64,000 nucleotides of DNA from Acidobacteriota bacterium. GTDB taxonomy: Bacteria > Acidobacteriota > Thermoanaerobaculia > UBA5066. Position numbers and translations under genes: made by a program. The DNA lies in contig RHKY01000005.1 of assembly GCA_008363385.1 (NCBI GenBank), positions 18,254-82,253 on the forward strand. Direction: 5' to 3'. Of the stretch, positions 1 through 64,000 are shown piece after piece (positions within the stretch are counted from its first letter, which is position 1; the number at the start of each line of letters is the position of its first letter). Under the pieces are notes generated by a model. That model was not told the origin of the DNA. It made no database searches and worked only from the letters and a program-made list of their open reading frames with translations.

Positions 1-1731
1 CGTCCTCTCCCGGCACGAGACCGCGACCGGGCTCGCCGAAGCCTGGCGCGACGTCACCGCCCCGGAGGTGGAGGCGCTCCACGCCGGCAGCTCGGGCCAG
101 CGGCTCCTCGTCCAGGTCCACCGCCCCCGCCCGCAGGTCGACCAGAGGGTCTTCAAGGACCCGGCGCTCGCCGTCTGGGAGGTGGGACAGCCCGCTCCGC
201 GGACCTACGACGAGCTCTTCCTCGTGGAGCAGGAGAGCAAGGGGTTCGTCCACCTCGACGTCGACGCGCTCCCGTCGGGCGCGCCGTTCTGGTTCGACTC
301 CGGCCTCCCCCCGGTCTACGGCGCGGGCCCCCCCGGCGGGGGCGACACGGGCGGCGCCGACGTCACGCAGGAGTGGGGCGTCGTCCGCGGCTCGCTCGCG
401 CAGCGTCTCGTCCTGGCCGCCGCGGCGCACGCGCCGGGGAAGGGCGGGGCCTTCTGGAAGACCGACCTCCTCCTCCGGAACGGCTCGGCCGAGCCGGTCG
501 AGGTCTCCCTCCGGCTCGCGCCGGGCGCGGGAGGGGACGCCGTACCGGGCGAGGAGACCCTGACGCTCTCGCCGGGCGAGCTGCGCGTCGTGCGGGACGT
601 CCTGGCGGCCCTCTTCGGCGTCGGCAACGGACACGGCGCGCTCTTCGTGACGCCCGAGGCGGGCCGCTCCGTGTCGGCCACGAGCCGGACGTACTCTGCG
701 GAGGGAAGCGGGTCGTACGGGATGGGGCTCGCCGCGGTCGACGTCTTCTCGGCGGCAACGCCGCGGTTCCCCGTCACCTTCTCGGCCGCCCTCCTCGGAC
801 CCGGCTTCCGGACGAACCTGGGCGTCGTCGACCCCGCCGGACGCGGCACCGAGGCGGGCCTCCTCGCGGCGTCAGAGTCGGGGCCCGTCGGCCGGGACGA
901 CGTGACGATCGCGAGCGCCGGCGGGGTCCCGTCGCAGCTGGACGACGTCGCCTCCCGCCTCGGCCTCGACGCCTGGCGGACGGGCGCGCTCGCCCTCTCG
1001 CCGCTCTCGGGCGAGGCCGTCCCGTACCTCGTCGCGATCGACGACGGGACGAACGACCCCTCGGCCTTCCCGCCCGACCTCCCCTCTCCGTTCGTCCGGG
1101 CGCTGCCGGCGATCGTCCACGCCGGGGGGGCGGGGGGCGCCCAGTGGCGGAGCGACCTCTTCCTCCACAACACCGCCGGCGAGCCCCGGAACGTCACGCT
1201 CCTGGCCAAGCGCTGGGACTCGGCCGAGGACGAGGCCCGCCTGACGCTGACGCTCCTGCCGCAGGAGGCGCGGGTGATCCGCGACGTCCTCCGGACGGCC
1301 TTCGGGAAGACCGGCGTCGCCCGCCTGAGGTTCACCGGGATGGGCGCCTCGATGCTGGAGTCGCTCGGCGTCCGCGTCACCTCCCGGACGTACGCGGAGG
1401 CGCCCGGCGGCGGCACGTACGGCTTCGCGCTCCCGCCGCTGAACTCCTTCCAGTCCGCAGGCCCGGGCGAGGCGCTGGAGGTCCTCCTCCTCGCCGGTTC
1501 CGGAACCCGGACGAACCTCGCCCTCGTCGAGCTGACCGCCTTCGCCGACGGGACGACCCGCCGCGTGAAGGTGGAGGTGATCGGCCCGCAGGGCCTCCCC
1601 CTCGACTCCTTCGACGTGAACGTCCCCGTCGCGGGAGGCATCCAGGTCGACGACCTCTTCCGCGCAAGAGGCCTCCCCCTGGACCTCCCTGCCGCGGTGA
1701 CTTCGCGGCCGGCCTGGCCAGCAGCTGGTGA
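1..1731 (+). CDS. Secreted beta-sandwich-repeat protein, paralog A (5' partial; frame break at 1699/1700)
   Basis: Translation from nt 2 (VLSRHETATGLAEAWRD...) aligns along its whole length with the C-terminal two thirds of the next gene. It carries three repeats of the type W(K/R)(T/S)DLxLxN ... SRTY..GxYG ... RTNL ... ID(D/Q)GTNDP. The main frame has no stop until 2077, where it would overlap the next gene. The -1 frame from 1699 reads DFAAGLASSW-stop (1729-1731). Confidence 0.6.
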   Translation, partial: RPLPARDRDRARRSLARRHRPGGGGAPRRQLGPAAPRPGPPPPPAGRPEGLQGPGARRLGGGTARSADLRRALPRGAGEQGVRPPRRRRAPVGRAVLVRLRPPPGLRRGPPRRGRHGRRRRHAGVGRRPRLARAASRPGRRGARAGEGRGLLEDRPPPPERLGRAGRGLPPARAGRGRGRRTGRGDPDALAGRAARRAGRPGGPLRRRQRTRRALRDARGGPLRVGHEPDVLCGGKRVVRDGARRGRRLLGGNAAVPRHLLGRPPRTRLPDEPGRRRPRRTRHRGGPPRGVRVGARRPGRRDDRERRRGPVAAGRRRLPPRPRRLADGRARPLAALGRGRPVPRRDRRRDERPLGLPARPPLSVRPGAAGDRPRRGGGGRPVAERPLPPQHRRRAPERHAPGQALGLGRGRGPPDADAPAAGGAGDPRRPPDGLREDRRRPPEVHRDGRLDAGVARRPRHLPDVRGGARRRHVRLRAPAAELLPVRRPGRGAGGPPPRRFRNPDEPRPRRADRLRRRDDPPREGGGDRPAGPPPRLLRRERPRRGRHPGRRPLPRKRPPPGPPCRGDFAAGLASSW

Positions 1732-1742
1732 CGCGAGAACCG

Positions 1743-4627
1743 ATGCGCGTGGGTTCACCCTGCCTCGTGAGGAACCGTCTGGCCCTCGCCCTCCTGGTGA
1801 CCGGCCTCGCGGGCGCCGCCGAGGCCAGGATCGTCTCGTACGCTCCCGTCACCGAGCGCGTCGCCGCCCCCGCCCACCAGAGACGGACCAACCGCCGGTT
1901 CGTCCTCGTCGAGGCGAAGAGCAGCTTCTGGTTCCTCGGAAACCCCAGCTACGGCTACCCCGCTCAGACACCGACCGGCCGGCTCGTCGTCTACGACACC
2001 GAAGGCCGCGAGCCACCGCGCGAGGTGTTCCCGCAGGGCGGCGACGAGGCGAGCTTCGGCGACGTCGCGGCCCATGAGGGGCGGGACGGGCAGCTTCGGA
2101 TCCTGGCGGTCTCCAACGGGGCCGTCGGCGCCGGGGAGAACATCGACAAGTCCTGGCGCATCCTCCTCAGCACGGATACGGGGCGGAGCTTCCTCAAGGT
2201 GACGCTCCCGGCAGGCTACGAGCGGCTCCAGAGGTCGTTCGGGGACAGGTACTCCGACGACTTCGGGGGGCCGTTCTGCCGGGGCCGCGACTCGTCCGTC
2301 CGGACCGGGACCGACGAGACCCCCTTCGTCCTCGTCCTCCAGCGCTCGGGCTCGACGCTGGAACGCGGCCTCGTGGCAATCGACGCCAACGGGACCGCGC
2401 GGCTGCTGGCGCGGCTCAATGACACCACCAGCGGCAACTACGGCAGCGATCTCGCCGGCCAGGACGCCTCCGGCTCGCGCTTCCTCGTCTCCGGCTCCGT
2501 CGAGCACCCGTCCGGCGCGCTTTCCACCATCCCCCCGAACGGGGTCTACGCGGTCGGCATCGACGGGTCGATCACCAGGCTCATCGAGACGGTAAGCCAC
2601 ATCCCGTACGTGGAGGGTTGGATCACGCCGGACGGCGCGGCGTACGTCGAGGTCGACTGGCAATGGGTCCAGCCACGGACGCCGTTTCGCGCGCGGCGCG
2701 CCCTCTACGTCGTGCGGGACGGGCAACCGAGCCTCGTGGCAGTCTCGCCTGTCGACTCCCCCTCCGACGTCGCCGTCCGCCGGGGCCTCTTCTCGATCCC
2801 GACCGCTGACTTCTCGGGCGCCTGGGTGGTCACGCGCGCCTACGGAAAGCCGACCATCCTCGCCCGGCACGATCCCCGCACGGGCCTGGTGGAAGCGTGG
2901 AGGGACGAAGCCGGCCCCGAGGTCGACGCGCTGTACGCCGGGGCCTCGGGACGCCGGCTCATCGTCCAGGTCCACCGCCGTCGGCAGCTCGAGGGGCTGC
3001 AGTTCTGGGACCCCGCGCTGGCGACGTGGGAGGTTGGACAGCCGGCGCCGCGGGCCTACGACGAGCTGTTCGTCGTCGATCAGGACAACAATGGCTTCGT
3101 CCATGTCGACGTCGACGGATTCGCGGAGGGCGCGCCGTTCTGGTTCGACTCGGGGCTGCCGCAGATGACCGGCGGAGTCCCGGCAGGGCGTCTGGCCGGC
3201 GTCGACGTGACCCAGGAGTGGGGCGTCGTCCGCGGGACGCTTCTGCAGCGGCTCGTCCTGCCGGCGTCGGCGCATACGGATGGGAGGGCTGGCTCCGCAT
3301 GGCGGACCGATCTCCTGGTCCGGAACGGATCGGCCGAGCCCGTCGACGTCTCCGTCCGGTTCGCGGCCGGCCCGGGAGGGAACAGCGCCGCCGCCGGGCA
3401 GCACCTTCGACTGGAGCCGGGCGAGCTGCGCGTCGTTCCCGATGCTCTCCTCACGCTCTTCGGCGTGCAGAGCGGACACGGTGCGCTCTTCCTGACGCCC
3501 GAGCCGGGGCGCTCGATCTCGGCCACGAGCCGTACGTACACCGCGTCCGGCCGGGGTTCGTACGGGATGGGGCTCGACGCGGTCGAAGCCTCCTCGGTCG
3601 CCTCGCTGCGCTTCCCCGTGACGTTCTCGGCCGGCTTCCTCGGCTCGGGCTTTCGGAGCAACTTCGGGATCGTCGACCCCGCCGGCACGGGAACCGAGTC
3701 CCGGCTCCTGGCCGCCTCGGACTCCGGCCCGGTCGGCCGGGTGGACGTGACGGTCGCGAGCGCCGGCGGAGTGCCGACGCAGGTGGACGACGTCGCCGCG
3801 CGCCTCGGCCTCGACGCGTGGAGAACGGGCGCTCTGGAGCTGGCGCCGCTCTCGGGAGAGGCGGTCCCGTACCTGATCGCGATCGACGGCCGGACCAACG
3901 ATCCCTCGTCGTTCCGGCCGGACCTGCCCGCGCCGCTCTTCCGGACCCTGCCCGCGATCGTCCACGCCGGCGGTGCCAACGGCGCCGAGTGGCGGAGCGA
4001 CCTCTTCCTCTACAACGCGGCTGCCGCTCCCCAGTCGATCACGTTCGAGGCGACGCGCTGGGACGGGCTCGATCCGGGGGTCCTGCTGACGCTGACGCTC
4101 CAGCCGCACGAGGCGAGAGTCGTCCGCGACGTCCTCCCGACCCTGTTCGGGATGACGGGCGTCGCAAGGCTCCAGTTCATCAGCACCAGCAGGTCTGCCG
4201 AGGAGAAACGCGCGGTCCGGGTGACGTCGCGGACGTACGCCGAGAGTCCGGACGGCGGCACGTACGGCTTCGCTCTCCCGCCTTTCAACGCCTTCCAGTG
4301 CGCGGTCCCGGGCGAGGCGCTGGAGGTCCTCCTCCTCGCCGGGCCCGGCACGCGGACGAACCTGGCGCTCGTCGAGCAGAGCTACGCCGCGAGCGGCACG
4401 GCCCGTCGCGTAAAGGTCGAGGTGATCGGCCCGCAGGGCCTCCCGCTCGACTCCTTCGACGTGAACGTCCCCGTCGCGGGAGGCATCCAGGTCGACGACC
4501 TCTTCCGCGCAAGAGGCCTCCCCCTGGACCTCCCTGCCGCGGTGCGGTCGGCGCCTACGCCACCGTCATCGACCAGGGGACGAACGACCCGTCGTACTTC
4601 GCGGCCGGCCTGGCCGCCAGCTGGTAG
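1743..4627 (+). CDS. Secreted Asp-box/propeller-like + triple beta-sandwich-repeat protein, paralog B (frame break at 4544/4545)
   Basis: ATG at 1743 is followed by a signal-peptide-like LALALLVTGLAGAAEA. An Asp-box STDTGRSF is present, and the three repeats match paralog A. The main frame runs on to 4910, into the convergent OMP gene. The -1 frame from 4544 reads AVGAYATVIDQGTNDPSYFAAGLAASW-stop (4625-4627), which is the normal end of this repeat type. Confidence 0.6.
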
Positions 4628-4681
4628 CGGGAGGGCCGAGGCGCAGAGGCTCGCCCCGGCGTGCCGCCGGCGGGCGCGGCG

Positions 4682-6172
4682 TCAGAGCCTCAGGAACGCC
4701 GAGAGGACGACCTGCTTGGAGGCGCGGCCGACGTCCACCGCGATGTCGATCGAGAGCTTCCGCCAGAGGGTCGCGCCGGCCCCCATCGAGAGGTGGTCGT
4801 CGGGCTCGCCTCCGTCGAACGAGGTCCGGAATGCGTCGGAGAAGGGCGGGTCCGACACCTCGACGGGCGGGCCCGCGTCCGCACGCCGGTCCCGGTCGAC
4901 GTCCGGGTAGAGCTCGAGCGTCATGCCGTGGGCCGGCTCGCGGTAGTAGCCGGCCCTCAGGGAGAGGTCCGCGGACGAGCCGACCGAGAAGGTCCACTCG
5001 GCTCCGACGCGGGGGAGCCACCCGTCCTCGGCGGACCCGAGCGCCACGGTCCGGTCGGCGGCCGCGCACCCCGCGGGCGAGGGGACGCGGCAGTAGACGT
5101 AGAGCGGGACGAATCCCTCGTCGAAGTCGGAGTAGGCCACGCGCTGGAGCTCGGCCGAGAGGAGGAGGTTGGCCAGCGGCATCCCGCTGACCCCGACCGC
5201 CCAGTCGTCCGGGACCTTGAACCTCCCGCAGGCGCTCGCCCCGCTGCCGGGGATGCTCGGGTCGTCGACCCCGCACGAGAACTCGGCGATCTTCCGCGCG
5301 TCGTACGTCCGCGTGGCGCTGACGGAGTAGCCCACGTCGTAGCTCGGGGACCTGCGATACGCGGCGCCGACGGAGAGACGCGCGGCCTCGTACAGCTCCA
5401 CCCGCGCGCCGACGACCCAGCCGACGCGGGCGCCGGACTCGGTGGAGGCGGTCACGCGCGTCTCCACGCGGGGGTAGAGCGGGTCGACGCGGTTCCCGTT
5501 CGGGTCGTTCGTCACGAACAGGTGGGCGCCGCCGTCCGCGGGGCCCGTGAAGTCGTACGAGAGCTGGTTGAGCGTGACGCCCGCCCCGAGGGAGAAGCGG
5601 CCCAGCCTCAGCCCGGCCGAGGCGCCCCAGACGCGGTTCCGGATCTCGAGCCCCCCGGCCTCGTCGATCGTCCCGGCGGAGCCGGCCGTCCGGTTCATCG
5701 AGAAGGCGCGGTAGGAGCCGCCGAGGAGGTCGTCGGCCGAGATCGAGAAGCGGAGGTTGACCGCCTGGTAGAGGGCGAGCGTCAGGTTGCCGAGGAGCGG
5801 GACGACGAGCGCCGCGTACTCCAGCTCCTGCGCGCCGCCCGTCGGCTGGTACGAGTCGTAGGACTGGAGGGCCCAGCTCCCCGGCGACGTCTCGAGGTAG
5901 TTCGCCGTCGAGAGCTCGGGGCGGAACGTGAAGCCCTTCCCGGAGGCGCCGATCTGCCACGAGGAGAGCTGCGGCAGGCCCGCGGGGTTCGCGAAGGCGG
6001 CGGTGGCGTCGTCGGCGAGCGAGACGAAGGCCCCTCCCATCGCGAGCGACTTCCCCCCGGGGTTCACGAGGTTCGGCTGGACCTTCGAGAGGAGGGGCGA
6101 CTCGAACTGGGCCTCCACCCGGAGGGCGAGCGCGAGCGGGAGGAGAGCGAGGCTGGCGAGCGTACGTCTCAC
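4682..6172 (-). CDS. Outer-membrane beta-barrel protein, FadL/OmpP1/TodX-like
   Basis: Signal peptide MRRTLASLALLPLALALRVEAQ. N-terminal GGKSLAMGGAFVSLADDATAAFANPAGL motif typical of FadL-family hatch regions. Alternating beta-strand-like composition over 496 aa. Confidence 0.7.
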   Translation of the reverse strand: MRRTLASLALLPLALALRVEAQFESPLLSKVQPNLVNPGGKSLAMGGAFVSLADDATAAFANPAGLPQLSSWQIGASGKGFTFRPELSTANYLETSPGSWALQSYDSYQPTGGAQELEYAALVVPLLGNLTLALYQAVNLRFSISADDLLGGSYRAFSMNRTAGSAGTIDEAGGLEIRNRVWGASAGLRLGRFSLGAGVTLNQLSYDFTGPADGGAHLFVTNDPNGNRVDPLYPRVETRVTASTESGARVGWVVGARVELYEAARLSVGAAYRRSPSYDVGYSVSATRTYDARKIAEFSCGVDDPSIPGSGASACGRFKVPDDWAVGVSGMPLANLLLSAELQRVAYSDFDEGFVPLYVYCRVPSPAGCAAADRTVALGSAEDGWLPRVGAEWTFSVGSSADLSLRAGYYREPAHGMTLELYPDVDRDRRADAGPPVEVSDPPFSDAFRTSFDGGEPDDHLSMGAGATLWRKLSIDIAVDVGRASKQVVLSAFLRL

Positions 6173-6329
6173 GGTGGACCTCCGGGGCGCGGCGCTTCTC
6201 GGACGGGCGTTCGGCGGATGATAGCCGTCCCGCCCCGCGCGGTGCCGTCGTGTCGCCCCGCCTGCGGGCGCGGCGGACGGGCCGGAGGAGGCGAGCGCGG
6301 CCGCACCGGCGGCGCCCGATAATCCGGCA

Positions 6330-7916
6330 ATGCGCCAGAGCCGCCCCGGAGCAGCTCCCGGGCCGCCCGGCGGGGCTCGGTCGACGACCCCCGACGGGCG
6401 CTACGAGGTCCTCCTCAAGATCCGCGAGGGGGGGATGGGGGCGGTCTTCAAGGCTCGCGAGGTCTCCTCGGGCTCCGTCGTCGTCCTCAAGACGCTGCGG
6501 CCCCAGCTGGGCGACGACGAGACGGCGCGGCGCCGGTTCTTCCGCGAGGGGGAGATGGCGCGAGGGCTCTCGCACCCGAACCTGGCGGCGTTCCACGACC
6601 TGGTGGAGGCGTCCGGCGGCGTCTTCTACATGGTCCTGGAGCTGATCGACGGGGCGAACCTCGTCGACCTCCTCGACGAAGGGGGGCCCCTCCCCGTCCT
6701 CGCCGCGCTCGACGTCGCGGCCCAGGCGGCCGACGGGCTGGCCCACCTGCACGCGCACGGGATCCTCCACCGGGACGTCTCGCCCGAGAACCTGATGGTG
6801 ACGCGGGACGCCGCGGGCGGGGCGCGCGTGAAGATCATCGACCTCGGCGTCGCCAAGGCGCGCGACGCCGAGGGGCTGACGACGACCGGGATCTTCGTCG
6901 GCAAGCTCCGGTACGGCTCGCCCGAGCAGCTCGGGGCGCTCCCGAAGGGCGAGTCCCTGGACGGGCGGAGCGACGTCTACGCCCTCGGCTGCGTCCTCTA
7001 CCAGCTGCTCACGGGCGTCCCCCCCTTCGACGCGGAGACCCCGCAGGGCTACCTCCGGGCGCACCTCTTCACCGGGCCCCGGAGCTTCGAGAAGAGCGAC
7101 CCGGAGGGGCGCGTGCCGGAGGCGGTTCGCGACGTCGTCCTCCGGGCGCTCGCCCGCCGGCGCGAGGAGCGGTTCCCCGACGCCTTGGCCTTCGCCGCGG
7201 CGCTGCGCGACGTGCGGGCCCGGACGGCCGAGGAGACCGCGCGCCGGACCGGCCGGCCGCGGGGGGAGGTGGAGGCCCTCGCCACGGAGGCGCTCCTGGG
7301 CGTCCTCCAGCGTGCGCGCGCGGCCGCCGACGGGCGGACGCACGCCGTGGACGAGCGGGACCTGGCCACCGCGGGCCTGACGGGGCGCCTCCGGGACGAG
7401 ACGTGGGAGCACCCGCCCGCCCCGCTCTCCGGGGACGGCGACCTGCCGACCGTGAGGCTCTCGGCGGAGCGGCGGGGAGCGCTGCCGCCCGCGACGAGCG
7501 CGAGCGGGACGCCCGCCGGGACGAGGAGCGTCCTCGTCTTCCTGGCCGCGGCCCTCGTCGTCGTCGTCGCCGCGGCCTCGATCGCGATCTCCCGCCGGTC
7601 GCCGCCGCCCGCGCCGGTCCCGCCGGCCGTCCCGGCGCCCGTCCCGACCGGGGCGCTCCTCTTGACCGCCTCGCCGTGGGCGCGCGTCACGTCCGTGGTG
7701 AGGGAGAGCGACGGCGCCGCGGTGCCGCTCGGCGAGGTCGTCACGCCGGCCCGGCTCGTCCTCCCCGAGGGGCGCTACCGCGTCGCGCTCCGGGGGGAGG
7801 GGACCGGACCGGAGGTGGTCCTGACGGCAACGGTGGGCGCCGGCGCACAGACCCCGCTCCACGCCGACACGCCCGGGTTCGACCTGGAGGCGGCCGTGAG
7901 GGCCCATGCGCCGTGA
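6330..7916 (+). CDS. Ser/Thr protein kinase with one TM helix and PEGA-like extracytoplasmic domain (STK1)
   Basis: Hanks kinase motifs are present: GGMGAVFKA, HRDVSPENLMV, DLGVAKA, YGSPEQ. A TM segment VLVFLAAALVVVVAAASIAI follows. The C-terminal end has LLLTASPWARV...PEGRYRV. Confidence 0.85.
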   Translation: MRQSRPGAAPGPPGGARSTTPDGRYEVLLKIREGGMGAVFKAREVSSGSVVVLKTLRPQLGDDETARRRFFREGEMARGLSHPNLAAFHDLVEASGGVFYMVLELIDGANLVDLLDEGGPLPVLAALDVAAQAADGLAHLHAHGILHRDVSPENLMVTRDAAGGARVKIIDLGVAKARDAEGLTTTGIFVGKLRYGSPEQLGALPKGESLDGRSDVYALGCVLYQLLTGVPPFDAETPQGYLRAHLFTGPRSFEKSDPEGRVPEAVRDVVLRALARRREERFPDALAFAAALRDVRARTAEETARRTGRPRGEVEALATEALLGVLQRARAAADGRTHAVDERDLATAGLTGRLRDETWEHPPAPLSGDGDLPTVRLSAERRGALPPATSASGTPAGTRSVLVFLAAALVVVVAAASIAISRRSPPPAPVPPAVPAPVPTGALLLTASPWARVTSVVRESDGAAVPLGEVVTPARLVLPEGRYRVALRGEGTGPEVVLTATVGAGAQTPLHADTPGFDLEAAVRAHAP

Positions 7917-8736
7917 GCGGCCCGGAGCCCGCGCCCTCCTCGCCCTGGCCGCGGCGCTCCTCTCGGCCCCTCCGGCCGGCGCGAGGGACTACACGCCGGG
8001 GCAGGAGCGGTACGTCGAGGGGGTGAGGGCGTTCGACCGGGGCGACTACCCGTCCGCCGCGGCCGCGATGCGGGCCGCGCTCGCGGAGGACCCGACGGAG
8101 GCGGCGGCTCGCTTCCGGTACAAGGGCCTCAACCGCGAGGACTACTTCCCGCACCTCTACCTCGGCCTCTCCCTCGAGAAGCTCGGCCAGACGGCCCCGG
8201 CGCGCGCCTCGCTGCGGGAGTCCCGGAGGCAGGGGGCCGTCGCGGCGCGCCCCGCGCTCGATCGGCTCCTCGATGCGGCCCTCCTGCGCCTCGAGCCCCC
8301 CCCCGAGCCCCCGACGCCCACGACTCCCGCGCGTCCGGCACCTGCGGCGACGCTCCCGCCCGCGGCGCCGACGCCCTCCGCGACGGAGCCCGCGGTCCCG
8401 TCCCCCGCGCTGCCGGCCACGCGCCAGGCGGCCCCGCCGCCTCCGCCGCCCGTCCGCGCCGGCCCCGAGGGGGTCCGCTCGGGGATCCGCGCGTTCTTCC
8501 AGGCCGACTACGCCTCGGCCGAGGTCCTCCTCTCGCCGGAAGCCCCGGGGAGACCGGTGGCGCGTCTCTTCCTGGCCTACGCCCTGGCCGGCCGCTTCCT
8601 GCTCGGGGGGGAGGGGGACCAGGCCCTCCTGGCGCGCGCCCGCGCCGAGCACGCTCGCGCGCTCGCCGACGGGGCCCGCGAGAGCGGCCGGTTCGTCTCT
8701 CCCGCGGTCCTGCGCGTCCTCTCGGCCCGGCGGTAG
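7906..8736 (+). CDS. Secreted TPR-like protein with Pro/Ala-rich linker (TPR1)
   Basis: The start overlaps the STK1 stop by 11 nt. Signal peptide ALLALAAALLSAPPAGA. Helical repeat-like N- and C-terminal parts are separated by a PEPPTPTTPARPAPAAT... linker. It has the same architecture as 16089-17051. Confidence 0.65.
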   Translation: MRRERPGARALLALAAALLSAPPAGARDYTPGQERYVEGVRAFDRGDYPSAAAAMRAALAEDPTEAAARFRYKGLNREDYFPHLYLGLSLEKLGQTAPARASLRESRRQGAVAARPALDRLLDAALLRLEPPPEPPTPTTPARPAPAATLPPAAPTPSATEPAVPSPALPATRQAAPPPPPPVRAGPEGVRSGIRAFFQADYASAEVLLSPEAPGRPVARLFLAYALAGRFLLGGEGDQALLARARAEHARALADGARESGRFVSPAVLRVLSARR

Positions 8737-8754
8737 CTCGGGCCCTGCGCCGGC

Positions 8755-11700
8755 TCAGAAGCCGATCGTCCCTCCCCCGGTCGCCTCGACGCCCCCGGCC
8801 GGGGCGAGGAGGGAGTTCTTCGTGTCGCCGGTCTGGTTGTCGATCGTCGTGACGACGCCGCAGACGAGCCCCGCCGAGCCCGGCACGGCGGTCACGGTCA
8901 CCTGGACGTTCGCCCGGTCCTTCAGCCGGTCCCCCTCCTCCAGCCCCAGCTCCCGGAAGACCGTCGACAGCTGGACCTTCTGGAGCGGCGCCAGCGGGAC
9001 CGTCTTCTCGGCGATCGGGACGGTCCGGTTCCCCGCCTCGTAGAGCCGCACGACGACCGAGGCCGGCTGCCCGAGGACCTCGTTCAGGATCAGGTTCGAG
9101 CGCGTCCCCACGGTGGGGTCGGTCGACTGCTCCAGGCCGTCGAGCGAGAGCGGCACCAGCGAGTCGGCCCCCGTGAGCGACTCGCTCGGCACCGGCACGA
9201 CGGGGAAGGAGTCGCCGAGGGTCCCCTCGTCGGTGTAGGAGAAGACCTTGGCGTAGACGAGGCCGTTCGTCGTGGCCTCGACGAAGACGGGGCCCTGCGA
9301 GGGGACCTTGGAACCGATGCCGAAGAGCTGCTCCAGGACGTTCTCGTACTCCTTCGTCTGCCGCCCGCCGACCGTCACCGGCGGCGGTTTCAGCGTCTTG
9401 CCCGTCTGGAGGTCGTAGTAGGTCAGCGTGAAGGTCGCCGGGGAGGCCGTCAGGCTGGTGAACCCCATCAGCGACTGGAACGTGTAGGGGAGGTCGGGGC
9501 GGTCCTTGAACGTCTTGAAGCCGTTGACGACCGCCGGGACGACGAGCTTCAGGGTCGTGGCGGCCTGGGGGCTGCGCGACCAGGCGGGCTTCCCGAGCGA
9601 CGCCTCGCGGAACCCCGGCGGCTGCAGGCGCCCCGCGACCGGCTGGCTGACGTACGTGACCGAGTCGTCCACGGAGTTGTCGATGACGGTGACGACCCCG
9701 ACGACCGACCCGGCGCCGCGCTCCACCTCCAGCTCGACCCGTGCCTGGTCGAGCGGGCCCGAGACGCCGACCTGGGCCGGCAGACCGGACACCTGCTTCT
9801 GCCCGTATCGCGGGACGGTCACCGGGATCCCGCCCTGCCGCTGGCCGTCCTTGTCGTAGAGGGACACCCTGACGACGGCCTGGTCGCGCCCCGAGGTCTC
9901 GACGAGGATCAGGTTCGTCCGGTAGGCGGCCGTGGCCGTGATGCCGGAGACGACGAAGGGACGCCCGAGCCGCGCCCCCTCCCCGCGCAGGGCCGTCGGC
10001 ATCTGGAAGCCGAACGTCCCGCCGCCCGCCTTGGCCGGGGCGTCGACCTGCGAGGTGACGGAGAGGAACCCGACCTTCTCCTGCGGAGCCCGCACCTCCA
10101 GGGCGCCGGCCACCTGCGGGGAGAGGCCGAAGAGCTGGACCAGCGGGTCCGTCAGGGCGACGACGTCGTTCGGCGGGACGACGACGGTGGCGCGCGAGAC
10201 CCGCGTGGGGTCGTAGCCGTCGGCGTCGGCGGGGGAGAAGACCAGCTCGGCCTGGACCGGGTCGTTCCCCGAGTTGGAGAGCTTGAGGCGCGAGACGAAC
10301 GTGTTCCCCTTGAGAGATGTCGCGCGGACGACCGAGGGGACGACGTACGAGACGGCCCCCGGCGGGAGCGGGGCCCCCCGGCCCCCGACGACCGGCGGGC
10401 GGTCGTTGTCCTGGACGAGGAGGCGGGCCCTCTGCCCCGTCCGCGTCCGGACGGTGAGGTAGGTGTAGCGGGGGTACGCCGAGCCGTTCGGGGCCAGGCC
10501 GCGCTTCGTGTAGAGCTTCACCGTCCGCGAGCCCTCCGCCGGGATCGGCGTCGCGTTCCAGCCCGGTTCGGGGACGAGCCACGCCTCCGGGCCCACCTCG
10601 GCCGCCAGCTCCATCGGGCCGGCGCCCGGGTTGTGGACCTCCACTTCGAGCGGGGGGCGGGCGCCGTCGTCGCCGGGGAGACCCGGGAAGAAGGCGTACT
10701 CGGCGGAGACCCCGCCGACGCGGAAGACGGGCGTGGCGGAGGTGCCGCCGCCGACCTTCAGGTTGACGAAGGCGTACGGGGTCGCGGTCATCCCCGCGCC
10801 CTGCAGCCCGACGACGACGAACCCCTGGTAGGCGCCCGCCACGTCGTTGGCCGGACCGGAGAACCTCACCTCGAAGCTCCTCGGCTGCCGCGGCTGCAGG
10901 ACGACGCCGAAGACGTCTCCCCCGTCGGTGTCGACGATCGTGAAGAACGGCGGCGAGGCGATCTCCTGCTTGCCGAGGAACGCCGTGACCGGAGCGCTGC
11001 CGAGGTTCTCCAGGGCGAACTTCGTCGAGACGGTCTCCAGCCGCTGGCCCAGCTCCGTGACGACGGCCTGCGGCTGGAGCGTGAAGACGACGTTCGGGAC
11101 GCCCGCCGTCACGGTGACGGCGGCCGTGGCCGACGGGGGGCCGGCGGGGAACGAGCCGCAGCCGGCCACCGCGCGGACGCGGTGGTGGATCGTCCCGGGC
11201 GAGGCGGCGGCGAACGCGGCGTGCCGGGCGCGGGTCAGCTGGCGGTCGATCAGCGCCCCGAACGAGGACGAGGTCGACCGCTCGACGACGTAGGCGCCGC
11301 GGTCGTCCAGCCCCGGCGCCTCGTCCCAGACGAGGACGTACGTCTGCCCGACGCCGACCGCCAAGGGGGCGAAGAGGATCGTCGGCGCCCCGGGCGCCTC
11401 GCAGGTCGAGGAGACCGTGAAGGCGCGCGTCGGCGAGGAGAGGTCCTGGGCCGGGTCGCAGGCCGAGCGGGCGACGACCCTCCATCGGTACGTCGTGCCC
11501 GGGGTGAGGCCCGAGAGGCGCGCGGAGGTGCCGACGAGGTCGGCGACGTAGAGGGGCGGGTTCGCGTCGGTGCCCACGTAGAGGTCGTAGCTTCCGGCGT
11601 TTGCCGAGGCCGACCAGGTCAGCTGGGGCGCCGTCCCCGTGCTCCCGCCGTCCGCCGGCGCCGTCAGGCCGAAGGCCCCGGGGGGGGCGCAGCTCCCCGC

Positions 11701-14370
11701 CACGGTGAAGGACCGGACGGGCGTGGGAGTCGTCTTCGTCCGGTCGCAGGAGGCGTGGGCGACGACGAACCACCAGTACGTCGTCCCGCTCGCCAGCGCG
11801 GCCCCCGTGGCCGCCGCCGGCGCCGCGCTCGTCGCGGTGAGCCCGGAAGCGGCGAGCGGGGGAGGGTTCGACGTCCCGAAGTAGAGGTCGTACGTCACGG
11901 CGCCCGCCGCGGGCTGCCACGACAGCGTCGGCGTCGCCGAGACGCCGGTGGCCCCGGCGGAGGGCGAGGAGAGCTCGAAGGCGCCGGGGGCCGTGCAGCC
12001 GGCCGAGGTCGTGAACGTCCGCACCTCGGACGTCGCCGTGGAGACCGGCGTGCAGAACGGGTCGCCCTTGGCCTCGACGCTCCAGAAGAGGGCCGTCCCG
12101 GGCGGGAGGTTCGAGGCGGTGAAGCTCGTCGACGAGAGGTTCGTCGCCACGACGCGCTGCGGCGGGTTCGCCGTGTCCAGCCGGAGGTCGTATCGGAAGG
12201 CGCCGGAGGCGGCCCCCCACGAGAAGGTGACCGCGCCGGAGAGCCCAGACGCCCCGGCCGCCGGGGAGGTCAGCGCGGGGGCCGAGACCGTCACGCACGC
12301 CGGCACCACCCGGACCCGGTTGGCGCCCGAGTCGGAGACGAAGACGTCCCCGCGCTTCGTCACGGCCACGGCGGTCGGCAAGGTCAGGCCGGCCTCCGTC
12401 GCCCGGCCGCCGTCGCCGAAGAAGCCCTGGAGGTCGCTCCCCGCCACGGTCGTGATCGTGCCGGCGGGGTCCACCTTCCGGACGCGGCCGCCGTAGTAGT
12501 CCGAGACGTAGACGCTGCCGTCGGAGCCCGCCCAGACGTCGGAGGGGGTGTCGAGGTAGGCGGCCGTCGCGGGGCCGCCGTCGCCCAGGGTGTCGCCGCC
12601 TCCGGCGAACGTCGTGATCGTCCCGGCGGGGTCGATCCGGCGGACGCGACCGCGGTCGCAGGAGACGTAGAGGTTGCCGGCGGCGTCGAGCGCCACGCCG
12701 TTCGGGTGGGAGAGGCGCGCCTGCGTGGCCGGCCCGCCGTCGCCCGTGTGGTCGTCCTCGCCGGTGCCGGCGACCGTCCGGATCGTCCGCGTCGAGGCGT
12801 CCACCCGCCGGACGAGGTTCGTCCCCGGGTCGGCGACGTAGAGGTTCCCCTCGGAGTCCACGGCGATCCCCCACGGCGACTCCAGCCGGGCGGCCGTCGC
12901 GGGGACCCCGTCCCCCGTCTGGTCGCCGCCGCCGGCGTACGTCCGGATCACGCCGGTGCCGGCCTCCACCCGGCGGATCCGCGGGCCGTACGCCTCGGCG
13001 ATGTAGGCGTTCCCCCCCGCGTCGAACGCGACGTCGACCGGGAACTCGAGCCGCGCCCCGAGGGCGGGCCCGCCGTCGGAGCCGTTCGCCCCTCCGGCCA
13101 CCGTCGTGATGACGCGCGTGGCGCCGTCCACCTTCCGGATCCGCCCGTTCCCGGCGTCGGCGAGGTAGAGGTTCCCGGACGGGTCGAACCGCATCCGGTA
13201 GGGCTCCCTCAGCCCGCCGGCCGTCGCCGGCCGGCCGTCGCCGGTGTAGCCGAAGAGGCCGTTGCCGGCGACGGTGGTGATGACCCCCTCCGCGTCGATC
13301 TTCCGGACACGGTGGTTCTCCCAGTCCCCGATGTGGAGCGCGCCCTCGCGGTCGAAGGCGAGCCCGACCGGGTTGACGAGCGCCAGGACCGCCGGTCCCC
13401 CGTCGCCGCCGTACCCGGACCCGCCCGATCCCGCGATCGTCGTGATGACGCCCGTCGCGCGGTCCACGCGCCGGACCCGCCCGTTCCCGAAGTCCGCGAC
13501 GAAGAGGTTCCCGCCGCCGTCCACCGCCAGGGCGTTGGGCCACTGCAGCTGGGCCTGGGTGGCGGGGCCCCCGTCCCCCTCGTACCCCTGCGTCCCGGTC
13601 CCGGCCACCGTCGTGATCGTCCCGGTCGCGCGCGCCACCCTCCGGACCCGCGCCCCCTCCTCCTCGGCGACGAAGAGGTTCCCCTCCGCGTCGAAGGCCA
13701 GGCCGATCGGGTCGTTCACGGACGCCGCCGTCGCCGGACCGCCGTCCCCCGTGGAGGCCGCCGTGCCGTTGCCGGCGACGGTGGTGACCACGCCGGCCGT
13801 CGTCGAGACCCGACGGACCCGGTTGTTGTACGTGTCGGTGAAGTAGAGGTCGCCGTCGGGCCCGAAGGCCAGCTGGGAGGGAGAGCTCAGCGCGGCCAGA
13901 GCCGCGGGTCCGCCGTCGCCCCCGAAGCCCCCTTCCCCCGTCCCCGCGAACGTCGTGATCACGCGCGTCGCGGCGTCCACCTTCCGGATCCGGTTGTTCC
14001 CGCTGTCGGCGACGTACAGGTTGCCGCTCGCGTCGAAGGCCACTCCCGCTGGGTAGGCGAGGGAGGCGCCGTTCGCCGGCTGCCCCTCCCCGGCGAAGCC
14101 GCGGGCCCCCGTCCCGGCGAGCGTCGTGATGACGCCGCTCGCGCGGTCGACCCTTCGGACGCGGTGGTTCTGGAGCTCGGCGAAGACGAGGTTGCCCTGC
14201 GGGTCGAAGCCGACGCCGGCCGGGTAGGCCAGGCCGGCCTGGACGGCGGGCCGGCCGTCGTCGCTGCCGCCCCCCGCGAAGGTGAAGATCGACTGGGCCG
14301 GCGCGCGGCTCGAGGCCGCGGCCGCGCCCGCGAGGACCACGAGGACCGCGGTCCGGCGCCAGCTCGGCAT
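8755..14370 (-). CDS. Giant secreted protein: 12 NHL repeats + 4 FN3-like Cys-bracketed domains + beta-sandwich repeats
   Basis: 1871-aa ORF of normal composition with a signal peptide (TAVLVVLAGAAAASSRAPAQS). Twelve units match GDGGPA..A.L..P.G(V/L)A.D..GNL(Y/F)(V/I)AD..N.R(V/I)R(R/K)VD...G.ITT(V/F)AG. There are repeated C..PGAF.L..P......L.W......YDLY.GT..NPP modules. The C-terminal domains end in VVGVVTVIDNSVDDSVTY and GVVTTIDNQTGDT. Confidence 0.85.
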   Translation of the reverse strand: MPSWRRTAVLVVLAGAAAASSRAPAQSIFTFAGGGSDDGRPAVQAGLAYPAGVGFDPQGNLVFAELQNHRVRRVDRASGVITTLAGTGARGFAGEGQPANGASLAYPAGVAFDASGNLYVADSGNNRIRKVDAATRVITTFAGTGEGGFGGDGGPAALAALSSPSQLAFGPDGDLYFTDTYNNRVRRVSTTAGVVTTVAGNGTAASTGDGGPATAASVNDPIGLAFDAEGNLFVAEEEGARVRRVARATGTITTVAGTGTQGYEGDGGPATQAQLQWPNALAVDGGGNLFVADFGNGRVRRVDRATGVITTIAGSGGSGYGGDGGPAVLALVNPVGLAFDREGALHIGDWENHRVRKIDAEGVITTVAGNGLFGYTGDGRPATAGGLREPYRMRFDPSGNLYLADAGNGRIRKVDGATRVITTVAGGANGSDGGPALGARLEFPVDVAFDAGGNAYIAEAYGPRIRRVEAGTGVIRTYAGGGDQTGDGVPATAARLESPWGIAVDSEGNLYVADPGTNLVRRVDASTRTIRTVAGTGEDDHTGDGGPATQARLSHPNGVALDAAGNLYVSCDRGRVRRIDPAGTITTFAGGGDTLGDGGPATAAYLDTPSDVWAGSDGSVYVSDYYGGRVRKVDPAGTITTVAGSDLQGFFGDGGRATEAGLTLPTAVAVTKRGDVFVSDSGANRVRVVPACVTVSAPALTSPAAGASGLSGAVTFSWGAASGAFRYDLRLDTANPPQRVVATNLSSTSFTASNLPPGTALFWSVEAKGDPFCTPVSTATSEVRTFTTSAGCTAPGAFELSSPSAGATGVSATPTLSWQPAAGAVTYDLYFGTSNPPPLAASGLTATSAAPAAATGAALASGTTYWWFVVAHASCDRTKTTPTPVRSFTVAGSCAPPGAFGLTAPADGGSTGTAPQLTWSASANAGSYDLYVGTDANPPLYVADLVGTSARLSGLTPGTTYRWRVVARSACDPAQDLSSPTRAFTVSSTCEAPGAPTILFAPLAVGVGQTYVLVWDEAPGLDDRGAYVVERSTSSSFGALIDRQLTRARHAAFAAASPGTIHHRVRAVAGCGSFPAGPPSATAAVTVTAGVPNVVFTLQPQAVVTELGQRLETVSTKFALENLGSAPVTAFLGKQEIASPPFFTIVDTDGGDVFGVVLQPRQPRSFEVRFSGPANDVAGAYQGFVVVGLQGAGMTATPYAFVNLKVGGGTSATPVFRVGGVSAEYAFFPGLPGDDGARPPLEVEVHNPGAGPMELAAEVGPEAWLVPEPGWNATPIPAEGSRTVKLYTKRGLAPNGSAYPRYTYLTVRTRTGQRARLLVQDNDRPPVVGGRGAPLPPGAVSYVVPSVVRATSLKGNTFVSRLKLSNSGNDPVQAELVFSPADADGYDPTRVSRATVVVPPNDVVALTDPLVQLFGLSPQVAGALEVRAPQEKVGFLSVTSQVDAPAKAGGGTFGFQMPTALRGEGARLGRPFVVSGITATAAYRTNLILVETSGRDQAVVRVSLYDKDGQRQGGIPVTVPRYGQKQVSGLPAQVGVSGPLDQARVELEVERGAGSVVGVVTVIDNSVDDSVTYVSQPVAGRLQPPGFREASLGKPAWSRSPQAATTLKLVVPAVVNGFKTFKDRPDLPYTFQSLMGFTSLTASPATFTLTYYDLQTGKTLKPPPVTVGGRQTKEYENVLEQLFGIGSKVPSQGPVFVEATTNGLVYAKVFSYTDEGTLGDSFPVVPVPSESLTGADSLVPLSLDGLEQSTDPTVGTRSNLILNEVLGQPASVVVRLYEAGNRTVPIAEKTVPLAPLQKVQLSTVFRELGLEEGDRLKDRANVQVTVTAVPGSAGLVCGVVTTIDNQTGDTKNSLLAPAGGVEATGGGTIGF
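12300..14292 (-). repeat. Twelve tandem NHL-type coding repeats (two predicted six-bladed propellers)
   Basis: Counted directly in the translation of 8755-14370, from IFTFAGGGSDDG to RVRVVPAC. Each unit is about 55-58 aa. Confidence 0.8.
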
Positions 14371-14512
14371 GGGGCACCTCCCCGGGGACGTAGTGAAGGC
14401 TCTGGGCCCATCCTATCGCGCCTGTGACGGCGCGCACGGCGCGCGGGTTTACGCGGCGCACGCCGCCCCCGCCGGCCCCGTGACGGGGCTCACGGCGGCG
14501 CCCTCCCGCCCG

Positions 14513-16054
14513 TCAGTCCAGGAGGCGGACGGCCTCGTCGCCGGGGACGAACTGGACGGTCTCCACGCGGGTCTGGCCGGCACGGACCTCGACGACGAGG
14601 CGCCGGGTCTCGGGGCCGACTCCGGAGGCGACCTCCACGCGGTAGCGTCCTGGCGGCAGATCCAGCCGGAGCGGCGTCGTCAGGCCGCGGGGCAGGGGGA
14701 CGGGCTCTCCCGTGGCGTCGTCGAGGACGGAGCGGACCGTCCCCCAGGGGAGGGCCGTCAGGGCGAGCGTGCCCGGCGGAGCGGAGGGGGCCGGGGCTCG
14801 CGGGCCGGCCGCCGCCGGGACGGGAGCGGAGGACGGGGCCGGCTCGCGAAGGAGGAGGTACGTCCCGACCGCCAGGACCGTGGCCGCCGCCAGGGCGGCG
14901 CCGGAGAGGAGGAGGGCCCGCCGGCGGGACCGGCGTCCGAGCCCGGCGCGAGCTCCGTCCGCGGGGCGCTCCGCCGAGAGCGCCACGGTGGGCTCGTGCT
15001 CGTCGAGGCCCGTCAGCGCGCGCGTCTCCCGCGTGACCACGCCGCGGGTCACCCCCGCGGTCATCGGCCCGGTGGCCAGCGTCGGCTCGCCGTCGTCCTT
15101 CCACGGCATCGTCTCCCGCGTGGGGGGGACGACGGTGGCGGCGGTCGGCGGGGAGGCCTCGGCTCCCGGCGGGAGGGCGGGCGGCTCCACCCCGGCCTGG
15201 CGGAGCGCGGCGCGGAAGAGGTCCCCGATCTCGCGGTAGCTCGCCGGCCGCTCCTCCCGGTGCTTGGCCATCATGCGCCGGACGACGTCCGCGACGGAGT
15301 CCGGGATCGGAGGGTTCCCCTCGGGGGCGGCGAGCGGCGGCGCCGGCTCGGCGAGGTGGAGGGAGATGAACCCGATCGGCGAGTCGGCCTCGAACGGGAG
15401 CGAGCCCGACAGGAGCCGGAAGAAGATCACGCCGAGGGTGTAGAGGTCGCTCCTCCAGTCGAGCGACTCGCCCTCGCGGAGCATCCCGATCTGCTCGGGC
15501 GACCAGTAGGGGGGCTTCCCCATCAGGAGGCCGGTCCGGGTGAAGTTGTGGATCGTCTCCTGCGCCGTCGTGACCTTGGCGATCCCGAAGTCGAGGATCT
15601 TGGCACGCGGGCCGCCGCCCTCGGCGACGACGAAGATGTTGTCGGGGGAGAGGTCCCGGTGGACGATCGCTCGCTCGGCCAGGTACTCCATCCCGTCGCA
15701 GACCTGGACGAAGAGGGGGAGCAGGGCGGGCCAGGGCCGCGCGGAGAAGGCCGAGAGCGGCTGGCCCGACAGGAGCTCCATGGCGAACCAGCTCTGCCCC
15801 TGGTGAACGCCCACCTCGTAGAACGAGACGATGTTCGGGTGGCGGAGCGACTCCAGGATCCGCGACTCGCGGACGAACCGGCGGGCCGAGTCGTCGCCGC
15901 TCCCGAGCGAGGCTGCCGAGACCACCTTCAGCGCGACGAGCCGTTCCGGGCGGCGCTGGTCCTGCGCGCACCAGACGACGCCCATTCCCCCCTCGCCCAG
16001 CTTCCGGAGGGGCTTGTAGGGGCCGACCGAGCGCGGCATCGGGGTCGAGGACAT
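14513..16054 (-). CDS. Ser/Thr protein kinase with one TM helix and PEGA-like domain (STK2, paralog of STK1)
   Basis: Kinase motifs GEGGMGVVWCA, HRDLSPDNIFV, DFGIAKV, YWSPEQ. TM segment ALLLSGAALAAATVLAVGTYLLL. The C-terminal end has LALTALPWGTV...PPGRYRVEV. An alternative start is the Met six codons downstream (16039). Confidence 0.85.
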   Translation of the reverse strand: MSSTPMPRSVGPYKPLRKLGEGGMGVVWCAQDQRRPERLVALKVVSAASLGSGDDSARRFVRESRILESLRHPNIVSFYEVGVHQGQSWFAMELLSGQPLSAFSARPWPALLPLFVQVCDGMEYLAERAIVHRDLSPDNIFVVAEGGGPRAKILDFGIAKVTTAQETIHNFTRTGLLMGKPPYWSPEQIGMLREGESLDWRSDLYTLGVIFFRLLSGSLPFEADSPIGFISLHLAEPAPPLAAPEGNPPIPDSVADVVRRMMAKHREERPASYREIGDLFRAALRQAGVEPPALPPGAEASPPTAATVVPPTRETMPWKDDGEPTLATGPMTAGVTRGVVTRETRALTGLDEHEPTVALSAERPADGARAGLGRRSRRRALLLSGAALAAATVLAVGTYLLLREPAPSSAPVPAAAGPRAPAPSAPPGTLALTALPWGTVRSVLDDATGEPVPLPRGLTTPLRLDLPPGRYRVEVASGVGPETRRLVVEVRAGQTRVETVQFVPGDEAVRLLD

Positions 16055-16088
16055 GGGGAGCGTCTGCTACTGTAGGTTCCGCCCTCCG

Positions 16089-17051
16089 ATGCGGCAAGGC
16101 GCTCCCCTCCCGGCCTCGCCGAAAGGGCGCCGAGGGGCGTCCCGCGCCCGCGTGCCGGCCGTCGCGCTCCTGGTCGCCGTCCTCCTGCCCTCCCCCCCGC
16201 TCCGCGCCGACCGCCGGGACCAGAAGGCCGCGGACCTCTACACCGAGGCGGTGGCGCTCGTGAAGAAAGGGCGGTACCCGGAGGCGGCCGAGCGGCTGAA
16301 CCGGGCGCTCGAGCGCGGCGCCACGGAGCCGAACGAGATGCAGGGGACCGAGACGAGGTACCTGGCCAAGAGGTACGACCCGTACTACTGGCTCGGCGTC
16401 GCCCAGATGGAGATGGGGCTGACCGAGCAGGCGCTGGCGAACCTGGAGAAGTCGGAGACGTACGGCCTCGTGAAGAAGTGGCCCCAGGAGTGGGCCGACC
16501 TCTCCCGGCGGAAGTCCCTCCTCCTCGCGAAGCTCTCTCCTTCGCCCGCCCCGAGCCCGGTGGCGGCGGTGGTGGCGGCGGCGGAGCCGGCCACCGCCGC
16601 CGCGACGCCCGTGCTCGTGGCCGCACCGCCCCCGACCTCGACGCCCGTGACGGTCCGGCTCCCGTCCCCCGCCGCGGAGCCGGTCGCTTCCGGCGAGCGC
16701 CGCCCCGCGCTGCCGCCGTCGGCGGCGGAGGTGCTCGCGGAGGCGCTGGGGGCGCTCGGCGCCGGCCGGCTCGGGGAGGCCGAGCGGCGGGCCGCCGACG
16801 CGGCCGTCCTCGATCCGCTCTCGCCGCGGCCCGACGTCCTCAGGGCCTGCGTCCTGGGGACGCGCTACGTCCTCGACGGGGAGAAGGACCCTGCCCTCCT
16901 CGAACGGGCGCGCGAGGCGCTCGCAGCGTGGCGGCGGAAGGCGGGGCCAGGACGCCCGCTCCCGCCGCTCCTCTCTCCGGCGCTCCGGCTGCTCTTGGCG
17001 GCCACGCCCGGTCCGGCCCGACCAGCGGCGCCTCCGCCGGCAGCGGAGTGA
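16089..17051 (+). CDS. Secreted TPR-like protein with Pro/Ala-rich linker (TPR2, paralog of TPR1)
   Basis: Signal-like VPAVALLVAVLLPSPPLRA. TPR-like AADLYTEAVALVKKGRYPEAAERLNRAL...YYWLGVAQMEMGLTEQALANLEKS, then a Pro/Ala linker and a C-terminal helical part. The ATG at 16053 overlaps the STK2 start on the other strand (CATG), so ATG 16089 is preferred. Confidence 0.6.
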   Translation: MRQGAPLPASPKGRRGASRARVPAVALLVAVLLPSPPLRADRRDQKAADLYTEAVALVKKGRYPEAAERLNRALERGATEPNEMQGTETRYLAKRYDPYYWLGVAQMEMGLTEQALANLEKSETYGLVKKWPQEWADLSRRKSLLLAKLSPSPAPSPVAAVVAAAEPATAAATPVLVAAPPPTSTPVTVRLPSPAAEPVASGERRPALPPSAAEVLAEALGALGAGRLGEAERRAADAAVLDPLSPRPDVLRACVLGTRYVLDGEKDPALLERAREALAAWRRKAGPGRPLPPLLSPALRLLLAATPGPARPAAPPPAAE

Positions 17052-17186
17052 CGCCGCGGAGGGACCTCCCCGCAGCCGTCCAGGCCTCCCCCCTCCGCCG
17101 GCCTCTCCGGCGCCCGCTCCACGGTCCTCGTCCAGGGGACGAACGACCCGTCCTCCTTCGCGGCGGGCCTGGCGAGCAGCTGGTAG
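17052..17186 (+). pseudogene. Orphan 3' fragment of the beta-sandwich-repeat gene family
   Basis: Reads ...LSGARSTVLVQGTNDPSSFAAGLASSW-stop (stop 17184-17186). This matches the C-terminal tails at 4545-4627 and 1699-1731. No upstream body of such a gene is present. Confidence 0.5.
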
Positions 17187-17274
17187 CGGCCCGCCCGGTC
17201 GGAGCGGGCCTCCCGGCCCGGCGGCCGGAGCCGCCCGCGCGCCGACTCTCCGCCGGACGATAGACTCTCCGGGC

Positions 17275-19641
17275 GTGACGGGAGACGACGAAGGGAAGGC
17301 GGGAGGGAGGCCGGAGCGGGCGGTCGTCTCCGAGGCCGCGGCCCGCCTCGACCCGCAGGCGATCCTGGAGTCGGTCCCCGAGCCCTTCGGCCTCGTCGAC
17401 CGGGACGGGCGCGTGATCGCGTGCAATGTCGCGGCCCGGAACGTCGTCCTGGTGGCGACGGATCGGAAGGTCCGGATCGGCGACGACGTCACCTGGTTCG
17501 TCTCGCCGCACAACCTCGAGGGGGTGCGCGAGAGCCTCCGGCGAGCCTGGGAGGGCGAGGCGCACACGCACCACACGGAGGCGAAGGGCGTCCACCTGGA
17601 GACGGTCTACTCCCCGGTCCGCGGCCCGGACGGGGGGGTCGTCGCCGTCTCGCTCCGGATCGCCGACGTCACGGCGCGGGAGCGGGCCCGCGCCGAGCTC
17701 GCCGCGCTGAACGCCACCCTCGAGCGCTGCGTCGAGGAGAGGACGCGGGAGATCCGGCAGATCCTCGCAGCGACCCACGACGGCTTCGCGGCCTTCCGCG
17801 ACGGGGAGCGGTACGTCGACGTCAACGACGCCTACTGCCGGATGGTCGGCTACACGCGCGAGGAGCTCCTCGGGATGAAGATCCAGGAGGTCGAGGTCGG
17901 CCTGACGGCGGACGAGCTCCGGGCGTTCGCGGACCTCCTCGCCCGCACCGGCTCCGTCGCGTTCGACGCCCGGCACCGGCGGAAGGACGGGCGCGTCGTC
18001 GACCTCGAGGCGAGCGTGACCTGGCCGGACCCCGCGGAGAGGTACTCGTTCGCCTTCCTCCGCGACGTCACGGCGCGCAAGGAGGCCGAGACGGCCCGCG
18101 ACCGGCAGCTCGCGATCCTCGAGGCGATCCCCGAGCTCGTCGGGATGTCGGACGACCGCCGGAACGTCGTCTACCTCAACGCCGCGGGCCGGAGGCTCCT
18201 CGGCCTCGGGACGATCGAGGGCCTGAGGATGCCCGACCTCCACCCGCCGCGCTTCCGGGAGCGGCTCGAGGGGGAGATCGCCGTCGCCGTCCGCCGGGGG
18301 GAGGTCTGGAGCGGCGACGCGCTCCTCCAGGCGGCCGACGGCCGGGAGATCCCGGTGCGGCAGGTCGTCGTGCCCCACGTGCAGCCCGACGGCAGCATCC
18401 CGTACTTCTCGACGGTGGCCCGAGACGTGACCGAGGAGAAGGGGGCCCAGGCGGAGCTCGAGGCGCGTGCTTCCGAGCTCGCGTCCCTGAACGCCGAGCT
18501 CGCGCAGGCCTCGCGGGCCAAGGACGAGTTCCTCGCGAGCATGAGCCACGAGCTCCGGACGCCGCTGACGGGGGTCCTCGGCTCGGCCGAGCTCCTCCGG
18601 GCCGGCGTCCACGGGGAGCTCAACGAGAAGCAGCTCCGGACGCTCGGCGTCCTCGAGAGCGCGGGACGCCACCTCCTGGCGCTCCTCTCCGACCTCCTCG
18701 ACCTGGCCAAGATCGGCGCCGGGCGCCTGGCGATCGAGCCCGACGGCTGCACGCTCGAGGAGGTCTGCGAGCTCGCCCTCGCTCTCGTCCGGACGGAGGC
18801 GCGGCGGAAGGGGATCGAGCTGGCGTTCCACGCTCCGCCCGCCCCGGTCCGCTTCGTCGCCGACCCGAGGCGCCTCCGGCAGGTCCTCGCGAACCTCCTC
18901 TCGAACGCGGTGAAGTTCACGCCGCCGTCTGGGAAGGTCGACCTCGTCGCCTCGGCCGACCCGGAAGCCGCCCTCGTCCGGTTCGAGGTCCGCGACACGG
19001 GGCCCGGCATCGCCCCCGGCGACCTCCCGAACCTCTTCCGCCCCTTCACGCAGCTCGACGCCCGCCTCGCCCGAGAGCACGGCGGGAGCGGACTCGGCCT
19101 CTCCCTCGCCCAGGGCATGGTCGAGCTCCACGGGGGGCGGATCGAGGTGGACAGCGCGCCCGGGAAGGGGAGCTGCTTCTCGGTCGTCCTTCCGTGGCGG
19201 ACGCCGGAGCAACGGCCCGGCCGCGTCCGCGAGGACCCGTCCGGGTCGTCCCGCGCGCTTGCCGCGGGCTCCGGCCGGGTCCTCCTCGTGGAGGACGACG
19301 CGGACATCCGGACGATCCTCGCGGAGTTCCTCGAGGCCCAGGGCCTCGCCGTCGACGCCGTCTCGAACGGCCCGGAGGCGCTCGTCCGGGCGGTCACCCA
19401 CGCCCACGACCTCGTGATCCTGGACATCCAGCTCCCGGGGATGGACGGGCTCGAGGTCCTCCGCGAGCTCCGCTCGGGTCCCGCGTCGGGCCTCCCGGTC
19501 CTCGCCCTGACGGCTCTCGCGATGGTCGGGGACCGGGACCGGATCCTCGCGGCCGGCGCCGACGCCTACCTCGCGAAGCCGGTCGGCCTCGACGCGCTCC
19601 GCGCGGAGGTCGGCCGGCTGATCGAAGGACGGAGGGCCTGA
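17275..19641 (+). CDS. Hybrid sensor histidine kinase (multiple PAS, HisKA, HATPase_c, C-terminal receiver)
   Basis: Several PAS-like segments, then the H-box FLASMSHELRTPLTGV, an ATPase G-box GSGLGLSLAQGMVELHGG, and a receiver RVLLVEDDADIR...DLVILDIQLPGMDG...KP. Confidence 0.85.
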   Translation: MTGDDEGKAGGRPERAVVSEAAARLDPQAILESVPEPFGLVDRDGRVIACNVAARNVVLVATDRKVRIGDDVTWFVSPHNLEGVRESLRRAWEGEAHTHHTEAKGVHLETVYSPVRGPDGGVVAVSLRIADVTARERARAELAALNATLERCVEERTREIRQILAATHDGFAAFRDGERYVDVNDAYCRMVGYTREELLGMKIQEVEVGLTADELRAFADLLARTGSVAFDARHRRKDGRVVDLEASVTWPDPAERYSFAFLRDVTARKEAETARDRQLAILEAIPELVGMSDDRRNVVYLNAAGRRLLGLGTIEGLRMPDLHPPRFRERLEGEIAVAVRRGEVWSGDALLQAADGREIPVRQVVVPHVQPDGSIPYFSTVARDVTEEKGAQAELEARASELASLNAELAQASRAKDEFLASMSHELRTPLTGVLGSAELLRAGVHGELNEKQLRTLGVLESAGRHLLALLSDLLDLAKIGAGRLAIEPDGCTLEEVCELALALVRTEARRKGIELAFHAPPAPVRFVADPRRLRQVLANLLSNAVKFTPPSGKVDLVASADPEAALVRFEVRDTGPGIAPGDLPNLFRPFTQLDARLAREHGGSGLGLSLAQGMVELHGGRIEVDSAPGKGSCFSVVLPWRTPEQRPGRVREDPSGSSRALAAGSGRVLLVEDDADIRTILAEFLEAQGLAVDAVSNGPEALVRAVTHAHDLVILDIQLPGMDGLEVLRELRSGPASGLPVLALTALAMVGDRDRILAAGADAYLAKPVGLDALRAEVGRLIEGRRA

Positions 19642-19656
19642 GGCGCCCTCCCCCTC

Positions 19657-19890
19657 TCAGAGCTCTTCGGGGACCGGGAAGCGGCCCGTGCCGCGGCAGC
19701 GGAGGCACCTCTGCTGCTCGACGGTCCGGACCTCGATCAGCCCCGTCCCGTGGCAGCCGGGGCAGTCGGTCCCGCCGTGCGTGGCGCCGCTGCCGCGGCA
19801 GAGGCCGCAGGCCGTCTCCTCGCCCTCCCTCGTGCAGCGCAGCTCGATCCACCCCTTGCCGCCACAGTCGGGGCACGCGTCCTTCGTCAC
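19657..19890 (-). CDS. Small stand-alone DnaJ-type zinc-finger protein (4 x CxxCxGxG)
   Basis: 77-aa product MTKDACPDCGGKGWIELRCTREGEETACGLCRGSGATHGGTDCPGCHGTGLIEVRTVEQQRCLRCRGTGRFPVPEEL. Its GTG start overlaps the protease TGA stop (GTGA). The longer upstream part of ORF 19657-20286 is Arg/Gly-rich junk. Confidence 0.65.
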   Translation of the reverse strand: MTKDACPDCGGKGWIELRCTREGEETACGLCRGSGATHGGTDCPGCHGTGLIEVRTVEQQRCLRCRGTGRFPVPEEL

Positions 19891-20366
19891 GGCGGCACCT
19901 CCTCTCCCTCCACCCATCCGAGGACCTCTTCGACCGCGCGGGGGACCGCGGCCTCGAGCTCGGGGCTGAGCCCCTCGCGGATCGTCGAGAGGTCGCGCGC
20001 CTCGGCGGCGAGGACGCGGACCGACGCCGGGAGGTCGTAGCCGAGCCGGTGTCCCAGCGCGAGCGCCGTCGCGAGGTCGAGCTGGTGCGACCCGCCGAGC
20101 GTCCGGCCGAGCGACGCCTCCTCGACCGGGACCTCCGAGAGCGACCCGGGCGGCCGCGCGCCGGTCGACACGACGTCGACGATCAGGGCGCGCTCGAACC
20201 CCGTCAGGAGGTCGAGCAGCCGGAAGCCGGCCACGGCCGCCGACTCCACCGCGACGTCGGGCCGGTCGCCGAGCCGCCCGGCGCACTCGGCGGCCACGCG
20301 CGGCCCGAACCCGTCGTCCGAGACGAGGTCGTTGCCGAGCCCGAGGACGAGCGCCCGTCCCGCCAC
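19887..20366 (-). CDS. [NiFe] hydrogenase maturation endopeptidase (HycI/HoxW/FrhD family)
   Basis: LVLGLGNDLVSDDGFGPRV N-terminal motif and GGSHQLDL. It lies immediately downstream of a large subunit that carries a C-terminal extension. Confidence 0.85.
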   Translation of the reverse strand: MAGRALVLGLGNDLVSDDGFGPRVAAECAGRLGDRPDVAVESAAVAGFRLLDLLTGFERALIVDVVSTGARPPGSLSEVPVEEASLGRTLGGSHQLDLATALALGHRLGYDLPASVRVLAAEARDLSTIREGLSPELEAAVPRAVEEVLGWVEGEEVPP

Positions 20367-20380
20367 CTCGGTCCTCCCCC

Positions 20381-21862
20381 TCAGCAGAACCGGCGGACGG
20401 TCTCCCGGAGGGTCCCGTCCGCCTCGTGGATCGAGATCTCCATCGGCATCTCGCCGTACGCCGCGTGCGTGGCGCAGCCGAAGCAGGGGTCGTAGGCGCG
20501 GAAGGCCATCTCGATCCGGTTCAGCGTGGCGTCGCGGACCTCGGTCCCCTTCCGGATCAGCGCCTCGGCGACCTTCTTGATCGACATGGAGATCGCGGCG
20601 TTGTTGTTCGTCGTCCCGACGATCAGGTTCGCCTCGGTGACGAACCCCTTCTCGTCCGTCCTGTAGTGGTGGGTCAGGATCCCCCGCGGGGCCTCGACGA
20701 TCCCGACCCCCTCGCCGACGATCCCCGTCGGCGGGACGTGGATCCGGTCGGAGGTGATCTCGTCGTCCTGGGCCTGCCGGAGGACCGCCTCGCAGGCGAA
20801 GACCATCTCGACGACGCGGGCCCAGTGGATCGCGAGCGTCGCGTGGACCGGGGCCTTCCCGCTCGCGTCCCCCGTCAGCGTCGAGTAGAGCCTCTCGTAC
20901 TCCTCCTGCGCGAGCGGCGTCGCCATGCCGGAGCTGACGTTCAGCCGGCTCATCGGCGTGGCGCGGTAGACCCCCGAGTCGGCCCCTTCCACGAGCCCCT
21001 TCCAGCCGACGGCCTTCAGGTACGGGACCTTCAGGTAGCTGTACGGCAGGACCGCCTCGGCGACGTGGGAGAGGTAGTCCTTCGGCTCGTACCGGCAGAG
21101 CTCGGCCCCCTCCGGGTCGACGACCCGGACGGTCCCGTCGTAGAAGGTCACCTTCCCGTCCGGGTCGGTCAGGCCGATGGAGTGCGTCCGGAGCGAGTAG
21201 GCCTCCGAGAGGACCATGTCGACGTAGGCGGGGTTCGAGAGGACGACGTCCTGGAAGACCTGGATCGTCGTCTTCCCGAACTCGACCATCTCCCGGCCGA
21301 TCTTGACCAGCTCCTGCTGCTCCTCCTTCGTCACCCGCTTGGACATCCCGCCCGGGAGGGCGGTCACCGGGTGGAGCGCCTTGCCGCCGATGATCTGGAC
21401 GACGCGCTGGCCGCGCGAGCGCTGCCTGACGACCTCGGCCCCCAGCTCGAGCCCCACCTTGGCGACGACGCCGAGGATGTTCCGCATCCCCTTCGGCGCG
21501 TCGGGGCCGACGACGAAGTCGGGCCCGCCGAGGGCGTAGAAGTGCGTCGTGTGGTCGCCGGCGTAGAAGCCGTTGTAGAGGAGCTCGCGGAGCTTCCGCG
21601 CGGCGGGCGGCGGGGTGACGCCGTAGACGGCGTCGGCCGCCTTCACCGAGGCCATGTGGTGCGCCTCGGGGCAGACGCCGCAGATCCGGGTCGTGATCCG
21701 GGGCATCTCCTCGACGGGCCGACCCTTGCAGAAGACCTCGAAGCCGCGCAGCTCGGGGACCTGGAAGTAGGCGTTCGCCAGGTTCCCCTCGTCGTCGAGG
21801 AAGAGGTGGATCTTCCCGTGCCCCTCCAGGCGCGTGACCGGGTCGATCGTGATCGATCTCAT
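20381..21862 (-). CDS. mvhA: [NiFe] hydrogenase large subunit, group 3 (MvhA-like)
   Basis: N-terminal RICGVCPEAH and C-terminal DPCFGCATH nickel-binding motifs, followed by a cleavable extension. The ATG overlaps the small-subunit stop (ATGA). Sequence upstream of MRSITIDPVTRLEGHG in ORF 20381-22561 is junk. Confidence 0.9.
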   Translation of the reverse strand: MRSITIDPVTRLEGHGKIHLFLDDEGNLANAYFQVPELRGFEVFCKGRPVEEMPRITTRICGVCPEAHHMASVKAADAVYGVTPPPAARKLRELLYNGFYAGDHTTHFYALGGPDFVVGPDAPKGMRNILGVVAKVGLELGAEVVRQRSRGQRVVQIIGGKALHPVTALPGGMSKRVTKEEQQELVKIGREMVEFGKTTIQVFQDVVLSNPAYVDMVLSEAYSLRTHSIGLTDPDGKVTFYDGTVRVVDPEGAELCRYEPKDYLSHVAEAVLPYSYLKVPYLKAVGWKGLVEGADSGVYRATPMSRLNVSSGMATPLAQEEYERLYSTLTGDASGKAPVHATLAIHWARVVEMVFACEAVLRQAQDDEITSDRIHVPPTGIVGEGVGIVEAPRGILTHHYRTDEKGFVTEANLIVGTTNNNAAISMSIKKVAEALIRKGTEVRDATLNRIEMAFRAYDPCFGCATHAAYGEMPMEISIHEADGTLRETVRRFC

Positions 21863-22848
21863 GCTCCGACCTGCTTTCGTCTCAGGAGCGAGCCCGGGAG
21901 GCTGAACCGGTAGAAGGTGCCGGCCAGGTCGGGGATCCCGGCGACGATCCGGTCGACCTCCTCGGGGTCGGTCGAGTCGATGACGCCCGCGATGGCCGAG
22001 GCCATCTTGGCCCCCTGGTCGGGGACGCCGAGCGGGGGGCCGTAGCAGCCGCGGCACGGGACGCCGGCCTTCACGCACTGGGCGCCGCAGCCGCCGCGCG
22101 TGGCCGGGCCCATGCAGAGCAGCCCCTGCTCCATCAGGCAGACCTCCGGGTCGGGGACGACCTCGTGCGGCCGGACGAAGCCGCGGATCTTCTTGACGTC
22201 CCGCTTCCGCGGGCACTCCTCGCAGCAGGCGCGCTCGCTCGCGCCGAGGACCGTCCCCTTCGGCGGCAGGGGCTTCCCGTGGGCGAGGACGTCCATGACG
22301 GCGTCCACCACCGCCACGATCTGCGACGGCTGCGGCGGGCAGCCCGGGACGAGGTAGTCGACGTCGACGACCTGCGGGAGCGTCCGGACCGTGTTCCACA
22401 GGCGCGGCAGCTCGAGCGTCCCCTCGGGGACCTCGTGCCGGGTCGCGGGCCGGACCTTCTCCGCGTTCGACGTGGAGGGCGAGTCCTCGTAGACGTACCG
22501 GAGGATCTCGTCGAGGGAGGTGAGGTTGGCCAGGCCCGGGATGCACCCGTCCGAGGCGCACGACCCGAAGGCGCAGAGGAGCTTCGACTTCCGCCGGAGG
22601 AGGAGCGCCAGCTCGTGGTTCTCCGAGCTCCGGATCGCGCCGTTGAACAGGGTCAGCGTGATCGCCCCGTCCGGCAGCGCCTCGACGTCCTCGTACTTGA
22701 AGTCGAGGACGCAGGGCCAGAAGACGACGTCGAAGAAGTCGGCGATCTCGAGGACCTTCAGCTCCGTGTCGAGGACCGCGATCTCGCAGCCCCCGCAGGA
22801 GGCCGCCCAGTAGAGCGCGAGCTTGGGCTTGGGCGTGAGCTTCTCCAT
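21859..22848 (-). CDS. mvhG: [NiFe] hydrogenase small subunit, group 3 (MvhG-like)
   Basis: ALYWAASCGGCEIAVLD...FGSCASDGCIPG and further Cys clusters, typical of cytoplasmic group 3 small subunits. No Tat signal. Confidence 0.85.
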   Translation of the reverse strand: MEKLTPKPKLALYWAASCGGCEIAVLDTELKVLEIADFFDVVFWPCVLDFKYEDVEALPDGAITLTLFNGAIRSSENHELALLLRRKSKLLCAFGSCASDGCIPGLANLTSLDEILRYVYEDSPSTSNAEKVRPATRHEVPEGTLELPRLWNTVRTLPQVVDVDYLVPGCPPQPSQIVAVVDAVMDVLAHGKPLPPKGTVLGASERACCEECPRKRDVKKIRGFVRPHEVVPDPEVCLMEQGLLCMGPATRGGCGAQCVKAGVPCRGCYGPPLGVPDQGAKMASAIAGVIDSTDPEEVDRIVAGIPDLAGTFYRFSLPGSLLRRKQVGA

Positions 22849-22855
22849 CGTCCCC

Positions 22856-23329
22856 TCACACGAGAGCGGGCGCCCCGGCGGCCGGCGCGAGCTCGGCCTC
22901 GGCCGCCTCGCGGTCGAAGGCGTGCTCGCCCAGGACGAGGGGGCCGAGCCTCCGGACCTCGTCCGTGAACTCGGCGACCAGCTCGCCGAACCGCTTCCCC
23001 TCCGAGGCCGAGACCCACTCGAGGCGGACCCGCCGCGGGTCGACCCCCAGGGCCTCCACGAGCCGCCGGGTGAGCGCCATCCGGCGGAGGCACTTGCTGT
23101 TGCCGTCAGCGTAGTGGCAGTCCCCCGGGTGGCAGCCGCAGACGAGGACGCCGTCCGCGCCCCGCGCGAGCGCCTCGAGGACGAAGCCCGGGTCGACGCG
23201 GCCGGAGCACATCACGCGGATCGGGCGGAGGTTCGGCGGGTACTTGATCCGCGCCGTCCCCGCCAGGTCGGCGCCCGTGTAGCTGCACCAGTTGCAGAGG
23301 AACCCGACGAGCTTCGGCTCGAAGGTCAT
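22856..23329 (-). CDS. mvhD: MvhD/FlpD-type [2Fe-2S] hydrogenase delta subunit
   Basis: MTFEPKLVGFLCNWCSYTGADLAG...IRVMCSGRVDP...VLVCGCHPGDCHY. The ATG overlaps the upstream stop (ATGA). Only the last 157 codons of ORF 22856-26998 look like protein. Confidence 0.85.
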   Translation of the reverse strand: MTFEPKLVGFLCNWCSYTGADLAGTARIKYPPNLRPIRVMCSGRVDPGFVLEALARGADGVLVCGCHPGDCHYADGNSKCLRRMALTRRLVEALGVDPRRVRLEWVSASEGKRFGELVAEFTDEVRRLGPLVLGEHAFDREAAEAELAPAAGAPALV

Positions 23330-25080
23330 GCCAGCACCCCCGCGATCTCGGCGCGGACCTGCTCGTCGGAGAAGTGGAGGGCCTTCACGGCCCCGCCCGG
23401 GCAGCCGGCCGCGCAGGTGCCGCACGCCTTGCAGAGGGCCGGGTTGACCCGCGACACCTTCTTCTCGCCGTCGTAGGAGATCGCCCCGTACGGGCAGAGG
23501 TCGTTGCAGAGGCGGCAGCCGCTGCAGACGGCCTCGTCCACCACCGCGAACGGGGCGTCCATCTCGACCTCGCCGCGGATCATGAGCGAGAGGGCCTGCG
23601 CGGCCGCGGCGCCCGCCTGGGCCACGGTGTCCGGGATGTCCTTCGGCCCCTGGCAGGCCCCGGCGATGAAGACGCCGTCCGTCGTCGTGGAGACCGGGCC
23701 GAGCTTGGGGTGCCGCTCGATGAACCACCCGTCCGCGCCCGTGGAGATCCCGAAGCGGCGCCCCGTCTCCTTGGCGTCCCCCTGCGCCTCCAGCGCGGTG
23801 CAGAGGATCACCATGTCGACGGGGACCTCCCGGAAGCGGCCCGCGAGCGTGTCCTCGCACCGGACGACGAGCGTCCCCTCCTGGTCCCCCCGCTCGGCGG
23901 CGACGACCTCGGCTCCCTTGCCCCGGATGACGTTGACCCCCTCGGTCAGGATCCGCTGGAAGAACTCCTCGTACCCCTTCCCGAAGGCGCGCAGGTCGAT
24001 GTAGAGCTGGTAGACCTGCGCCGCGGTCTTCTCCCTCACGAGGTGGGCGAACTTCAGCGCGTACATGCAGCAGACGCGGCTGCAGTACGGGTGGTGGTTC
24101 TCGTCGCGGCTCCCGATGCAGTGGAGGATCGCGATCGAGCGGGGCTCCTTCCCGTCCGACCGGAGGATCCGGCCGTTCGTGGAGCCGGCGGCATTGTTCA
24201 TCCGCTCGAACTCCATCGACGTGATGACGTCCGGGAGGCGGCCGTAGCCGTACGGCTTCAGCGGCGCGGGGTCGAGGTCCCTGAAGCCCGTCGCCAGGAC
24301 GACGGTCCCGGCGTCGACGACCTCGACCCGGCCCGCGTCCTCGTGGTCGATGCACTCCTTCGGGCAGACCTTCGCGCAGAGCTTGCAGCCGCCGGTCCGG
24401 AAGTGGACGCAGAGCTCGGGGTCGATCCGCGGCACGTTGGGGACCGCCTGGCGGAACGGGACGGAGATCGCGGCGTTCGGCCCGAGGGCGATCTCGGCGT
24501 GGACCACGTCGCGCCCGCCCATCTCCTCCATCCGGATGTGCCCCGTGGGGCAGAGGGCCGCGCAGGCCCCGCAGAGGATGCAGGCGTCGGCCTCCTCGTC
24601 GAACGGGGTCGTGACGACGCGGGAGGGGCCGCGCGACGTGAAGCCGAGGGCCTGCGCGCCGACGATCTCGTCGCAGACGCGGACGCAGAGGCCGCAGAGG
24701 ATGCAGGTGTCGGTCCCGGTCCCCCAGCGCGGCGTCTCGACGCCGAGCTTCCTCGCCAGCTCCGTGAGGACCGGCATCGGCGCGCAGCGGCTCATCAGCA
24801 TCTCGAGGTTCAGCCGCCGGGCGGCGAGGACGCGCGGCGTGCGCGTCCTGACCTCGAGACCGTCCTCGGCCGGGTAGTTGCACGACGTGACGATCCGCGT
24901 CCGCTTCCTCCGGTCCCTCACCTCGACGCAGCAGAGGCGGCAGGCGGCGTAGGGCGTGACGTACCGGTAGTAGCAGAGGGTCGGGATCTCGATCCCGAGC
25001 GCGGAGGCCGCCTCGAGCAGGTAGCTCCCCTCCTCCACCCGGGTCTCGATCCCGTCGATCGTGATGCGGACTTCTGCCAT
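23326..25080 (-). CDS. Fusion protein: HoxU/NuoG-N-terminal-like [2Fe-2S]+2x[4Fe-4S] domain :: C-terminal half of HdrA
   Basis: The N-terminus RITIDG...LCYY...ACRLCCVEV...SC, plus CILCGLCVRVC and CILCGACAALCP, resembles HoxU/NuoG/HydA N-termini. From AISVPFRQAVP onward it is colinear with the second half of HdrA: ILHCIGSRD...YCSRVCCMY, DLRAFGKGYEEF, DGVFIAGACQGPKDIPD, and a C-terminal CSGCRLCNDLCP...CKACGTCAAGCP. Confidence 0.85.
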   Translation of the reverse strand: MAEVRITIDGIETRVEEGSYLLEAASALGIEIPTLCYYRYVTPYAACRLCCVEVRDRRKRTRIVTSCNYPAEDGLEVRTRTPRVLAARRLNLEMLMSRCAPMPVLTELARKLGVETPRWGTGTDTCILCGLCVRVCDEIVGAQALGFTSRGPSRVVTTPFDEEADACILCGACAALCPTGHIRMEEMGGRDVVHAEIALGPNAAISVPFRQAVPNVPRIDPELCVHFRTGGCKLCAKVCPKECIDHEDAGRVEVVDAGTVVLATGFRDLDPAPLKPYGYGRLPDVITSMEFERMNNAAGSTNGRILRSDGKEPRSIAILHCIGSRDENHHPYCSRVCCMYALKFAHLVREKTAAQVYQLYIDLRAFGKGYEEFFQRILTEGVNVIRGKGAEVVAAERGDQEGTLVVRCEDTLAGRFREVPVDMVILCTALEAQGDAKETGRRFGISTGADGWFIERHPKLGPVSTTTDGVFIAGACQGPKDIPDTVAQAGAAAAQALSLMIRGEVEMDAPFAVVDEAVCSGCRLCNDLCPYGAISYDGEKKVSRVNPALCKACGTCAAGCPGGAVKALHFSDEQVRAEIAGVLA

Positions 25081-25092
25081 CTCCTCCGCTCC

Positions 25093-27102
25093 TCAGGCGG
25101 CCGCGGGCGCCTTCTCCCGCTCCTTCAGCGGCTTCCACCGCTGCCGGGCGCCCTCCTGGACCTGTCCCGCCTCGTCCCTCCTCACCCTCACGATCGCGTC
25201 GAACCGGCAGACCTGGTAGCAGGCGTCGCACCGGATGCAGCGGTCCTGGTCGACGACCTGCAGGGCCCTCGGCCCCCCGCTGATCGCGCCGGTGGGGCAG
25301 GACTTCGCGCAGAGCGCGTCGCCGACGCACGCCTCGTTGACCGCGTAGGAGACGAGCTCCTTGCAGACGCCCGCGGGGCACCGCTTCTCGAGGATGTGGG
25401 CGTCGTACTCCTGCCGGAAGTAGCGGATCGTCGACAGGACGGGGTTCGGGGCGCTGCCGCCCAGCTGGCAGAGGCTCGTGTCGACGAGGACGCCGCCGAT
25501 CTCCGCGAGGAGGTCGACGTCGCCCGGGCGCCCCTCCCCGCGGGTGATCCGGTCCAGCACGTCGTGGAGCATCCGGAGGCCCTCGCGGCAAGGGAGGCAC
25601 TTCCCGCAGGACTCCTCGATCAGGAAGTGGATGAAGTACTTCGCCACGTCGACCATGCAGGAGTCCTGGTCCATGACGATCATCCCGCCCGAGCCCATCA
25701 TCGAGCCGGCCTCGGTGAGCGCGTCGAAGTCGACCGGGAGGTCGAGGAGGCTCTCGGCCTTCTCGTCCTCGCGGATCCGCCCGCCGGCCACCATCGAGTC
25801 GTGGACCGCCTCGTCCCGCGTCTCGACGATGAGCGTCCCGCCCGACGGGCCGCCCGTCTGAACGGCCTTGAACTTCTTCCGCCCCGGGACGCCGCCGCCG
25901 ATGTCGTAGAGGATCTCCCGCAGCGTGATCCCCATCGGGACCTCGACGAGGCCCGTGTTCTGGATCTTCCCGGTCAGCGCGAAGAGCTTCGTCCCCTTCG
26001 ACCCCTCGGTCCCGATCGAGGCGTACCAGTCCGCCCCCTTCTCGACGATGAGGGGGACGTTGGCCCACGTCTCGACGTTGTTCAGGTTCGAGGGGCGGTC
26101 CCAGAGCCCGTGCTCGACCGTGTGGACGTACTTGGCGCGGGGCTCGCCGATCTTCCCCTCGAGCGAGGCCATGAGCGCGGTCGACTCCCCGCAGACGAAG
26201 GCCCCGCCCCCGCGGCTGACGTCGACGTCGAAGTCGAAGCCGGTCCCGAGGACGTCCTTGCCGAGGAGGCCCCGCTCCCGGGCGGCCTCGATGGCGATCC
26301 AGAGGTTCCTCACGGCCAGCCGGTACTCGTCGCGGACGTAGACGAACCCCTCGTGCGAGCCGATCGCGAACGCCCCGATCAGCATCCCCTCGATGACCGA
26401 GTGCGGGTTCCCCTCCAGGACGGCGCGGTCCATGAAGGCGCCGGGGTCCCCCTCGTCGGCGTTGCAGATGACGTACTTCGGCTCGCCCTTCGCCTTCCGG
26501 CACGACTCCCACTTCCGTCCCGCCGGGAAGCCGCCCCCGCCCCGCCCGCGCAGGCCCGCCCTCTTGACCGTCTCGATGACCTCCTCGGGCGCCATCGTCG
26601 AGAGCGCCTTGGCGGCCGCGGCGTACCCGCCGAGCGCGAGGTAGTCGTCGAGGCAGGTCGGGTCCATCAGCCGGTTCTTCCCGAGGATCAGGCGGAGCTG
26701 CTTGCGGTAGAACGGGACGTCCTCCTCCCGCTCCACCTTCTTCCCGGTCGCCGGGTCCTTGTAGAGGAGCTTCCCGACGACCTGACCGTGCTTGACCGTC
26801 TGCTCGACGATCAGCGGCACGTCCTCCGGCCGGATCCGCTGGTAGAAGACCCCGCTCGGCTGGATGCCGGCGAGCGGCCCCCGCTCGCAGAAGCCGCGGC
26901 AGCCCGTCAGCTTCAGGCGGACGACGTCCTGGAGCTTCTCGGCCTCGATCCGCTCCCGGAACGCCGCGGCCACGTCCTCGCACCCGCAGGCCAGGCACCC
27001 GGTGCCCGCGCAGAGGTGGATCGCGGTGACGTTCTCGTCGACCTCGGAGAGGAGCCGGGCCCGCTCGGCCGCGAGCGCCTCGGGGCTCCCGATCCGGCTC
27101 AC
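25093..27102 (-). CDS. NAD(P)H-binding FMN/Fe-S subunit, NuoF/HoxF/HydB (Bfu-type) with N-terminal 2Fe-2S and C-terminal 2x[4Fe-4S] domains
   Basis: GRGGGGFPAGRKW, ICNADEGDPGAF and ESCGKCLPCREG motifs. An N-terminal thioredoxin-like Cys cluster (CAGTGCLACGC...CRGFC) is present. The C-terminal end has CAKSCPTGAI...CIRCDACYQVC. The GTG start overlaps the NuoE-like stop (GTGA). Confidence 0.9.
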   Translation of the reverse strand: MSRIGSPEALAAERARLLSEVDENVTAIHLCAGTGCLACGCEDVAAAFRERIEAEKLQDVVRLKLTGCRGFCERGPLAGIQPSGVFYQRIRPEDVPLIVEQTVKHGQVVGKLLYKDPATGKKVEREEDVPFYRKQLRLILGKNRLMDPTCLDDYLALGGYAAAAKALSTMAPEEVIETVKRAGLRGRGGGGFPAGRKWESCRKAKGEPKYVICNADEGDPGAFMDRAVLEGNPHSVIEGMLIGAFAIGSHEGFVYVRDEYRLAVRNLWIAIEAARERGLLGKDVLGTGFDFDVDVSRGGGAFVCGESTALMASLEGKIGEPRAKYVHTVEHGLWDRPSNLNNVETWANVPLIVEKGADWYASIGTEGSKGTKLFALTGKIQNTGLVEVPMGITLREILYDIGGGVPGRKKFKAVQTGGPSGGTLIVETRDEAVHDSMVAGGRIREDEKAESLLDLPVDFDALTEAGSMMGSGGMIVMDQDSCMVDVAKYFIHFLIEESCGKCLPCREGLRMLHDVLDRITRGEGRPGDVDLLAEIGGVLVDTSLCQLGGSAPNPVLSTIRYFRQEYDAHILEKRCPAGVCKELVSYAVNEACVGDALCAKSCPTGAISGGPRALQVVDQDRCIRCDACYQVCRFDAIVRVRRDEAGQVQEGARQRWKPLKEREKAPAAA

Positions 27103-27635
27103 TTCCGCCTCCCGACGACCGCCCGCGCCTTCGGGGGCGCCGCGAGGACCTTCTCCACCATCTTCTCGACGTCCGTGACCGTCAGGTGCCCGTAGTACCG
27201 CTCGTCGGCGACCACCACCGGCCCGAGCGCGCAGGCGCCGACGCAGTTGACCGTCTCCAGCGTGAACTGCCGGTCCTCGGTCGTCCGCCCGCGCTCGACG
27301 TGGAGGTCGCGCTCGAGCTTCTCGAGGATGCTGCGCGAGTTCCGGACGTGGCAGGCGGTCCCCGTGCAGACACAGAGGCGGTGCTTCCCCTTCGGCTCCA
27401 GGCTGAACGCCTTGTAGAAGGTCGCGACCCCGTAGACCTGCGAGAGCGCGAGGTCCATCCGCCTCGCGATCCGCTTCAGCGCCGCGGCGGGGAGGTAGGA
27501 GAGCTCCTCCTGGACCTCCTGCAGGATCATGATGAGGGCGGTCGGCCGCGCCTCGTACGAGGCGACGATCTCGTCCACCCGCGAGAGCGAGACCTCCGCC
27601 TCGCGGGGCGGCTCGGCGACGGCGGCGTCACTCAT
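27099..27635 (-). CDS. NuoE/HoxE/HydC-like thioredoxin-fold [2Fe-2S] subunit
   Basis: LMILQEVQEELSYLP...ATFYKAF...CVCTGTACHV...VNCVGACALGPVV. Confidence 0.9.
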   Translation of the reverse strand: MSDAAVAEPPREAEVSLSRVDEIVASYEARPTALIMILQEVQEELSYLPAAALKRIARRMDLALSQVYGVATFYKAFSLEPKGKHRLCVCTGTACHVRNSRSILEKLERDLHVERGRTTEDRQFTLETVNCVGACALGPVVVADERYYGHLTVTDVEKMVEKVLAAPPKARAVVGRRK

Positions 27636-28557
27636 GGGCGGCCTCCTCCCCCTCCGGCAGGCCCGGCCGGCTGACGCGGTGCGCGTGGCGCTGCCCCGGC
27701 GCGAGCGAGCGCGGCGCCCCCTCCTTGTAGACCCGGCCCCCGAGTCTCATCCGGCGGCGCGCGGGGACGGCCCGGGAGGGGCAGGCGTCGTAGCAGGCCC
27801 CGCAGCCGTTGCAGCGCTTCACGTCGACGTACCGCGGGCGGACCCGGATCGTCGCCTGGAAGCTGCCGACGTACCCCTCGACCTTCTCGACCTCCGCGCC
27901 CGTGACGAGGCGGATCTTCGGGTGCTGCGCGACGGCGACCATCTTGGGCGTCAGGATGCAGGCGGCGCAGTCGAGGGTCGGGAACGTCTTGTCGAAGCTG
28001 ACCATGTGGCCGCCGATCGAGGTCTCCCGCTCGACGAGGACCACGTCGAAGCCGGCGTCGGCCATCTGGAGCGCCGCCTCGATCCCGGCGATCCCGCCCC
28101 CGACGACGAGCGCCCGCCGCCGGATCGCGACCCGCCGCATCTCCAGCGGCTCCTGCAGCGCGACGCGCCGCACCGCGGCGGCGACCATCGCGCGCGCCTT
28201 CTCCGTGGCGGCGGGCCCCTTCTCCGAGACCCACGAGACCTGCTCGCGGACGTTCGCCATCGCGAAGAGGTACCGGTTCAGCCCCGCCTTCTCGACGGCC
28301 TTGCGGAACGTCGGCTCGTGCATCAGCGGGCTGCACGCGGCGACGACGACGCGGGTGAGGCCCAGCTCCCGGACGTCGCGCTGGATCAGCTCCTGCCCAG
28401 GGTCGCTGCACATGAACTTGTAGTGGCGCGCCACGACGACGCCCGGCGCGGCGGCCGAGGCGGCCGCCACGGCCTCCACGTCGACGGTCTTGGCGATGTT
28501 CGTCCCGCAGTGGCAGACGTAGACGCCGATCCGCACCCCGCCGTTCCCGTCGCTCAC
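27628..28557 (-). CDS. N-terminal half of heterodisulfide reductase subunit A (HdrA)
   Basis: RIGVYVCHCGTNIAKTVDVEAV...KFMCSDPGQELIQ...VVVAACSP..HEPTFR, the FAD motif ALVVGGGIAGIEAAL, DKTFPTLDCAACILTPKM, and finally RPRYVDVKRCNGCGACYDACP. It is colinear with the first ~300 aa of HdrA as I recall it from methanogens. The GTG start overlaps the hdrB stop (GTGA). The 3' end overlaps the nuoE-like start by 8 nt. Confidence 0.85.
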   Translation of the reverse strand: MSDGNGGVRIGVYVCHCGTNIAKTVDVEAVAAASAAAPGVVVARHYKFMCSDPGQELIQRDVRELGLTRVVVAACSPLMHEPTFRKAVEKAGLNRYLFAMANVREQVSWVSEKGPAATEKARAMVAAAVRRVALQEPLEMRRVAIRRRALVVGGGIAGIEAALQMADAGFDVVLVERETSIGGHMVSFDKTFPTLDCAACILTPKMVAVAQHPKIRLVTGAEVEKVEGYVGSFQATIRVRPRYVDVKRCNGCGACYDACPSRAVPARRRMRLGGRVYKEGAPRSLAPGQRHAHRVSRPGLPEGEEAAHE

Positions 28558-29432
28558 GCGTGCACCTCCGCGGCGGACCTGCCGAGCGCCGTGCCGTCCA
28601 CGAGGAGCGCGTCGAGGAGCATCTCCTCGGCCGTGAAGCCGAGCGCCAGCCCGACGAGCTGGGTGAAGTAGACGACCGGCAGGTGGAAGTCCGTCCCGTG
28701 GACCCGGTTGATCCGCCCCTGGTACGCCTCCAGGTTCAGCTGGCACATCGGGCAGGTGGTGGCGAGCACCTCCGCGCCGTTCTGGACCGCCGCCGTCAGG
28801 ATGTCCCGGTTCAGCTTCAGGGCGACCGCCTCGCTCGTCGTCATCAGCATCCCGCCGCAGCAGCGGAGCTTCGCGGGGAAGGGGACCGGCTCGGCGCCGA
28901 GCGCCGAGAGGAGGTTGTCGAGCTGCTGCGGGTCCTCGCGGTCGTCGTACGTCCCCTTCGGGCGGACGAGCTGGCAGCCGTAGTAGGGCGCCACGCGCAG
29001 CCCCCCGAGCGAGCGGACCGCCCGCTCCCGGACCCGCTCGACGCCGTAATAGGTCGTCAGGACGAAGAGCGGGTGGAGGACCTCGAGCCCGGCCTGGTAC
29101 GAGAGCCCGGCGGCGCCGAGGACCTGGTTGATGTCCTTCTTGCGCGCCTCGTCCCAGCGCATGTGCCGGTTCACCTTCGAGAGGATCGTGAAGCAGGAGC
29201 TGCACGGGGCGCAGACGTCGAGCCCCATCCTCTCCGCGTACGCCAGGTTGCGCGCCGAGAGGGCGTAGGCCGTCAGCTTGTTCATGGCGATGTAGGACGT
29301 GGCCCCGCAGCAGTTCCAGTCCTCGATCTCCTTGAGGCCGATCCCGAGGCGCTCGAAGACGAGCCGCACCGAGACGTCGTACGGGCGGCCGGTCGCCTCG
29401 AGGCTGCAGCCGGGGTAGTAGGCGTACTCCAT
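28554..29432 (-). CDS. hdrB: Heterodisulfide reductase subunit B-like (two CCG domains)
   Basis: MEYAYYPGCSLE...EDWNCCGATS and YYGCQ...KLRCCGGMLM...TCPMCQ. Confidence 0.85.
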   Translation of the reverse strand: MEYAYYPGCSLEATGRPYDVSVRLVFERLGIGLKEIEDWNCCGATSYIAMNKLTAYALSARNLAYAERMGLDVCAPCSSCFTILSKVNRHMRWDEARKKDINQVLGAAGLSYQAGLEVLHPLFVLTTYYGVERVRERAVRSLGGLRVAPYYGCQLVRPKGTYDDREDPQQLDNLLSALGAEPVPFPAKLRCCGGMLMTTSEAVALKLNRDILTAAVQNGAEVLATTCPMCQLNLEAYQGRINRVHGTDFHLPVVYFTQLVGLALGFTAEEMLLDALLVDGTALGRSAAEVHA

Positions 29433-30028
29433 CAGAGCCCCCCCATGGACTGCGCCTTGTCGATGATGGCCCGCACCTCGTGGATCCTCTTCACGCGCGC
29501 GGGCAGGAGCGCGAGGCGCTTCTTCCGGAGGAGGCCGAGCGCGAAGCGGTGCAGGTCGGGCGAGAGGAGCTTCGCGGGCCCGGCGGCGAGGTAGTACTTG
29601 AACCCGAGCCAGATCTCCCAGTTCCGCCCCCAGTCGCGGACGTTCCGGGTGAAGGCGTCGGCCAGCGCGTGGACCGGGAAGCTCCGGGGGAAGACCTTCT
29701 TCTTCTCGGCCACCCGCTTCAGCGCGTAGAGGCTGTCCGTGACCCGGATCCCGGCCGGGCACCGGACGGCGCAGGCGTAGCACGACGCGCACATCCAGAT
29801 CGCCCGGCTCCGCAGGATCTCCTCGAGGAAGCCCGCCCGGAAGAGCGCCACGACCTGTCGCGGCGTGATGTCCATCGCCGGGGCGACGGGGCACGACCCG
29901 GTGCAGGTGCCGCACTGGATGCAGTTCAGGATCCGGTAGCCGTCGGGGAAGGTGCCGACCTGGTCCCAGAAGGCGGCGCGCAGCTCCGCCTCGCGCCGGG
30001 GAAGGGACGCCGCGGGGGGTGACGTCAT
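29432..30028 (-). CDS. hdrC: Heterodisulfide reductase subunit C-like (2x[4Fe-4S])
   Basis: CIQCGTCTGSCPV and CASCYACAVRCPAGI. The stop shares one nt with the hdrB ATG (TGATG). The upstream part of ORF 29432-31534 is junk. Confidence 0.8.
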   Translation of the reverse strand: MTSPPAASLPRREAELRAAFWDQVGTFPDGYRILNCIQCGTCTGSCPVAPAMDITPRQVVALFRAGFLEEILRSRAIWMCASCYACAVRCPAGIRVTDSLYALKRVAEKKKVFPRSFPVHALADAFTRNVRDWGRNWEIWLGFKYYLAAGPAKLLSPDLHRFALGLLRKKRLALLPARVKRIHEVRAIIDKAQSMGGL

Positions 30029-30112
30029 GGAGCCTCTCCTGGCGGGACCGGACCCTCCCCGCACACGGCGGGGCGGCCGGGCCGTCCTGTCGGGTTCGTC
30101 GCGCGGGGTGTT

Positions 30113-30128
30113 TGCAATCGACGAGCCG
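30113..30128 (-). promoter_or_regulatory. Candidate sigma-54 (-24/-12) promoter for the hdr-hox-mvh operon
   Basis: The minus strand reads CGGCTCGTCGATTGCA. The GG and GC dinucleotides have the canonical spacing of TGGCACG-N4-TTGC(A/T). It lies about 85 nt upstream of the hdrC ATG and directly downstream of a sigma-54-dependent regulator gene. There are two mismatches to the consensus (T to C before GG, A to T in GGCAC). Confidence 0.45.
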
Positions 30129-30177
30129 TCGGGCGCCGTGCCGGCGCCGCCGCAGCAGCCCGTTGCCGTGTCGTGTC

Positions 30178-31611
30178 TTACCGGCCGGCGTCCCGCGGCG
30201 GGCGCGCGTCCCGCCCGGACGGAGGGGGAGATTCGCCCCCGCCGGGGGCATTTCGCCCCCGTTCGCGGAGCCCGTACTCCCGGACCTTCCGCGAGAGGGT
30301 CTTCCGGTCGATCCCGAGGAGCGCCGCGGCGCGCCCGACGCGCCAGCCGGTCATCTCCAGCACCTTCCGGACGTGCTGCGCCTCGAGCCCCGACAGGCTC
30401 AGGTCGTCGCGGTCGGCCCCTGCCGAAGGCGCCTCCGCGCCCCGGCGCGGCAGCGGGAGGTCCTCCGGGCCGATCTCGGGCCCGCGCGCGAGGACCAGCG
30501 CGCGCTCGAGCGCGTTCTCCAGCTCGCGCACGTTCCCGGGCCACGCCTCCTCGACGAGGCGCGAGACCGCGGCCTCCCCGAGCGTGCGCGGCTGGAATCC
30601 CTTCCGCCGGACGAGGCGCTCGACGAGCGCCCGGGCCAGCGCCGGGATCTCCTCCCTCCGTTCCCTCAGCGGCGGGACCGGGACGACGACGACGCTCAGC
30701 CGGTAGAAGAGGTCCTCCCGGAACCGGCCGGCCGCGATGAGCGCCCGTAGGTCGCGGTTCGTCGCGGCCAGGATCCTCACGTCCACCCTCACGGTGGCGT
30801 TCCCGCCGACGGGCGTGATCTCCCGCTCCTGCAGGACGCGCAGGAGCTTGGCCTGCAGGGCCAGGTCGAGGTTCCCCAGCTCGTCGAGGAAGAGCGACCC
30901 GCCGTCGGCCTGGACGAACCGGCCGGGCCGCTCGGCCGTCGCGCCCGTGAACGCCCCCTTCACGTGCCCGAACAGCTCGGCCTCGCAGAGCGTCTCGACG
31001 AGGGCGCCGCAGTCGACGACGAGGAACGGCCCGTCGCGGCGCGGGCTCAGCCGGTGGATCGCCCTGGCCACCAGCTCCTTGCCCGTGCCGCTCTCGCCGA
31101 GGACCAGGACGGTGGACTGGGTCGGGGCGACCCGCTCGATCAGCTCGCGGACGCGCTGCATCGACGGGCTGTCGCCGAGGAGCTCGTCCTCCTCCGCCCC
31201 GCGGAGCCCCTTCCGGAGCGCGTCGTTCTCCGCGACGAGCCGCCGTTTCTCGAGCGCCCGGGCCACGGCGAGGCGCAGCGAGTCGACGTCGAACGGCTTC
31301 GGCAGGTAGTCGCAGGCGCCCAGGCGCATGCAGTCGACGGCCGACGGCACGCTCGAGTAGCCCGTGACCACGATCGCCTCGGCCTGGGGGCAGAGCGTCC
31401 GGAGCCTCCGGAGGAGCTCCTCCCCCCCCATCCCCGGCATGCGGAGGTCGAGGACGACGACGTCGGGCCGCCGCGCCTGGACGAGCTTGAGCGCCTCGAA
31501 CGCGTCCCGGGCCGTCTCCACCTCGTGGCCGCACCGCTCGAGCGCCTTCCGGCAGGAGTCGCGGATCACCTCCTCGTCGTCCACGACGAGGACCCTCGCG
31601 GGGGCGCTCAC
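30178..31611 (-). CDS. Sigma-54-dependent response regulator (NtrC family: REC + AAA+ + Fis-type HTH)
   Basis: Receiver VLVVDDEEVIR...VVLDLRMPGMGG...KP. AAA+ motifs VLVLGESGTGKE, the GAFTGA loop, LFLDELG, RFREDLFYRL. C-terminal HTH AAALLGIDRKTLSRKVREYGL. The GTG start overlaps the kinase stop (GTGA). Confidence 0.9.
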   Translation of the reverse strand: MSAPARVLVVDDEEVIRDSCRKALERCGHEVETARDAFEALKLVQARRPDVVVLDLRMPGMGGEELLRRLRTLCPQAEAIVVTGYSSVPSAVDCMRLGACDYLPKPFDVDSLRLAVARALEKRRLVAENDALRKGLRGAEEDELLGDSPSMQRVRELIERVAPTQSTVLVLGESGTGKELVARAIHRLSPRRDGPFLVVDCGALVETLCEAELFGHVKGAFTGATAERPGRFVQADGGSLFLDELGNLDLALQAKLLRVLQEREITPVGGNATVRVDVRILAATNRDLRALIAAGRFREDLFYRLSVVVVPVPPLRERREEIPALARALVERLVRRKGFQPRTLGEAAVSRLVEEAWPGNVRELENALERALVLARGPEIGPEDLPLPRRGAEAPSAGADRDDLSLSGLEAQHVRKVLEMTGWRVGRAAALLGIDRKTLSRKVREYGLRERGRNAPGGGESPPPSGRDARPPRDAGR

Positions 31612-32741
31612 GCTCCCTCCGGGGCGAGCGGGAGGAGGACGCGCACGGTCGTGCCGGCGCCCGGGACGCTCTGGATGTCGATCCCGCCGCGGTGCTGCTC
31701 GACGATGCCGTAGCTGATCGCCAGCCCCAGCCCGACCCCCTCGCCGACCTCCTTCGTCGAGAAGAACGGGTCGAAGACGCGCGGGAGGTCCTCGGCGGCG
31801 ATCCCCGCCCCCGTGTCGCTGACGGCCACCCGGCAGGTGCCGGGCTTCTCCGAGAAGCCGCTCCGCACCGTCAGCTCGCCGCCGTCCTTCATCGCGTCGA
31901 GCGCGTTGAGGACCACGTTGACGAAGACCTGCTGCAGCTTCGCCGGGTCCGCCTCGACCGGCAGCGGGAGCGGGCTCAGCTCGGTCCGGACGCGGACCGC
32001 CTGGAGCCGGGGCTGGCGCGCGAGGAGGCCGAGGACGGAGAGGACGACCTCGTTCAGGTCGACGCGGCGCAGCTCCGCGGGTGTCTGCCGCGCGAAGTCG
32101 AGGAGCCCCTTCACGATCTCCTTGGCGCGGGCGGCCTGCACGGCGATCCGCTCCATCTCGCCGCGGCGCGGGTCCTCGGCGGGGGTCGCCTCCACGAGGA
32201 GGTTCGCGTAGAGCAGGATCGCCCCGAGCGGGTTGTTGATCTCGTGGGCCACGCCCGCGGCCAGCCGGCCGGCCGTGGCGAGCCGCTCGGCCTGGCGGAC
32301 CCTCTCCTCGGCCTCCAGGCGGTTCGTCTCGTGCGAGCGCTGGAGGGAGGCGGCCATCTGGTCGAGCGCCTTCCGGAGCCTCGAAAGCCTCCGCCCCGCC
32401 CCGGGCGTACGGTGCGAGAGCTCCCCCCCCGCCCACCGGCGGGCCGACTGGACGAGCGCGTCCTCCTCGGCCGAGACGGAGCGGAGGAGCGCGAAGAGGG
32501 CGGCCGCGAAGGCCGAGGCCGCGAGGAGCCCGCAGCCGGCCAGGAGGGCCGGGAGCCCCGGGCCTGCGGGGAGGGACCCTCGGCCTGGCCAGACCGAGAG
32601 GACGAGCGCGGGCGTGGCGGCCGCCGCTCCCGCCGCCGCGAGGAGGAGGACCGCCCCCGGCTCCCTGCGCGACCGCCGCGGGCCGCTCTCGAGCCCGTCC
32701 GTCCCCTCGCCGACCCCGTGGCCCGGACCTGTCGCGGACAA
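31608..32741 (-). CDS. Sensor histidine kinase (two TM helices with a very short loop, HisKA, HATPase_c)
   Basis: H-box AAGVAHEINNPLG, N-box NVVLNALDAM, G-boxes DTGAGI and GVGLGLAISYGIVEQHRG. The start is uncertain. The TTG at 32741 is the first candidate that does not overlap the upstream gene. The ORF itself extends to 32960. Confidence 0.75.
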   Translation of the reverse strand: MSATGPGHGVGEGTDGLESGPRRSRREPGAVLLLAAAGAAAATPALVLSVWPGRGSLPAGPGLPALLAGCGLLAASAFAAALFALLRSVSAEEDALVQSARRWAGGELSHRTPGAGRRLSRLRKALDQMAASLQRSHETNRLEAEERVRQAERLATAGRLAAGVAHEINNPLGAILLYANLLVEATPAEDPRRGEMERIAVQAARAKEIVKGLLDFARQTPAELRRVDLNEVVLSVLGLLARQPRLQAVRVRTELSPLPLPVEADPAKLQQVFVNVVLNALDAMKDGGELTVRSGFSEKPGTCRVAVSDTGAGIAAEDLPRVFDPFFSTKEVGEGVGLGLAISYGIVEQHRGGIDIQSVPGAGTTVRVLLPLAPEGA

Positions 32742-32847
32742 CTGCCACCGAGGATAGGAACTTCGCTCCGGAGCGGCAAGCGTCCCCGGGGCCGTCCGAC
32801 CGGGACTAGCCTCGGGGAGCAGGGCGCAGGGCCTCGTCTCTCCGGGA

Positions 32848-32867
32848 ACGGCGCGTCGCGGCGCCGT
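32848..32867 (-). terminator. Weak hairpin downstream of the ELWxxDGT gene
   Basis: ACGGCGC-gtcgcg-GCGCCGT, a 7-bp GC stem about 60 nt past the stop at 32929. There is no clear U-tract. Confidence 0.25.
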
Positions 32868-32928
32868 CTTCCCGGCGTTCGACGCGACCGTCAGGGGAGG
32901 CAGAGACCGAGGGAGGAGCGCCCGTCGC

Positions 32929-35745
32929 TCATCGCGGGAGCGGACTACCGGCGCTGTCATCCGTCGGGACGGTCCGGCACGGGTGGGCGTGGTGGGCGGA
33001 GGCGGCGTGCGTCAATCCCGCGTCGCGTGCCGCGAGCGCCCACAGCTCCCGGCCCGAGTCCGGGTGGAACGCGACGAAGAAGAGGTCGTCGCACGTCGCG
33101 GCGAAGAGGGAAGGGCTCGAGGAGCCGGCGCCGGGGGCGACGTCCGCGAGCATCCGCGTCCCCGTCGTCGTCCCGTCGCTCGTCCACGGCTCGGCGCCGT
33201 GCGGACCGTCGGAGGCCGAGAGCATCAGGACGTTCCCGACCTCCGTGAGGCTCGACGGGAACGAGCCCGAAGGACCAGGCAGGATGTCGGCGAGGAGCCG
33301 GGTTCCCTCCACGGTCCCGTCACTCGTCCAGAGCTCGTGGCCGTGCTCGGCGTCCCAGGCGGCGAAGAAGAGCTTCCCACGCGCCGCCGTGAGATTCGAG
33401 AGAGCCGGGGGGAGGAAATAGAGAGCTCGCGGGGGCGCCTCGAACCGGGCGAGGAGGCGGGTCCCCTCGCTCGTGCCGTCCGTGACGAAGAGGGCGGCGT
33501 TCCGGCTGGCGTCGACGGCGGCGAAGAAAAACGTGCGGCCGACCGGCGTCAGCTCGTCCTGAGAGTCCCACCCCGAAGCAGGGCCATCCAGGACGAGCCT
33601 GGTCCCCTCCGGCGTTCCGTCGCTCGACCAGACGCCCCGCTTCGTCCAGGTCGAGCCGGCGAAGAGCAGCGTCCTCCCGGTCGCTGCGAGCGGGCGGCGG
33701 GCGGGCCACCCCGTCGGGACGCGGACATCGGAAGCCGCGTGCGTTCCGCCGGACGTCCCGTCGCTGACGTACACCAGCCCGGTAGACGAGGTGCCGGTCG
33801 ATCCCTGAAACGCAGCCCCTTTGTCGAACGGGATCATGATCTGGTCGTAGCCTGCCGGGAAGGAACTGACCTCCTCGGTCGTCGTGCTGCCGGCCGGGAG
33901 GCGCATCAGCGCGCAGCACTGGCTCGAGGATTGGGACGCGAGGTAGAGGATCGAATCGTGCGTCGCGACCGGACGAGGAGGAAACGTGACGCGGGCCCCG
34001 CGGTCCGTCGTCGTGACGGCCGTGGTCTCCCAGCGATTGCCGTTGGTCGAGTAGAGCCGCCTCTGGCCTTCGGCGGTCGCGAAGAACCAGGTCCGCGCCC
34101 CGAACAGCGTGAAGCCTCGCGGGCTCGAGGAGCCGGTCCCGCCGAGGAGGTCCGCGAACCTCCGCGTTCCTCCCTCCGTCCCGTCGCTCTCCCACAGCTC
34201 CTCTCCGAGCTCGTCGATCCCGTCGAAGTAGAGCCGGTCCGGGAGGGCGAAGAGCTCTCGGGTCCGCGAGGAGTTCGGATCACGCCGCCTCGTCAACGGG
34301 ATCGTCCCGCTCGCCGTTCCGTCGCTCACCCAGACTGTCGAACCGTTCGCGTCACCGCCCGCGAAGAAGAGCCGGCCCTCCACGGCGGCGGCGAATGAGA
34401 GAGTGGGCCATGTCCACGCAAGACCGATCTCCCCGAGCCGGCGCGTGCCCGCTTCCGTTCCGTCGCTCGTCCAGAGGCTCGACGGGGCTCCGGGTGTGGA
34501 GACCCAGAAGAAGAGCCGCCCGTTCACGACAGCCGGGGCGAGGACACGGCCCGTCGGGGAGCCCGTGGCAAGCGCCGACACCTTGACCGTTCCTTCGACG
34601 GTCCCGTCGGTCCGCCAGATCTCCGGCCTTTGCTCGGCGTCGGTGACGCCCAGGTACGCGACACCGCCGCCGCTGGCCATCGCCGTGACGCTCAGGGGAG
34701 CCAGGAGGGCCGGCTCCCGAACCTCTCCCGAGGTCACCCAGAGCCCGCCCCCTTCGTCCGCAGAGGCGGCGAAGACGAGACGATCGTCGATCGCCGCCCA
34801 CTTGGGCCAGTACAGCGAGGTGTCGCGCAGCGCGAAGTTGCCGACCCGACGGGTCCCCGCGGCCGTCCCGTCGGTCCGCCAGATCGCCTGGCCGTGCACT
34901 CCGTCGTCCGCCAGGAAATGGAGGTGATCCCTGGTGGCGATCGGGACAGGCCACAGGACGTACCAGGGAATGTCGCTGGAGGCCCCGAGCTGGAACGAGG
35001 ACGCGGAACCGGGAGCGATGTCCTTGACGAGAATGGTCCCGCTGGCCGTCCCGTCGCTTCGCCAGAGCTCGGTGCCGTGCTGGCCGTCCTTCACGGCGAG
35101 GAGGAGAGTGGAACCGACGGACCCGAGGACGCGGACTCCGGAGCCGCTCTCGGCGAACCGCGTGACGAACGCCGTGCCACGAGCCGTTCCGTCGCTCTTC
35201 CACAGCTCCGTGTCGGTGCTCCAGCCTTCGCCGGCGAGGAGCCAGAGGGACCCCCCGGCCGAGTGGAGCCACCGGACACCATGGGGCATCGTCGCGAGGG
35301 TCTCCTCTCCGACCAGATGGGTTCCGTCGGGAGTGCCGTCGCTGACGAAGAGGCGCAACCCGGACGAACCGTCGGAACCCAGGAAGTAGAGGAGTCCGCC
35401 GTGCGACGTGAGGGCCCAGGGTGCCGGGTTCTCGAAGCACGACAGGCACGTCCCGGTGGGATCCGACAAGGGCTCGCCCGGCCCAGGGAAGATGTCTTTC
35501 ACGAGCCGCGTCCCCTCGGGAGTCCCGTCGCTCGTCCAGACCTCGAGGCCGGTGCTCTCGTCGCGAGCGACGTAGAAAAGCCTCCGTCCCGCGGCCGTCA
35601 GGTAAGCGGTCTCGAAACCTCGCGCCTTGTCGCCCCCGACGATGTCGCGGACGAGGCGCGCCGCCTGGGCAGACGCGGAGAAGGACGCGAGCGTCGTGGC
35701 GAGGACGACGAGGAACGTAGCGACGGAAGAGCGCGTGTTTCTCAC
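32929..35745 (-). CDS. ELWxxDGT repeat protein (secreted)
   Basis: Signal peptide VATFLVVLATTLASFSASAQA. Many repeats of the type ELW(K/R)SDGT..GT, EVWTSDGTPEGT and EIWRTDGTVEGT. Confidence 0.85.
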   Translation of the reverse strand: MRNTRSSVATFLVVLATTLASFSASAQAARLVRDIVGGDKARGFETAYLTAAGRRLFYVARDESTGLEVWTSDGTPEGTRLVKDIFPGPGEPLSDPTGTCLSCFENPAPWALTSHGGLLYFLGSDGSSGLRLFVSDGTPDGTHLVGEETLATMPHGVRWLHSAGGSLWLLAGEGWSTDTELWKSDGTARGTAFVTRFAESGSGVRVLGSVGSTLLLAVKDGQHGTELWRSDGTASGTILVKDIAPGSASSFQLGASSDIPWYVLWPVPIATRDHLHFLADDGVHGQAIWRTDGTAAGTRRVGNFALRDTSLYWPKWAAIDDRLVFAASADEGGGLWVTSGEVREPALLAPLSVTAMASGGGVAYLGVTDAEQRPEIWRTDGTVEGTVKVSALATGSPTGRVLAPAVVNGRLFFWVSTPGAPSSLWTSDGTEAGTRRLGEIGLAWTWPTLSFAAAVEGRLFFAGGDANGSTVWVSDGTASGTIPLTRRRDPNSSRTRELFALPDRLYFDGIDELGEELWESDGTEGGTRRFADLLGGTGSSSPRGFTLFGARTWFFATAEGQRRLYSTNGNRWETTAVTTTDRGARVTFPPRPVATHDSILYLASQSSSQCCALMRLPAGSTTTEEVSSFPAGYDQIMIPFDKGAAFQGSTGTSSTGLVYVSDGTSGGTHAASDVRVPTGWPARRPLAATGRTLLFAGSTWTKRGVWSSDGTPEGTRLVLDGPASGWDSQDELTPVGRTFFFAAVDASRNAALFVTDGTSEGTRLLARFEAPPRALYFLPPALSNLTAARGKLFFAAWDAEHGHELWTSDGTVEGTRLLADILPGPSGSFPSSLTEVGNVLMLSASDGPHGAEPWTSDGTTTGTRMLADVAPGAGSSSPSLFAATCDDLFFVAFHPDSGRELWALAARDAGLTHAASAHHAHPCRTVPTDDSAGSPLPR

Positions 35746-35766
35746 GGCGTGGCCGTCCCGGCGATC

Positions 35767-36537
35767 CTACGCCGCGGGGACGAAGGCGGTGCGGGCCAGG
35801 AGCAGCTCCCTGGCCGAGCCCGCCTCGGCGACGCGGTGACGAAACGCGGGACCGCCGTCCGGTGCCCCGGGGTCGGGTCCCCGCTCCACCCTCACGCGGG
35901 CCCCGTCGCGCGCCTCGGAGCGGAACGAGAGGGCGAGGGACCGGAGCCTCCCGTCGCGCAGGAGGTCGCGGGGGACCGACTCCAGGACCCAGTCGACGTA
36001 GGCGACGTTGGAGACGTGCCCGTTCAGGTCCAGGTCGGCCCAGCGGACGGAGAGGTCGAGCGACTCCTCCACCGGCTCCGGCGGGAAGAGGCGCGCCAGC
36101 TCGGTCCCGGAGCCGAGAGGCCCGCGGGGCGGGCGGATCGTCCGGACCTCCTCGGGGAGCCGAACGGGCCGGCGCTTGCCGAGGTCGAGGATCAGCCAGA
36201 CGCTCTCGGCTCGCGCCAGCTCGCCTCCGGCGGCGTCGAGGAGGAGGAAGTCGCGGGCCGCCGTCCGCTCGGTCCTGTCGCACGGCCAGGTCTCGACGAG
36301 GACGTCCTCGCGCCAGAGGGGCCAGCGCGTCACCGAGAGCGTCCACTGGACGAGGACCCACGCCAGTCCCCGGGCGACCAGCTCGTCGTACCCGACGCCG
36401 AGCGCCGAGGCGTGCCGGGCGGCGGCCTCCTGCATCAGCTCGCAGGCGGCGCGGGGGGAGAGGCGGCCGCTCCCGTCCGCCTCGGCTCCCCGGATCCGGT
36501 GGGGCTCGCGGAAGACCTCGGAGTTCTCGGGACTCAC
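35767..36537 (-). CDS. Acyl-ACP thioesterase family protein
   Basis: A double hot-dog layout, with RIRGAEADGSGRLS...LMQEAA..H and a second half WADLDLNGHVSNVAYVDW typical of FatA/B-like thioesterases. Confidence 0.8.
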   Translation of the reverse strand: MSPENSEVFREPHRIRGAEADGSGRLSPRAACELMQEAAARHASALGVGYDELVARGLAWVLVQWTLSVTRWPLWREDVLVETWPCDRTERTAARDFLLLDAAGGELARAESVWLILDLGKRRPVRLPEEVRTIRPPRGPLGSGTELARLFPPEPVEESLDLSVRWADLDLNGHVSNVAYVDWVLESVPRDLLRDGRLRSLALSFRSEARDGARVRVERGPDPGAPDGGPAFRHRVAEAGSARELLLARTAFVPAA

Positions 36538-36596
36538 GCCGGGGATTCTCGCCCGGTACCGCGGGCCTTCGCCGTCAGGCCGATCCGAGACGATCC

Positions 36597-36643
36597 GTTT
36601 CAGGCCGTGTCACGCTGAAACGTTTCGTCCGGAGGCCTGAAAC
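36597..36643. promoter_or_regulatory. Nested palindromes (four TGAAAC/GTTTCA half-sites) in the thioesterase/psrA divergent intergenic region
   Basis: GTTTCAGGCC (36597-36606) and GGCCTGAAAC (36634-36643) form a perfect 10-bp inverted repeat. It encloses the perfect palindrome GAAACGTTTC (36617-36626). Confidence 0.4.
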
Positions 36644-36739
36644 ATCGCGTCGACCCGAATCGTGCGAATCGCCCGAACCCCGCCGATCCGGCTGGCGCGG
36701 ATCTTGTTCTTACGGCGCGGGACACCAGGAGGGCCACGC

Positions 36740-38992
36740 ATGTCCACGACCCGGAGGGACTTCATCAGGATCGGCGGAACGGGGATGGGCGCGGCCGCGC
36801 TCGGCTCGGGCGTCGTCACGAAGTGGTGGGGGCTCGACCGCGACGTCGTCCCCGACCCGGCGACCGACGGCGAGAAGGTCGTGCCGACGTTCTGCGAGCT
36901 CTGCTTCTGGAAGTGCGGCGTCCTGGCCCACGTCAAGGACGGCAAGGTCACGAAGCTCGTCGGCAACCCCGAGCACCCGCTCTCGCGCGGCCACCTCTGC
37001 CCGCGCGGGACCGGCGGCACCGGCCTCCTGTACGACCCGGACCGGCTGAAGAAGCCGCTCCTCCGGAAGAGAGGGAAGCGGGGCGAGCAGTCCTTCGAGG
37101 AGGTCTCCTGGGAGACGGCCCTCGACTTCACGGCCGAGAAGCTCCTGAAGATCCGGAAGGAGTGCGGCCCGGACAAGGTCGCCCTCTTCTCGCACGGGTA
37201 CGGCGGGTCGTTCTTCAAGCACCTCCTCTCGGCCTACGGCTCGGGGAACGTGACGGCGCCGTCGTACGGGCAGTGCCGCGGGCCGCGCGAGGTGGCCTTC
37301 AACCTGACGTTCGGCGCGCCGGTCGGCTCGCCGGAGGCCCTCGACATCGAGAACGCCCGCGTCCTGACGCTGATCGGCTCGCACCTGGGCGAGAACATGC
37401 ACAACACCCAGGTCCAGGACATGGCCCGGATGATCGGCAAGGGGGGCGAGCTGGTCGTCGTCGACCCGCGCTTCTCCACGGCCGCGGGGAAGGCCCGGTA
37501 CTGGCTCCCGATCCGGCCCGGGACGGACCTGGCCCTGCTCCTCGCCTGGATGCACGTCATCGTCGAGGAGGGGCTCTGGGACCGCGACTACGTCGAGAAG
37601 TACGCGACGGGGTTCGACGAGCTGCGGAAGCACCTCGAGGACAAGACCCCGGAGTGGGCCTTCACCGAGACCTCGATCCCGCCGGAGAGGATCGTGGAGA
37701 CGGCGCGGTTCGTCGCCGGGGCGCGCCCCGCCTCGCTCGTCCACCCGGGACGGCACGTGACGTGGTACGGCGACGACGTCCAGCGCTCGCGCGCCGTCGC
37801 GATCCTGAACGCCCTCCTCGGCTCGTGGGGCCGGAGGGGCGGCTTCTTCCTCCCGGCCTCGATGCCGGTCCCGAAGTTCCCGGTGCCCGACTACGCCGCC
37901 CCGCCGAAGACGGTCCAGGATGCGCCGAACGGGACGGTCTACCCGTTCGCCGAGGAGGTCCTGGCCAACGGGGTCTGCGACGCGACGGTCCCCGGGCGGA
38001 TCGGGACGAAGGGGTGCCCGGTGAAGGGGTGGATCGTCTACGGGACGAACCTCCTCCAGGCCCTCCCGCAGCCCGCGCAGGTCGTCGAGGCGATCCAGCA
38101 CCTCGACCTCCTCGTGGCGATCGACGTCCTCCCCGCAGAGATCGTCGGGTACGCCGACGTGGTCCTCCCCGAGGCGACCTACCTGGAGCGGTGGGACGAC
38201 GTCGGGCCGACCCCGTGGCGCGAGCCGTTCCTGGCCGTCCGCCAGCCGGTCGTCCCGCCGATGTACGAGAGCAAGCCCGGCTGGTGGATCGCCAAGGAGC
38301 TCGCGAAGCGGATGGGCCTCGGGGCCTACTTCCCGTGGGAGGACGCCGGCGCGATGGTCGCCGAGCGCCTCGCGAAGGGGGGCTACGACGTCGAGGAGCT
38401 GAAGCGGAAGGGTGTCGTCCGCGGGAAGAGGGTCCCGGTGGCCACGGAGGACGGCCTGGAGCTGACGTTCGCCACACCCTCGGGGAAGATCGAGCTCTTC
38501 TCGAAGCGGATGGGGGAGGCGGGCCTCCCGCCGCTGCCGGTCTACACGCGCCACCCGTGGCCCGCCGACGGGCAGTTCCGCCTCCTCTTCGGGCGGAACC
38601 CGGTCCACACGTTCGGCCGGACGACGAACAACCGGTTCCTCTCCGAGGTGTACGCCGAGAACGAGGTCTGGATGAACGCGAAAGCGGCCAAGGAGCAGGG
38701 GCTCATGGGCGGGGAGCGCGTCGTCCTCGTCAACCAGGACGGCGTCCGCTCGCAGCCGGCGCGCCTGAAGGCGACGCAGCGGATCCGGCCCGACTGCGTC
38801 TTCGTCGTCCACGGGTACGGGCACGAGAGCCCGGGTCTGAGGTTCGCCAGGGGACGGGGCCTGGACGACGCGCGTCTGGTGACGAAGATCGCCGTCGACC
38901 CCGTCGCCGGGACGACCGGGATGAGCGTGAACTTCGTGACGGTCGAGAAGGCGGCGGGCGAAGGCGCCCCGGCCGCGAAGGCGGAGGCCTGA
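36740..38992 (+). CDS. Molybdopterin oxidoreductase catalytic subunit, Psr/Phs/Ttr-like, Tat-exported
   Basis: AGGAGGG RBS, then MSTTRRDFIRIGGTGMGAAALG (twin-arginine signal). The 4Fe-4S motif is CELCFWKCG...C. Molybdopterin-binding domains run throughout. Confidence 0.85.
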   Translation: MSTTRRDFIRIGGTGMGAAALGSGVVTKWWGLDRDVVPDPATDGEKVVPTFCELCFWKCGVLAHVKDGKVTKLVGNPEHPLSRGHLCPRGTGGTGLLYDPDRLKKPLLRKRGKRGEQSFEEVSWETALDFTAEKLLKIRKECGPDKVALFSHGYGGSFFKHLLSAYGSGNVTAPSYGQCRGPREVAFNLTFGAPVGSPEALDIENARVLTLIGSHLGENMHNTQVQDMARMIGKGGELVVVDPRFSTAAGKARYWLPIRPGTDLALLLAWMHVIVEEGLWDRDYVEKYATGFDELRKHLEDKTPEWAFTETSIPPERIVETARFVAGARPASLVHPGRHVTWYGDDVQRSRAVAILNALLGSWGRRGGFFLPASMPVPKFPVPDYAAPPKTVQDAPNGTVYPFAEEVLANGVCDATVPGRIGTKGCPVKGWIVYGTNLLQALPQPAQVVEAIQHLDLLVAIDVLPAEIVGYADVVLPEATYLERWDDVGPTPWREPFLAVRQPVVPPMYESKPGWWIAKELAKRMGLGAYFPWEDAGAMVAERLAKGGYDVEELKRKGVVRGKRVPVATEDGLELTFATPSGKIELFSKRMGEAGLPPLPVYTRHPWPADGQFRLLFGRNPVHTFGRTTNNRFLSEVYAENEVWMNAKAAKEQGLMGGERVVLVNQDGVRSQPARLKATQRIRPDCVFVVHGYGHESPGLRFARGRGLDDARLVTKIAVDPVAGTTGMSVNFVTVEKAAGEGAPAAKAEA

Positions 38993-38993
38993 G

Positions 38994-39548
38994 ATGGGCG
39001 CCCCGCGCGACGACGCCCGCCACGCGATGACCGCCGACACGCGCCTCTGCGTCGGGTGCAAGGCGTGCGTCCTGGCCTGCAAGGCCGAGAACGCCGTCCC
39101 CGACGGCCTCAGCCGCGACTGGATCGTCGAGGAGGTCCGCGGCGAGTTCCCGGCCCTCTCGGCCGAGATCCGCTCCGAGCGGTGCAACCACTGCTCCGAC
39201 GCCCCCTGCGTGAAGGCCTGCCCCACCGGGGCGAGCTGGGTCGCCGAGGGGGGCGTCGTCCTGGTGACGCACGGCAAGTGCTCGGGCTGCAAGGCCTGCA
39301 TCAGCGCCTGCCCGTACGACGCCCGCTTCGTCCACCCCGAGGGATACGTCGACAAGTGCACCTTCTGCCTCCACCGGGTGCAGAAGGGGCTCGCCCCCGC
39401 CTGCGCGACCGTCTGCCCGACCGGGGCGCTGACGTTCGGGGACCGGAACGACCCGGAGTCGGCCGTGGCCCGCCAGCTCGCGAGCCGGCGCTCGAAGGTG
39501 AAGCACCCCGAGAGCGGCGCCGGCCCGAACCTCTTCTTCCTGCTGTGA
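38994..39548 (+). CDS. 4x[4Fe-4S] electron-transfer subunit (PsrB/NrfC/DmsB family)
   Basis: CVGCKACVLACKAEN, CNHCSDAPCVKACPTGA, CSGCKACISACPYDA, CTFC...CATVCPTGA. Confidence 0.85.
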   Translation: MGAPRDDARHAMTADTRLCVGCKACVLACKAENAVPDGLSRDWIVEEVRGEFPALSAEIRSERCNHCSDAPCVKACPTGASWVAEGGVVLVTHGKCSGCKACISACPYDARFVHPEGYVDKCTFCLHRVQKGLAPACATVCPTGALTFGDRNDPESAVARQLASRRSKVKHPESGAGPNLFFLL

Positions 39549-39555
39549 GGCCGCG

Positions 39556-40524
39556 ATGAACCCGCTCGTCGAGACCGTCACCACCCGCGCCAACCGCGGC
39601 ATCGACCCCGTCCTCCACGCCTGGGGCTGGGAGATCGTCGTCTACCTCTTCCTGGGCGGCGTCGTGGCCGGGATCCTCGTCTGGACGGCGGCCCTCGAGC
39701 TCCGCTCCGGCAGTCGCCCTCGCTCGCGAGCGCTCCTCCCGATGCCGTTCGTGGCGCTCGGCCTCCTCTCGGTCGGGATGCTGGCGCTCTGGCTCGACCT
39801 GGCGAACCGCCTCTGGGCCTGGCGCTTCTACGCCTTCTTCCGCGCCACCTCGCCCATGTCGTGGGGCGCCTGGATCCTCGTCCTGATCTACCCGGCCGGG
39901 CTCCTCTTCGGCCTCGGCTCGCTCGACCCGGCGCAGCGGGAGTGGCTGCGGGCGAAGACGCCCCGTTTGCTCTCGGGCCTCCTCGGGACGCTCCAAGGGT
40001 GGGCCGACGGGGCGCGGCGCGGGGTCCTCGCGACGAACGTCGTCCTGGGGGTCGGCCTCGGGATCTACACGGGGCTCCTCCTCGGGACGATGCCGGCGAG
40101 GATCCAGTGGAACACCGCGGTCCTGGGCCCGCTGTTCCTCGCGTCCGGCCTCTCGACCGGGGCGGCGTTCCTCCTCCTCTTCCGCCTCGACCCCGAGGAG
40201 CGCGAGACGCTCGCGCGCTGGGACGTCCTGGCAATCGGGGCCGAGCTCGTCCTGATCGCGCTGATGCTCGTCGGCTTCTCGACGTCGGGGGAGGCGGGGC
40301 AGCTGGCGGCCTCGAACCTCCTCGGCGGGCCGTACACGGCGGCCTTCTGGTCGGTCGTCGTCGTGAGCGGGCTCCTCGTCCCGCTGGCGATGGAGCTCCT
40401 CGAGAAGCGGCGCCGGCTCCCGTTCGTCGCCGTCATCCCCGTCCTCGTCCTCTCCGGCGGGGTCGCCCTCCGCTGGATCCTCCTCGTGGCCGGGCAGGCG
40501 ACCGCCTTCCGGCTCCTCCCCTGA
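39556..40524 (+). CDS. NrfD/PsrC-type integral membrane quinol-interacting subunit
   Basis: 322 aa with about eight hydrophobic helices. Its position after the A and B subunits is the canonical one. Confidence 0.8.
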   Translation: MNPLVETVTTRANRGIDPVLHAWGWEIVVYLFLGGVVAGILVWTAALELRSGSRPRSRALLPMPFVALGLLSVGMLALWLDLANRLWAWRFYAFFRATSPMSWGAWILVLIYPAGLLFGLGSLDPAQREWLRAKTPRLLSGLLGTLQGWADGARRGVLATNVVLGVGLGIYTGLLLGTMPARIQWNTAVLGPLFLASGLSTGAAFLLLFRLDPEERETLARWDVLAIGAELVLIALMLVGFSTSGEAGQLAASNLLGGPYTAAFWSVVVVSGLLVPLAMELLEKRRRLPFVAVIPVLVLSGGVALRWILLVAGQATAFRLLP

Positions 40525-40537
40525 AGAGGTGAGCCCG

Positions 40538-41080
40538 ATGTCGCACCCCGATCCCGCAGTCGCCCCCCCGGCCGAGCGGCCGTTCTGGAACCCCTACGTG
40601 GCGGGCGTCGTCCTCGGCCTCGTCCTCCTCTCCTCGTTCCTCGCCATGGGGTGGGGCCTCGGCTCCTCCAGCGCCGCCACGCGCCTGGCCGTCGGGGCGG
40701 CCCACGTCGTCGTGCCCGGCCCCGTCGAGCGGAACGCCTACTTCTCGCAGTACGTCGGGGGCGGGCGGAACGCGCTCGACGACTGGATGGTCTTCGAGGT
40801 GCTCGGCGTCTTCCTCGGAGGGGCTCTCGCGGCCTACTCGGGCGGGCGGATGAAGCTGGGCTGGGAGAAGGGGCCGACCACGTCGAAGGGGACCCGCCTC
40901 CTCTACGCGATCGCGGGCGGCGTCCTGATGGGCTTCGCCGCTCGCCTCGCCCGCGGCTGCACGTCGGGCCAGGCCCTGACGGGCGGCGCGGTCCTCGGCC
41001 TCGGCTCGTGGGTCTTCATGATGGCGGTCTTCGCCGGCGGCTACCTCGTCGCCCCGTTCGTGAAGAGGCAGTGGCGATGA
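40538..41080 (+). CDS. YeeE/YedE-family sulfur-compound transporter half-protein
   Basis: ARLARGCTSGQALTGG signature and four hydrophobic helices. A GAAGAGGTGA RBS-like stretch precedes ATG 40538. An in-frame GTG at 40529 is also possible. Confidence 0.8.
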   Translation: MSHPDPAVAPPAERPFWNPYVAGVVLGLVLLSSFLAMGWGLGSSSAATRLAVGAAHVVVPGPVERNAYFSQYVGGGRNALDDWMVFEVLGVFLGGALAAYSGGRMKLGWEKGPTTSKGTRLLYAIAGGVLMGFAARLARGCTSGQALTGGAVLGLGSWVFMMAVFAGGYLVAPFVKRQWR

Positions 41081-42264
41081 GCGGCTCCCTCTTCCCCGTC
41101 TACGCCCGCGACCTCTTCGGACACGGCTGGGGCCTCGTCGCCGGGACGCTCATCGGGATGGCCTTCGGGTTCGTCCTGGAGCGGGCCGGCTTCGGGCGCG
41201 CCCGGAACCTCGCCGCGCAGTTCTACCTGACCGACACGCGCGTCCTGAAGGTGATGTTCTCGGCGATCGTCACGGCCATGGTCGGCCTCGCCCTCCTGTC
41301 GGGCCTGGGCCTCGTCGACCTGACGCTCCTGACGATCCCCGAGACGTTCCTCTGGCCGCAGCTCGTGGGGGGCCTCCTCCTCGGCGTCGGCTTCATCGTC
41401 TCGGGCTACTGCCCGGGGACCGGAGTCGTCGCCGCGGCCTCCGGGAACCTGGACGGGGCCGCGAGCCTCCTCGGCGTGGCGGCCGGGTCGCTCGCCTTCG
41501 GCCTGGTCTACGCGCCGCTCGAGTCGTTCTACCTGAGCGGGTCGATGGGGGTCGTCACGCTCCACGGCGCGCTCGGCGTCCCGATGGCCGTCGTGGCCGC
41601 GGGCGTCGTGGCCATGGCCGTCGGCGCGTTCCTGGGCGGCGAGGCGCTGGAGCGGGTCTTCGCCAGGCGCGCCGGCCTCGTGCCGCCGGCCTCGCCTCGG
41701 GTCGTGAAGACCCGCGTCTTCGCCGGCTTCGCCGCCGTCGCGGGGCTCGCCCTCCTCGCCCTCGCCCTCCCGCGGAAGCCCGTCGAGGTCGCCGCGCGCG
41801 TCCCGGACCGGGTCGACGCGGTCGCCCTCGCGCGGAAGCTCGTCGCGGACCCGCAGGGCGTCTGGCTCCTCGACCTGCGCCCCGAGGGGACGAAGGACGT
41901 CGCCCGGATCCCGGGTGCGATACCGCTCCCCGCTGGCGACGCCGCGGGCACGTTCGCCGCGGGCCTCGCCCCGACCCGGACGCTCGTCGTCTACGCCGAG
42001 GGGGACCCGGTGGCTCTCCCGGCCGGTGTCCTCGCCTACCGCGGCCCGGTCTCCGTCCTCGTCGGCGGCTACGCCGCGTGGCAGGCCGGCGTCCTGACGG
42101 CGCCCGTTCCCCCCGCCGAGGCGACGCCGGTGCGGATCGCCGAGTTCGAGGCGCGCCGCGCCCTCCACTCGCGCTTCACCGGCGCCGTCACCGAGGCTCC
42201 GAAGCTCGTCGTCCGGCCCGTTTCCTCCGCCCCCGCCGCTCCGAAGAAGGGCGGCGGCTGCTGA
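41077..42264 (+). CDS. YeeE/YedE-family half-protein fused to a rhodanese-like domain
   Basis: The ATG overlaps the upstream stop (ATGA). VSGYCPGTGVVAAASG signature. The C-terminal LLDLRPEGTKDVARIPGAIPLP...LVVYAEGDPVALPAG...VGGYAAWQ has a rhodanese fold with Ala at the usual catalytic Cys position. The protein ends in KKGGGC. Confidence 0.8.
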   Translation: MSGSLFPVYARDLFGHGWGLVAGTLIGMAFGFVLERAGFGRARNLAAQFYLTDTRVLKVMFSAIVTAMVGLALLSGLGLVDLTLLTIPETFLWPQLVGGLLLGVGFIVSGYCPGTGVVAAASGNLDGAASLLGVAAGSLAFGLVYAPLESFYLSGSMGVVTLHGALGVPMAVVAAGVVAMAVGAFLGGEALERVFARRAGLVPPASPRVVKTRVFAGFAAVAGLALLALALPRKPVEVAARVPDRVDAVALARKLVADPQGVWLLDLRPEGTKDVARIPGAIPLPAGDAAGTFAAGLAPTRTLVVYAEGDPVALPAGVLAYRGPVSVLVGGYAAWQAGVLTAPVPPAEATPVRIAEFEARRALHSRFTGAVTEAPKLVVRPVSSAPAAPKKGGGC

Positions 42265-42367
42265 AGACCTGAAACGCCGGCCGGCCGGAGGGGCCGGGCG
42301 GCGGACCGAACCCGTCCAGATCGAACCCGGCACGCCCCGACCGGGCGCGCCCCATGGAGAGTGTGTG

Positions 42368-43615
42368 ATGCCGAAGAAACTCCTGGCGCTCCTCGCCGTC
42401 GCCCTGGTCGCGGCCGTGCCCGCGCTCGCGACGAACGGCTACTTCTCGCTCAGCTACGGCACCCCCTACAAGGGGATGGCCGGCGCCGGGCAGGCGCTGC
42501 ACCTGAACACGATGGCCAGCGCCACCAACCCCGCGACGATCGCCTTCGTCAAGGGCTACGACGTCAGCTTCGCCGCCTTCAACCCGAACCGCGGGTACAC
42601 CGTGACCGGGAACCCGTCCGGGTACCCCGGCACGTTCGGCCTCGCGCCCGGGACGTACGAGAGCGACACGTCGGCGTTCCTGATCCCCGGGCTCTCCGGC
42701 GCCTGGCACCTCTCGGAGAGGTTCCACCTCGGCGTGGCCATCTACGGCAACGGCGGGATGAACACCGACTACCCGAACCCGGTCTTCGGGCAGGCGCCGG
42801 TCGGCGTCAACCTGACGCAGGCCTTCCTCGCCCCCTCGGTCGCCTTCGAGCTGTCGAAGGACCACGCGATCGGCGTCTCGGTGATCGGGGCGTGGCAGCA
42901 GTTCGAGGCGAAGGGGCTGGGCGCCTTCGCGATGTTCTCCTCGAACCCGGCGGCGCTGACCGACAACGGCAAGGACACCTCCACCGGCCTCGGCGGGAGG
43001 ATCGGCTACCACGGGCACGTCACGGAGTGGCTCGCCCTCGGCGCCTCGTACCAGACCGAGATCAAGATGAGCGAGTTCGACGAGTACGCCGGCCTCTTCG
43101 CCGAGCAGGGGGACTTCGACATCCCGGCGACGTGGGCGGTCGGGATCGCCGTGATGCCCGCGAAGGGCTGGACGATCGCGGCCGACGTCCAGGAAATCTA
43201 CTACAGCAAGGTGGCCGCCATCGGGAACCCGATGCTCCCGAACCTGATGCAGGCCCCGCTCGGCTCGGACAACGGCGCCGGCTTCGGCTGGAAGGACGTC
43301 ACCGTCTTCAAGCTCGGGGTCCAGTGGGAGGCGAGCGAGACCTGGACGTTCCGCGCCGGCTACGCCCACGCCGACCAGCCGGTCCCCGAGAGCGAGGTCC
43401 TCTTCAACATCCTCGCCCCCGGCGTCATCCAGGACCACGTCACCGTCGGCCTCACGACGCTCCTCTCGAAGAAAGCCGCGCTCCACTTCGCCCTGATGCG
43501 CGCCTTCTCCAACTGCGTCGAGGGCCCCAACCCCCTCGAGGCCCCCGGCCAGCAGCGGATCGACCTGAAGATGGACCAGTGGGAGGCCGAGCTCGGCCTC
43601 TCCTACGGCTTCTGA
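42368..43615 (+). CDS. Outer-membrane FadL/OmpP1/TodX-family channel
   Basis: GGAGAG RBS and signal peptide KKLLALLAVALVAAVPALA. YKGMAGAGQALHLNTMASATNPATIAF hatch motif. The C-terminal end is ...ELGLSYGF. Confidence 0.8.
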   Translation: MPKKLLALLAVALVAAVPALATNGYFSLSYGTPYKGMAGAGQALHLNTMASATNPATIAFVKGYDVSFAAFNPNRGYTVTGNPSGYPGTFGLAPGTYESDTSAFLIPGLSGAWHLSERFHLGVAIYGNGGMNTDYPNPVFGQAPVGVNLTQAFLAPSVAFELSKDHAIGVSVIGAWQQFEAKGLGAFAMFSSNPAALTDNGKDTSTGLGGRIGYHGHVTEWLALGASYQTEIKMSEFDEYAGLFAEQGDFDIPATWAVGIAVMPAKGWTIAADVQEIYYSKVAAIGNPMLPNLMQAPLGSDNGAGFGWKDVTVFKLGVQWEASETWTFRAGYAHADQPVPESEVLFNILAPGVIQDHVTVGLTTLLSKKAALHFALMRAFSNCVEGPNPLEAPGQQRIDLKMDQWEAELGLSYGF

Positions 43616-43622
43616 CCCTCCC

Positions 43623-43650
43623 GAGGGCGGCCTCCCCGGCCGCCCTCTTC
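43623..43650 (+). terminator. Rho-independent-like terminator
   Basis: Perfect 10-bp stem GAGGGCGGCC / GGCCGCCCTC with a 5-nt loop, followed by TTCT. It starts 8 nt after the FadL-like stop. Confidence 0.55.
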
Positions 43651-43665
43651 TCCCCTCCCCCGGAT

Positions 43666-43694
43666 GGGGTCAGAGCTCCATTCTACGTTCTACG
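43666..43694. repeat. Left 29-bp inverted repeat flanking the Y1 transposase gene
   Basis: GGGGTCAGAGCTCCATTCTACGTTCTACG. Its reverse complement matches 44800-44828 at 25 of 29 positions and contains GTAG twice. Confidence 0.7.
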
Positions 43695-43773
43695 CATTCC
43701 ACGTCGAAGACGGCCATCCAGCAGGTCCCGTCGGGGGCGAGCGAACTCGGAGGCGCTCCGCGACCCGGCACCG

Positions 43774-44793
43774 TCAGCCGCGGGGCCGCGGTGACGGTGC
43801 TCCGGCCCGCCCGCCGGCTCGTCGAGCGCGCCTCGCGTGACCGCGAAGCTCGTCTTCCAGCCTTCCCCGGAGCCTCTTCTCCTTCCCGTCGAGGAGCTCG
43901 AGGCCCTGGTTCGCCAGGGCGGATGCCCGGGACGGGCGCACCCCCAACCGGTCGGAGATCTCCGCGGCGGGCGCCAGCGCCCAGCGGCGCAGCGCGCCGG
44001 CGACCAGCGCCCGCTGCCGCGCGAGCAGACGACGCCGTTCGACCAGGTCGCCGGCGGAGACGCCCAGCGCCGCCGTGACGCGGTCGAAGACGACGTCGAC
44101 GCTCGGGCGGACCGGCTCTCGCTGCGCGCGTGGGATGCCCGGCGAGAGGCTCCGGCCTGAGGCGACGCCGCTCCAACGAGCGGCGAAGTCCTCCGACCCG
44201 AGGTAGATCTGAGATCGCACCTCTCCCCAGGGCCGGTACTCCCCCCGCAGCCCGTCGGCCACGAAGGCCCGATACTTCCGCCGCGCCTCCCTCTCGTCGT
44301 GGGCGAACTGCGCGAGCGTCCAGGCGAGATCGAGCCAGCCCGGCGGCCTCACCAGCCCTGCCGTCGCCCCGAAGCTGCTCCACGGCCACGCCGCCGCGGT
44401 GGCGCAGACTCCGGCCCGGACCGGGTTCAGGACGGCGTACCGGACCAGCTCCAGGAGGTGGGACTCCTTCTCGACGAGGACCGCCTTGAACCGACCCTGG
44501 AAGAGGTGCCCGACTCGGCCGTGGCGGCGGTTGAAGAACTGCGTGTAGACCCCGTTTAGGTACGCCATCCCGCGGGAGAGCGTCGGCTCCGGCGTCTCCA
44601 GCAGCAGGTGGTAGTGGTTCCCCATCAGGACGTACGCGTGGAGCCGCCAGCGGAAGAGGCCGACGGTGCGAGCCAGGACCGCGAGGAACCGTTCGCGGTC
44701 CCCGTCGTCGCGGAAGACGTCCGCCCGCTCGTTCCCTCGCGACGTGACGTGCCAGATCGCCCCGGCGTGGTCGATTCTGAGAGGACGTGCCAT
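43774..44793 (-). CDS. Y1 (HUH) transposase, RAYT/IS200-like, with DnaA-C-like HTH tail
   Basis: HUH motif GNHYHLLLE and catalytic-Tyr region LVRYAVLNPVRAG. The C-terminal RALVAGALRRWALAPAAEISDRLGVRPSRASAL is HTH-like. Confidence 0.85.
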   Translation of the reverse strand: MARPLRIDHAGAIWHVTSRGNERADVFRDDGDRERFLAVLARTVGLFRWRLHAYVLMGNHYHLLLETPEPTLSRGMAYLNGVYTQFFNRRHGRVGHLFQGRFKAVLVEKESHLLELVRYAVLNPVRAGVCATAAAWPWSSFGATAGLVRPPGWLDLAWTLAQFAHDEREARRKYRAFVADGLRGEYRPWGEVRSQIYLGSEDFAARWSGVASGRSLSPGIPRAQREPVRPSVDVVFDRVTAALGVSAGDLVERRRLLARQRALVAGALRRWALAPAAEISDRLGVRPSRASALANQGLELLDGKEKRLRGRLEDELRGHARRARRAGGRAGAPSPRPRG

Positions 44794-44799
44794 CCTTCC

Positions 44800-44828
44800 A
44801 GTATAACGTATAACGGAGCTCTGACCCC
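44800..44828. repeat. Right 29-bp inverted repeat flanking the Y1 transposase gene
   Basis: AGTATAACGTATAACGGAGCTCTGACCCC. It begins 7 nt upstream of the transposase ATG. Confidence 0.7.
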
Positions 44829-44852
44829 AGGGTGGACTGACCCCAGGGTGGA
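44821..44852 (+). repeat. Perfect tandem duplication, 2 x 16 bp (CTGACCCCAGGGTGGA)
   Basis: Read directly from the sequence. The first copy overlaps the outer 8 nt of the right inverted repeat. Confidence 0.9.
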
Positions 44853-45007
44853 GAGTTCGGGGTGGGAGTCTGGGAAGGAGCGGGGGACGTAAGCCATTTG
44901 CATCACGGGGGGTTCATTGATCCGCCCGGGGGGCGGGGCGTAACGTGACCCCGTGGCGGGAGCCGCCTCCGGGCGGTGCCATCCGCGGCCCCGCCCGGGG
45001 AGCGTCC

Positions 45008-46453
45008 ATGCGGACTCGCTTCGTCAACCTCCGGATCCCCGCCGGCGGGAACGACACCCGCCCCGCCGAGCTCCTCGTCGAGGAGGGCCGGTTCCTCGAG
45101 GTCCTGCCGGCGGGCGCCTCCCGTCCCCCGGCCGGCACGGAGTCGCTGGTGGACCTCGGCGGGCGGCTGGCCCTTCCGGGCGTCGTCGACGGACACGTCC
45201 ACTTCGACGACCCCGGCTTCACCCATCGGGAGAACTTCGAGACCGGGACCCGCGCGGCCGCGGCCGGCGGCGTGACGACGGTCGCCGACATGCCCTGCAC
45301 CTCGCTGCCGCCGGTGACGAGCCGCTCGTCGCTCGAGTACAAGCTGACGGTCGTCCGGCCGAAGGCCCTCGTCGACTTCCTCCTCTGGGGCGGTGTCTCG
45401 GACAACGCCATGGAGCACCCGCGCTGGCGCGCCCGCGTCAAGGAGCTGGTCGACGCGGGGGTCGCGGCCTTCAAGCTCTACCTCCTCTCCGGGATGGACA
45501 CCTACCGGGACCTCACCCCGGCCCAGATGAGGCAGGTCCTCAGGGAGCTGGCCCGGCACGGCGTCCCGGCCGGGATCCACGCCGAGGACCGCGAGGTGGT
45601 CCTCTCCCTGACGTTCGCCGAGATGGCCGAGCACCGGGACGGCCCGCTCGACTACGCCGACTCGCGCCCCAGCGAGGCGGAGACCTTCGCGGTCCGGACG
45701 GTGAGGGACCTCTGCCGCGAGACGGGAGCCCGGGTCCACGTCGTCCACATCGCCTCGGGCGAGGCGCTCGGGGTCGTGGCCCAGGCCCGCGAGGAGGGGC
45801 TCCCCCTCTCCGCCGAGACCTGCCCGCACTACCTCGCCTTCACCCGAGACGACCTCGGACGCCTCGGCGCCCTCCTCAAGACGGCCCCCGTCGTCAAGAG
45901 CGCCGCCGACCGCGAGGCCCTCTGGAAGGGGCTCGCCGACGGGACGCTCCAGCACGTGGCCACCGACCACGCCGCCGGGCAGTGGCCCGAGGAGAAGTCC
46001 GCCCGCTCGATCTGGAACGTCTACGGCGGCGTCCCCGGCGTGGAGACGCTCCTGCCGTTCCTCCTCTCCGAGGGGGTGGCGAAGGGTCGCCTCACGCTCG
46101 AGCGGCTCGTCGAGGTGACCGCCTCGGCCCCCGCCCGCTTCTTCGGGGTCGCCTCGCGGAAGGGGGCGATCGCCCCCGGCCTCGACGCCGACCTGGCCGT
46201 CGTCGACGAGAAGGAGACCTGGACCGTGACCCGAGAGGCGCTCCACAACCTGAACCGGTACACCCCGTTCGAGGGGCACGTCTTCACCGGGCGGGTCCGC
46301 CAGACCTGGCTGCGAGGCGTCCGCGTCTACTCGCGGGCGGACGACGGCAGCGAGTGGTTCGGGACGCCCGGGAAGGGGAGGTTCGTGAGGCGCGAGGCGC
46401 GCTGGACCCTCGGCGCCGAGGCGGAGCCGGCGCTCGCCGAGGTGGCCCGGTGA
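45008..46453 (+). CDS. Cyclic amidohydrolase (dihydropyrimidinase/hydantoinase/allantoinase family)
   Basis: Metal-ligand motifs DGHVHFD, AAFKLYL (carboxylated Lys), IHAED, HVVHIASG and ATDHAA. Confidence 0.8.
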   Translation: MRTRFVNLRIPAGGNDTRPAELLVEEGRFLEVLPAGASRPPAGTESLVDLGGRLALPGVVDGHVHFDDPGFTHRENFETGTRAAAAGGVTTVADMPCTSLPPVTSRSSLEYKLTVVRPKALVDFLLWGGVSDNAMEHPRWRARVKELVDAGVAAFKLYLLSGMDTYRDLTPAQMRQVLRELARHGVPAGIHAEDREVVLSLTFAEMAEHRDGPLDYADSRPSEAETFAVRTVRDLCRETGARVHVVHIASGEALGVVAQAREEGLPLSAETCPHYLAFTRDDLGRLGALLKTAPVVKSAADREALWKGLADGTLQHVATDHAAGQWPEEKSARSIWNVYGGVPGVETLLPFLLSEGVAKGRLTLERLVEVTASAPARFFGVASRKGAIAPGLDADLAVVDEKETWTVTREALHNLNRYTPFEGHVFTGRVRQTWLRGVRVYSRADDGSEWFGTPGKGRFVRREARWTLGAEAEPALAEVAR

Positions 46454-47919
46454 GGCGCGAGGAGGTCCGCGCGCGGGCCGTGGCGCGCTGCCGCGAGCGG
46501 GGCATCCTGATCCCGACCCTCTCCCAGATGCGCGACCCGTCGACCGTCCCCGTCGCCGTGCGCGACTCGCTGCCTCGGGTCGACATGCAGGCGGTCGACC
46601 CGAGGAACCTCTTCCGGATCACCTGGCACAACGACCCGGCAACCGGCGGCTTCGGGCCCGTCAACGTGCTGGAGGTCCCCCGCGAGGTGACCGGGGTGAA
46701 GGCCCGGATCGCGGGCCTCGTCGGGGCGCACTTCCCCACGGGCGCCCACAAGGTCGGCGCGGCCTTCGGTTGCCTCGTCCCGCGGCTGGTGCACGGCGAG
46801 TTCGACCCGACGACGCAGAAGGCCGTCTGGCCCTCGACGGGGAACTACTGCCGCGGCGGCGCCTTCGACAGCGCGCTCCTCGGCTGCACGTCGCTGGCGA
46901 TCCTCCCGAGGGAGATGAGCGCCGAGCGGTTCCGGTGGCTGGAGTCGATCGGGGCCGAGATCCTGGCCACCCCGGGCTGCGAGAGCAACGTCAAGGAGAT
47001 CTTCGACGCCTGCTGGGACATCAAGAAGAACCGCAAGGACTGCGTCGTCTTCAACCAGTTCGAGGAGTGGGGGAACTACCTCTGGCACCGCGGCGTGACG
47101 GCCCCCGCCGCCGAGGAGGCGTTCGCCTCCCTCGCCTCCCCCCGCTCGCGGATGGCGGCCTGGGTCGGGGCGACCGGCTCGGCCGGCACGCTGGCCGCCG
47201 GCGACTCCCTGAAGGCGCGCTTCCCGGGCTGCCGGATCACCGCCGCCGAGGCGCTCCAGTGCCCGACGCTGCTGCGGAACGGGTTCGGCGGGCACCGGAT
47301 CGAGGGGATCGGCGACAAGCACGTCCCGTGGATCCACAACGCACGGAACACCGACCTGGTCGCGGCGATCGACGACGAGGCGGCGATGCGCGTCTTCCGC
47401 CTCTTCAACGAGCCGGCGGGGCAGGAGCTCCTCGTCTCGCGCGGGGCGCCGGCGGCCACGGTCGCCAAGCTCCCGCTCCTGGGGATCTCCTCGGTCGGGA
47501 ACCTCCTCGCCGCGGTCAAGACGGCGCGTTGGTTCGAGATGGACGAGGACGACGTCCTCCTGACGAGCTTCACCGACTCGGCCGAGATGTACCGGTCGCG
47601 GCTCGCCGAGATGACGGAGGCTCTCGGGCCGTACGGGGCCACGGAGGCGGCCGTCGACCTGGAGCGCCGCCTCCTCGGGACGACGACCGACACTCTCCGC
47701 GAGCTGACGCACGCGGACCGCAAGGCCCTCCACAACCTGAAGTACTTCACCTGGGTCGAGCAGCAGGGGAGGACGGTCGAGGAGCTCGACGCCCTCTGGA
47801 GCCCGCGGTTCTGGGAGGACCGCGTGGCCGAGCTGCCGGAATGGGACGCCGCCATCGCGGCGTTCAACGCGGAGACCGGCGTCCTCGACGCGGTCTCCGG
47901 GAGGTTCGCGACCGCATGA
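46450..47919 (+). CDS. PLP-dependent enzyme, tryptophan-synthase-beta fold (PALP family), atypical long form
   Basis: HFPTGAHKVGAAFG (candidate PLP Lys) and GATGSAGTLAAG (phosphate loop). The GTG start overlaps the upstream stop (GTGA). Confidence 0.75.
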   Translation: MRREEVRARAVARCRERGILIPTLSQMRDPSTVPVAVRDSLPRVDMQAVDPRNLFRITWHNDPATGGFGPVNVLEVPREVTGVKARIAGLVGAHFPTGAHKVGAAFGCLVPRLVHGEFDPTTQKAVWPSTGNYCRGGAFDSALLGCTSLAILPREMSAERFRWLESIGAEILATPGCESNVKEIFDACWDIKKNRKDCVVFNQFEEWGNYLWHRGVTAPAAEEAFASLASPRSRMAAWVGATGSAGTLAAGDSLKARFPGCRITAAEALQCPTLLRNGFGGHRIEGIGDKHVPWIHNARNTDLVAAIDDEAAMRVFRLFNEPAGQELLVSRGAPAATVAKLPLLGISSVGNLLAAVKTARWFEMDEDDVLLTSFTDSAEMYRSRLAEMTEALGPYGATEAAVDLERRLLGTTTDTLRELTHADRKALHNLKYFTWVEQQGRTVEELDALWSPRFWEDRVAELPEWDAAIAAFNAETGVLDAVSGRFATA

Positions 47920-49157
47920 GCACGACCACTCTCCCCGCCGTCGGACAGGAGGCCCTCGCCGCGGCGTCGGCCCGCCAGGACGACGCCGTCCGCTTCCTCC
48001 GCGACCTGATCGCCATTCCCGCCGAGAGCGGGAAGGAGGAGGCTCGCTGCCGGCGGGTCCGCGAGGAGTACGAGAAGCTCGGCTTCGACGAGGTCTGGTT
48101 CTCGGGCCTCGGGAGCGTCGTGGCCCGGGTCGGGAGCGGGCCGCTCCGGATCCTGATGGACGGGCACATCGACTGCGTCGGCGTCGGGGACCCGAGCGCC
48201 TGGAGGTACGACCCGTTCCGCGGGAAGCTCGAGGACGGGAAGGTCTACGGGCGCGGGGCCGTCGACGAGCTGCCGGCGATCTCGGCCATGGCGTACGGCG
48301 CGAAGCTCCTGGCGGAGCGCGGCGTCCCGGAGGACGTCACGGTCTACCTCTGCGCCTCGGTGATGGAGGAGGACTGCGACGGGCTGCCGCTCCTGCAGCT
48401 GATCGAGCGGGAGGGGCTCCGCCCCGACGTCTGCGTCCTCGGCGAGCCGACCGACCTGAACGTCTACCGCGGCCACCGGGGCCGCATGGAGATGACGATC
48501 ACGACGAAGGGGGTCTCGGCGCACGGCGCCCACTCCGAGCGGGGGGTCAACGCGGTCTACCGGATGGCGAAGGTCGTCCGCGAGGTGGAGGAGCTGAACG
48601 GCCGCCTCGCCTCCGACCCGTTCCTCGGCAAGGGCTCGATCATCGTCTCGTACATCTCGTGCAAGAGCCCGTCCCTCTGCGCGGTCCCCGACGAGTGCAC
48701 CGTCCACCTCGACCGCCGGCTGACGGTCGGCGAGACCGTCGAGACGGCGATGGACGAGGTCCGCGGCCTGCCGTCCGTCAAGGCGTGCGAGGCCGTCGTG
48801 ACGCTCCTCGGCTACGACGCCGTCGGCTGGAACGGCGCCCGGGCGTACCAGGAGAAGTACTTCCCCACCTGGGTCCTGCCCGAGTCCCACCCGCTGGTCG
48901 CCGGGACCGTCGAGGCGGTCGAGACCGTCCTCGGCCGGACGCCCGCCGTCTCCCGCTGGAGCTTCTCGACCAACGGCGTGGCGACGATGGGACGCCTCGG
49001 GATCCCGACGGTCGGTTTCGCCCCGGGCCTCGAGGAGCTCTCGCACTCCACGGGCGAGTGGGTGTCGGTCGCCGACCTCGTCAAGGCGACCGCCGTCTAC
49101 AGCCTGATCCCCGCCGCCCTGGCCGCCCGAAAGGACGACCTCCTCCGCACGCGCTGA
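47916..49157 (+). CDS. ygeY: YgeY-family M20 peptidase/deacylase
   Basis: FLRDLIAIPAESG, MEEDCDGL, YRGHRGRMEM, YFPTWV and FSTNGVATMGRLGIPTVGFAPG. These are colinear with E. coli YgeY as I remember it. ATGA overlap with the upstream gene. Confidence 0.85.
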   Translation: MSTTTLPAVGQEALAAASARQDDAVRFLRDLIAIPAESGKEEARCRRVREEYEKLGFDEVWFSGLGSVVARVGSGPLRILMDGHIDCVGVGDPSAWRYDPFRGKLEDGKVYGRGAVDELPAISAMAYGAKLLAERGVPEDVTVYLCASVMEEDCDGLPLLQLIEREGLRPDVCVLGEPTDLNVYRGHRGRMEMTITTKGVSAHGAHSERGVNAVYRMAKVVREVEELNGRLASDPFLGKGSIIVSYISCKSPSLCAVPDECTVHLDRRLTVGETVETAMDEVRGLPSVKACEAVVTLLGYDAVGWNGARAYQEKYFPTWVLPESHPLVAGTVEAVETVLGRTPAVSRWSFSTNGVATMGRLGIPTVGFAPGLEELSHSTGEWVSVADLVKATAVYSLIPAALAARKDDLLRTR

Positions 49158-49174
49158 AGACCGGAGCCTTCGAG

Positions 49175-50314
49175 ATGCCGACCGCCGCCCTCCCCTCGAC
49201 CGACCTCGACGCCGCCGTCCTCGACCGCCTCCTCGGTCGGAGCCTCCTCCTGACGGACGACTTCTCCCCGGCCGAGCTGGACGCGCTCCTCTCCGTCGCC
49301 TTCCGGCTCGCCGCGCTCGACCGGGCCGGGAAGAAGACGCCGCTCCTCCCGGACGAGCTGGCCTACGCCCTCTTCTTCGACAACTCGACGCGGACGAAGT
49401 CGGCCTGGGCCGGCGCCGCAGCGCGCCTCGGGATGCAGCCGGTCATCGTCGACGGCTCCTCGACGCAGGTCTCCCACGGCGAGACGGCCGTGGAGACCGG
49501 GGCGATGCTCGGGATGAACGCGCACGCCCTCGGGGTGAGGCACGACCTGATCCTGGGCGAGGGGAACGCGTTCATGCGCGACGTCAAGAAGGGGATCGAC
49601 GACTACCTGGCCGCGACGAAGGACCCGCGGAAGGTGCCGGTCGTCAACCTCCAGTGCGACGTCGACCACCCGACGCAGACGCTCGCCGACCTCTGCTGGC
49701 TCCGGGAGAGCTTCCCGGAGGGCCTCGCCGGGAAGAAGGTCGCCGTCTCCTGGGCCTACTCCCCCAGCTACGCCAAGCCGCTCTCGGTCCCGCAGGGCCT
49801 GGTCATGCTGCTGACCCGCTTCGGCGCGCACGTCACGCTCGCCCACCCCGAGGGGTACCGGCTGATGGAGCCCTGCCTCGAGTCGGCCCGGCGCCACGCC
49901 GCCGAGTCGGGCGGGTCGTTCCGGACGACGGGCTCGATGGACGAGGCGTTCGAGGGGGCGGTCGCCGTCTACCCGAAGAGCTGGGGCCCGTACGACCTGA
50001 TGCTGGAGCGGGTGGACGCCAACCGGAAGCGCGACGCGAAGCGGATGACCGAGATCGAGCAGGCCGCCCTCGCCCGGAACGCCGGGCACAGGGACTGGAT
50101 CTGCGACGAGCGCCGGATGGGGCTGACGAAGGGGGGCGACGCCCTCTACATGCACTGCCTCCCGGCCGACATCGGGGCCGAGGTCTCGCCCGGCGTGATG
50201 GCGAAGCACACCGTGAACGTGGCCCGCGAGGCGAACTGGAAGGTCCACGTGATCATGGCGCTCCTGGCCACCGCCAAGGTGCCGAAGCTCGCGGACGCCC
50301 TCGCGGCGCTCTGA
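49175..50314 (+). CDS. ygeW: YgeW-type (knotted) carbamoyltransferase
   Basis: FFDNSTRTKS, SHGETAVET, NLQCDVDHPTQTLADLCWLRE, WAYSPSYAKPLSVPQG, TLAHPEGY and YMHCLPADI. Confidence 0.85.
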   Translation: MPTAALPSTDLDAAVLDRLLGRSLLLTDDFSPAELDALLSVAFRLAALDRAGKKTPLLPDELAYALFFDNSTRTKSAWAGAAARLGMQPVIVDGSSTQVSHGETAVETGAMLGMNAHALGVRHDLILGEGNAFMRDVKKGIDDYLAATKDPRKVPVVNLQCDVDHPTQTLADLCWLRESFPEGLAGKKVAVSWAYSPSYAKPLSVPQGLVMLLTRFGAHVTLAHPEGYRLMEPCLESARRHAAESGGSFRTTGSMDEAFEGAVAVYPKSWGPYDLMLERVDANRKRDAKRMTEIEQAALARNAGHRDWICDERRMGLTKGGDALYMHCLPADIGAEVSPGVMAKHTVNVAREANWKVHVIMALLATAKVPKLADALAAL

Positions 50315-50324
50315 GCCGCGTCCC

Positions 50325-51542
50325 TCAGAAGACGAGGAGGGCCTTCACCGACCCGCCGCCGAAGCTCCCCCCCTGGATCGCCTGGGACAGGAGGAGCTCG
50401 ATCGACATCGCAGGCGCGAAGGTGAAGAGCGCCTTGAGGTGCGCCTTGTCGATGAAGTCGTCCTCCTCCCGTGCGGGCAGCGCCCCGCTGCCGGTCACCT
50501 CGCGCCGGGCGTCCTGGGAGCTCCCGAGGTAGCCGAGCCTCAGCTCCACGACCCTCGACAGCCTCAGCTCCCCCTCGACGCCGAAGAGGACCGATCCCAG
50601 GTCGTACCTCCCCTCGGGGTCGTCCGGGGAGGCGAAGTCGTCCCGCTGCTCGGCGTAGCCCAGGAGCGCCGAGACGCCCCACTTCCCCAGCTGCCGGCGG
50701 CAGGAGACGACCGCGCGGCCCCAGGAGCGGTCGAGGGCGTACCGGCCGCCGCCGGCCTCCGTCTGGTCCCTCTCGAGCCTGGCCCCCGTCAGGCGCAGCC
50801 CGGCCGACCAGTCGCCACGGACGTGACCGACCGCGGCGTCGCCGAACCTCTGTGAACCGCGGGTCGTCCGGCCGGTGGCTCCGTCCGTGGCCGCGTACTC
50901 GAGCCCGAAGTCGACCGTCCCGTGAACGCGCCAGGAGCCGGCCTCGTACGAGCCGTCGAGGAGGATGCGCCAGGGGTCCCGGTCGAACCGGACCTCGTCG
51001 TCCGTCTTCTCGTCCCAGATGACCCGCTCGTCGACCACGAGGACCTCCAGGGCGTTGCGGGCCTTCGGCGCCCCGAGCCTCACGCCGATCCCCATCGACG
51101 TGACCTCCTTGTCGAACGCCGGCCAGCCGGTCAGGATCGGGCCCCAGCCCGAGCCCAGGTGGAAGACGGCGTCGAACCGCTGGTCGGAGACCTCGAACCG
51201 GCCGTCCTGGTAGTCCCGCCGGTCGTAGCGCATCTGGAGCCACTTGGCCGGGAAGAGGTTCACGGCGATCTGGCTGTTGACGTAGAGCTCGGTCCCGGTC
51301 GTGGAGCCGAACTCGCCGAACAGCCCGTTCCCCGAGTACCTCAGCGCGGCCCACTCGGAGCGCCAGCGCGGGTCGGCGGCGTACTGGAGCAGGTGCAGCT
51401 CCAGGCGGTCGATGAACTGCCCGCCCTCGACCTGCTCGAGGAAGTCGGCCTCCGAGGCCCAGAAGAGCGGGTCCGGGACCTCCCCGGCCCAGCCCGGCCG
51501 GACTGCGAGGAGGAGAACGAGGCCGGCGACCGCGGCCCTCAT
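50325..51542 (-). CDS. Outer-membrane beta-barrel protein of unknown family
   Basis: Start at MRAAVAGLVLLLAVRPGWAG (signal peptide). Alternating strand pattern. The C-terminus is ...SVKALLVF. The longer ORF up to 51770 has junk-like N-terminal sequence. Confidence 0.65.
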   Translation of the reverse strand: MRAAVAGLVLLLAVRPGWAGEVPDPLFWASEADFLEQVEGGQFIDRLELHLLQYAADPRWRSEWAALRYSGNGLFGEFGSTTGTELYVNSQIAVNLFPAKWLQMRYDRRDYQDGRFEVSDQRFDAVFHLGSGWGPILTGWPAFDKEVTSMGIGVRLGAPKARNALEVLVVDERVIWDEKTDDEVRFDRDPWRILLDGSYEAGSWRVHGTVDFGLEYAATDGATGRTTRGSQRFGDAAVGHVRGDWSAGLRLTGARLERDQTEAGGGRYALDRSWGRAVVSCRRQLGKWGVSALLGYAEQRDDFASPDDPEGRYDLGSVLFGVEGELRLSRVVELRLGYLGSSQDARREVTGSGALPAREEDDFIDKAHLKALFTFAPAMSIELLLSQAIQGGSFGGGSVKALLVF

Positions 51543-51609
51543 CGCCGTCGATGTTAGCCCCGCGGCCGGGTCTCGGCGCGCCGGTTCCCGGAGGGCTACG
51601 ATCCGGGAC

Positions 51610-52863
51610 GTGGCTCGCTTCGTCTTCGCCTGCAACGAGTGCTCCGCCCGGCTCGAGGAGGAGCGCTCCCTCACCGTCTGCCCCTCGTGCGCGAGGCTCC
51701 AGGAGCCGGGCGGCCCGACGCGCGGCGTCCTCCGCGTCGAGCTCCTCGAGCCTCCGCGCGCCTGGCCCACGACGCCCCTCGACGGCCCCGAGGCGCTCGC
51801 GGCGTTCCTGCCCCTCGAAGGCCCCGACTCCCTCTTCGGCTACCCCGTCGGCGGGACGCCGCTCCTCCCGGCGCCTGGCCTGCGCCGGCGCCTGGGGATG
51901 CCGCGCCTCTTCGTGAAGGACGACTCGCGGAACCCGAGCGGGTCGACGAAGGACCGGGCCTCCCTCCTCGTCGTCGCCAAGGCGCGCGAGTACGGGTACG
52001 ACACCGCGGCCGCCGCCTCGACCGGGAACGCCGCGACGGCGCTCTCGGCCGTCGGCGCTGCGGCGGGGGTCCGGACGGTCGTCTTCGTCCCGGCCTCGGC
52101 CCCGCTCGCCAAGCTCGTCCAGATGGCCAGCTACGGCGCCACGCTCGTCCCCGTCGACGGGACGTACGACCAGGCCTTCGAGCTCTCGCTCGCCGCCTGC
52201 GCGCGGTTCGGCTGGTACAACCGGAACACGGCGCTGAACCCGTTCACGGTCGAGGGGAAGAAGACGGCCGCCCTGGAGATCGCGAAAGACCTCCTCCCCG
52301 AGGAGCCCGACGCCGTCGTCGTCCCGACGGGGGACGGCGTGATCCTCGCCGGCGTCGCCAAGGGGTTCCGGGACCTGGTGGCCGGCGGCCTCCTCTCGCG
52401 AACGCCCCGCCTGATCGCCGTCCAGCCGGAGGGATCGGGGCCGATCGCGCGGGCGCTGAAGTCGGGGGCGGACGGGATCACGCCGGAGCCCGGGGCGGCG
52501 AGCGTCGCCGACAGCCTCGTCGTCGCGGCCCCGCGCAACGCGATCCTCTGCCTGAAGGAGGTCCGCGCCTCGGGGGGGGCCGGCGTCCTCGTCGGCGACG
52601 AGGAGATCCTCGACGCCCTCTCGCTCCTGGCGCGTTCCGCCGGTGTCTTCGCCGAGCCGGCCGCGGCCGCCGGCCTGGCCGGCCTCCTCGCCGCCCGCGA
52701 GGAGGGTCTCGTCGACCCCGGCGAGCGCGTGGTCCTCCTCGTCACCGGGACCGGCCTCAAGGACGTGGGCGCGGCCCGCCGCAGAGTGACGATCCCCCCG
52801 GCGGTCCTCCCCACCCTCGAGGCCGTCGAGGCGGTCCTCCGCGAGGCTCCGGCGGCGCGGTAG
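51610..52863 (+). CDS. Threonine-synthase-like PLP enzyme with N-terminal zinc ribbon
   Basis: CNEC...CPSC ribbon. RNPSGSTKDRASL (PLP Lys), ASTGNAA and PTGDGVILAG. The GTG start at 51610 is the first plausible start. Confidence 0.8.
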   Translation: MARFVFACNECSARLEEERSLTVCPSCARLQEPGGPTRGVLRVELLEPPRAWPTTPLDGPEALAAFLPLEGPDSLFGYPVGGTPLLPAPGLRRRLGMPRLFVKDDSRNPSGSTKDRASLLVVAKAREYGYDTAAAASTGNAATALSAVGAAAGVRTVVFVPASAPLAKLVQMASYGATLVPVDGTYDQAFELSLAACARFGWYNRNTALNPFTVEGKKTAALEIAKDLLPEEPDAVVVPTGDGVILAGVAKGFRDLVAGGLLSRTPRLIAVQPEGSGPIARALKSGADGITPEPGAASVADSLVVAAPRNAILCLKEVRASGGAGVLVGDEEILDALSLLARSAGVFAEPAAAAGLAGLLAAREEGLVDPGERVVLLVTGTGLKDVGAARRRVTIPPAVLPTLEAVEAVLREAPAAR

Positions 52864-52875
52864 CGCTCTGGGCCC

Positions 52876-53487
52876 CTACTCGAACCGGCACTCCAGCGCG
52901 TCGCGAGGTAGGAGCCCGGCCGTCGTCCGGCTCTTCCCCACGTAGCGCGCAAGGAGCCACTTCTCGCCCCCCTCGTTGACGAGCTCGAGGGCCTCGACGA
53001 CGTCGCCCTCGACGACGTACGCCCGCCGCTCCTTCGGCGGGAGGGGGCCGACCGCGAGGAAGCGGACCTTCGGCTCCGTCACCTCGCACCGGAAGGCCGG
53101 CTTCCAGCCCTCCTCGACGAACGAGTCGCCGGGCCAGCCCGCCCCGCAGAACGAGGCGATCCCGCCCGTCGTCGTCACCGTCACCTTCTTCGCCCTGGTC
53201 GTGAAGGTGACCGTCCCCTGGTCGTCCCGGTACTCCCACCTCCCGTCCCCGGCGAAGCCGGCCACCCCGATCCCGTCGCACGTGTGGGCCGTGGCGCCGA
53301 AGACGGCCGAGTACGAGAAGGAGAGCGTGTCCCCGGCGCGCATCAGGGCGAGCGGGCCGTGGTGGCCGTACCAGACGCCGGTCGGGTCGAACCCCCTCTC
53401 GTCGGGAGCCTGGGCGGGAGCCCCCCGGGCGGCGAGCGAGAGCGCGACGAGCACCGGGGCCAGCCGGACGAGCGAGCGTCCCTTCAC
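52876..53487 (-). CDS. Secreted hypothetical protein
   Basis: AGGAGGG RBS, a GTG start and signal peptide LVRLAPVLVALSLAARGAPAQA. Normal composition, four Cys. Confidence 0.55.
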   Translation of the reverse strand: MKGRSLVRLAPVLVALSLAARGAPAQAPDERGFDPTGVWYGHHGPLALMRAGDTLSFSYSAVFGATAHTCDGIGVAGFAGDGRWEYRDDQGTVTFTTRAKKVTVTTTGGIASFCGAGWPGDSFVEEGWKPAFRCEVTEPKVRFLAVGPLPPKERRAYVVEGDVVEALELVNEGGEKWLLARYVGKSRTTAGLLPRDALECRFE

Positions 53488-53945
53488 GGAGCCCTCCTGC
53501 CGGCTCCAGCCGGAGGCTCGCAGGGGGACTCCCGGAAGGCCCCGATCCACTCGACCGGACCGGTCTCGTCGCCCCTCGTCTTCACGCTGACGACCGCGCA
53601 GAACCTCGCCCCGGGGGCCGGGGGCCTCCGGAAGGCGAGGAAGGTGAGGACGACCGCCGTGGTCGGGGCGACCCGCGGCTCGCCCCAGGCGGCGCGGACC
53701 TCGTCGAGGCCGATCGAGCCCGGGACGGCCAGGCGCGCCTCCACGTTGGCGGCCTCGCCCGTCTCGCGGTCGCGGCTGACGACGACGTCCGAAAGGCGCG
53801 GGTCGGACGGCCGGACGAGGACGGCGTCGGCGTACTCGGCCTCGATCGCCCCGAAACGCGCGGCCATCTCCAGGGCGGGCACCCCCTCCCCGCTGACGGC
53901 GTCGTGGATGCGCACGAGGAGGTCCAGCAGCGACTCCCCGCTCAT
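53484..53945 (-). CDS. Hypothetical protein
   Basis: GGAGGG RBS, then ATG (MSGESLLDLLVRIHDAV...). The stop overlaps the downstream GTG (GTGA). No family recognised. Confidence 0.45.
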   Translation of the reverse strand: MSGESLLDLLVRIHDAVSGEGVPALEMAARFGAIEAEYADAVLVRPSDPRLSDVVVSRDRETGEAANVEARLAVPGSIGLDEVRAAWGEPRVAPTTAVVLTFLAFRRPPAPGARFCAVVSVKTRGDETGPVEWIGAFRESPCEPPAGAGRRAP

Positions 53946-54082
53946 GAAGCCCTCCGCCGCCGGCGGGGCGTCCCGGCCCCCTCTCGGGCGCCGCCGGAGG
54001 CGCAGACAGCATAGCGCCGGTCCGGCGGAGGCTCCGATAAGCTCCGTGAGCGACCGCCGGGCGAAGGGGGGAAGCACCGGAC

Positions 54083-54472
54083 TTGAGACGCGCGGCCCTG
54101 GCCATCGACCTCCTCGGCGCCCTCTCCACGCTCGCCCTCGTGGCGTGGAAAGGGCGGGTCTGGGAGGAGCCGCACGGGCTCCTCACCCTCCTCCCCCTGA
54201 CGCTCTTCACCCTCGCCCCGTACGCGCTGGCGGGCCTGGCGGTCCGGCTGGCGCGGGGGCCCGGGTCGTCGCTGGCCGCCCTCGCGGGCTGCGCGCTCTC
54301 GACCGCGTTCGGCCTCGTGGTCTACGCGGACGCCCTCCTGACGAGCGAGAACCCGCTGAACCTCCTCGTCTTCCTCGCCGTCCCGGTGGTCCAGGCCGGC
54401 ATCGCCGGGACCGCCCTCCTCCTCGCGGCGCTCCTGGCGCGGCGGGAGGGACGGCAGGCCACGGCGCGGTAA
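54083..54472 (+). CDS. Small integral membrane protein (about 4 TM)
   Basis: Four hydrophobic segments. TTG start. No family recognised. Confidence 0.45.
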   Translation: MRRAALAIDLLGALSTLALVAWKGRVWEEPHGLLTLLPLTLFTLAPYALAGLAVRLARGPGSSLAALAGCALSTAFGLVVYADALLTSENPLNLLVFLAVPVVQAGIAGTALLLAALLARREGRQATAR

Positions 54473-54642
54473 CGCGGCCGCGCGGGCGGGCGCGGAGGTA
54501 TCCTAGGCGGGTCGGCGCGGCGCTCCGGCCTCCCGATGTCTTCGCGGCCTCCCGACCCCCCGCACGCCCGCGGGCGCTTCCTCGATCGGTTGCGCCGCCG
54601 GTGCGGGAGCACCCGGCGGGACGGCCCGGTCCTCCCCGGGCC

Positions 54643-54867
54643 TCAGCCCTTCCCGCCGAGGAGCTTCGTGATCTCGCCCGGGTCCGGGAACCGCCCGGTC
54701 GCGTGCTTGGAGAAGACGAGCTTCCCGTCCGCGGCGACGTCGAAGACGCCGCCGGACCCCGCGATCAGCTTCGCCCTCATCCCGAGGGCCTTCTCGAGCT
54801 CGGCCGCCAGACCGGCGGCCCTGGGCTCGTAGTTTCAGACGGTGCAGTAGGTGATCTCGACCTTCAC
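54643..54867 (-). CDS. SelW/Rdx-family selenoprotein (CxxU), in-frame TGA at 54835-54837
   Basis: GGGAGGG RBS, then GTG. The product is MKVEITYCTVUNYEPRAAGLAAELEKALGMRAKLIAGSGGVFDVAADGKLVFSKHATGRFPDPGEITKLLGGKG, 74 aa. It matches the Rdx pattern: IxYCxxUxY...G.F.V..dG.lvfSK...G.FP. A SECIS-like hairpin follows the TGA. Confidence 0.85.
54795..54829 (-). ncRNA. Bacterial SECIS-like mRNA hairpin
   Basis: In the mRNA, the upper stem is GGCCGCC-GGUCU-GGCGGCC, 7 bp, starting 14 nt after the UGA. The lower stem is CGAGC/GCUCG. The apical loop GGUCU resembles the E. coli fdhF SECIS loop as I recall it. Confidence 0.75.
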
Positions 54868-54901
54868 GAGTCCCTCCCGCGCCGATTCTAGAGGTGACGA
54901 C

Positions 54902-57397
54902 ATGAAAGCGACCTCCTCGCCGACCTTCCTGACCCCCGCTCAGCTCCTCTCCGAGATGGAGCGCTGCCTGTTCTGCGAGGAGAAGCCGTGCAAGGAGGCC
55001 TGCCCGGCCGACTGCTCGCCGGCCGACTTCATCATGGCCGCGCGGGTGGGCGAGCCGTCCGACTGGCGGCGCGCCGCGGGGCTGATCCTCTCGGAGAACC
55101 CGCTCGGCGGCGTCTGCGGGGCCGTCTGCCCCGACCGGCACTGCATGGCCGCCTGCTCGCGGAAGACGTTCGACCGGCCGGTCCTGATCCCCGAGATCCA
55201 GGCCCAGGTCGTGGAGAACGCCAAGGAGACGGGCGTGATGCCCGCGTTCCGCCACGCGGCCCCGACCGGGAAGAAGGTCGCGGTCGTCGGCGCGGGCCCG
55301 GCGGGCCTCGGCGCCGCGGCTCTCCTCGCCCAGCAGGGCCACGCGGTCACGATCTTCGAGGCCGGGGACCGGCCGGGCGGGATGTGCCTCTTGATCCCGG
55401 ACTCCCGGCTCCCGAAGCGGGTCCTCTTCTCGGACATCGACTTCCTGCTGGGCCTGGGCGACATCCGCCTGGAGACGCACGCGCGGGTGACCGAGCCGGT
55501 GGAGCTCCGCTCCGCCGGCTTCGACGCCGTCCTCGTCACGACGGGGCTCGACCAGCCGCTGACGCTCGGGATCCGCGGCGAGGAGCTGGCGGTCCCGTGG
55601 GCCCGCCTCCTCTTTGACCCGCCGTCCGCCCGCCTGAAGGGGAAGACGGTCGCCGTGATCGGCGGCGGGGCCGTCGCCGTCGACTGCGCCGTGACGGCGC
55701 GCTCCCGCGGGGCGGCGCGGGTCGAGCTCTTCGCGCTCGAGAGCCTCTCGGAGATGCCGCTGACGGCCAAGGAGCGGAAGGAGCTCCTCGACGCCGGCGT
55801 CGAGGTGACGGGCCGGACGCGGGTGACCGAGATCCGGAGGAAGGACGGCTCGGTCGACGGGATCGTCACGCTGAAGGTGGAGCTGCCGCGCGGGCGGAAG
55901 TTCCACCCGTCGGCCGTGGCCGACGTCGGCGGGACACGCCTCGTCCGCCCCGACGTGAACGCGGTGGTCCTCGCCATCGGGGCCCGCCCGTCGGCCCGCT
56001 CGCGCGGGAAGGCCCGCTTCTACGCCGGGGACATGGAGAACGGCCCGACGACGGTCGTCGAGGCGGTGGCCGCGGGGAAGAACGCGGCCACCCTCGTCGA
56101 CGCCTACCTCGACGGCGAGCGGAAGGTCCTGATCCAGAAGCGGACGAAGGCGCGCGTCCCGCTCCCGGGCCTCGTGAAGACGCCGGTCCCGCTCGACGCC
56201 GACTTCTTCGGCCGCCCGATCCCCTCGCCGTTCCTCCTCTCGGCCGCCCCGCCCACCGACGGCTACGACCAGATGCGGAAGGCCTACGAGGCCGGCTGGG
56301 CCGGCGGCGTGATGAAGACTGCCTTCGACGGCCTCCCGATCCACATCCCGGCCCGGTACATGTTCGCGTTCACGCCGGCGACGTACGGCAACTGCGACAA
56401 CGTGTCCGGCCACCCGCTGGACCGCGTCCGCCGCGAGGTGGAGCGGCTGGTGACGGAGTTCCCGGACCGGCTGACGCTCGCCTCCACCGGCGGCAGCGTG
56501 ACGGGCGACGACGAGGCCGACCGGCGCTCCTGGCAGTCGAACACGCGGAAGCTCGAGAGCTGCGGCGCCATGGGGATCGAGTACTCCCTCTCCTGCCCGC
56601 AGGGGGGCGACGGGACGAAGGGGGACATCGTCTCGCAGGACGCCGAGCTGACCGCGAAGATCGTCGGCTGGGTGCTGGAGGCGGGGAGGGCGGACGTCCC
56701 GAAGCTCTTCAAGCTGACGGGGGCCGTCACCGCGATCCGGCCGATCGTGGCGGCCGTGAAGGCGGTCCTCGAGAAGCACCCGGGGAAGAAGGCCGGCGTG
56801 ACCCTGGCGAACACGTTCCCGACGCTCGCCTTCCGGAAGGGGGAGAAGCCGTCGTGGGAGGAGGGGGTCGTCGTCGGGATGAGCGGCGAGGGGGTGGCGC
56901 CGATCTCGAACCTGACGCTCGCCAACGTGGCCGGGAGCGGCGTCACGGTCTCGGGGAACGGCGGGCCGATGGACTACAAGGCCGCCGCCCACTTCCTGGC
57001 GCTGGGCGCCTCGACCGTCCAGTTCTGCACGGTCGTCATGAAGCACGGCTACGGGATCGTCCACGACCTCCACTCGGGCCTCTCGCACCTGATGGCCGAC
57101 CGGGGCTACCGGAGCGTCGCCGAGCTCGTCGGCTGCGCCCTCCCCCACCCCGTCACCGGCTTCATGGAGCTGCCGTCGAAGAAGCCGATCTCGGCGGTGG
57201 ACCGCGACGTCTGCGAGCACTGCGGCAACTGCACCCGCTGCCCGTACCTGGCGATCTCGCTCGACCACGAGCTCGTCCCGGTCACCGACCCGGCGCGGTG
57301 CGTCGGCTGCTCGATCTGCGCGCAGAAGTGCTTCTCCGGGGCGCTCTTCATGCGGGACCGGACGCCGCGCGAGCTGGCCGCGCTGGTGGAAGCGTGA
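54902..57397 (+). CDS. Fused GltD/PreT-like + PreA/DPD-like oxidoreductase (YgfK/dihydropyrimidine-dehydrogenase-like)
   Basis: N-terminal Fe-S Cys clusters. FAD/NAD motifs VAVVGAGPAGLGAA and VAVIGGGAVAVDCA. A DHOD/DPD-like TIM barrel. C-terminal ferredoxin CEHCGNCTRCP...CVGCSICAQKC. Confidence 0.85.
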   Translation: MKATSSPTFLTPAQLLSEMERCLFCEEKPCKEACPADCSPADFIMAARVGEPSDWRRAAGLILSENPLGGVCGAVCPDRHCMAACSRKTFDRPVLIPEIQAQVVENAKETGVMPAFRHAAPTGKKVAVVGAGPAGLGAAALLAQQGHAVTIFEAGDRPGGMCLLIPDSRLPKRVLFSDIDFLLGLGDIRLETHARVTEPVELRSAGFDAVLVTTGLDQPLTLGIRGEELAVPWARLLFDPPSARLKGKTVAVIGGGAVAVDCAVTARSRGAARVELFALESLSEMPLTAKERKELLDAGVEVTGRTRVTEIRRKDGSVDGIVTLKVELPRGRKFHPSAVADVGGTRLVRPDVNAVVLAIGARPSARSRGKARFYAGDMENGPTTVVEAVAAGKNAATLVDAYLDGERKVLIQKRTKARVPLPGLVKTPVPLDADFFGRPIPSPFLLSAAPPTDGYDQMRKAYEAGWAGGVMKTAFDGLPIHIPARYMFAFTPATYGNCDNVSGHPLDRVRREVERLVTEFPDRLTLASTGGSVTGDDEADRRSWQSNTRKLESCGAMGIEYSLSCPQGGDGTKGDIVSQDAELTAKIVGWVLEAGRADVPKLFKLTGAVTAIRPIVAAVKAVLEKHPGKKAGVTLANTFPTLAFRKGEKPSWEEGVVVGMSGEGVAPISNLTLANVAGSGVTVSGNGGPMDYKAAAHFLALGASTVQFCTVVMKHGYGIVHDLHSGLSHLMADRGYRSVAELVGCALPHPVTGFMELPSKKPISAVDRDVCEHCGNCTRCPYLAISLDHELVPVTDPARCVGCSICAQKCFSGALFMRDRTPRELAALVEA

Positions 57398-57419
57398 GGC
57401 GGGACGGGAGGAGGGAGCC

Positions 57420-58751
57420 GTGAGCGAGAGACTCCTGGTCCGGGGCGGGACCGTCGTCACGCTGGGCGAGCCGAACCGGGTCCTCCCGGGGCACGACGTC
57501 CTGTGCGAGGGCGGGCTCGTCGCGCGCGTGGCGCCCTCGGCCGACCTCCCCGAGGAGGGGGTCCGCGTCGTCGACGCCCGCGGGAAGGTCGTCCTCCCCG
57601 GCTTCGTCAACGTCCACATGCACTTCTACTCGACGATGGTCCGCGGCCTCGGCAAGGCCGCCCCGTCGAAGGACTTCGACGAGGTGCTGAAGAACCTCTG
57701 GTGGCGGCTCGACCGCAAGCTGACCGTGGAGGACTGCCGGTACTCGGCCCTCGTCCCGCTGATCGAGGCCGTCCGGCACGGGACGACGACGCTGATCGAC
57801 CACCACGCGAGCCCCTTCGCCGCGCGCGGCTCGCTCGCGGCGATCGCGGACGCCGTCACGCAGGTCGGGCTGCGCGCCTCGCTCTGCTACGAGGTCTCCG
57901 ACCGGGACGGGGAGAAGGTGGCCCAGGACGGGCTCGACGAGAACGTCGACTGGCTGAAGTCCTGCGCGGCGCGGGGCGGGAACCGGCTGAAGGGCCTCTT
58001 CGGCCTCCACGCCGCGTTCACGATCGGGGACGCGACGCTCGCCAAGGCCGCCGAGCTGGGGCGCTCGCTCGGGGCCGGTTTCCACGTCCACGTCGCCGAG
58101 GCCCGCTCGGACCAGGAGCACAGCGTGGCGACGCACGGCCGGCGCGTCGTCGAGCGGCTCCACGAGCACGGGATCCTGGGGCCGAGGACGATCGCGGCCC
58201 ACTGCGTCCACGTCGACGCGCGCGAGCGGGCGCTCCTGGCCCAGACCGGGACCGCGGTCGCCCACAACCCGCAGTCGAACCTGAACAACGCGGTCGGCGT
58301 CGCGGACCTCCCCGCGCTGGCCCGGGAGGGCGTCCTCCTCGGCCTCGGGACCGACGCGATGACGGTGAACATGCTGGAGGAGGTCCGCGCCGCCCTCTTC
58401 GCCCAGCACCTGGGGCGCGAGAACCCGAGCGCGGCGTGGGGCGAGGTGACGACCGCCCTCCTCCGGGGGAACGCGGCCATCGCCAACCGGTACTTCGACC
58501 CGCCCGTCGGCGAGGTGCGCGAGGGCTTCTGCGCCGACCTCGCCCTGGTCGACTACCACCCGCCGACCCCGTTCGACGAGGCGACGTTCCAGGGGCACCT
58601 CCTCTTCGGCCTCTCGCAGTCGACCGTCGACACGACGATCGCGGGGGGGAGGGTCCTGATGGAGGGCAAGCGCCTCCTCCTCGACCTCGACGAGGCGGAG
58701 GTGGCGGCCCGCTCGCGCGAGCTGGCCGCGAGGCTCTGGGAGCGCTTCTAG
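57420..58751 (+). CDS. ssnA: SsnA-type aminohydrolase (amidohydrolase superfamily, chlorohydrolase/deaminase branch)
   Basis: LPGFVNVHMHFYS (HxH), HVHVAE, AAHCVH and GLGTDA metal-ligand pattern. Confidence 0.8.
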   Translation: MSERLLVRGGTVVTLGEPNRVLPGHDVLCEGGLVARVAPSADLPEEGVRVVDARGKVVLPGFVNVHMHFYSTMVRGLGKAAPSKDFDEVLKNLWWRLDRKLTVEDCRYSALVPLIEAVRHGTTTLIDHHASPFAARGSLAAIADAVTQVGLRASLCYEVSDRDGEKVAQDGLDENVDWLKSCAARGGNRLKGLFGLHAAFTIGDATLAKAAELGRSLGAGFHVHVAEARSDQEHSVATHGRRVVERLHEHGILGPRTIAAHCVHVDARERALLAQTGTAVAHNPQSNLNNAVGVADLPALAREGVLLGLGTDAMTVNMLEEVRAALFAQHLGRENPSAAWGEVTTALLRGNAAIANRYFDPPVGEVREGFCADLALVDYHPPTPFDEATFQGHLLFGLSQSTVDTTIAGGRVLMEGKRLLLDLDEAEVAARSRELAARLWERF

Positions 58752-58782
58752 GCGCGTCCGCCGCGCGGTCTACCATCGGGCG

Positions 58783-59685
58783 GTGAGGGAGCGCCTCCGC
58801 CCAGCGGTCCTCCTCGCCTTCGCGGCGGTCTGGCTGATCTGGGGCTCGACGTACCTGGCGATCCGGGTCGTCCTGGAGACGCTGCCGCCGTTCACGATGG
58901 CCGGCGTCCGGTTCGTCGCCGCCGGGCTCCTGCTCGGCGCCTTCTCCCTCGCCCGCGGGGCCGCGCGTCCCACGCGGGCGCAGTGGGGCACGGCCCTCGT
59001 CCTGGGCGGGCTCCTCTTCCTCGGCGGGAACGGCGCGGTCGTCTGGGCCGAGCAGCGGATCGCCTCGGGCCTGGCGGCCCTCCTGGTGGCGATCGAGCCG
59101 CTCTGGGTCGTCCTCCTCCAGGCCCGGAGCGGGGCGGGCCGGCCGAGCGCCCGCGCCGTCCTCGGCGTCGTCCTCGGCATCGCCGGCCTCCTCGTCCTGA
59201 TCGGCCCTTGGAACCTCGGCGCCTCGGACCGGGTGGACCTGGCCGGCTCCGTCGTCGTCGTCGCGGGGTCCCTCTCCTGGGCGATCGGGTCGCTGGCGGG
59301 CCGGACCGCGAAGCTCCCGGAGCCTCCCCCGCTCGCCGCCGCCACCCAGATGCTCGCCGGCGGGGCCCTCCTCCTCGTCGCGGGGCTCGCGGCGGGCGAG
59401 CCGGCCCGGGTCGTCTGGAGCGCGGTCTCGCTCCGGTCGGTCCTCGCGCTCGCCTACCTCGCCCTCTTCGGCTCGATCGTCGCCTTCACGGCCTACCTCT
59501 TCCTCCTGCGGCAGGTGAGCCCGGCGCGGGCCTCGACGTACGCCTTCGTCAACCCGGTGGTGGCGGTCGTCCTCGGCGCCTGGCTGGGCGGAGAGCCGCT
59601 GACGCCGCGCCTGCTCGCGGCGGGGGCCCTGATCGTCGGCGCCGTCGTCCTCATCACGCTCGGCGAGCGGGGCGCGAAGGGCTGA
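58783..59685 (+). CDS. EamA/DMT-family transporter
   Basis: Ten hydrophobic helices in two EamA-like halves. Confidence 0.8.
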   Translation: MRERLRPAVLLAFAAVWLIWGSTYLAIRVVLETLPPFTMAGVRFVAAGLLLGAFSLARGAARPTRAQWGTALVLGGLLFLGGNGAVVWAEQRIASGLAALLVAIEPLWVVLLQARSGAGRPSARAVLGVVLGIAGLLVLIGPWNLGASDRVDLAGSVVVVAGSLSWAIGSLAGRTAKLPEPPPLAAATQMLAGGALLLVAGLAAGEPARVVWSAVSLRSVLALAYLALFGSIVAFTAYLFLLRQVSPARASTYAFVNPVVAVVLGAWLGGEPLTPRLLAAGALIVGAVVLITLGERGAKG

Positions 59686-59752
59686 GGGACGGGCGTCCCT
59701 CCGGCCCCCGGCTCGCTACAATCGGGAAAACCGAGGACACGGAGGTCGAACG

Positions 59753-61342
59753 ATGGCTCGAAGCCCGCTCGCCCGGTGGCTGCGCCGCGCCCTGCAGGCG
59801 GCGCCGGACGTCCCTGGAAACGGCGCGCCGCCCCCCGGCGCGGAGGCGTTGCGCACCGCCCGGCCGACCCGGCGCGAGGCGATCCGGCTCGGGGGCGCCG
59901 CGCTCGCCGGCGTGGCCGTCTCGCGGTGCGCGAGCCTGCCCGGCCCGGCCCCGGAGCGGGGCGAGGTGCTCGTCGTCGGCGGCGGCCTCGCGGGCCTCAC
60001 GGCGGCCTGGCGGCTCCGCCAGGAGGGGCTCTCCGTCACCGTCGTCGAGGCCCAGGAGCGCGTCGGGGGGCGGATGCTGAGCCTCACCGGGCACTTCCCC
60101 GGGGGGCTCGTCGCCGAGCTGGGCGGCGAGCTGATCGACACGGGGCACGAGCGGGTCCGCGCGATGGCGACGGAGCTGGGGCTCGCGCTCGACGACCTCC
60201 TCGACGAGCCGGAGGGCCTCGAGGAGACGGTCTTCTTCGCCGGCGCGCGGCGGACCTACGCCGAGGTCGCCGGGGCGCTCCGCCCGGTCGTCGAGGCCGC
60301 GCGGCGGGACCTGGCCCCGCTCGGGGAGGAGCCGGACGTCTCGTACCGCGGCCCCGGCGCCGCGCGCGACCTCGACCGGATGTCGATTTCCGAGTGGCTG
60401 GACCGCGCGGGGGCCACGGGCTGGGCGCGAACGCTCGTGGAGGTGGCCTTCGAGTCCGAGTGCGGCCTCCCCCCCGGCGAGCAGAGCAGCCTGAACTTCC
60501 TCCTCTTCGCGGACTTCGACCCGGCGAAGCCGCGGCTCTACGGCGACAGCGACGAGCGCTTCCACGTCCGCGGCGGGAACGACCAGGTCCCCAGGCGCCT
60601 GGCCGAGCGGCTCGGCGGGTCGGTCGTCCGCGGCGAGCGCCTGGAGGCCCTTCGCGAGGGGAGCGACGGACGCTTCGTGGCGAGCTTCCTCCGCGGCGGG
60701 ACGGGACTCGAGCGGCGCGCCACGCACGTGGTCCTGGCCGTCCCGTTCACGCTCCTGCGCGACGTCCGCCTGGACGTCCCCCTCTCCCCCGCCAAGCGGC
60801 GGGCGATCCGCGAGCTGGGCTACGGGACGAACGCGAAGCTGATGACCGGGTGGAGCCGCCGGGCCTGGAGGACCGACCACCGCTCGACCGGGACCTTGAT
60901 GACCGACCTCGGCCTGCAGGTCGCCTGGGAGACGAGCCGCCAGCAGCCCGGGACGGCCGGGATCCTGACGAACTTCACGGGCGGTGCCGCGGGCGTGGCC
61001 CTCGGGCGCAGCACGGCGCCGGAACGCTCCGCCGAGGTGGCCGCCCAGGTGGACGCCGTCTTCCCCGGATCGTCCTCCGCCCACCAGCCCGCCCAGGCCG
61101 TCCGGTTCCACTGGCCCACGCACCCGTGGACCCTCGGCAGCTACGCCTGCTACCGCCCGGGTCAGCTCACCGCGTTCGGGGGCGCCGAGGGGGAGCCCGA
61201 GGGACGCGTCCTCTTCGCGGGCGAGCACACCTCCCGCGGCTTCCAGGGCTTCATGGAGGGGGCCTGCGCCACGGGGGAGCGCGCGGCCCGGGAGGTCCTC
61301 GCCTCGATCGGGAGGCCGCGGGCCGCGGCGCCTTCCGCCTGA
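59753..61342 (+). CDS. FAD-dependent amine oxidase with Tat-type signal
   Basis: PTRREAIRLGGAALAGVAV twin-arginine region. Dinucleotide motif VLVVGGGLAGLTAAWRL...VTVVEAQERVGGR. C-terminal LFAGEHTS. Confidence 0.8.
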   Translation: MARSPLARWLRRALQAAPDVPGNGAPPPGAEALRTARPTRREAIRLGGAALAGVAVSRCASLPGPAPERGEVLVVGGGLAGLTAAWRLRQEGLSVTVVEAQERVGGRMLSLTGHFPGGLVAELGGELIDTGHERVRAMATELGLALDDLLDEPEGLEETVFFAGARRTYAEVAGALRPVVEAARRDLAPLGEEPDVSYRGPGAARDLDRMSISEWLDRAGATGWARTLVEVAFESECGLPPGEQSSLNFLLFADFDPAKPRLYGDSDERFHVRGGNDQVPRRLAERLGGSVVRGERLEALREGSDGRFVASFLRGGTGLERRATHVVLAVPFTLLRDVRLDVPLSPAKRRAIRELGYGTNAKLMTGWSRRAWRTDHRSTGTLMTDLGLQVAWETSRQQPGTAGILTNFTGGAAGVALGRSTAPERSAEVAAQVDAVFPGSSSAHQPAQAVRFHWPTHPWTLGSYACYRPGQLTAFGGAEGEPEGRVLFAGEHTSRGFQGFMEGACATGERAAREVLASIGRPRAAAPSA

Positions 61343-61348
61343 GGACGC

Positions 61349-61921
61349 CTACTCGATCGTCGCCCCGCCCGCCGCCTCGCGGATCCGGGCCGCGGCCGAG
61401 AGCTCCCAGTCGAGGCGCCCGTGCGCCTGCGAGGCGAGCTTCCCCTCGGGGGTGAAGAACATCGTCTCGACCGGGCGCTTGGAGTTGAGCTTCGTCGTCG
61501 CGTCGCCCGTCGGGTCGAGGACGAGGCTCGACGGGACCGGCGGGACGAGGCCGTTCTGCGAGAGCCAGGCGTCGAGCGTGGCGAAGTCGGGGTCCTTCGC
61601 GATCAGGACGAGCTCGGCGCTCGTGTCCGACTTCGTCCGCTCCTGGAACGCGAAGAGGGACCGCAGCTCGGAGGCCGCCTCCGGGGCGGTCGTGGAGAAG
61701 AAGTGGAGGACGAGGACGTGCCCGGGCTTTCCCACCAGGTTCCGCCCCTTCCCGTCCCGCGTCTCGACGACGAGGCGCCCCCCGGCGTCCAGGTTCAGGA
61801 TGCCGTGGTCGTGGTCGGGGTGCGTGGCCGGGGTGAGGGAGAGGTAGTAGGCGTATCCCATCAGGGCGGCGGCGCCGAGGAGGGCGACGCCGATGACGCT
61901 CCGGCGCTGGGCGGCTTTCAT
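61349..61921 (-). CDS. Membrane-anchored thioredoxin-fold (TlpA-like) protein lacking the CxxC motif
   Basis: N-terminal anchor VIGVALLGAAALMGYAYY. VLVLHFFSTTAPEAASEL sits where redoxins have WCxxC. Confidence 0.6.
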   Translation of the reverse strand: MKAAQRRSVIGVALLGAAALMGYAYYLSLTPATHPDHDHGILNLDAGGRLVVETRDGKGRNLVGKPGHVLVLHFFSTTAPEAASELRSLFAFQERTKSDTSAELVLIAKDPDFATLDAWLSQNGLVPPVPSSLVLDPTGDATTKLNSKRPVETMFFTPEGKLASQAHGRLDWELSAAARIREAAGGATIE

Positions 61922-61932
61922 CGGGCCGGATT

Positions 61933-62868
61933 CTAAGGGCGCGAGGCCGAGGGCCCGCCGGGGCCCGCCCCCCGGGTCTCGGCGTCCGTCTCCACGCCGA
62001 ACGTGAGGAAGTTGAAGAGCTCGGCCCGGAAGCCGACGTCCATCCGGAAGACGAGGGCCGTCTTCCCCTTCAGGCGGACGTCGACGACGCAGGGGAACCA
62101 GCGGCCCGGGAGGGCGGGCCGCCCCTCGTAGACGAGGACCGCCTCGCTCACCCTGGCGGCGATCCCCCCGCCGACCTTCACCGGCCTGACGATCCGCGCG
62201 TCGACCCGGCGGACCTGGAAGTCGGCCGCGTCGACGACCGCGCGCCCCGCCAGCGCGTTGAGCGCCTGGTCGGCGAGCGTCGCCGCCCGGAGCCCCTCGC
62301 GCGGCCAGAAGTCGAGGACGTAGGACGGGCGGCCGTCCACGAGCTCCTCGCCGCGGTAGCGGTACTCGAACCGCTCGATCAGGTTCGACAGACGCTGGGT
62401 CCCCACCGTCGGGTCGTCGTCGTCGCCCCCGACCTTCGGCGGGTTGGCGGCCTTCTCGGCGGCCCGGCGGTCCAGCCTCTTTTTCCGGTCCTTCTCGTCC
62501 TCGGCGGCGGACTTCCGCTTCTCCTCCTCCGTCGCGGGGCGCCCGTCCAGGAGGACCAGCTCGCGCGTCCCCTCCCCCGGAGCCTCGCCCGAGGTCCAGT
62601 AGAAGAGGCGCCACTTCACGTCCGAGGCGACCCCGTCCTTGCGGTACGTCGTCTTCACCTCGCGCTGGTCGAACGTGTACGAGGCGAGGACCTCCTCGGA
62701 CCGCCGCTGCGCCCGGACCACCTGCCGGATCAGCTCCGTCACGTCCATCTCCCCCGCGGGCCCGTCCGCGGCCCGCGCGGAGGGGCCCTGGCCGGCCGCC
62801 GGGAGGGCGAGCCAGAGGAGCGCGAGGCCCGCGGGGAGGAGAGGGGATCGGGGCACGGCCGTCCCCAC
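61933..62868 (-). CDS. Secreted hypothetical protein
   Basis: Signal-like LLPAGLALLWLALPAAGQG and a Lys/Glu/Asp-rich central segment. The start (GTG 62868 or 62856) is uncertain. Confidence 0.5.
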   Translation of the reverse strand: MGTAVPRSPLLPAGLALLWLALPAAGQGPSARAADGPAGEMDVTELIRQVVRAQRRSEEVLASYTFDQREVKTTYRKDGVASDVKWRLFYWTSGEAPGEGTRELVLLDGRPATEEEKRKSAAEDEKDRKKRLDRRAAEKAANPPKVGGDDDDPTVGTQRLSNLIERFEYRYRGEELVDGRPSYVLDFWPREGLRAATLADQALNALAGRAVVDAADFQVRRVDARIVRPVKVGGGIAARVSEAVLVYEGRPALPGRWFPCVVDVRLKGKTALVFRMDVGFRAELFNFLTFGVETDAETRGAGPGGPSASRP

Positions 62869-62937
62869 TCTACGGCCGCGGGGAGGATCCGGTTGGGGAC
62901 GTCCGGCGTGGAGCGGGCGGCGTAGGATCGGGACGAC

Positions 62938-63234
62938 ATGAGCCAAGCGCCGAAGTCCGCGTTCGAGCTCGCCATGGAGCGCCTGAAGGCCGCCGACCGG
63001 GCGGAGGGGGTCGAGGAGACCCCCCTCACGGAAGGCCAGAAGGCCGAGATCGCCGAGGTGAGGCGCGTGGCCTCCTCGCGCCTGGCCGAGAGGGAGATCC
63101 TCTTCCGCGACGCCCTGAAGAAGGAGCTCGACCCCGTCTCGCGCGAGAGGCTGGAGGAGGAGTACCGGGTCGACCGGCAGCGGATCGAGGCGGACCGGGA
63201 CCGGGCCGTCGAGAAGGTCCGGCGCGGCGCCTGA
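62938..63234 (+). CDS. Small charged helical hypothetical protein
   Basis: 98-aa ORF with normal, coiled-coil-like composition. Confidence 0.4.
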   Translation: MSQAPKSAFELAMERLKAADRAEGVEETPLTEGQKAEIAEVRRVASSRLAEREILFRDALKKELDPVSRERLEEEYRVDRQRIEADRDRAVEKVRRGA

Positions 63235-63252
63235 CGTCGCGGAGGGAAGGAG

Positions 63253-64000
63253 ATGAAGCTCCTCGTCACGGGCGGAACCGGCTTCGTCGGCCGCCGCTTC
63301 TGCACCCTCCTCCACGCGCGCGGGCACGAGGCGGTCGTCCTCTCGCGTGTCCCTTCGAGGCGCCCCGACGGGCTCCCCGCTTCCGCCCGCCTGGAGGCGT
63401 GGGACCCCGGAGCGCTCGGGAGGCTCCTGGGCGGGGCCGACGCCGTCGTCCACCTCGCCGGAGAGCCGGTGGCCCAGCGCTGGACGGCCGCGGCCCGGGA
63501 GCGGATCGCGGCCAGCCGCGTCGGTGTGCTCGACGCGCTGCGCGCGGCCGTCGAGAAGGGGGCCCGCGCGCCGCGGGTCCTCGTCTCGGCCTCGGCGGTC
63601 GGCTACTACGGCGCGCGCGGCGAGGAGGAGCTGACCGAGGAGAGCGCGCCGGGGACCGGCTTCCTCGCCGAGACGTGCGTCCGCTGGGAGGAGGCCGCCC
63701 TCTCCCTCGGGCCGCTCGGCACCCGCGTCGTCACGGCGCGGATCGGCGTCGTCCTGGGCGAGGACGGCGGGGCGCTCTCGAAGATGCTCCCCGCCTTCCG
63801 GCTCGGCGCCGGGGGGCCGGTCGGGAGCGGGGAGCAGTGGATGTCCTGGATCCACCGCGACGACCTGGCCGCCCTCCTCGTCTTCGCGCTGGAGAAGGAC
63901 GGCCTCTCCGGCGCTCTGAACGCCACCTCCGCGACGCCCGCGCGCAACCGCGACTTCGCGCGCGCCCTCGGCCGCGCGCTCCGCCGCCCGGCGCTCCTCC
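63253..64000 (+). CDS. Epimerase-family SDR (YfcH/SDR39U1-like), 3' partial
   Basis: GGAGGGAAGGAG RBS, then MKLLVTGGTGFVGRR...HLAGEP...GYYG...RIGVVLG...GSGEQWMSWIH. It runs off the window end, so it is absent from the ORF track. Confidence 0.8.
   Translation, partial: MKLLVTGGTGFVGRRFCTLLHARGHEAVVLSRVPSRRPDGLPASARLEAWDPGALGRLLGGADAVVHLAGEPVAQRWTAAARERIAASRVGVLDALRAAVEKGARAPRVLVSASAVGYYGARGEEELTEESAPGTGFLAETCVRWEEAALSLGPLGTRVVTARIGVVLGEDGGALSKMLPAFRLGAGGPVGSGEQWMSWIHRDDLAALLVFALEKDGLSGALNATSATPARNRDFARALGRALRRPALL

Follow-up and report, generated by a model that had tools for sequence, protein, structure and literature searches.

A putative Mvh-Hdr-Bfu enzyme encoded by an operon in which a Bfu cassette interrupts hdrA

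The eleven co-oriented, mostly overlapping genes found on the minus strand at 19657-30028 of the window (the whole stretch of 64,000 nucleotides analysed) may encode one soluble multi-subunit enzyme, here named Mvh-Hdr-Bfu, in which electrons from H2 would reach the HdrA FAD and be passed on to a disulfide and to a Bfu arm; judging from the sequence, we give this reading, polarity included, about even chances. A preliminary description of this DNA had likewise seen an Mvh-type [NiFe] hydrogenase, Hdr and an FMN module of NuoEF type as one unit, which is borne out by the genes and by the fusions BfuA::HdrA-C and HdrA-N::BfuC, and it had considered the arrangement new. Indeed a search of the full-text literature found no description of this hydrogenase-Hdr-Bfu arrangement, although there are precedents for the idea behind it. 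The class II benzoyl-CoA reductase BamBCDEFGHI joins HdrA with BfuABC (PMC9304861) and, as the only characterised enzyme to combine the two, shares with the present operon the idea but not the arrangement, and in ANME-1 an NfnB is inserted into HdrA at the site (PMC9012536) where bfuC-bfuB-bfuA is found here. The two flavin sites pointed out previously are both intact, but the idea that a single Hdr complex may have two sites of bifurcation has precedents in Bam and ANME-1. The notion that known Mvh-Hdr complexes do without pyridine nucleotide must likewise be qualified, since NAD(P)H-linked Hdr complexes such as MetFV-HdrABC-MvhD exist (PMC5861303), albeit none with Mvh.

The operon and the interrupted hdrA

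The genes, all on the minus strand, follow in the order previously given: hdrC, hdrB, hdrA-N, nuoE-like (bfuC), nuoF-like (bfuB), 2Fe2S/4Fe4S::hdrA-C (bfuA::hdrA-C), mvhD, mvhG, mvhA, endopeptidase and zinc-finger gene. Every junction listed before was found as described when re-read in the sequence, with TGATG at 29432 (hdrC/hdrB), GTGA at 28554-28557 (hdrB/hdrA-N), an 8-nt overlap at 27628-27635 (hdrA-N/bfuC), GTGA at 27099-27102 (bfuC/bfuB), ATGA at 23326-23329 (hdrA-C fusion/mvhD), ATGA at 21859-21862 (mvhG/mvhA) and GTGA at 19887-19890 (endopeptidase/zinc-finger), the remaining three being gaps of 12, 7 and 14 nt. The upstream edge has to be moved from 30128 to the hdrC start at 30028, an ATG preceded by GGAGAGG. 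Neither a sigma-70-like promoter nor a terminator-like site was found on the coding strand of the operon interior. Profile searches of each product, as had been suggested, gave Pfam and NCBIfam matches in agreement with every domain call, and gene calling based on GC3 backs all frames except that of mvhD, which was missed and rests on its FlpD match.

HdrC (29432..30028, 198 aa; Fer4_8, TIGR03290) has two CX2CX2CX3C motifs (residues 36-46 and 80-90), while HdrB (28554..29432, 292 aa) has two complete CCG domains (PF02754 twice, TIGR03288 8e-55), the binding sites for non-cubane clusters, with the C...CC...CxxC pattern at 9-80 and 153-230. HdrA is split, as had been noticed, but it is more than halved, for the bfuC-bfuB-bfuA cassette lies within its inserted ferredoxin domain, between the two cysteine motifs of that domain. 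Within the N-terminal part (HdrA-N, 27628..28557, 309 aa) lie the N-terminal FeS domain, the GGGIAG motif for FAD binding, Cys197/200 and, from the inserted ferredoxin domain, the first CX2CX2CX3CP motif; residues 9-261 of this part match HdrA 13-266 of 8rvu (4e-98); residues 163-582 of the bfuA::hdrA-C product (23326..25080, 584 aa) match HdrA 239-641 (1e-109). The HdrA2 profile is shared out between HdrA-N (positions 1-257), the fusion protein (262-640) and MvhD (647-773), and the alignments show that all HdrA cysteines are kept, now across two chains. For the inserted ferredoxin domain to bind its clusters, its halves, which are on different chains, must pair.

The hydrogenase consists of the [2Fe-2S] adaptor MvhD (22856..23329, 157 aa; PF02662 FlpD 2e-53), the small subunit MvhG (21859..22848, 329 aa; PF01058, VhuG profile 1.5e-61) and the large subunit MvhA (20381..21862, 493 aa; VhuA profile 3.6e-113), the latter matching 5odc_F MvhA (8.6e-117) and 7t2r_D (1e-110) and carrying the motifs RICGVCPEAH (59-68) and DPCFGCATH (458-466) as well as a 27-aa C-terminal extension. 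A hydrogenase maturation endopeptidase (19887..20366, 159 aa; PF01750 HycI, TIGR00072 1.3e-29) and a DnaJ-type zinc-finger protein with four CXXCXGXG repeats (19657..19890, 77 aa; weak PF00684 and PF15777 matches below cutoff) complete the operon, and the zinc-finger gene is kept at the operon end in loci L001-L003, L006, L007, L009 and L073/L074.

Identity of the inserted module

BfuC (27099..27635, 178 aa; PF01257 2.5e-49) is NuoE/HydC-like with the motifs CTGTAC and CVGAC of the [2Fe-2S] cluster C1. The NuoF/HydB-like BfuB (25093..27102, 669 aa; Pfam) comprises an N-terminal 2Fe-2S domain (B5), the FMN/NADH site, SLBB, a 4Fe-4S domain (B1), the B2 ligands C482, T520, H569, C575 and C580, and a C-terminal 2x[4Fe-4S] domain (B3/B4), and it furthermore has a clade-specific 24-aa insert (residues 424-447); its closest solved structures are 9mqx_B (WorB, 5e-220) and 7t2r_B (NiFe-HydB, 2e-218). 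Residues 1-190 of the fusion protein (Fer2_4, Fer4) constitute a Type-2 BfuA with the 2Fe-2S cluster A1 and two 4Fe-4S clusters, residues 4-189 matching WorA 5-190 (1e-35); the AlphaFold monomer model of the fusion is poor (pLDDT 63.6). Of the HoxEFU/Bfu-type label used in the preliminary description only the second half holds, since all bifurcation-specific clusters are present in BfuC/BfuB, the closest structures are WorB and NiFe-HydB, and the BfuA part is without the His-ligated cluster of HoxU.

It is nonetheless conceivable, if rather improbable, that the NuoEF-like proteins form a simple NAD(H) diaphorase and that the enzyme is a NAD-linked hydrogenase or NADH:disulfide reductase in which ferredoxin has no role. 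NuoF homologues do occur in many non-bifurcating enzymes (PMC5861303; PMC9304861), and in the subclade found here Asp replaces Cys as one of the ligands in BfuB's C-terminal ferredoxin domain. However, the non-bifurcating homologues are without clusters B2-B5 according to a survey of Bfu enzymes (PMC9304861), whereas BfuB here has the B2 His/Cys set as well as the B5 and B3/B4 domains, all of them conserved, and bifurcation is proven for every one of its closest solved relatives.

Physical coupling and conservation

None of the cofactor ligands is missing from MvhAGD, HdrB, HdrC, the BfuBC core or HdrA, whose ligands are now spread over two chains. Synteny by itself is never proof of a complex, and the operon could in principle encode a BfuBC NADH:ferredoxin oxidoreductase that is separate from Mvh-Hdr and only co-transcribed with it, but this is very improbable. 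The cassette interrupts hdrA, the inserted ferredoxin domain has to be assembled from separate chains, and the inference of a single complex is supported, beyond synteny, by gene fusions: a covalent fusion joins BfuA to HdrA-C in the operon studied and in all members, HdrA-N::BfuC is a single protein of 423 aa in the distant relatives L075 and L076, which means physical coupling at both ends, and in P0130 one chain comprises HdrA, then BfuA, then the remaining part of HdrA.

The operon was found in all assemblies inspected and is widely conserved among the genomes searched for its synteny, the relatives being nine genome-collection loci of close form (five of which cover the whole operon), one divergent locus labelled Chlorobiaceae and two further relatives. 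Their labels are Thermoanaerobaculaceae, Terriglobia, Eisenbacteria, Zixibacteria and Chlorobiaceae, the contigs include ones of 4.3 Mb and 1.3 Mb, and the order of 10-11 genes is kept in L001-L009, L071 and L073 and, in a varied form, in L010. The BfuA::HdrA-C fusion occurs full-length in more than 120 protein clusters (61-82% identity). Assembly chimerism, a concern raised at the outset, is excluded, since assemblies made independently and belonging to several phyla share the gene order. An assembly or frameshift artefact with the split hdrA as a pseudogene, to which we assign next to no probability, could appeal to nothing further than the odd-looking, arginine-rich 47-aa tail of HdrA-N; this tail is kept in L001-L009, and the reading is refuted because independent assemblies, which belong to several phyla and range from 41% to 73% GC, show the same split and tail, the GC3-based support for the frames likewise speaking against it.

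In Chloroflexota loci the same operon is found with an unsplit hdrA and without Bfu genes, and in a neighbour-joining tree the MvhA of Bfu-containing operons cluster together, except that L010 is in a neighbouring group. An ordinary bacterial hdrCBA-mvhDGA operon probably came first, the cassette being inserted into hdrA afterwards.

Electron flow and regulation

In the favoured reading MvhA would oxidise H2 and its electrons would reduce the HdrA FAD, from which the high-potential electron would pass via HdrC to HdrB and onto a disulfide; no gene for a thiol cofactor or DsrC-like protein was found in the operon. The low-potential exit of the bifurcating FAD of HdrA is the inserted ferredoxin domain, which in methanogens is hard-wired to polyferredoxin (PMC13518236; PMC9012536), and the published structures suggest the same exit here. 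The low-potential electron would then not leave on free ferredoxin but cross two interface clusters into BfuA (A4, A2, A1), in keeping with Type-2 BfuA delivering electrons into the BfuBC core by way of cluster A4 (PMC9304861), and continue to BfuB/BfuC, where FMN and the B2/C1 clusters would divide electrons between NAD+ and ferredoxin. Two energy-splitting devices, the Hdr FAD and Bfu, would seemingly be wired in series, with a probably reversible net reaction of about 4 H2 + 2 RSSR' + NAD+ + 2 Fd(ox) -> 4 thiols + NADH + 2 Fd(red). For the NAD+/ferredoxin pair a mean potential of about -390 mV is calculated, versus about -500 mV for ferredoxin alone, making the low-potential arm some 110 mV less demanding, so that the enzyme should run at a roughly 70-fold lower H2 pressure than canonical Mvh-Hdr.

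A reversed polarity of the same single complex is a possibility to be taken seriously, though on balance unlikely: BfuBC would confurcate NADH and reduced ferredoxin and pass electrons at around -400 mV on to the HdrA FAD via the inserted ferredoxin domain, Mvh would be a second, interchangeable donor or a sink by H2 evolution, and the disulfide would be the high-potential acceptor. This matches the published proposal for Bam, in which Bfu gives mid-potential electrons to HdrA and does not take low-potential ones (PMC9304861). Bfu enzymes are furthermore reversible, BfuA inserted in HdrA is also found beside AOR-family genes in the Bam-like cluster of P0130, where the same attachment point may be an input, and versions of the same core linked to ETF/acyl-CoA dehydrogenase occur without hydrogenase, so that the core does not need H2. 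Against it, HdrA would be left with two mid-potential arms and no low-potential one, precluding FAD bifurcation unless H2 evolution is the low-potential branch, and structures place the inserted ferredoxin domain on the low-potential branch.

Expression of the operon is probably sigma-54-dependent and controlled by an adjacent kinase/activator pair, as suggested by the genes upstream. These are, also on the minus strand, an NtrC-type response regulator and sigma-54 activator (30178..31611; Response_reg, Sigma54_activat, HTH_8), kept immediately upstream of hdrC at 60-65% identity in L001-L004, L007 and L009, and a sensor histidine kinase (31608..32741; HisKA, HATPase_c) whose orthologues in L001-L004 and L007, of 60-62% identity, are located directly upstream of the operon. 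A candidate sigma-54 promoter of -24/-12 type, CGGCTCGTCGATTGCA (30114-30128, minus strand), lies within 100 nt before hdrC and, as CGGCTCGTCGATTGC, has GG-N10-GC spacing; alone it is not above chance (13 window matches versus 24 expected, with 2 mismatches). In L001-L004, L007 and L009, however, TGGCAC/T-N5-xTGC elements are found at a comparable position, ~85-165 nt upstream of hdrC.

Operon layout and the division of HdrA

The operon comprises eleven consecutive minus-strand genes running from 30028 down to 19657, in the order hdrC, hdrB, hdrA-N, bfuC, bfuB, bfuA::hdrA-C, mvhD, mvhG, mvhA, endopeptidase and zinc-finger protein, as judged from an ORF listing, translation and a gene caller using third-position GC content; mvhD was missed by the GC caller, and its call derives from the ORF listing together with an FlpD match. 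The G+C content of the window is about 73%. Seven of the junctions are overlaps, all lying exactly where the preliminary description had placed them, and at the three others the genes are separated by 12, 7 and 14 nt. The start of the operon had however been put at 30128, while the ATG of hdrC is found at 30028 behind a GGAGAGG, and the 100 nt 5' of this ATG, up to 30128, instead contain an element of the -24/-12 type. Profile searches against Pfam and NCBIfam, which had been proposed as a check, identify the products, namely HdrC with two 4Fe-4S motifs and HdrB with two CCG domains (both also by motif location), an N-terminal fragment of HdrA, a NuoE-like 2Fe-2S protein, a NuoF-like protein of 669 aa that has an additional 2Fe-2S domain at its N-terminus and a two-cluster ferredoxin domain at its C-terminus, a 584-aa protein in which a NuoG-type N-terminus is fused to the remainder of HdrA, and finally MvhD, MvhG, MvhA, a maturation endopeptidase and a 77-aa DnaJ-type zinc-finger protein. 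The top profile matches of HdrB are SdhE-like and HdrB, both under cutoff, and the CCG motifs and nickel motifs of the operon proteins are all intact in alignments and by motif location. The zinc-finger protein (19657-19890) has four CXXCXGXG repeats, and relatives with identities as low as 65% (the homologous locus L073) keep its gene as the last of the operon; its role could be that of an assembly factor, or even of a thiol/disulfide partner.

Within the part for its inserted ferredoxin domain, hdrA is broken after the first and before the second cysteine motif, three genes intervene, and HdrA is thus not present in the operon as one chain with this domain contiguous. HdrA-N ends in CNGCGACYDACP followed by a tail of 47 aa, and the fusion protein takes up HdrA at AISVPFRQAVP, followed by C224...CKLCAKVCP, where alignments identify AISVPFRQAVP onward as the canonical HdrA sequence after the first cysteine motif. 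The HdrA2 profile is indeed tiled without overlap by HdrA-N (1-257), the fusion protein (262-640) and MvhD (647-773). Against PDB chains, residues 9-261 of HdrA-N align to 13-266 of methanogen HdrA (4e-98) and residues 163-582 of the fusion protein to 239-641 of HdrA (1e-109), and fusion residues 4-189 align to 5-190 of WorA (9MQX_A, 1e-35), which is the small BfuA subunit of the tungsten enzyme WorABCSL. Furthermore, compared with 8rvu/8rvv all HdrA sites are kept, including the FAD motif, the N-terminal cluster cysteines, Cys197, and the inserted and C-terminal ferredoxin motifs. In known structures the inserted ferredoxin domain is the low-potential exit of the bifurcating FAD, leading to free ferredoxin or being hard-wired to polyferredoxins in methanogen super-complexes (PMC9012536, PMC13518236). 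The 47-aa tail of HdrA-N looks junk-like for a high-GC genome, yet it is conserved across nine homologous loci (L001-L009) as CPSRPxPxxRRMxxxGRVYKEGxPRxLA...KHxHRVSRTG. An AlphaFold2 model of the fusion protein, made from a 33-sequence alignment, has a mean pLDDT of 63.6 and a pTM of 0.37 and is confident in the BfuA 2Fe-2S domain only. The 8-nt overlap of hdrA-N and bfuC at 27628-27635 joins different frames, and in the distant relatives L075 and L076 the two genes form one ORF.

The Bfu module and the hydrogenase

The three genes that interrupt hdrA had been described as a diaphorase of HoxEFU/Bfu type, a double designation of which only the second half holds. Over its full length, BfuB is matched by BfuB subunits from enzymes that are proven to bifurcate (WorB 5e-220, NiFe-HydB 2e-218), followed among the PDB matches by several HydB and NfnB chains, and it contains the FMN/NADH domain and 4Fe-4S cluster B1 (PF01512, PF10589; SCGKCLPC and SLC motifs). 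Non-bifurcating BfuB homologues such as that of the Ralstonia NAD-reducing hydrogenase are without clusters B2-B5 (PMC9304861). The B2 ligands of the Acetomicrobium mobile enzyme, C438, C476 (or Thr), H525, C531 and C536 (PMC9304861), correspond by alignment to C482, T520, H569, C575 and C580, and a Thr at the position of T520 is found in about two-thirds of BfuB sequences (PMC9304861). The His of this set is missing in non-bifurcating homologues. Cluster B5 is represented by a 2Fe-2S_thioredx domain at residues 26-101 and B3/B4 by Fer4 at 589-637 (Pfam), where the first motif of the C-terminal ferredoxin domain (residues 592-602), CVGDALCAKSCP, reads CxxDxxCxxxCP, its second Cys being exchanged for Asp. 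This Asp is common to those of the L001-L009 loci that contain bfuB, and the Cys is kept in the related locus L071. An insert of 24 aa between the FMN and 4Fe-4S domains (residues 424-447) is seen only in the window, in L001-L009 where the gene is present, and in L071/L072. BfuC has the C1 [2Fe-2S] cluster (PF01257 at 2.5e-49, motifs located), and the BfuA part has Fer2_4 and two CX2CX2CX3C motifs, that is clusters A1, A2 and A4 only, with no Pfam match to NADH-G_4Fe-4S_3 that would represent a His-ligated A3 or A5. Since it has one 2Fe-2S and two 4Fe-4S motifs and is without the His-ligated cluster, the BfuA part is of Type 2 as defined in PMC9304861.

The HoxEFU reading has in its favor that the HoxE profile is the top NCBIfam match of the NuoE-like protein, but this match is below cutoff, and the HoxU profile, for which the cutoff is 333 bits, scores 101 and extends over residues 4-97 only. 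With Hox profiles far below their cutoffs, B2-B5 present, a Type 2 BfuA and the PDB ranking described, we therefore reject HoxEFU and assign the module to the Bfu type; judged by these sequence features of BfuB, B2, B3/B4, B5, BfuC and BfuA it belongs in the Bfu family.

The hydrogenase probably belongs to group 3c (Mvh-type), as indicated by the similarity of its large subunit, both nickel motifs and the presence of MvhG and MvhD beside hdrABC. The best match of MvhA among all PDB chains is M. wolfeii MvhA (5odc_F, 9e-117), followed by the large subunit of the A. mobile NiFe-Bfu enzyme (7T2R, 1e-110), and the match to the NAD-reducing hydrogenase (6e-94) is weaker than that to Mvh. MvhA also matches the VhuA profile at 3.6e-113, which is below the methanogen-specific cutoff of that profile. 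The nickel-binding motifs are an N-terminal RxCGxCxxxH at 59-68 and a C-terminal DPCxxCxxH at 458-466, and MvhG (PF01058/VhuG) and MvhD (PF02662/VhuD) are encoded in one operon with hdrCBA. In a neighbor-joining tree of MvhA, built only from sequences of the fetched loci, those of Bfu-containing operons cluster together, except that the Chlorobiaceae-labelled locus L010 falls in a neighboring group.

Recurrence, partner modules and known relatives

Full-length relatives of the fusion protein number more than 120, with identities of 61-82%, and by genome scan and tblastn mapping the gene order of the operon is found in nine loci (L001-L009) labelled as Thermoanaerobaculaceae, Terriglobia, Acidobacteria, Eisenbacteria and Zixibacteria, five of which span the whole operon while the others are cut by contig ends. 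In two further relatives, at 65-67% identity, these 10-11 genes are carried by contigs of 4.3 Mb and 1.3 Mb, and their flanks are unrelated; the synteny search suggested by the preliminary description finds the order in many assemblies. An origin of the arrangement in a chimeric assembly or a pseudogene is rejected, since the split of hdrA, the tail of HdrA-N and the order of the genes all recur in this way. More than 40 Chloroflexota loci have hdrCB-hdrA-mvhDGA-protease with hdrA unsplit and no Bfu genes, and canonical unsplit HdrA is found among the loci L011-L057; the simplest history is that a bfuCBA cassette was inserted into the hdrA of such a canonical bacterial operon. L010, which has 41% GC, has the same hdrA split. 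Its hdrA-N and bfuC are separated by about 4 kb of additional ORFs (L010:3432-8125). Judged by eye from the translations, these resemble genes known from HydABC operons, namely the regulatory genes of DRTGG, PHP and ATPase type and the FeS protein (438 aa), and there is an extra 2Fe-2S-like ORF 3' of bfuC as well as hypA-, hypB- and hypF-like ORFs after the protease.

That all subunits belong to a single complex, as had been claimed, is backed by gene fusions. Besides BfuA::HdrA-C, an exhaustive search found HdrA-N and BfuC as a single 423-aa protein in L075 and L076, both without hydrogenase, and in a 660-aa protein (P0130, JGI 3300042731) the HdrA FAD part, a linker, BfuA and the remaining part of HdrA make up a single chain. 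Taken over the different lineages, these fusions join each end of the Bfu trimer to HdrA. In L076 MvhD is furthermore fused to the end of the BfuA::HdrA-C protein, and hdrCB is retained. The gene order in L075 (2796-11941) is acyl-CoA dehydrogenase, etfB, etfA, the split-HdrA/Bfu core and an HdrD-like gene, and in L076 (363-9928) it is etfA, hdrC, hdrB, the core with MvhD fused, and a 630-aa CCG protein. The genes around P0130 are one of the AOR family, a Fer4_11 gene and another HdrA-like gene, a Bam-like neighborhood. The Hdr-Bfu core occurs with different partner modules, which are Mvh (the window and several bacterial phyla), ETF/acyl-CoA dehydrogenase (L075, L076) and AOR/Bam-like proteins.

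The operon is built from known modules and has conceptual precedents; the feature is real and the core idea of the preliminary description stands. MvhAGD-HdrABC of methanogens (group 3c; 5ODC, 8RVU) shares all six subunit types, gives the best matches (about 1e-98 to 1e-109 for HdrA) and has its cofactor ligands conserved, and bacterial Mvh-Hdr relatives share the gene order hdrCBA-mvhDGA-protease. In the operon, however, HdrA is divided over two polypeptides with the three Bfu genes between, and the exit domain is fused to BfuA rather than facing free ferredoxin or polyferredoxin. Likewise CoM/CoB is not expected, since the host is a bacterium. WorABCSL (Wor-Bfu, Type 2; 9MQX, PMC9304861) has full-length close homologues of BfuB and BfuC and shares the FMN, B1-B5 and C1, but in the operon the module of the 'third substrate' is an entire Mvh-Hdr complex attached by gene fusion, and BfuB has the clade-specific insert of 24 aa and the Asp ligand. 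The A. mobile NiFe-HydABCSL (7T2R) likewise combines a [NiFe] hydrogenase with BfuABC, but its hydrogenase docks directly on a long Type-3 BfuA via the A3 cluster, it is without HdrA, HdrBC and MvhD, and it uses no disulfide. Membership of NiFe-Bfu is accordingly rejected, since the BfuA of the operon is of the short Type 2 and fused to HdrA, and MvhD, HdrB and HdrC are present. HoxEFU-HoxYH (group 3d) also has an NAD(P)-linked NuoEFG-type module beside a group 3 [NiFe] hydrogenase, but the operon differs in having B2-B5 and a large subunit that is nearer to Mvh (9e-117 versus 6e-94).

Twelve Bfu types were published in 2022, namely FeFe, NiFe, Nfn, Fdh, F420, Wor, Bam, Codh, Por, Mbh, Nuo and Rub, and neither this list nor the supplement of the survey has an Mvh/Hdr entry (PMC9304861). 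In full-text searches of the literature we likewise found no description of an Mvh-Hdr complex with NuoEF/Bfu genes or a split hdrA, which agrees with the novelty claimed for the arrangement, although an earlier mention may exist, for example in the review of HdrA modules (Appel et al. 2021). Two systems should nonetheless be mentioned as precedents. In ANME-1 HdrA9-11 an NfnB domain of 500 aa is inserted in the same HdrA domain as the Bfu genes of the operon, and its authors remarked on two possible bifurcation sites (PMC9012536). This insert is however a single NfnB/GltD-like domain in one polypeptide, in contrast to the gene-splitting three-gene FMN/FeS module of the operon, and the ANME-1 fusions have not been described with the hydrogenase family found here. 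A bacterial MAG with hdrCB-hdrA-mvhDGA (L039:3464-7000) has an HdrA in the form of one 1178-aa protein, whose inserted ferredoxin domain carries a GltD/NfnB-like NAD(P)H-FAD domain at the point where the operon has its Bfu genes, making it a bacterial Mvh-linked counterpart of the ANME-1 HdrA-NfnB fusions. In two Bacteroidota-labelled loci (L052:9278-11125 and L053) the Mvh-linked HdrA (615 aa) is without the inserted ferredoxin domain, and the genes upstream include another HdrA-like one and one for an HdrE-like membrane FeS protein. The low-potential exit domain of HdrA appears to be a hot spot of remodelling.

The other precedent is Bam-Bfu (BamBCDEFGHI); no other enzyme described so far has HdrA together with BfuABC. 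It shares an HdrA-type FAD module, an MvhD-like subunit, a CCG protein and BfuABC (BamGHI) with the operon, and the Bam-like loci L058, L065 and L067 have NuoF and BfuA homologues at 48-60% identity. It differs from the operon in its tungsten AOR subunit (BamB), its substrate benzoyl-CoA and the absence of a hydrogenase, and Pfam scans gave no match to an AOR-family domain in the operon products, which places them outside Bam-Bfu. The published proposal for Bam does however supply the main rival to the electron route preferred here, in that the complex would be kept and the Bfu arm would run in reverse.

Proposed electron route, regulation and neighboring genes

In the route that we prefer, with the Bfu arm running outward from HdrA, H2 would be oxidized at the [NiFe] site of MvhA, and the high-potential branch would lead via HdrC and HdrB to a disulfide. 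The low-potential branch would pass two interface clusters, A4, A2 and A1 of BfuA, and B1 to reach the FMN, from where electrons may be delivered to NAD+ and, via C1, B2, B3 and B4, to ferredoxin. The sequence itself provides the cofactor inventory and the fusions, and the route and its direction are transferred from published domain roles. Given working potentials of -280 mV for NAD(H) and -500 mV for ferredoxin (PMC9304861), the acceptor pair of Bfu averages about -390 mV. By calculation, the NAD+/ferredoxin pair would, compared with ferredoxin alone, ease the required H2 potential by about 55 mV, amounting to roughly 70-fold lower H2 pressure independent of the identity of the disulfide. 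It may tentatively be proposed that a BfuCBA unit placed in the low-potential arm of HdrA, with FAD and FMN/FeS bifurcation in series, forms a modular core that is plugged into different input modules (Mvh, ETF/acyl-CoA dehydrogenase or AOR/Bam-like), and that the Mvh version is a tandem-bifurcating hydrogenase making NADH and reduced ferredoxin from low levels of H2 while spending a bacterial disulfide, a reading that we find plausible but somewhat more apt to fail than to hold.

Bacterial Hdr-linked group 3c hydrogenases are common in uncultured anaerobes, and their function and disulfide substrate were explicitly stated to be unknown in a genome paper (PMC5317091). The Bfu-inserted variant points at the output side, that is NAD(H) and ferredoxin. 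It also offers a natural ready-made fusion for structural work, and may reveal how the HdrA-FAD and Bfu FMN/FeS bifurcation devices are coupled, a question that Bam raises as well. If the threshold argument holds, it would explain how scarce H2 is turned into low-potential reductant in Acidobacteriota, Eisenbacteria and Zixibacteria of soil and sediment.

Directly upstream of the operon, Pfam matches identify a histidine kinase and an NtrC-type sigma-54 activator, which are kept in this place in the closest relatives. The window and six relatives have candidate GG-N10-GC elements resembling TGGCAC-N5-TTGC about 85-165 nt 5' of hdrC. The motif has 13 matches in the window against 24 expected and is thus not distinctive alone, and the candidate gains weight only by its conserved position in relatives. 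On the coding strand within the operon, neither sigma-70-like promoters nor intrinsic terminator-like hairpins were found.

A divergent cluster at 36740-42264 encodes a Psr/Phs-like set made up of a molybdopterin oxidoreductase with a Tat signal, a 4Fe-4S subunit and an NrfD membrane subunit. Next come two YeeE/YedE proteins for sulfur transport, and one of these shows a match to a rhodanese domain that is weak and sub-threshold. These psr-like and sulfur-transporter genes have no matches in L001-L010 or L071/L072 and were therefore not used as a clue to the disulfide. At 54902-58751, an 831-aa fusion resembling dihydropyrimidine dehydrogenase (Fer4_20, Pyr_redox_2 and DHO_dh) is followed by an amidohydrolase, which suggests reductive pyrimidine catabolism. 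Two very large and probably secreted proteins are encoded at 32929-35745 (939 aa, with many '(E)LW.SDGT..GT' repeats) and at 8755-14370 (1872 aa).

Follow-up and report, generated by a model that had tools for sequence, protein, structure and literature searches.

An operon in the window (the whole 64,000-nucleotide stretch of Acidobacteriota DNA analysed here) probably joins two distinct electron-bifurcating machines into a hard-wired series. Its ten genes lie on the minus strand in the order hdrC-hdrB-hdrA(N)-nuoE-nuoF-[Fe-S module::hdrA(C)]-mvhD-[NiFe] small-large-protease. At the gene level, hdrA is broken past the first cysteine motif of its inserted ferredoxin domain, bfuC and bfuB (nuoE-like and nuoF-like by Pfam) occupy the gap, and bfuA is fused in-frame to the C-terminal half. 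This split-HdrA layout is real, not an artefact, and is conserved in ~40 uncultured bacterial species; a description of a split-HdrA/Bfu architecture was not found in the literature we searched. The open reading frames agree with the positions given in a preliminary description of this DNA, and the features are as follows.

29432..30028, minus strand: hdrC, 198 aa, 2x[4Fe-4S] ferredoxin-like heterodisulfide reductase subunit (Pfam Fer4_8/Fer4_17)
28554..29441, minus strand: hdrB, 295 aa, disulfide-reducing catalytic subunit (Pfam CCG, two stretches, E = 2e-26)
27628..28557, minus strand: N-terminal half of hdrA (HdrA-N), 309 aa (alignment to solved HdrA)
27778..27813, minus strand: Cys motif 1 (CNGCGACYDACP) of the split 2x[4Fe-4S] inserted ferredoxin domain, forming its first half; HdrA-N residues 249-260
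27631..27777, minus strand: C-terminal extension of HdrA-N, 48 aa, SRAVPARRRMRLGGRVYKEG..., conserved in homologues
27099..27635, minus strand: nuoE/bfuC-like gene, 178 aa, thioredoxin-like [2Fe-2S] subunit (Pfam 2Fe-2S_thioredx, E = 2.5e-49)
25093..27102, minus strand: nuoF/bfuB-like gene, 669 aa (Pfam and PDB matches)
23326..25080, minus strand: fusion gene (BfuA module::HdrA-C), 584 aa (phmmer against the PDB)
24541..25080, minus strand: BfuA/HoxU-type module, fusion residues 1-180, [2Fe-2S]+2x[4Fe-4S]
24880-24975, minus strand: [2Fe-2S] of the BfuA module
24673-24705, minus strand: Cys motif A of the BfuA module
24547-24582, minus strand: Cys motif B of the BfuA module
24499..24540, minus strand: linker TGHIRMEEMGGRDV... 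that connects the HdrA-derived strand to BfuA motif B; homologues keep it as TGHIxMEE..R..H.E
23326..24498, minus strand: C-terminal half of hdrA (HdrA-C), fusion residues ~195-584 (HdrA alignment)
24361..24411, minus strand: Cys motif 2 (CVHFRTGGCKLCAKVCP) of the split inserted ferredoxin domain, forming its second half; fusion residues 224-240
22856..23329, minus strand: mvhD, 157 aa, [2Fe-2S] adaptor between hydrogenase and HdrA (Pfam FlpD, E = 2e-53)
21859..22848, minus strand: [NiFe]-hydrogenase small subunit, 329 aa, of MvhG-like length (Pfam Oxidored_q6)
20381..21862, minus strand: [NiFe]-hydrogenase large subunit, 493 aa (Pfam NiFeSe_Hases)
19887..20366, minus strand: hydrogenase maturation protease (Pfam HycI)

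Several neighbouring genes overlap: hdrA-N starts with GTG in a 4-nt overlap with the hdrB stop, the nuoE ATG and the hdrA-N stop overlap by 8 nt, and the mvhD start shares an ATGA with the stop of the fusion gene. The gene order is invariant across ~35 loci, with hdrC as the first gene and the maturation protease as the last. The closest PDB match of the hydrogenase large subunit is MvhA (5odc_F, E = 4e-112), followed by NiFe-HydL (7t2r_D, E = 3e-106) and HoxH (5xf9_D).

Pairwise alignment to solved HdrA bears out the earlier proposal that the two fragments are colinear, complementary halves. Residues 9-261 of HdrA-N match residues 2-255 of HdrA 8rvv_A (phmmer against the PDB, E = 6e-98), and residues ~195-582 of the fusion match ~262-641 (E = 1e-109), so that the HdrA sequence picks up in the 584-aa product ~7 residues past the N-fragment match and continues to the HdrA C terminus. 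Pfam agrees that the halves complement each other. Neither half repeats the other: the only overlap in these PDB alignments is between the generic CxxCxxCxxxCP of BfuA (residues 167-178) and HdrA motif 1. HdrA-N contains the N-terminal [4Fe-4S] domain, the GxGxxG FAD-binding Rossmann part, the FPTLDC197AAC200 segment (C197 and C200 are invariant among homologues), Cys motif 1 and a tail. HdrA-C contains the strand ...LGPNAAISVPFRQAVP (its ...VPFRQAVP is fusion residues 207-214), Cys motif 2, the remainder of the FAD domain including an HCxGSRDx5CSRVCCMYxxK cluster/Lys motif, in which K343 and the cluster cysteines are invariant, and the C-terminal 2x[4Fe-4S] ferredoxin domain. All four cysteines of motif 1 are kept in 119 of 120 HdrA-N homologues, and the C-x7-C-x2-C-x3-C pattern of motif 2 in 120 of 120 fusion homologues. 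Together with the alignment and the recurrence of the split in ~40 species genomes, these eight cysteines place the break inside the inserted ferredoxin domain, as first suggested. The GxGxxG and C-terminal ferredoxin motifs are likewise conserved, and cofactor motifs maintained in both HdrA-N and HdrA-C indicate that both halves retain function. The distance between the halves needs a correction: the fusion gene does start 2.5 kb past the hdrA-N stop, but its HdrA-like part lies 3.1 kb downstream.

The 309-aa product was initially thought to end just after motif 1; instead, the 48-aa tail follows, which has no counterpart in canonical HdrA. The tail could suggest that an error of sequencing or assembly, or a frameshift that recently made a pseudogene of a normal hdrA, produced the split, since it is rich in Arg, Pro and Gly and resembles out-of-frame translation of 73% GC DNA. 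Yet its amino-acid sequence is conserved across phyla, with SRPxPxxRRMxLGxRVYKEG... kept in 118 of 119 homologues, and the best 120 HdrA-N homologues are all 278-377 aa long. A 301-nt junction is moreover identical base-for-base in three independent Logan assemblies from different sequencing runs, which differ by SNPs elsewhere (0, 10 and 6 mismatches across 2930 bp), the same split is present in 41 GTDB species representatives, and 2.5 kb of functional nuoE and nuoF, coupled by start/stop overlaps, separates the halves. An artefactual origin is thus refuted. The extension probably acts as an arm reaching towards NuoE/BfuC for tethering or docking.

The fusion of HdrA-C to a HoxU/NuoG-type Fe-S module, also noted in the preliminary description, is in-frame and conserved in architecture: fusion residues 4-189 match BfuA of 9mqx (9mqx_A residues 5-190; phmmer, E = 1e-35), and motifs A and B are present in 120 of 120 homologues. 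The module is a type-2 BfuA, with a [2Fe-2S] and 2x[4Fe-4S] and without the His-ligated cluster. The neighbouring subunits had been called a diaphorase. They are NuoE/NuoF-like, but not of the plain Hox type, since the best PDB matches of the NuoF-like protein are BfuB/HydB chains (9mqx_B, E = 5e-220; 7t2r_B, E = 2e-218; and 8a6t_B). This protein carries an N-terminal [2Fe-2S] domain, the FMN/NADH site, the NuoF [4Fe-4S] and a C-terminal 2x[4Fe-4S] domain. Of the ligands of the B2 cluster in A. mobile HydB, H525 and three Cys out of four (C438, C531 and C536) are conserved; the remaining ligand, C476, is replaced by Thr, as it is in 9mqx_B. Judged by sequence, the two proteins are of the bifurcating BfuC/BfuB (HydC/HydB) type, with a flavoprotein as in Bfu/HydABC.

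A search for homologues with the same split and fusion recovered more than 120 full-length homologues of each protein, and the split and gene order in ~40 species genomes, among them Thermoanaerobaculaceae, Eisenbacteria, Zixibacteria, Ignavibacteria, KSB1 and Calditrichaeota. Every locus of sufficient sequence length has both HdrA halves. In some relatives the pieces are covalently joined: in locus L089 the module is linked on both sides, as HdrA-N::NuoE (423 aa) and BfuA::HdrA-C::MvhD (706 aa), with a ~20-aa linker at the position of the HdrA-N tail running straight into NuoE, and P0250 carries motif 1, the BfuA module and motif 2 on a single chain. In another locus (L043) the two hdrA pieces are adjacent without nuoEF between them, so the Bfu core is not always encoded in the hdrA gap.

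We consider it likely that the operon encodes one soluble multi-enzyme complex, in which a complete BfuABC is inserted in the ferredoxin-domain loop of HdrA, the HdrA halves are reassembled and two bifurcations run in series. HdrA-N and the fusion would associate non-covalently into one HdrA with an FAD domain drawn from both chains. To the inserted 2x[4Fe-4S] ferredoxin domain one chain would contribute motif 1 and the other motif 2, and each cluster would then be ligated by both polypeptides. Such co-folding in trans is supported by the division of the FAD (TrxR-like) fold across two chains, by the constant co-occurrence of the halves, by relatives such as L089 and P0250, with the module covalently joined at one or both ends, and by AlphaFold2 (AF2) models of the lone pieces, which are least confident at the break.

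In these models, for which each piece was predicted alone, pLDDT falls below 50 at HdrA-N residues 248-262, including Cys motif 1, to 29-42 at fusion residues 198-217, the strand flanking Cys motif 2, and to ~35 at fusion residues 457-510. The confidence of either piece is thus lowest precisely at the break, although missing cofactors may also explain low pLDDT. The BfuA module is predicted at 85-94, and at 85-97 together with the N-terminal domain; it superposes on 9mqx_A (2.9 Å over 190 columns) and, as the modelled N-terminal module of the fusion, on HoxU 5xf9_F (TM 0.61 normalised by target), and HdrA chains top the Foldseek search with the fusion model (E = 1e-30). That the BfuA module and N-terminal domain are confident alone would suit a scheme of two separate enzymes in which the HdrA pieces do not reassemble: HdrA-N would be a truncated flavoprotein working with HdrBC, and NuoE, NuoF, the fusion, MvhD and MvhAG would form a Hox-like NAD-linked hydrogenase, with HdrA-C a mere Fe-S scaffold. 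The break does yield two stable, separately translated proteins, and many HdrA-like proteins have reduced domain sets. However, the FAD fold is incomplete in either piece, with GxGxxG in HdrA-N and the flavin-facing Lys and adjacent cluster in the fusion, and the regions of low confidence are those expected to pack on the partner. The co-occurrence of the halves, the conservation of all eight split-domain cysteines and the single-chain and doubly fused relatives also argue against this scheme, which we regard as very improbable.

In the favoured complex, H2 would be oxidised by the Mvh-type [NiFe] hydrogenase and the electrons passed through MvhD to the HdrA FAD. Bifurcation there would send the high-potential electron through HdrC to HdrB and a disulfide, and the low-potential electron through the split ferredoxin domain and BfuA to BfuBC, reducing NAD+ and ferredoxin; this electron path is the least certain part of the proposal. 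In both Hdr and the class II benzoyl-CoA reductase, BCRII, the low-potential electrons leave by the inserted ferredoxin domain (PMC9012536; bioRxiv 10.64898/2026.04.10.717634). The inter-chain version, as the low-potential exit of the HdrA flavin, would be hard-wired to the flavin/Fe-S site of BfuBC by way of the BfuA clusters, and the BfuABC (HydABC-type, NuoEFG-like) NADH/ferredoxin module would sit between the HdrA Cys motifs in protein as well as gene. The wire is consequently not directly beside the HdrA flavin, as had been envisaged, since the inserted domain to which it attaches lies 2-3 clusters from the flavin in solved Hdr complexes. In BCRII the N-terminal bundle of BamG (BfuC) touches BamI (BfuA) (bioRxiv 10.64898/2026.04.10.717634), a contact consistent with BfuC and BfuA both being tethered at one HdrA loop. 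If the scheme is true, the H2 threshold would fall from ~30 Pa to ~1 Pa relative to canonical Mvh-Hdr, by our own arithmetic from textbook potentials.

BCRII, Bam[(BC)2DEFGHI]2 of Geobacter metallireducens (bioRxiv 10.64898/2026.04.10.717634; Bam-Bfu in PMC9304861), is the only described complex that joins HdrA-type and HydBC/Bfu-type bifurcation modules, and shares with the window operon a type-2 BfuA (BamI), an MvhD-like adaptor and an HdrBC-like subunit (HdrB/HdrC in the operon). There, BamI is a separate protein and supplies BamE, a permuted and fused HdrA dimer, on its input side (C-terminal ferredoxin/MvhD); a tungsten enzyme receives the low-potential output, and hydrogenase is absent. 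With BfuA fused on the output side, the window operon would reverse this module order, and the proposed wiring is without precedent in BCRII, the only solved Hdr+Bfu complex. In BCRII itself, the HydBC-like module (BamGHI) confurcates electrons into the HdrA-type module (bioRxiv 10.64898/2026.04.10.717634), and Bfu enzymes are reversible (PMC9304861). HdrA could be reassembled with Bfu in another role, either as an NADH plus reduced ferredoxin confurcating input, alongside or instead of H2, or as a plain, non-bifurcating NAD+ reductase replacing free ferredoxin as acceptor of the low-potential branch. We judge this clearly less likely than two bifurcations in series, while well above the other alternatives. 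Loss of the C476 ligand would fit it, as would HdrA of the ANME-1/HdrL type, where an NfnB-like NAD(P)H module occupies the same position (PMC9012536). Against it, Bfu is joined to what is the output domain in solved complexes, and the NuoF-like protein still has the additional cluster domains at its N and C termini and the His, all typical of bifurcating BfuB. Moreover, electrons at ~-400 mV running backwards through the low-potential branch together with thiol oxidation would yield H2 only at very low pH2.

The other closest known systems share some of these features. MvhAGD-HdrABC of hydrogenotrophic methanogens (group 3c; PDB 5ODC) has in common the MvhA-like large subunit, the small subunit, MvhD, the two-CCG HdrB, HdrC and all HdrA cofactor motifs (N-terminal cluster, C197, FAD, inserted ferredoxin, CCMYxxK and C-terminal ferredoxin). 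Its HdrA is one polypeptide whose inserted domain reduces free ferredoxin, whereas in the window HdrA is two polypeptides with BfuABC inserted at that domain. The ANME-1 HdrA also places a pyridine-nucleotide-linked redox module between the same two Cys motifs (PMC9012536, S8 Fig legend), but as one NfnB-like domain in a single polypeptide rather than a three-subunit Bfu module in a broken gene. NiFe-HydABCSL (NiFe-Bfu) of Acetomicrobium mobile (PDB 7T2R/7T30; PMC9304861) similarly combines a BfuB/BfuC core with a NuoG-like BfuA linking to a [NiFe] hydrogenase. Its BfuA, however, is type 3, with extra clusters, and directly contacts the hydrogenase small subunit, and Hdr is absent; in the window, the type-2 BfuA is fused to HdrA, which lies between hydrogenase and Bfu. 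HoxEFUYH (group 3d NAD-reducing [NiFe]-hydrogenase; PDB 5XF9) likewise has NuoE/NuoF/HoxU-like subunits beside a [NiFe] hydrogenase, but its HoxF has none of the additional BfuB cluster domains, HoxU directly contacts HoxY, and HdrABC and MvhD are missing. The large subunit in the window is nearer MvhA than HoxH.

HdrA is encoded in two pieces within a run of ten tightly packed minus-strand genes (19887-30028), several of which are joined by stop/start codon overlaps. All ten gene assignments are backed by Pfam, and the 64-kb window, whose GC content is about 73%, contains no second, intact hdrA.

Genes of the operon
29432-30028, minus strand: hdrC, 198 aa
28554-29441, minus strand: hdrB, 295 aa
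27628-28557, minus strand: HdrA N-terminal half, 309 aa
27099-27635, minus strand: nuoE-like, 178 aa
25093-27102, minus strand: nuoF-like, 669 aa
23326-25080, minus strand: Fe-S module fused to the HdrA C-terminal half, 584 aa
22856-23329, minus strand: mvhD, 157 aa
21859-22848, minus strand: [NiFe] hydrogenase small subunit, 329 aa
20381-21862, minus strand: [NiFe] hydrogenase large subunit, 493 aa
19887-20366, minus strand: hydrogenase maturation protease, 159 aa

Residues 9-261 of the N-terminal half (HdrA-N) correspond to residues 2-255 of the solved HdrA 8rvv_A (phmmer against the PDB, E = 6e-98), and the alignment ends at the proline of motif 1, the CxxCxxCxxxCP motif that comes first in the inserted ferredoxin domain. 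The 584-aa fusion protein matches the HoxU/NuoG-like subunit BfuA of the Wor-Bfu complex over residues 4-189 (9mqx_A, E = 1e-35) and HdrA from about residue 262 to the C terminus over residues ~195-582 (E = 1e-109, both by phmmer). Its HdrA match formally begins at residue 163, because the second Cys motif of BfuA scores against HdrA motif 1. From the alignment ends of both pieces, the break therefore lies no more than about 7 residues after motif 1, ahead of the second four-Cys motif of the domain (motif 2). Alignment to the two solved structures thus bears out the preliminary description, in which HdrA is split and its C-terminal half fused to an Fe-S module. As that description also held, the fragments are complementary halves, with no HdrA domain duplicated in the alignment to 8rvv_A. 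The phmmer alignment prompted us to consider motif B of BfuA (residues 167-178) as a stand-in for HdrA motif 1. We rejected this double duty because motifs A and B already make up a complete BfuA 2x[4Fe-4S] unit, colinear with 9mqx_A, and also because motif 1 stays strictly conserved in HdrA-N. HdrA-N had been said to end just after motif 1; in fact, 48 more residues follow (27631-27777). This tail resembles an out-of-frame translation of GC-rich DNA, yet it is conserved in homologues as SRPxPxxRRMxLGxRVYKEG..., and in a second clade as ...DLTVLTGAQPMPE, which marks it as a genuine C-terminal extension.

An assembly or frameshift artefact is excluded as the source of the split. The 301-nt junction is identical on three contigs assembled from different sequencing runs, which show 0, 10 and 6 differences from the window over 2.9 kb, and the exact 309-aa protein, together with its 8-nt stop/start overlap with nuoE, occurs on nine contigs, these three among them. 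Among the best 120 homologues of each piece, HdrA-N is 278-377 aa long and the fusion ~585 aa. The same split and fusion recur in other genomes: when a single genome for each GTDB species was scanned with the junction region as query, the complete junction was recovered in 41 species, all of them MAGs, from Thermoanaerobaculaceae, other Acidobacteriota, Eisenbacteria, Zixibacteria, Ignavibacteria, Krumholzibacteriia, KSB1, GN15 and Calditrichaeota. The ten-gene order is kept in about 35 of these 41 loci (tblastn synteny), and gene calls on three long contigs agree with it. The genome nearest to the window is a Thermoanaerobaculaceae MAG with 82% junction identity, and an apparently unsplit close relative (P0169) was set aside, as its 1.6-kb contig offers no informative gene neighbourhood. 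Annotation pipelines miss the two-chain unit, labelling its parts "heterodisulfide reductase subunit A/A2", "FAD-dependent oxidoreductase" or "4Fe-4S dicluster protein".

Between them, the two chains carry the full set of HdrA cofactor motifs, and among the homologues examined each motif is either conserved or invariant. The cysteines of the N-terminal [4Fe-4S] domain (CHCG...C50...C75) and FPTLDC197AAC200, with the Cys197-type ligand that is donated from one HdrA to the other in the dimer, lie in HdrA-N and are invariant in 62 homologues. The motifs of the TrxR-like FAD domain are divided, with GGGIAG in HdrA-N (28084-28101) and HCIGSRDENHHPYCSRVCCMYALK in the fusion (24052-24123). The latter follows the pattern HCxGSRD...CSRVCCMYxxK, which covers the [4Fe-4S] site beside the flavin and the flavin-facing lysine, and this lysine, K343, is invariant in the homologues examined. 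Within the inserted ferredoxin domain, the cysteines of motif 1 (HdrA-N) are kept in 119 of 120 homologues and those of motif 2 (C-x7-C-x2-C-x3-CP, fusion) in all 120. The C-terminal 2x[4Fe-4S] ferredoxin domain, where HdrA takes up electrons from MvhD, has two invariant motifs in the fusion, CSGCRLCNDLCP and CKACGTCAAGCP, and the gene that follows the fusion is mvhD. Taken as a pair, HdrA-N and the fusion thus carry the N-terminal cluster, FAD-domain, inserted and C-terminal ferredoxin signatures that would define an HdrA. The standard fold of 2x[4Fe-4S] ferredoxins ligates each cluster with three cysteines of one motif and a fourth that the other supplies; both clusters would therefore take ligands across HdrA-N and the fusion.

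AlphaFold2 models of the single pieces are consistent with obligate co-folding of the two chains, though not proof of it. Confidence is high in the self-contained parts, namely the BfuA module (pLDDT 85-94) and the N-terminal and Rossmann parts of HdrA-N (85-97). It is poor at fusion residues 198-217 (29-42) and 457-510 (~35) and at HdrA-N residues 248-262 (<50), the regions that need the partner chain. The top structural matches of the fusion model are HdrA chains (E = 1e-30), and superposition of its N-terminal module on 9mqx_A gives 2.9 A for 190 columns.

The NADH-linked module between the HdrA halves has the domain composition of the bifurcating Bfu family. The nuoF-like protein bears a thioredoxin-like [2Fe-2S] domain at its N terminus (Pfam 2Fe-2S_thioredx, residues 26-101), then Complex1_51K and NADH_4Fe-4S, and a C-terminal 2x[4Fe-4S] domain (Fer4 x2, 589-639). 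Its best PDB matches are the bifurcating BfuB/HydB chains 9mqx_B, 7t2r_B and 8a6t_B (E 1e-211 to 1e-220). This architecture corresponds to that described for BfuB, in which an FMN/NADH site and the NuoF [4Fe-4S] are joined by extra [2Fe-2S] (N-terminal) and 2x[4Fe-4S] (C-terminal) domains (PMC9304861), so that we regard the protein as a putative BfuB. The B2 [2Fe-2S] cluster of A. mobile HydB is ligated by C438, C476, H525, C531 and C536, and the B2-cluster histidine is reported to be diagnostic of bifurcating Bfu members (PMC9304861). In this numbering, C438, H525, C531 and C536 are kept here and C476 is replaced by Thr, a substitution also seen in 9mqx_B, the solved BfuB of Wor-Bfu. Compared with 9mqx_B and 7t2r_B, the nuoF-like protein has an insertion of ~25 aa, TRDEAVHDSMVAGGRIREDEKAES (25750-25825, minus strand; residues ~427-451), between the SLBB-like region and the NuoF [4Fe-4S] domain. 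The NuoE-like protein matches its Pfam family at E = 2.5e-49, and residues 1-180 of the fusion carry a [2Fe-2S] motif and two four-Cys motifs, with a single Cys between residues 68 and 125; these two correspond to BfuC and BfuA. The best match of the fused Fe-S module is the type-2 BfuA 9mqx_A. Type-2 BfuA is defined as being without the His-ligated and A5 clusters (PMC9304861), and the fused module, having no His-ligated cluster, is therefore of type 2 in these terms.

The [NiFe] large subunit is nearest to MvhA among PDB matches (5odc_F, E = 4e-112), followed by NiFe-HydL and then HoxH. Together with mvhD, hdrB and hdrC in the operon, this match places the hydrogenase, by homology, in group 3c (Mvh type). 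In group 3d HoxEFUYH enzymes, HoxU adjoins HoxY/HoxH, HoxF is without the extra BfuB domains, and there is no Hdr; in the window operon, by contrast, the NuoF-like protein has BfuB-type extra domains and the HoxU-like module is fused to the C-terminal half of HdrA. The operon thus departs from the HoxEFUYH layout, and its large subunit is nearer MvhA than HoxH in the PDB matches.

Related loci arrange these parts in other ways. In one MAG locus (L043 5692-8407, JAPKYS010000057.1), an HdrA-N gene of 315 aa with its own stop is followed 14 nt on by the fusion gene; neither nuoE nor nuoF separates the halves. In four others, which form one clade (L003, L039, L042 and L044), the gap contains nuoE, a 129-aa thioredoxin-like [2Fe-2S] ferredoxin and a shorter, 609-aa nuoF, as well as DRTGG, CBS-HATPase and PHP regulator-like genes (L042 930-4780); these extra genes resemble an operon cassette put in at the same break point. 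A more distant locus (L089 363-9928) reads etfA-like, hdrC, hdrB, HdrA-N fused to NuoE (423 aa), nuoF, BfuA fused to HdrA-C and MvhD (706 aa) and a 630-aa CCG-domain protein. It has no hydrogenase, its Bfu module is covalently joined at both ends to the HdrA halves, and it may encode an Etf-linked Hdr-Bfu complex. In P0250 (JGI 3300042731), a single chain runs in order from motif 1 through a linker and a BfuA module to motif 2 and the remaining HdrA; its neighbours are an AOR-type tungsten enzyme and a second HdrA-like gene, a Bam/Wor-like context. A search of the representative library also returned forms of ~1090 aa (P0243 and P0247) that join BfuA::HdrA-C to another HdrA-like unit. Taken as a whole, these arrangements show BfuA or the whole BfuABC to be a domain-level insertion in the inter-motif loop of the inserted ferredoxin domain, with the gene breaks secondary to it.

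The position of this insertion bears on how the complex might be wired. The preliminary description placed the diaphorase wire directly next to the HdrA flavin; it joins instead the inserted ferredoxin domain, which in solved Hdr and BCRII (the Bam-Bfu benzoyl-CoA reductase) complexes is the low-potential exit, connected to the flavin via other clusters (PMC9012536; bioRxiv 10.64898/2026.04.10.717634). With this and the 48-residue tail corrected, the observation of a split and fused HdrA is confirmed and its interpretation supported. We tentatively propose, as a possibility somewhat short of even, a hard-wired cascade of two bifurcation sites that differ in mechanism, running from HdrA-FAD to the Bfu FMN and Fe-S centres through a 2x[4Fe-4S] domain in which each cluster is ligated by two chains, so that H2 would simultaneously reduce a disulfide, NAD+ and ferredoxin. 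The Mvh-type hydrogenase would oxidise H2, MvhD would hand its electrons to the HdrA FAD, and the FAD would bifurcate, sending one electron to a disulfide by way of the CCMY cluster, HdrC and HdrB. The other would leave by the N-terminal cluster, cross the split inserted ferredoxin domain to the BfuA clusters, and go on from these to a BfuBC core reducing NAD+ and ferredoxin. Textbook potentials are -140 mV for the disulfide, -320 mV for NAD+ and about -480 mV for ferredoxin. By our own estimate, the mean acceptor potential would be ~-270 mV, compared with ~-310 mV for canonical Mvh-Hdr, and the H2 threshold would fall from roughly 30 Pa for the canonical complex to roughly 1 Pa.

The chief rival reading retains this architecture and makes Bfu either the input, supplied with NADH and reduced ferredoxin, or a plain NAD+ reductase. 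An input role has its precedent in BCRII, where BamI feeds the input side, whereas here the fusion puts BfuA at the output side of HdrA. The chemistry of the Hdr-Bfu-hydrogenase complex is one we still infer. Were the H2-driven cascade correct, it would be the second double-bifurcation enzyme known after BCRII, with the opposite wiring order, and the standard "bacterial Mvh-Hdr" hydrogenase form of Acidobacteriota and of Zixibacteria, Ignavibacteria, Eisenbacteria, KSB1 and Calditrichaeota lineages.

Flavin-based electron bifurcation (FBEB) is central to anaerobic energy conservation. The parts found here are all of known kinds: Mvh-Hdr, the Bfu family, and the combination of Hdr with Bfu in BCRII/Bam-Bfu. 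Relative to known systems, HdrA is split, its ferredoxin domain and FAD site are predicted to be built between chains, and both bifurcation modules occur together with a [NiFe] hydrogenase. According to the BCRII preprint, no complex had previously been reported to contain two FBEB modules, and BCRII is the only enzyme with two bifurcating modules so far described (2026 preprint, bioRxiv 10.64898/2026.04.10.717634); the operon predicts a second, differently wired one, with a two-chain flavin site and a ferredoxin domain whose Fe-S clusters would, unusually, be shared between subunits. The Caldithrix abyssi genome paper describes hdr genes upstream of a group-3c hydrogenase, likewise in Thermoanaerobaculum aquaticum, and makes no mention of the split or of nuoEF (PMC5317091); in the open-access literature, we found no description of a split HdrA or a BfuA::HdrA fusion. 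An NfnB-like insertion occupies the same inserted-ferredoxin loop in ANME-1 HdrA (PMC9012536). NAD(P)H modules are thus shown to dock repeatedly at this loop, as NfnB-like domains in ANME archaea and as the whole Bfu here and in the related Etf- and AOR-linked clusters. The split-HdrA operon is common in uncultured anaerobes from sediments, peat and groundwater, and it offers a concrete hypothesis for the role of bacterial group-3c (Mvh-Hdr-like) hydrogenases outside methanogens. The arrangement is genuinely relevant to research on electron bifurcation and on hydrogenases.

Several features flank the operon. Directly after the hydrogenase protease gene, and slightly overlapping it, a small ORF (19657-19917, minus strand) encodes four CxxCxGxG DnaJ-type zinc-finger repeats. 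A 105-aa homologue (Pfam DnaJ_CXXCXGXG, weak) occupies the equivalent place in a Zixibacteria locus (L006 17649-17966), and the ORF may be a conserved accessory or maturation factor for the operon. Immediately upstream of hdrC lie genes for a sigma-54 enhancer-binding response regulator and a histidine kinase (30178-32960, minus strand). The pair is also upstream of the operon in an Eisenbacteria locus (L007 2653-5105), and its presence in both suggests sigma-54-dependent regulation. Upstream of the regulator genes, 32929-35745 (minus strand) encodes a 938-aa protein with many tandem "ELW.SDGT..GT"-type repeats. In the 2-kb composition profile, AT skew is unusually negative at 40001-42000 (-0.32) and at 58001-60000 (-0.17).

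Follow-up and report, generated by a model that had tools for sequence, protein, structure and literature searches.

Prokaryotic SelW-like selenoproteins, with a CxxU motif and a bacterial SECIS element, were described in 2005 and formed the most abundant selenoprotein family in the Sargasso Sea data (PMC1088965). SelW-like proteins have also been catalogued in many bacteria, and few Cys homologues are reported in the prokaryotic family (PMC1794560). Our results indicate that the window, that is, the whole 64-kb stretch of DNA that was analysed, contains a further member. This gene, referred to here as selW, very probably does encode a SelW-like protein with Sec and has a functional SECIS.

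The selW reading frame, its product and its relatives

The frame of selW, on the minus strand, opens with GTG 54867-54865 and closes with the stop 54645-54643; the TGA at 54837-54835 is its sole interruption. Read-through of this codon gives a product of 74 aa, MKVEITYCTV-U-NYEPRAAGLAAELEKALGMRAKLIAGSGGVFDVAADGKLVFSKHATGRFPDPGEITKLLGGKG, in which the GTG start is read as Met and a CTVU motif is present. A 74-aa read-through protein with CTVU, covered by no ORF, had been proposed from the sequence, and both its coordinates and its sequence proved exact. The mechanical ORF list splits the gene into two pieces (54835-54903, 22 aa; 54643-54780, 45 aa), and public gene callers record selW solely as the 45-aa fragment. 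The features of the locus are the following.

54643 to 54867, minus strand: predicted gene for a SelW-like selenoprotein (Rdx family), with a GTG start, 74 codons before the stop and Sec at codon 11
54872 to 54878, minus strand: putative Shine-Dalgarno sequence GGGAGGG of selW, read from the sequence and kept in sister strain L088
54835 to 54846, minus strand: predicted CTVU redox motif (TGC ACC GTC TGA), aligned with CTQC of 2fa8 and 3dex
54835 to 54837, minus strand: predicted Sec codon UGA (codon 11), identical in 7 assemblies
54802 to 54820, minus strand: predicted SECIS core GGCCGCC-GGUCU-GGCGGCC, with a 7-bp G+C stem (54820-54814 with 54808-54802) and the loop GGUCU at 54813-54809
54795 to 54829, minus strand: extended hairpin including a 5-bp lower stem (54829-54825 with 54799-54795), a predicted fold specific to the window sequence and near relatives
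54592 to 54642, minus strand: two G+C-rich hairpins right after the selW stop (54642-54623 and 54622-54592), predicted fold -44.3 kcal/mol, z -1.81

The G+C content of the window is 73.6%, and spurious long ORFs are abundant in it. The codon-position G+C of selW (0.68/0.49/0.98) is typical of genuine genes in the window. The GGAGG core of the Shine-Dalgarno sequence is spaced 5 nt from the GTG. The ATG at 54903 was rejected as an alternative start, given that every homologue begins at the position of GTG 54867. Moreover, in L088 this ATG is out of frame through a 1-nt indel, and an in-frame TAG lies upstream of the GTG; the indel and the upstream TAG therefore place the start of selW at GTG 54867. 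The TGA is no sequencing error. Six other sequencing runs yielded six contigs of this organism that match the window at 100% identity throughout the gene; only the 45-aa fragment is annotated on them by gene callers. L088 likewise keeps the in-frame TGA. Neither a promoter scan nor a consensus terminator scan around selW gave a match, as expected at 74% G+C. The hairpin pair that follows the stop codon has no U-tract, and may be the transcript end of selW in a high-G+C organism.

In profile and structure searches, the Sec of the product was modelled as Cys. The product scored 70.4 bits with Pfam Rdx PF10262 (cut-off 22.6), 95.1 bits with NCBIfam NF041051, 'SelT/SelW/SelH family (seleno)protein' (cut-off 88), and 53.4 bits with NCBIfam TIGR02174 (cut-off 34.2). 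Sequence matches were found to the bacterial Rdx structures 2fa8, 3dex, 2oka, 2obk, 2ojl and 2p0g, with E-values down to 1.6e-8, and to human MIEN1. All six bacterial structures have Cys at the Sec position. The motif C8-T-V-U11 comes directly after KVEITY, which corresponds to strand beta1.

The fold was assessed on P0003, a natural Cys homologue 60% identical to the selW product, and not on the window protein. The AlphaFold model of P0003 (pLDDT 88.9) has the element order beta1-CxxC-alpha1-beta2-beta3-beta4-alpha2, with the CxxC motif between E3-8 and H14-28. Its TM score is 0.85-0.91 against 2fa8, 2obk, 2ojl, 2oka, 2p0g and 3dex and 0.72 against mouse SelW, thioredoxins being more distant. 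Taken indirectly through this homologue, the product of selW is predicted to have a thioredoxin-like fold of the type beta1-alpha1-beta2-beta3-beta4-alpha2.

A comparative set of 80 SelW-like loci, with relatives at 45-78% identity, was obtained by scanning a single genome for each species. The closest relatives belong to Acidobacteriota (Holophagales, Thermoanaerobaculia). Other loci come from Gemmatimonadota, Desulfobacterota, Myxococcota, Planctomycetota, Methylomirabilota, Eisenbacteria and Krumholzibacteriia, and further ones from a Dehalococcoidales MAG, a Fibrobacteraceae MAG and Gammaproteobacteria, so that the set covers about ten phyla. At the Sec position, 79 of the 80 loci have TGA, and motifs are kept on either side of it (I-x-Y-C-x-x upstream, N-Y-E-P-R-A-A-G-L-A downstream). 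The homologues do not simply end at this codon, and conservation continues beyond it. The sole locus without TGA (L079, codon CTC) has an unalignable context and was treated as a spurious alignment. Cys forms of the family, such as P0003, exist but are rare, in agreement with the literature on SelW-like proteins (PMC1794560). A separate observation concerns P0004, a full-length SelW-like homologue of 74 aa from an ENA contig, which has Arg (CVRR) at the Sec/Cys position. A single-base change from TGA to CGA or AGA would explain this residue; P0004 is perhaps a copy that has been inactivated, or a variant read.

With scores above all three curated cut-offs and a TGA conserved in nearly the whole set, the original prediction, a selenoprotein gene of the SelW/Rdx type that an in-frame UGA conceals, is borne out. 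The consequence for annotation is direct: the full-length product is absent from the public protein collection that was searched, in which only the 45-aa fragment is recorded, and most SelW relatives in this collection are likewise 5'-truncated.

Divergence from a sister strain and putative Sec decoding

The contig of sister strain L088 (WBZR01002824.1) is 98.55% identical to the window over 9.1 kb, with 132 mismatches in all and a background of 1.26%. The last 150 nt of selW hold 20 of these 132 mismatches (13%, p about 8e-15), about 10 times the local background, and the differing stretch was noted at window positions 54665-54795. Non-synonymous changes make up about 16 of the 20. Over the last 50 codons pN/pS is about 1.5, indistinguishable from neutral (p = 0.62), and constraint on the C-terminal part is not demonstrated at the short timescale of the sister strains. 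On the other hand, the first 72 nt of the gene, with the start, CxxU, UGA and SECIS, hold 0 mismatches (Fisher p = 0.0003 versus the remaining 150 nt). The comparison shows the putative recoding module to be the most constrained part of selW. A second cluster of mismatches with L088, 19 in number, was seen at 55200-55400, within the reductase gene.

If Sec decoding had been lost in this organism, the TGA would terminate translation after 10 codons, and selW would be a decaying remnant yielding nothing functional, or just the 45-aa fragment from ATG 54780. The mismatch density and the pN/pS of the last 50 codons are compatible with such decay, as is the fact that public gene callers report the 45-aa ORF alone. 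The Sec machinery is also absent from the 64-kb window: selA, selB, selD and tRNA-Sec were not found in it, and it contains no tRNA at all. Nevertheless, decay would be even along the gene, and the absence of mismatches in the first 72 nt together with the divergence beyond them argues against a pseudogene; the Shine-Dalgarno sequence shares this complete identity between the two strains. No frameshift and no second stop occurs in selW of either strain, and the family-invariant residues (GGVFDV, DG, VFSKH, GRFP) are all kept. Furthermore, the SECIS of selW is identical to the family consensus and retains in its loop the codon GGT, which makes up only 1.5% of the 1351 Gly codons in the window's own genes. 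Taken together, these data make a decaying remnant improbable.

A functional, Sec-encoding selW implies that the organism would decode selenocysteine. A crude coding-frame test over every TGA gave no other selenoprotein candidates in the window; its sole outcome was a stop between two adjacent genes. Two other genes were considered and rejected as selenoproteins, namely the [NiFe] hydrogenase large subunit, which has Cys in its DPCFGC motif, and an HdrA-like gene, which ends normally.

Several other gene groups were observed in the window. A redox cluster at 19932-32726, on the minus strand, comprises HdrC-, HdrB- and HdrA-like genes followed by NuoE-, NuoF- and NuoG-like genes and MvhD, and continues with the small and large subunits of a [NiFe] hydrogenase (DPCFGC, with Cys) and a HycI protease. 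Upstream of this cluster are genes for a sigma-54 activator and a histidine kinase. The cluster looks like an electron-bifurcating hydrogenase/heterodisulfide-reductase module. The region 36737-43612 encodes a PhsA/PhsB/PhsC-like molybdopterin reductase of the thiosulfate/polysulfide type, and then a split YeeE/YedE-type sulfur transporter (PF04143), which weakly resembles the selenium-linked YedE/FdhT, and a FadL-like outer-membrane protein. On the minus strand at 8776-14391 there is an ORF of ~1870 codons with many NHL/teneurin-type beta-propeller repeats and a fibronectin type III domain, flanked by Ser/Thr kinase genes at 6378-7904 and 14516-16066.

The neighbouring uric-acid genes

The gene cluster of the reductive uric-acid pathway has recently been characterised (PMC12507026; bioRxiv 10.1101/2025.04.24.650524). 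The genes around selW, by their family assignments, are the following.

45017 to 46450: cyclic amidohydrolase (TIGR03178, 383 bits versus a cut-off of 358)
46444 to 47913: PALP enzyme (Pfam PF00291)
47946 to 49154: YgeY (477 bits versus 321)
49166 to 50311: YgeW-like (370 bits, under the cut-off of 453)
51802 to 52863: PALP enzyme (Pfam PF00291)
54902 to 57397, plus strand: predicted UacX-type PreT/PreA-fusion reductase, 831 aa (PF14691, PF07992, PF01180)
57420 to 58751: SsnA (514 bits versus 444)
58783 to 59685: EamA exporter (NCBIfam and Pfam)

The genes at 45017-52863 and 54902-59685 are predicted to be a variant of the reductive uric-acid (2,8-dioxopurine/'yanthine') cluster, in a genome of about 74% G+C that has Acidobacteriota as its nearest relatives. 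A correspondence of the surroundings to the ygeW-ygeY-ssnA purine cluster of E. coli had been proposed, and it is supported by SsnA and YgeY, both above their curated cut-offs. The identification of the neighbouring gene as YgfK did not stand: TIGR03315 gives 152 bits against a cut-off of 835, and the GltD-like part alone matches. It has been reported that a PF01180 domain defines the alternative reductase 'UacX' (PMC12507026), and the domain composition of the gene at 54902-57397 fits a UacX-type PreT/PreA fusion. Acidobacteriota are not among the cluster-carrying phyla listed in the SsnA survey of the same study (PMC12507026). A gene for a REP-associated/Y1 tyrosine transposase was also noted at 43867-44775 on the minus strand, just upstream of the purine-catabolic genes.

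The gene selW (GTG 54867) and the reductase gene (ATG 54902) are divergent, with 34 nt between the starts (54868-54901) and a Shine-Dalgarno sequence for each. With so short a spacing, the promoter of each gene would have to be located within the other, which would give transcripts that overlap in antisense. The closeness of the two starts, the presence of the same arrangement in the sister strain and the assignment of the cluster to a reductive purine pathway (PMC12507026) could suggest, as originally predicted, that SelW acts as a redox partner of its neighbours, that is, a partner dedicated to the UacX-type reductase and the SsnA uric-acid module. However, relatives of the reductase, SsnA, YgeY, YgeW and the amidohydrolase were found near SelW in 0 of the 80 SelW-like loci (fetched flanks up to 6 kb). 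In 79 metagenomic loci with a reductase relative, SsnA was its neighbour in 66 and SelW in 1, this single locus being that of L088. The three closest SelW loci adjoin unrelated genes (dCTP deaminase, AsnC regulator, AbgT, MFS transporter, NAD kinase). When the ORFs from the 80 loci were clustered in search of conserved SelW neighbours, only clade-level Gemmatimonadales synteny and antisense artefacts were obtained.

The known biochemistry of the pathway can be added to this. Selenium enters it through selenium-dependent molybdenum hydroxylases (bioRxiv 10.1101/2025.04.24.650524), and no selenocysteine requirement has been described for it. The reaction in vitro requires just the reductase, SsnA and NAD(P)H (PMC12507026). 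No Mo hydroxylase of the XdhD/DOPDH type was found in the window. The head-to-head arrangement of selW and the reductase gene is real but lineage-specific, and a dedicated partnership is very unlikely. An equally slight chance is given to the proposal that SelW has been recruited, in this acidobacterial lineage, head-to-head with the UacX-SsnA operon as a low-potential selenol/thiol partner, or is co-regulated with it through the antisense overlap, the fast and mostly non-synonymous divergence of its C-terminal two-thirds between the sister strains being then an adaptation to the partner. The position of selW beside uric-acid catabolic genes looks rather like a chance outcome of gene order, confined to the lineage.

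The predicted SECIS hairpin and the known selenoproteins

Published constraints for bacterial SECIS elements (PMC13188914, Fig. 2A) are an upper stem of 4-16 bp that carries an apical loop of 3-9 nt, G in one of the first two loop positions, usually then G or U, a distance of 16-37 nt from the UGA to the apical loop, and a free energy of -7.5 kcal/mol or lower. The selW hairpin falls within all four of them in a check of the bSECIS type: it has a 5-nt loop on a 7-bp stem and G at loop positions 1-2, the loop GGUCU begins 21 nt after the UGA, and the free energy of the 19-nt hairpin is -14.9 kcal/mol. The same loop is found at the same distance in 61 of the 80 homologues, and 65 of the 80 pass when a contiguous-stem test is used.

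In an ungapped alignment of the 80 sequences, 92.9% of the cells of the upper helix are paired. Compensatory double changes were found at pair 27-39 in 15 sequences (C-G to U-A, G-C or A-U) and at pair 24-42 in 12 sequences. The observed covariation score was reached by 0 of 500 shuffles, all slid registers scored lower, and RNAalifold independently finds a 5-bp core of the helix. Synonymous sites are frozen as well: Ala17 is GCC in 77 of 77 cases, Gly18 is GGT in 65 of 72 and never GGC, and Leu19 is CTG in 75 of 78. For comparison, the invariant Gly at codon 39 is encoded across the 80 loci by GGC (49), GGG (16), GGT (8) and GGA (7). This covariation and this synonymous-site conservation point to selection on the SECIS as RNA. 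The significance of single-sequence folding depends on the stretch chosen in DNA of 74% G+C (z of -0.79 over 66 nt and of -3.18 over the 49 nt that begin with the UGA), and such folding was not used as evidence; we regard the comparative evidence for the predicted element as decisive, unlike this ambiguous folding.

With respect to the hairpin as first described, a 7-bp GC stem closing a GGUCU loop and a 5-bp lower stem, the upper part is present as proposed and is conserved, and the lower part is not. The lower helix (helix 1) is paired in just 61.6% of cells over the 80 sequences, its pair 15-49 forms in 24 of the 80, and the 5-bp lower stem lies outside the conserved element. A search of Rfam, at the gathering threshold and at a permissive E-value, gave no SECIS-type match, a matching family seeming to be absent from Rfam. 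That the hairpin is a mere by-product of coding an alanine-rich helix (GCC GCC GGx CUG GCG GCC being self-complementary), with no RNA function and the UGA read through or suppressed in another way, is scarcely credible: the Ala codons of the stem are G+C-rich anyway, the 66-nt fold is unremarkable and conservation of the AAGLAA protein sequence alone would preserve much of the sequence, but third positions are frozen beyond the need of the amino acids while the other invariant Gly is mostly GGC, the stem changes are two-sided, and the loop pentamer is that of the experimentally defined fdhF SECIS.

A functional SECIS in selW would work by the established bacterial mechanism. Translation would initiate at GTG 54867, SelB with Sec-tRNA(Sec) would be recruited to the UGA at 54837-54835 by the hairpin 21 nt downstream, and Sec would be inserted there in place of termination. 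Going by the fold of the 60% identical Cys homologue, the product would be a small thioredoxin-like protein with its C8-x-x-U11 centre between beta1 and alpha1, most likely cycling between selenol/thiol and selenenylsulfide as a thiol-dependent oxidoreductase. The SECIS would double as the coding sequence for the start of helix alpha1 (AAGLAA), and because of this both peptide and codons are frozen. In this respect selW offers a clean case of dual coding, in which one stretch of nucleotides serves both as hairpin and as code for the first turn of helix alpha1, with synonymous sites frozen across about ten phyla. It leaves the knowledge of SelW-like proteins unchanged and gives no real lead on the adjoining uric-acid pathway.

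The SECIS of E. coli K-12 fdhF reads ...GGUUGCAGGUCUGCACC..., with the arrangement UGA-N18-GGUCU. The description of the selW hairpin as fdhF-like is justified in that the loop pentamer GGUCU is identical in both. In both, the reading frame runs through the loop as GGU CUG (Gly-Leu), and the element is within the coding region directly downstream of the UGA. The two elements differ in that the loop of selW begins 21 nt after the UGA and that of fdhF 18 nt, i.e. one codon further in selW; in that the upper helix of fdhF has a bulged, unpaired U whereas the upper stem of selW is a perfect 7-bp G+C helix; and in the lower helix, which is not conserved in the SECIS of selW.

The Rdx structures 2fa8 (Atu0228), 3dex (SAV_2001), 2oka, 2obk, 2ojl and 2p0g are of the same family and fold as the selW product, with Cys for Sec and about 80-105 residues. 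Mammalian selenoprotein W (2npb) and MIEN1 (2ljk) have in common with it the thioredoxin-like Rdx fold and CxxU or CxxC (PMC3527542). The identity to these mammalian proteins is low, 22-28% in structural alignments of the P0003 model, and eukaryotic SelW has a 3'-UTR SECIS of an unrelated type. The closest known system is that of the prokaryotic SelW-like selenoproteins (Zhang, Fomenko & Gladyshev 2005, PMC1088965), with which selW shares a length of ~70-75 residues, the N-terminal CxxU, a small hairpin after the UGA with G starting the loop, and the rarity of Cys homologues. The protein belongs to this already described family, and its detection is the correct detection of another member. There is no essential difference between them; the copy in the window is simply one that lies in a genome of ~74% G+C, head-to-head with a uric-acid operon.
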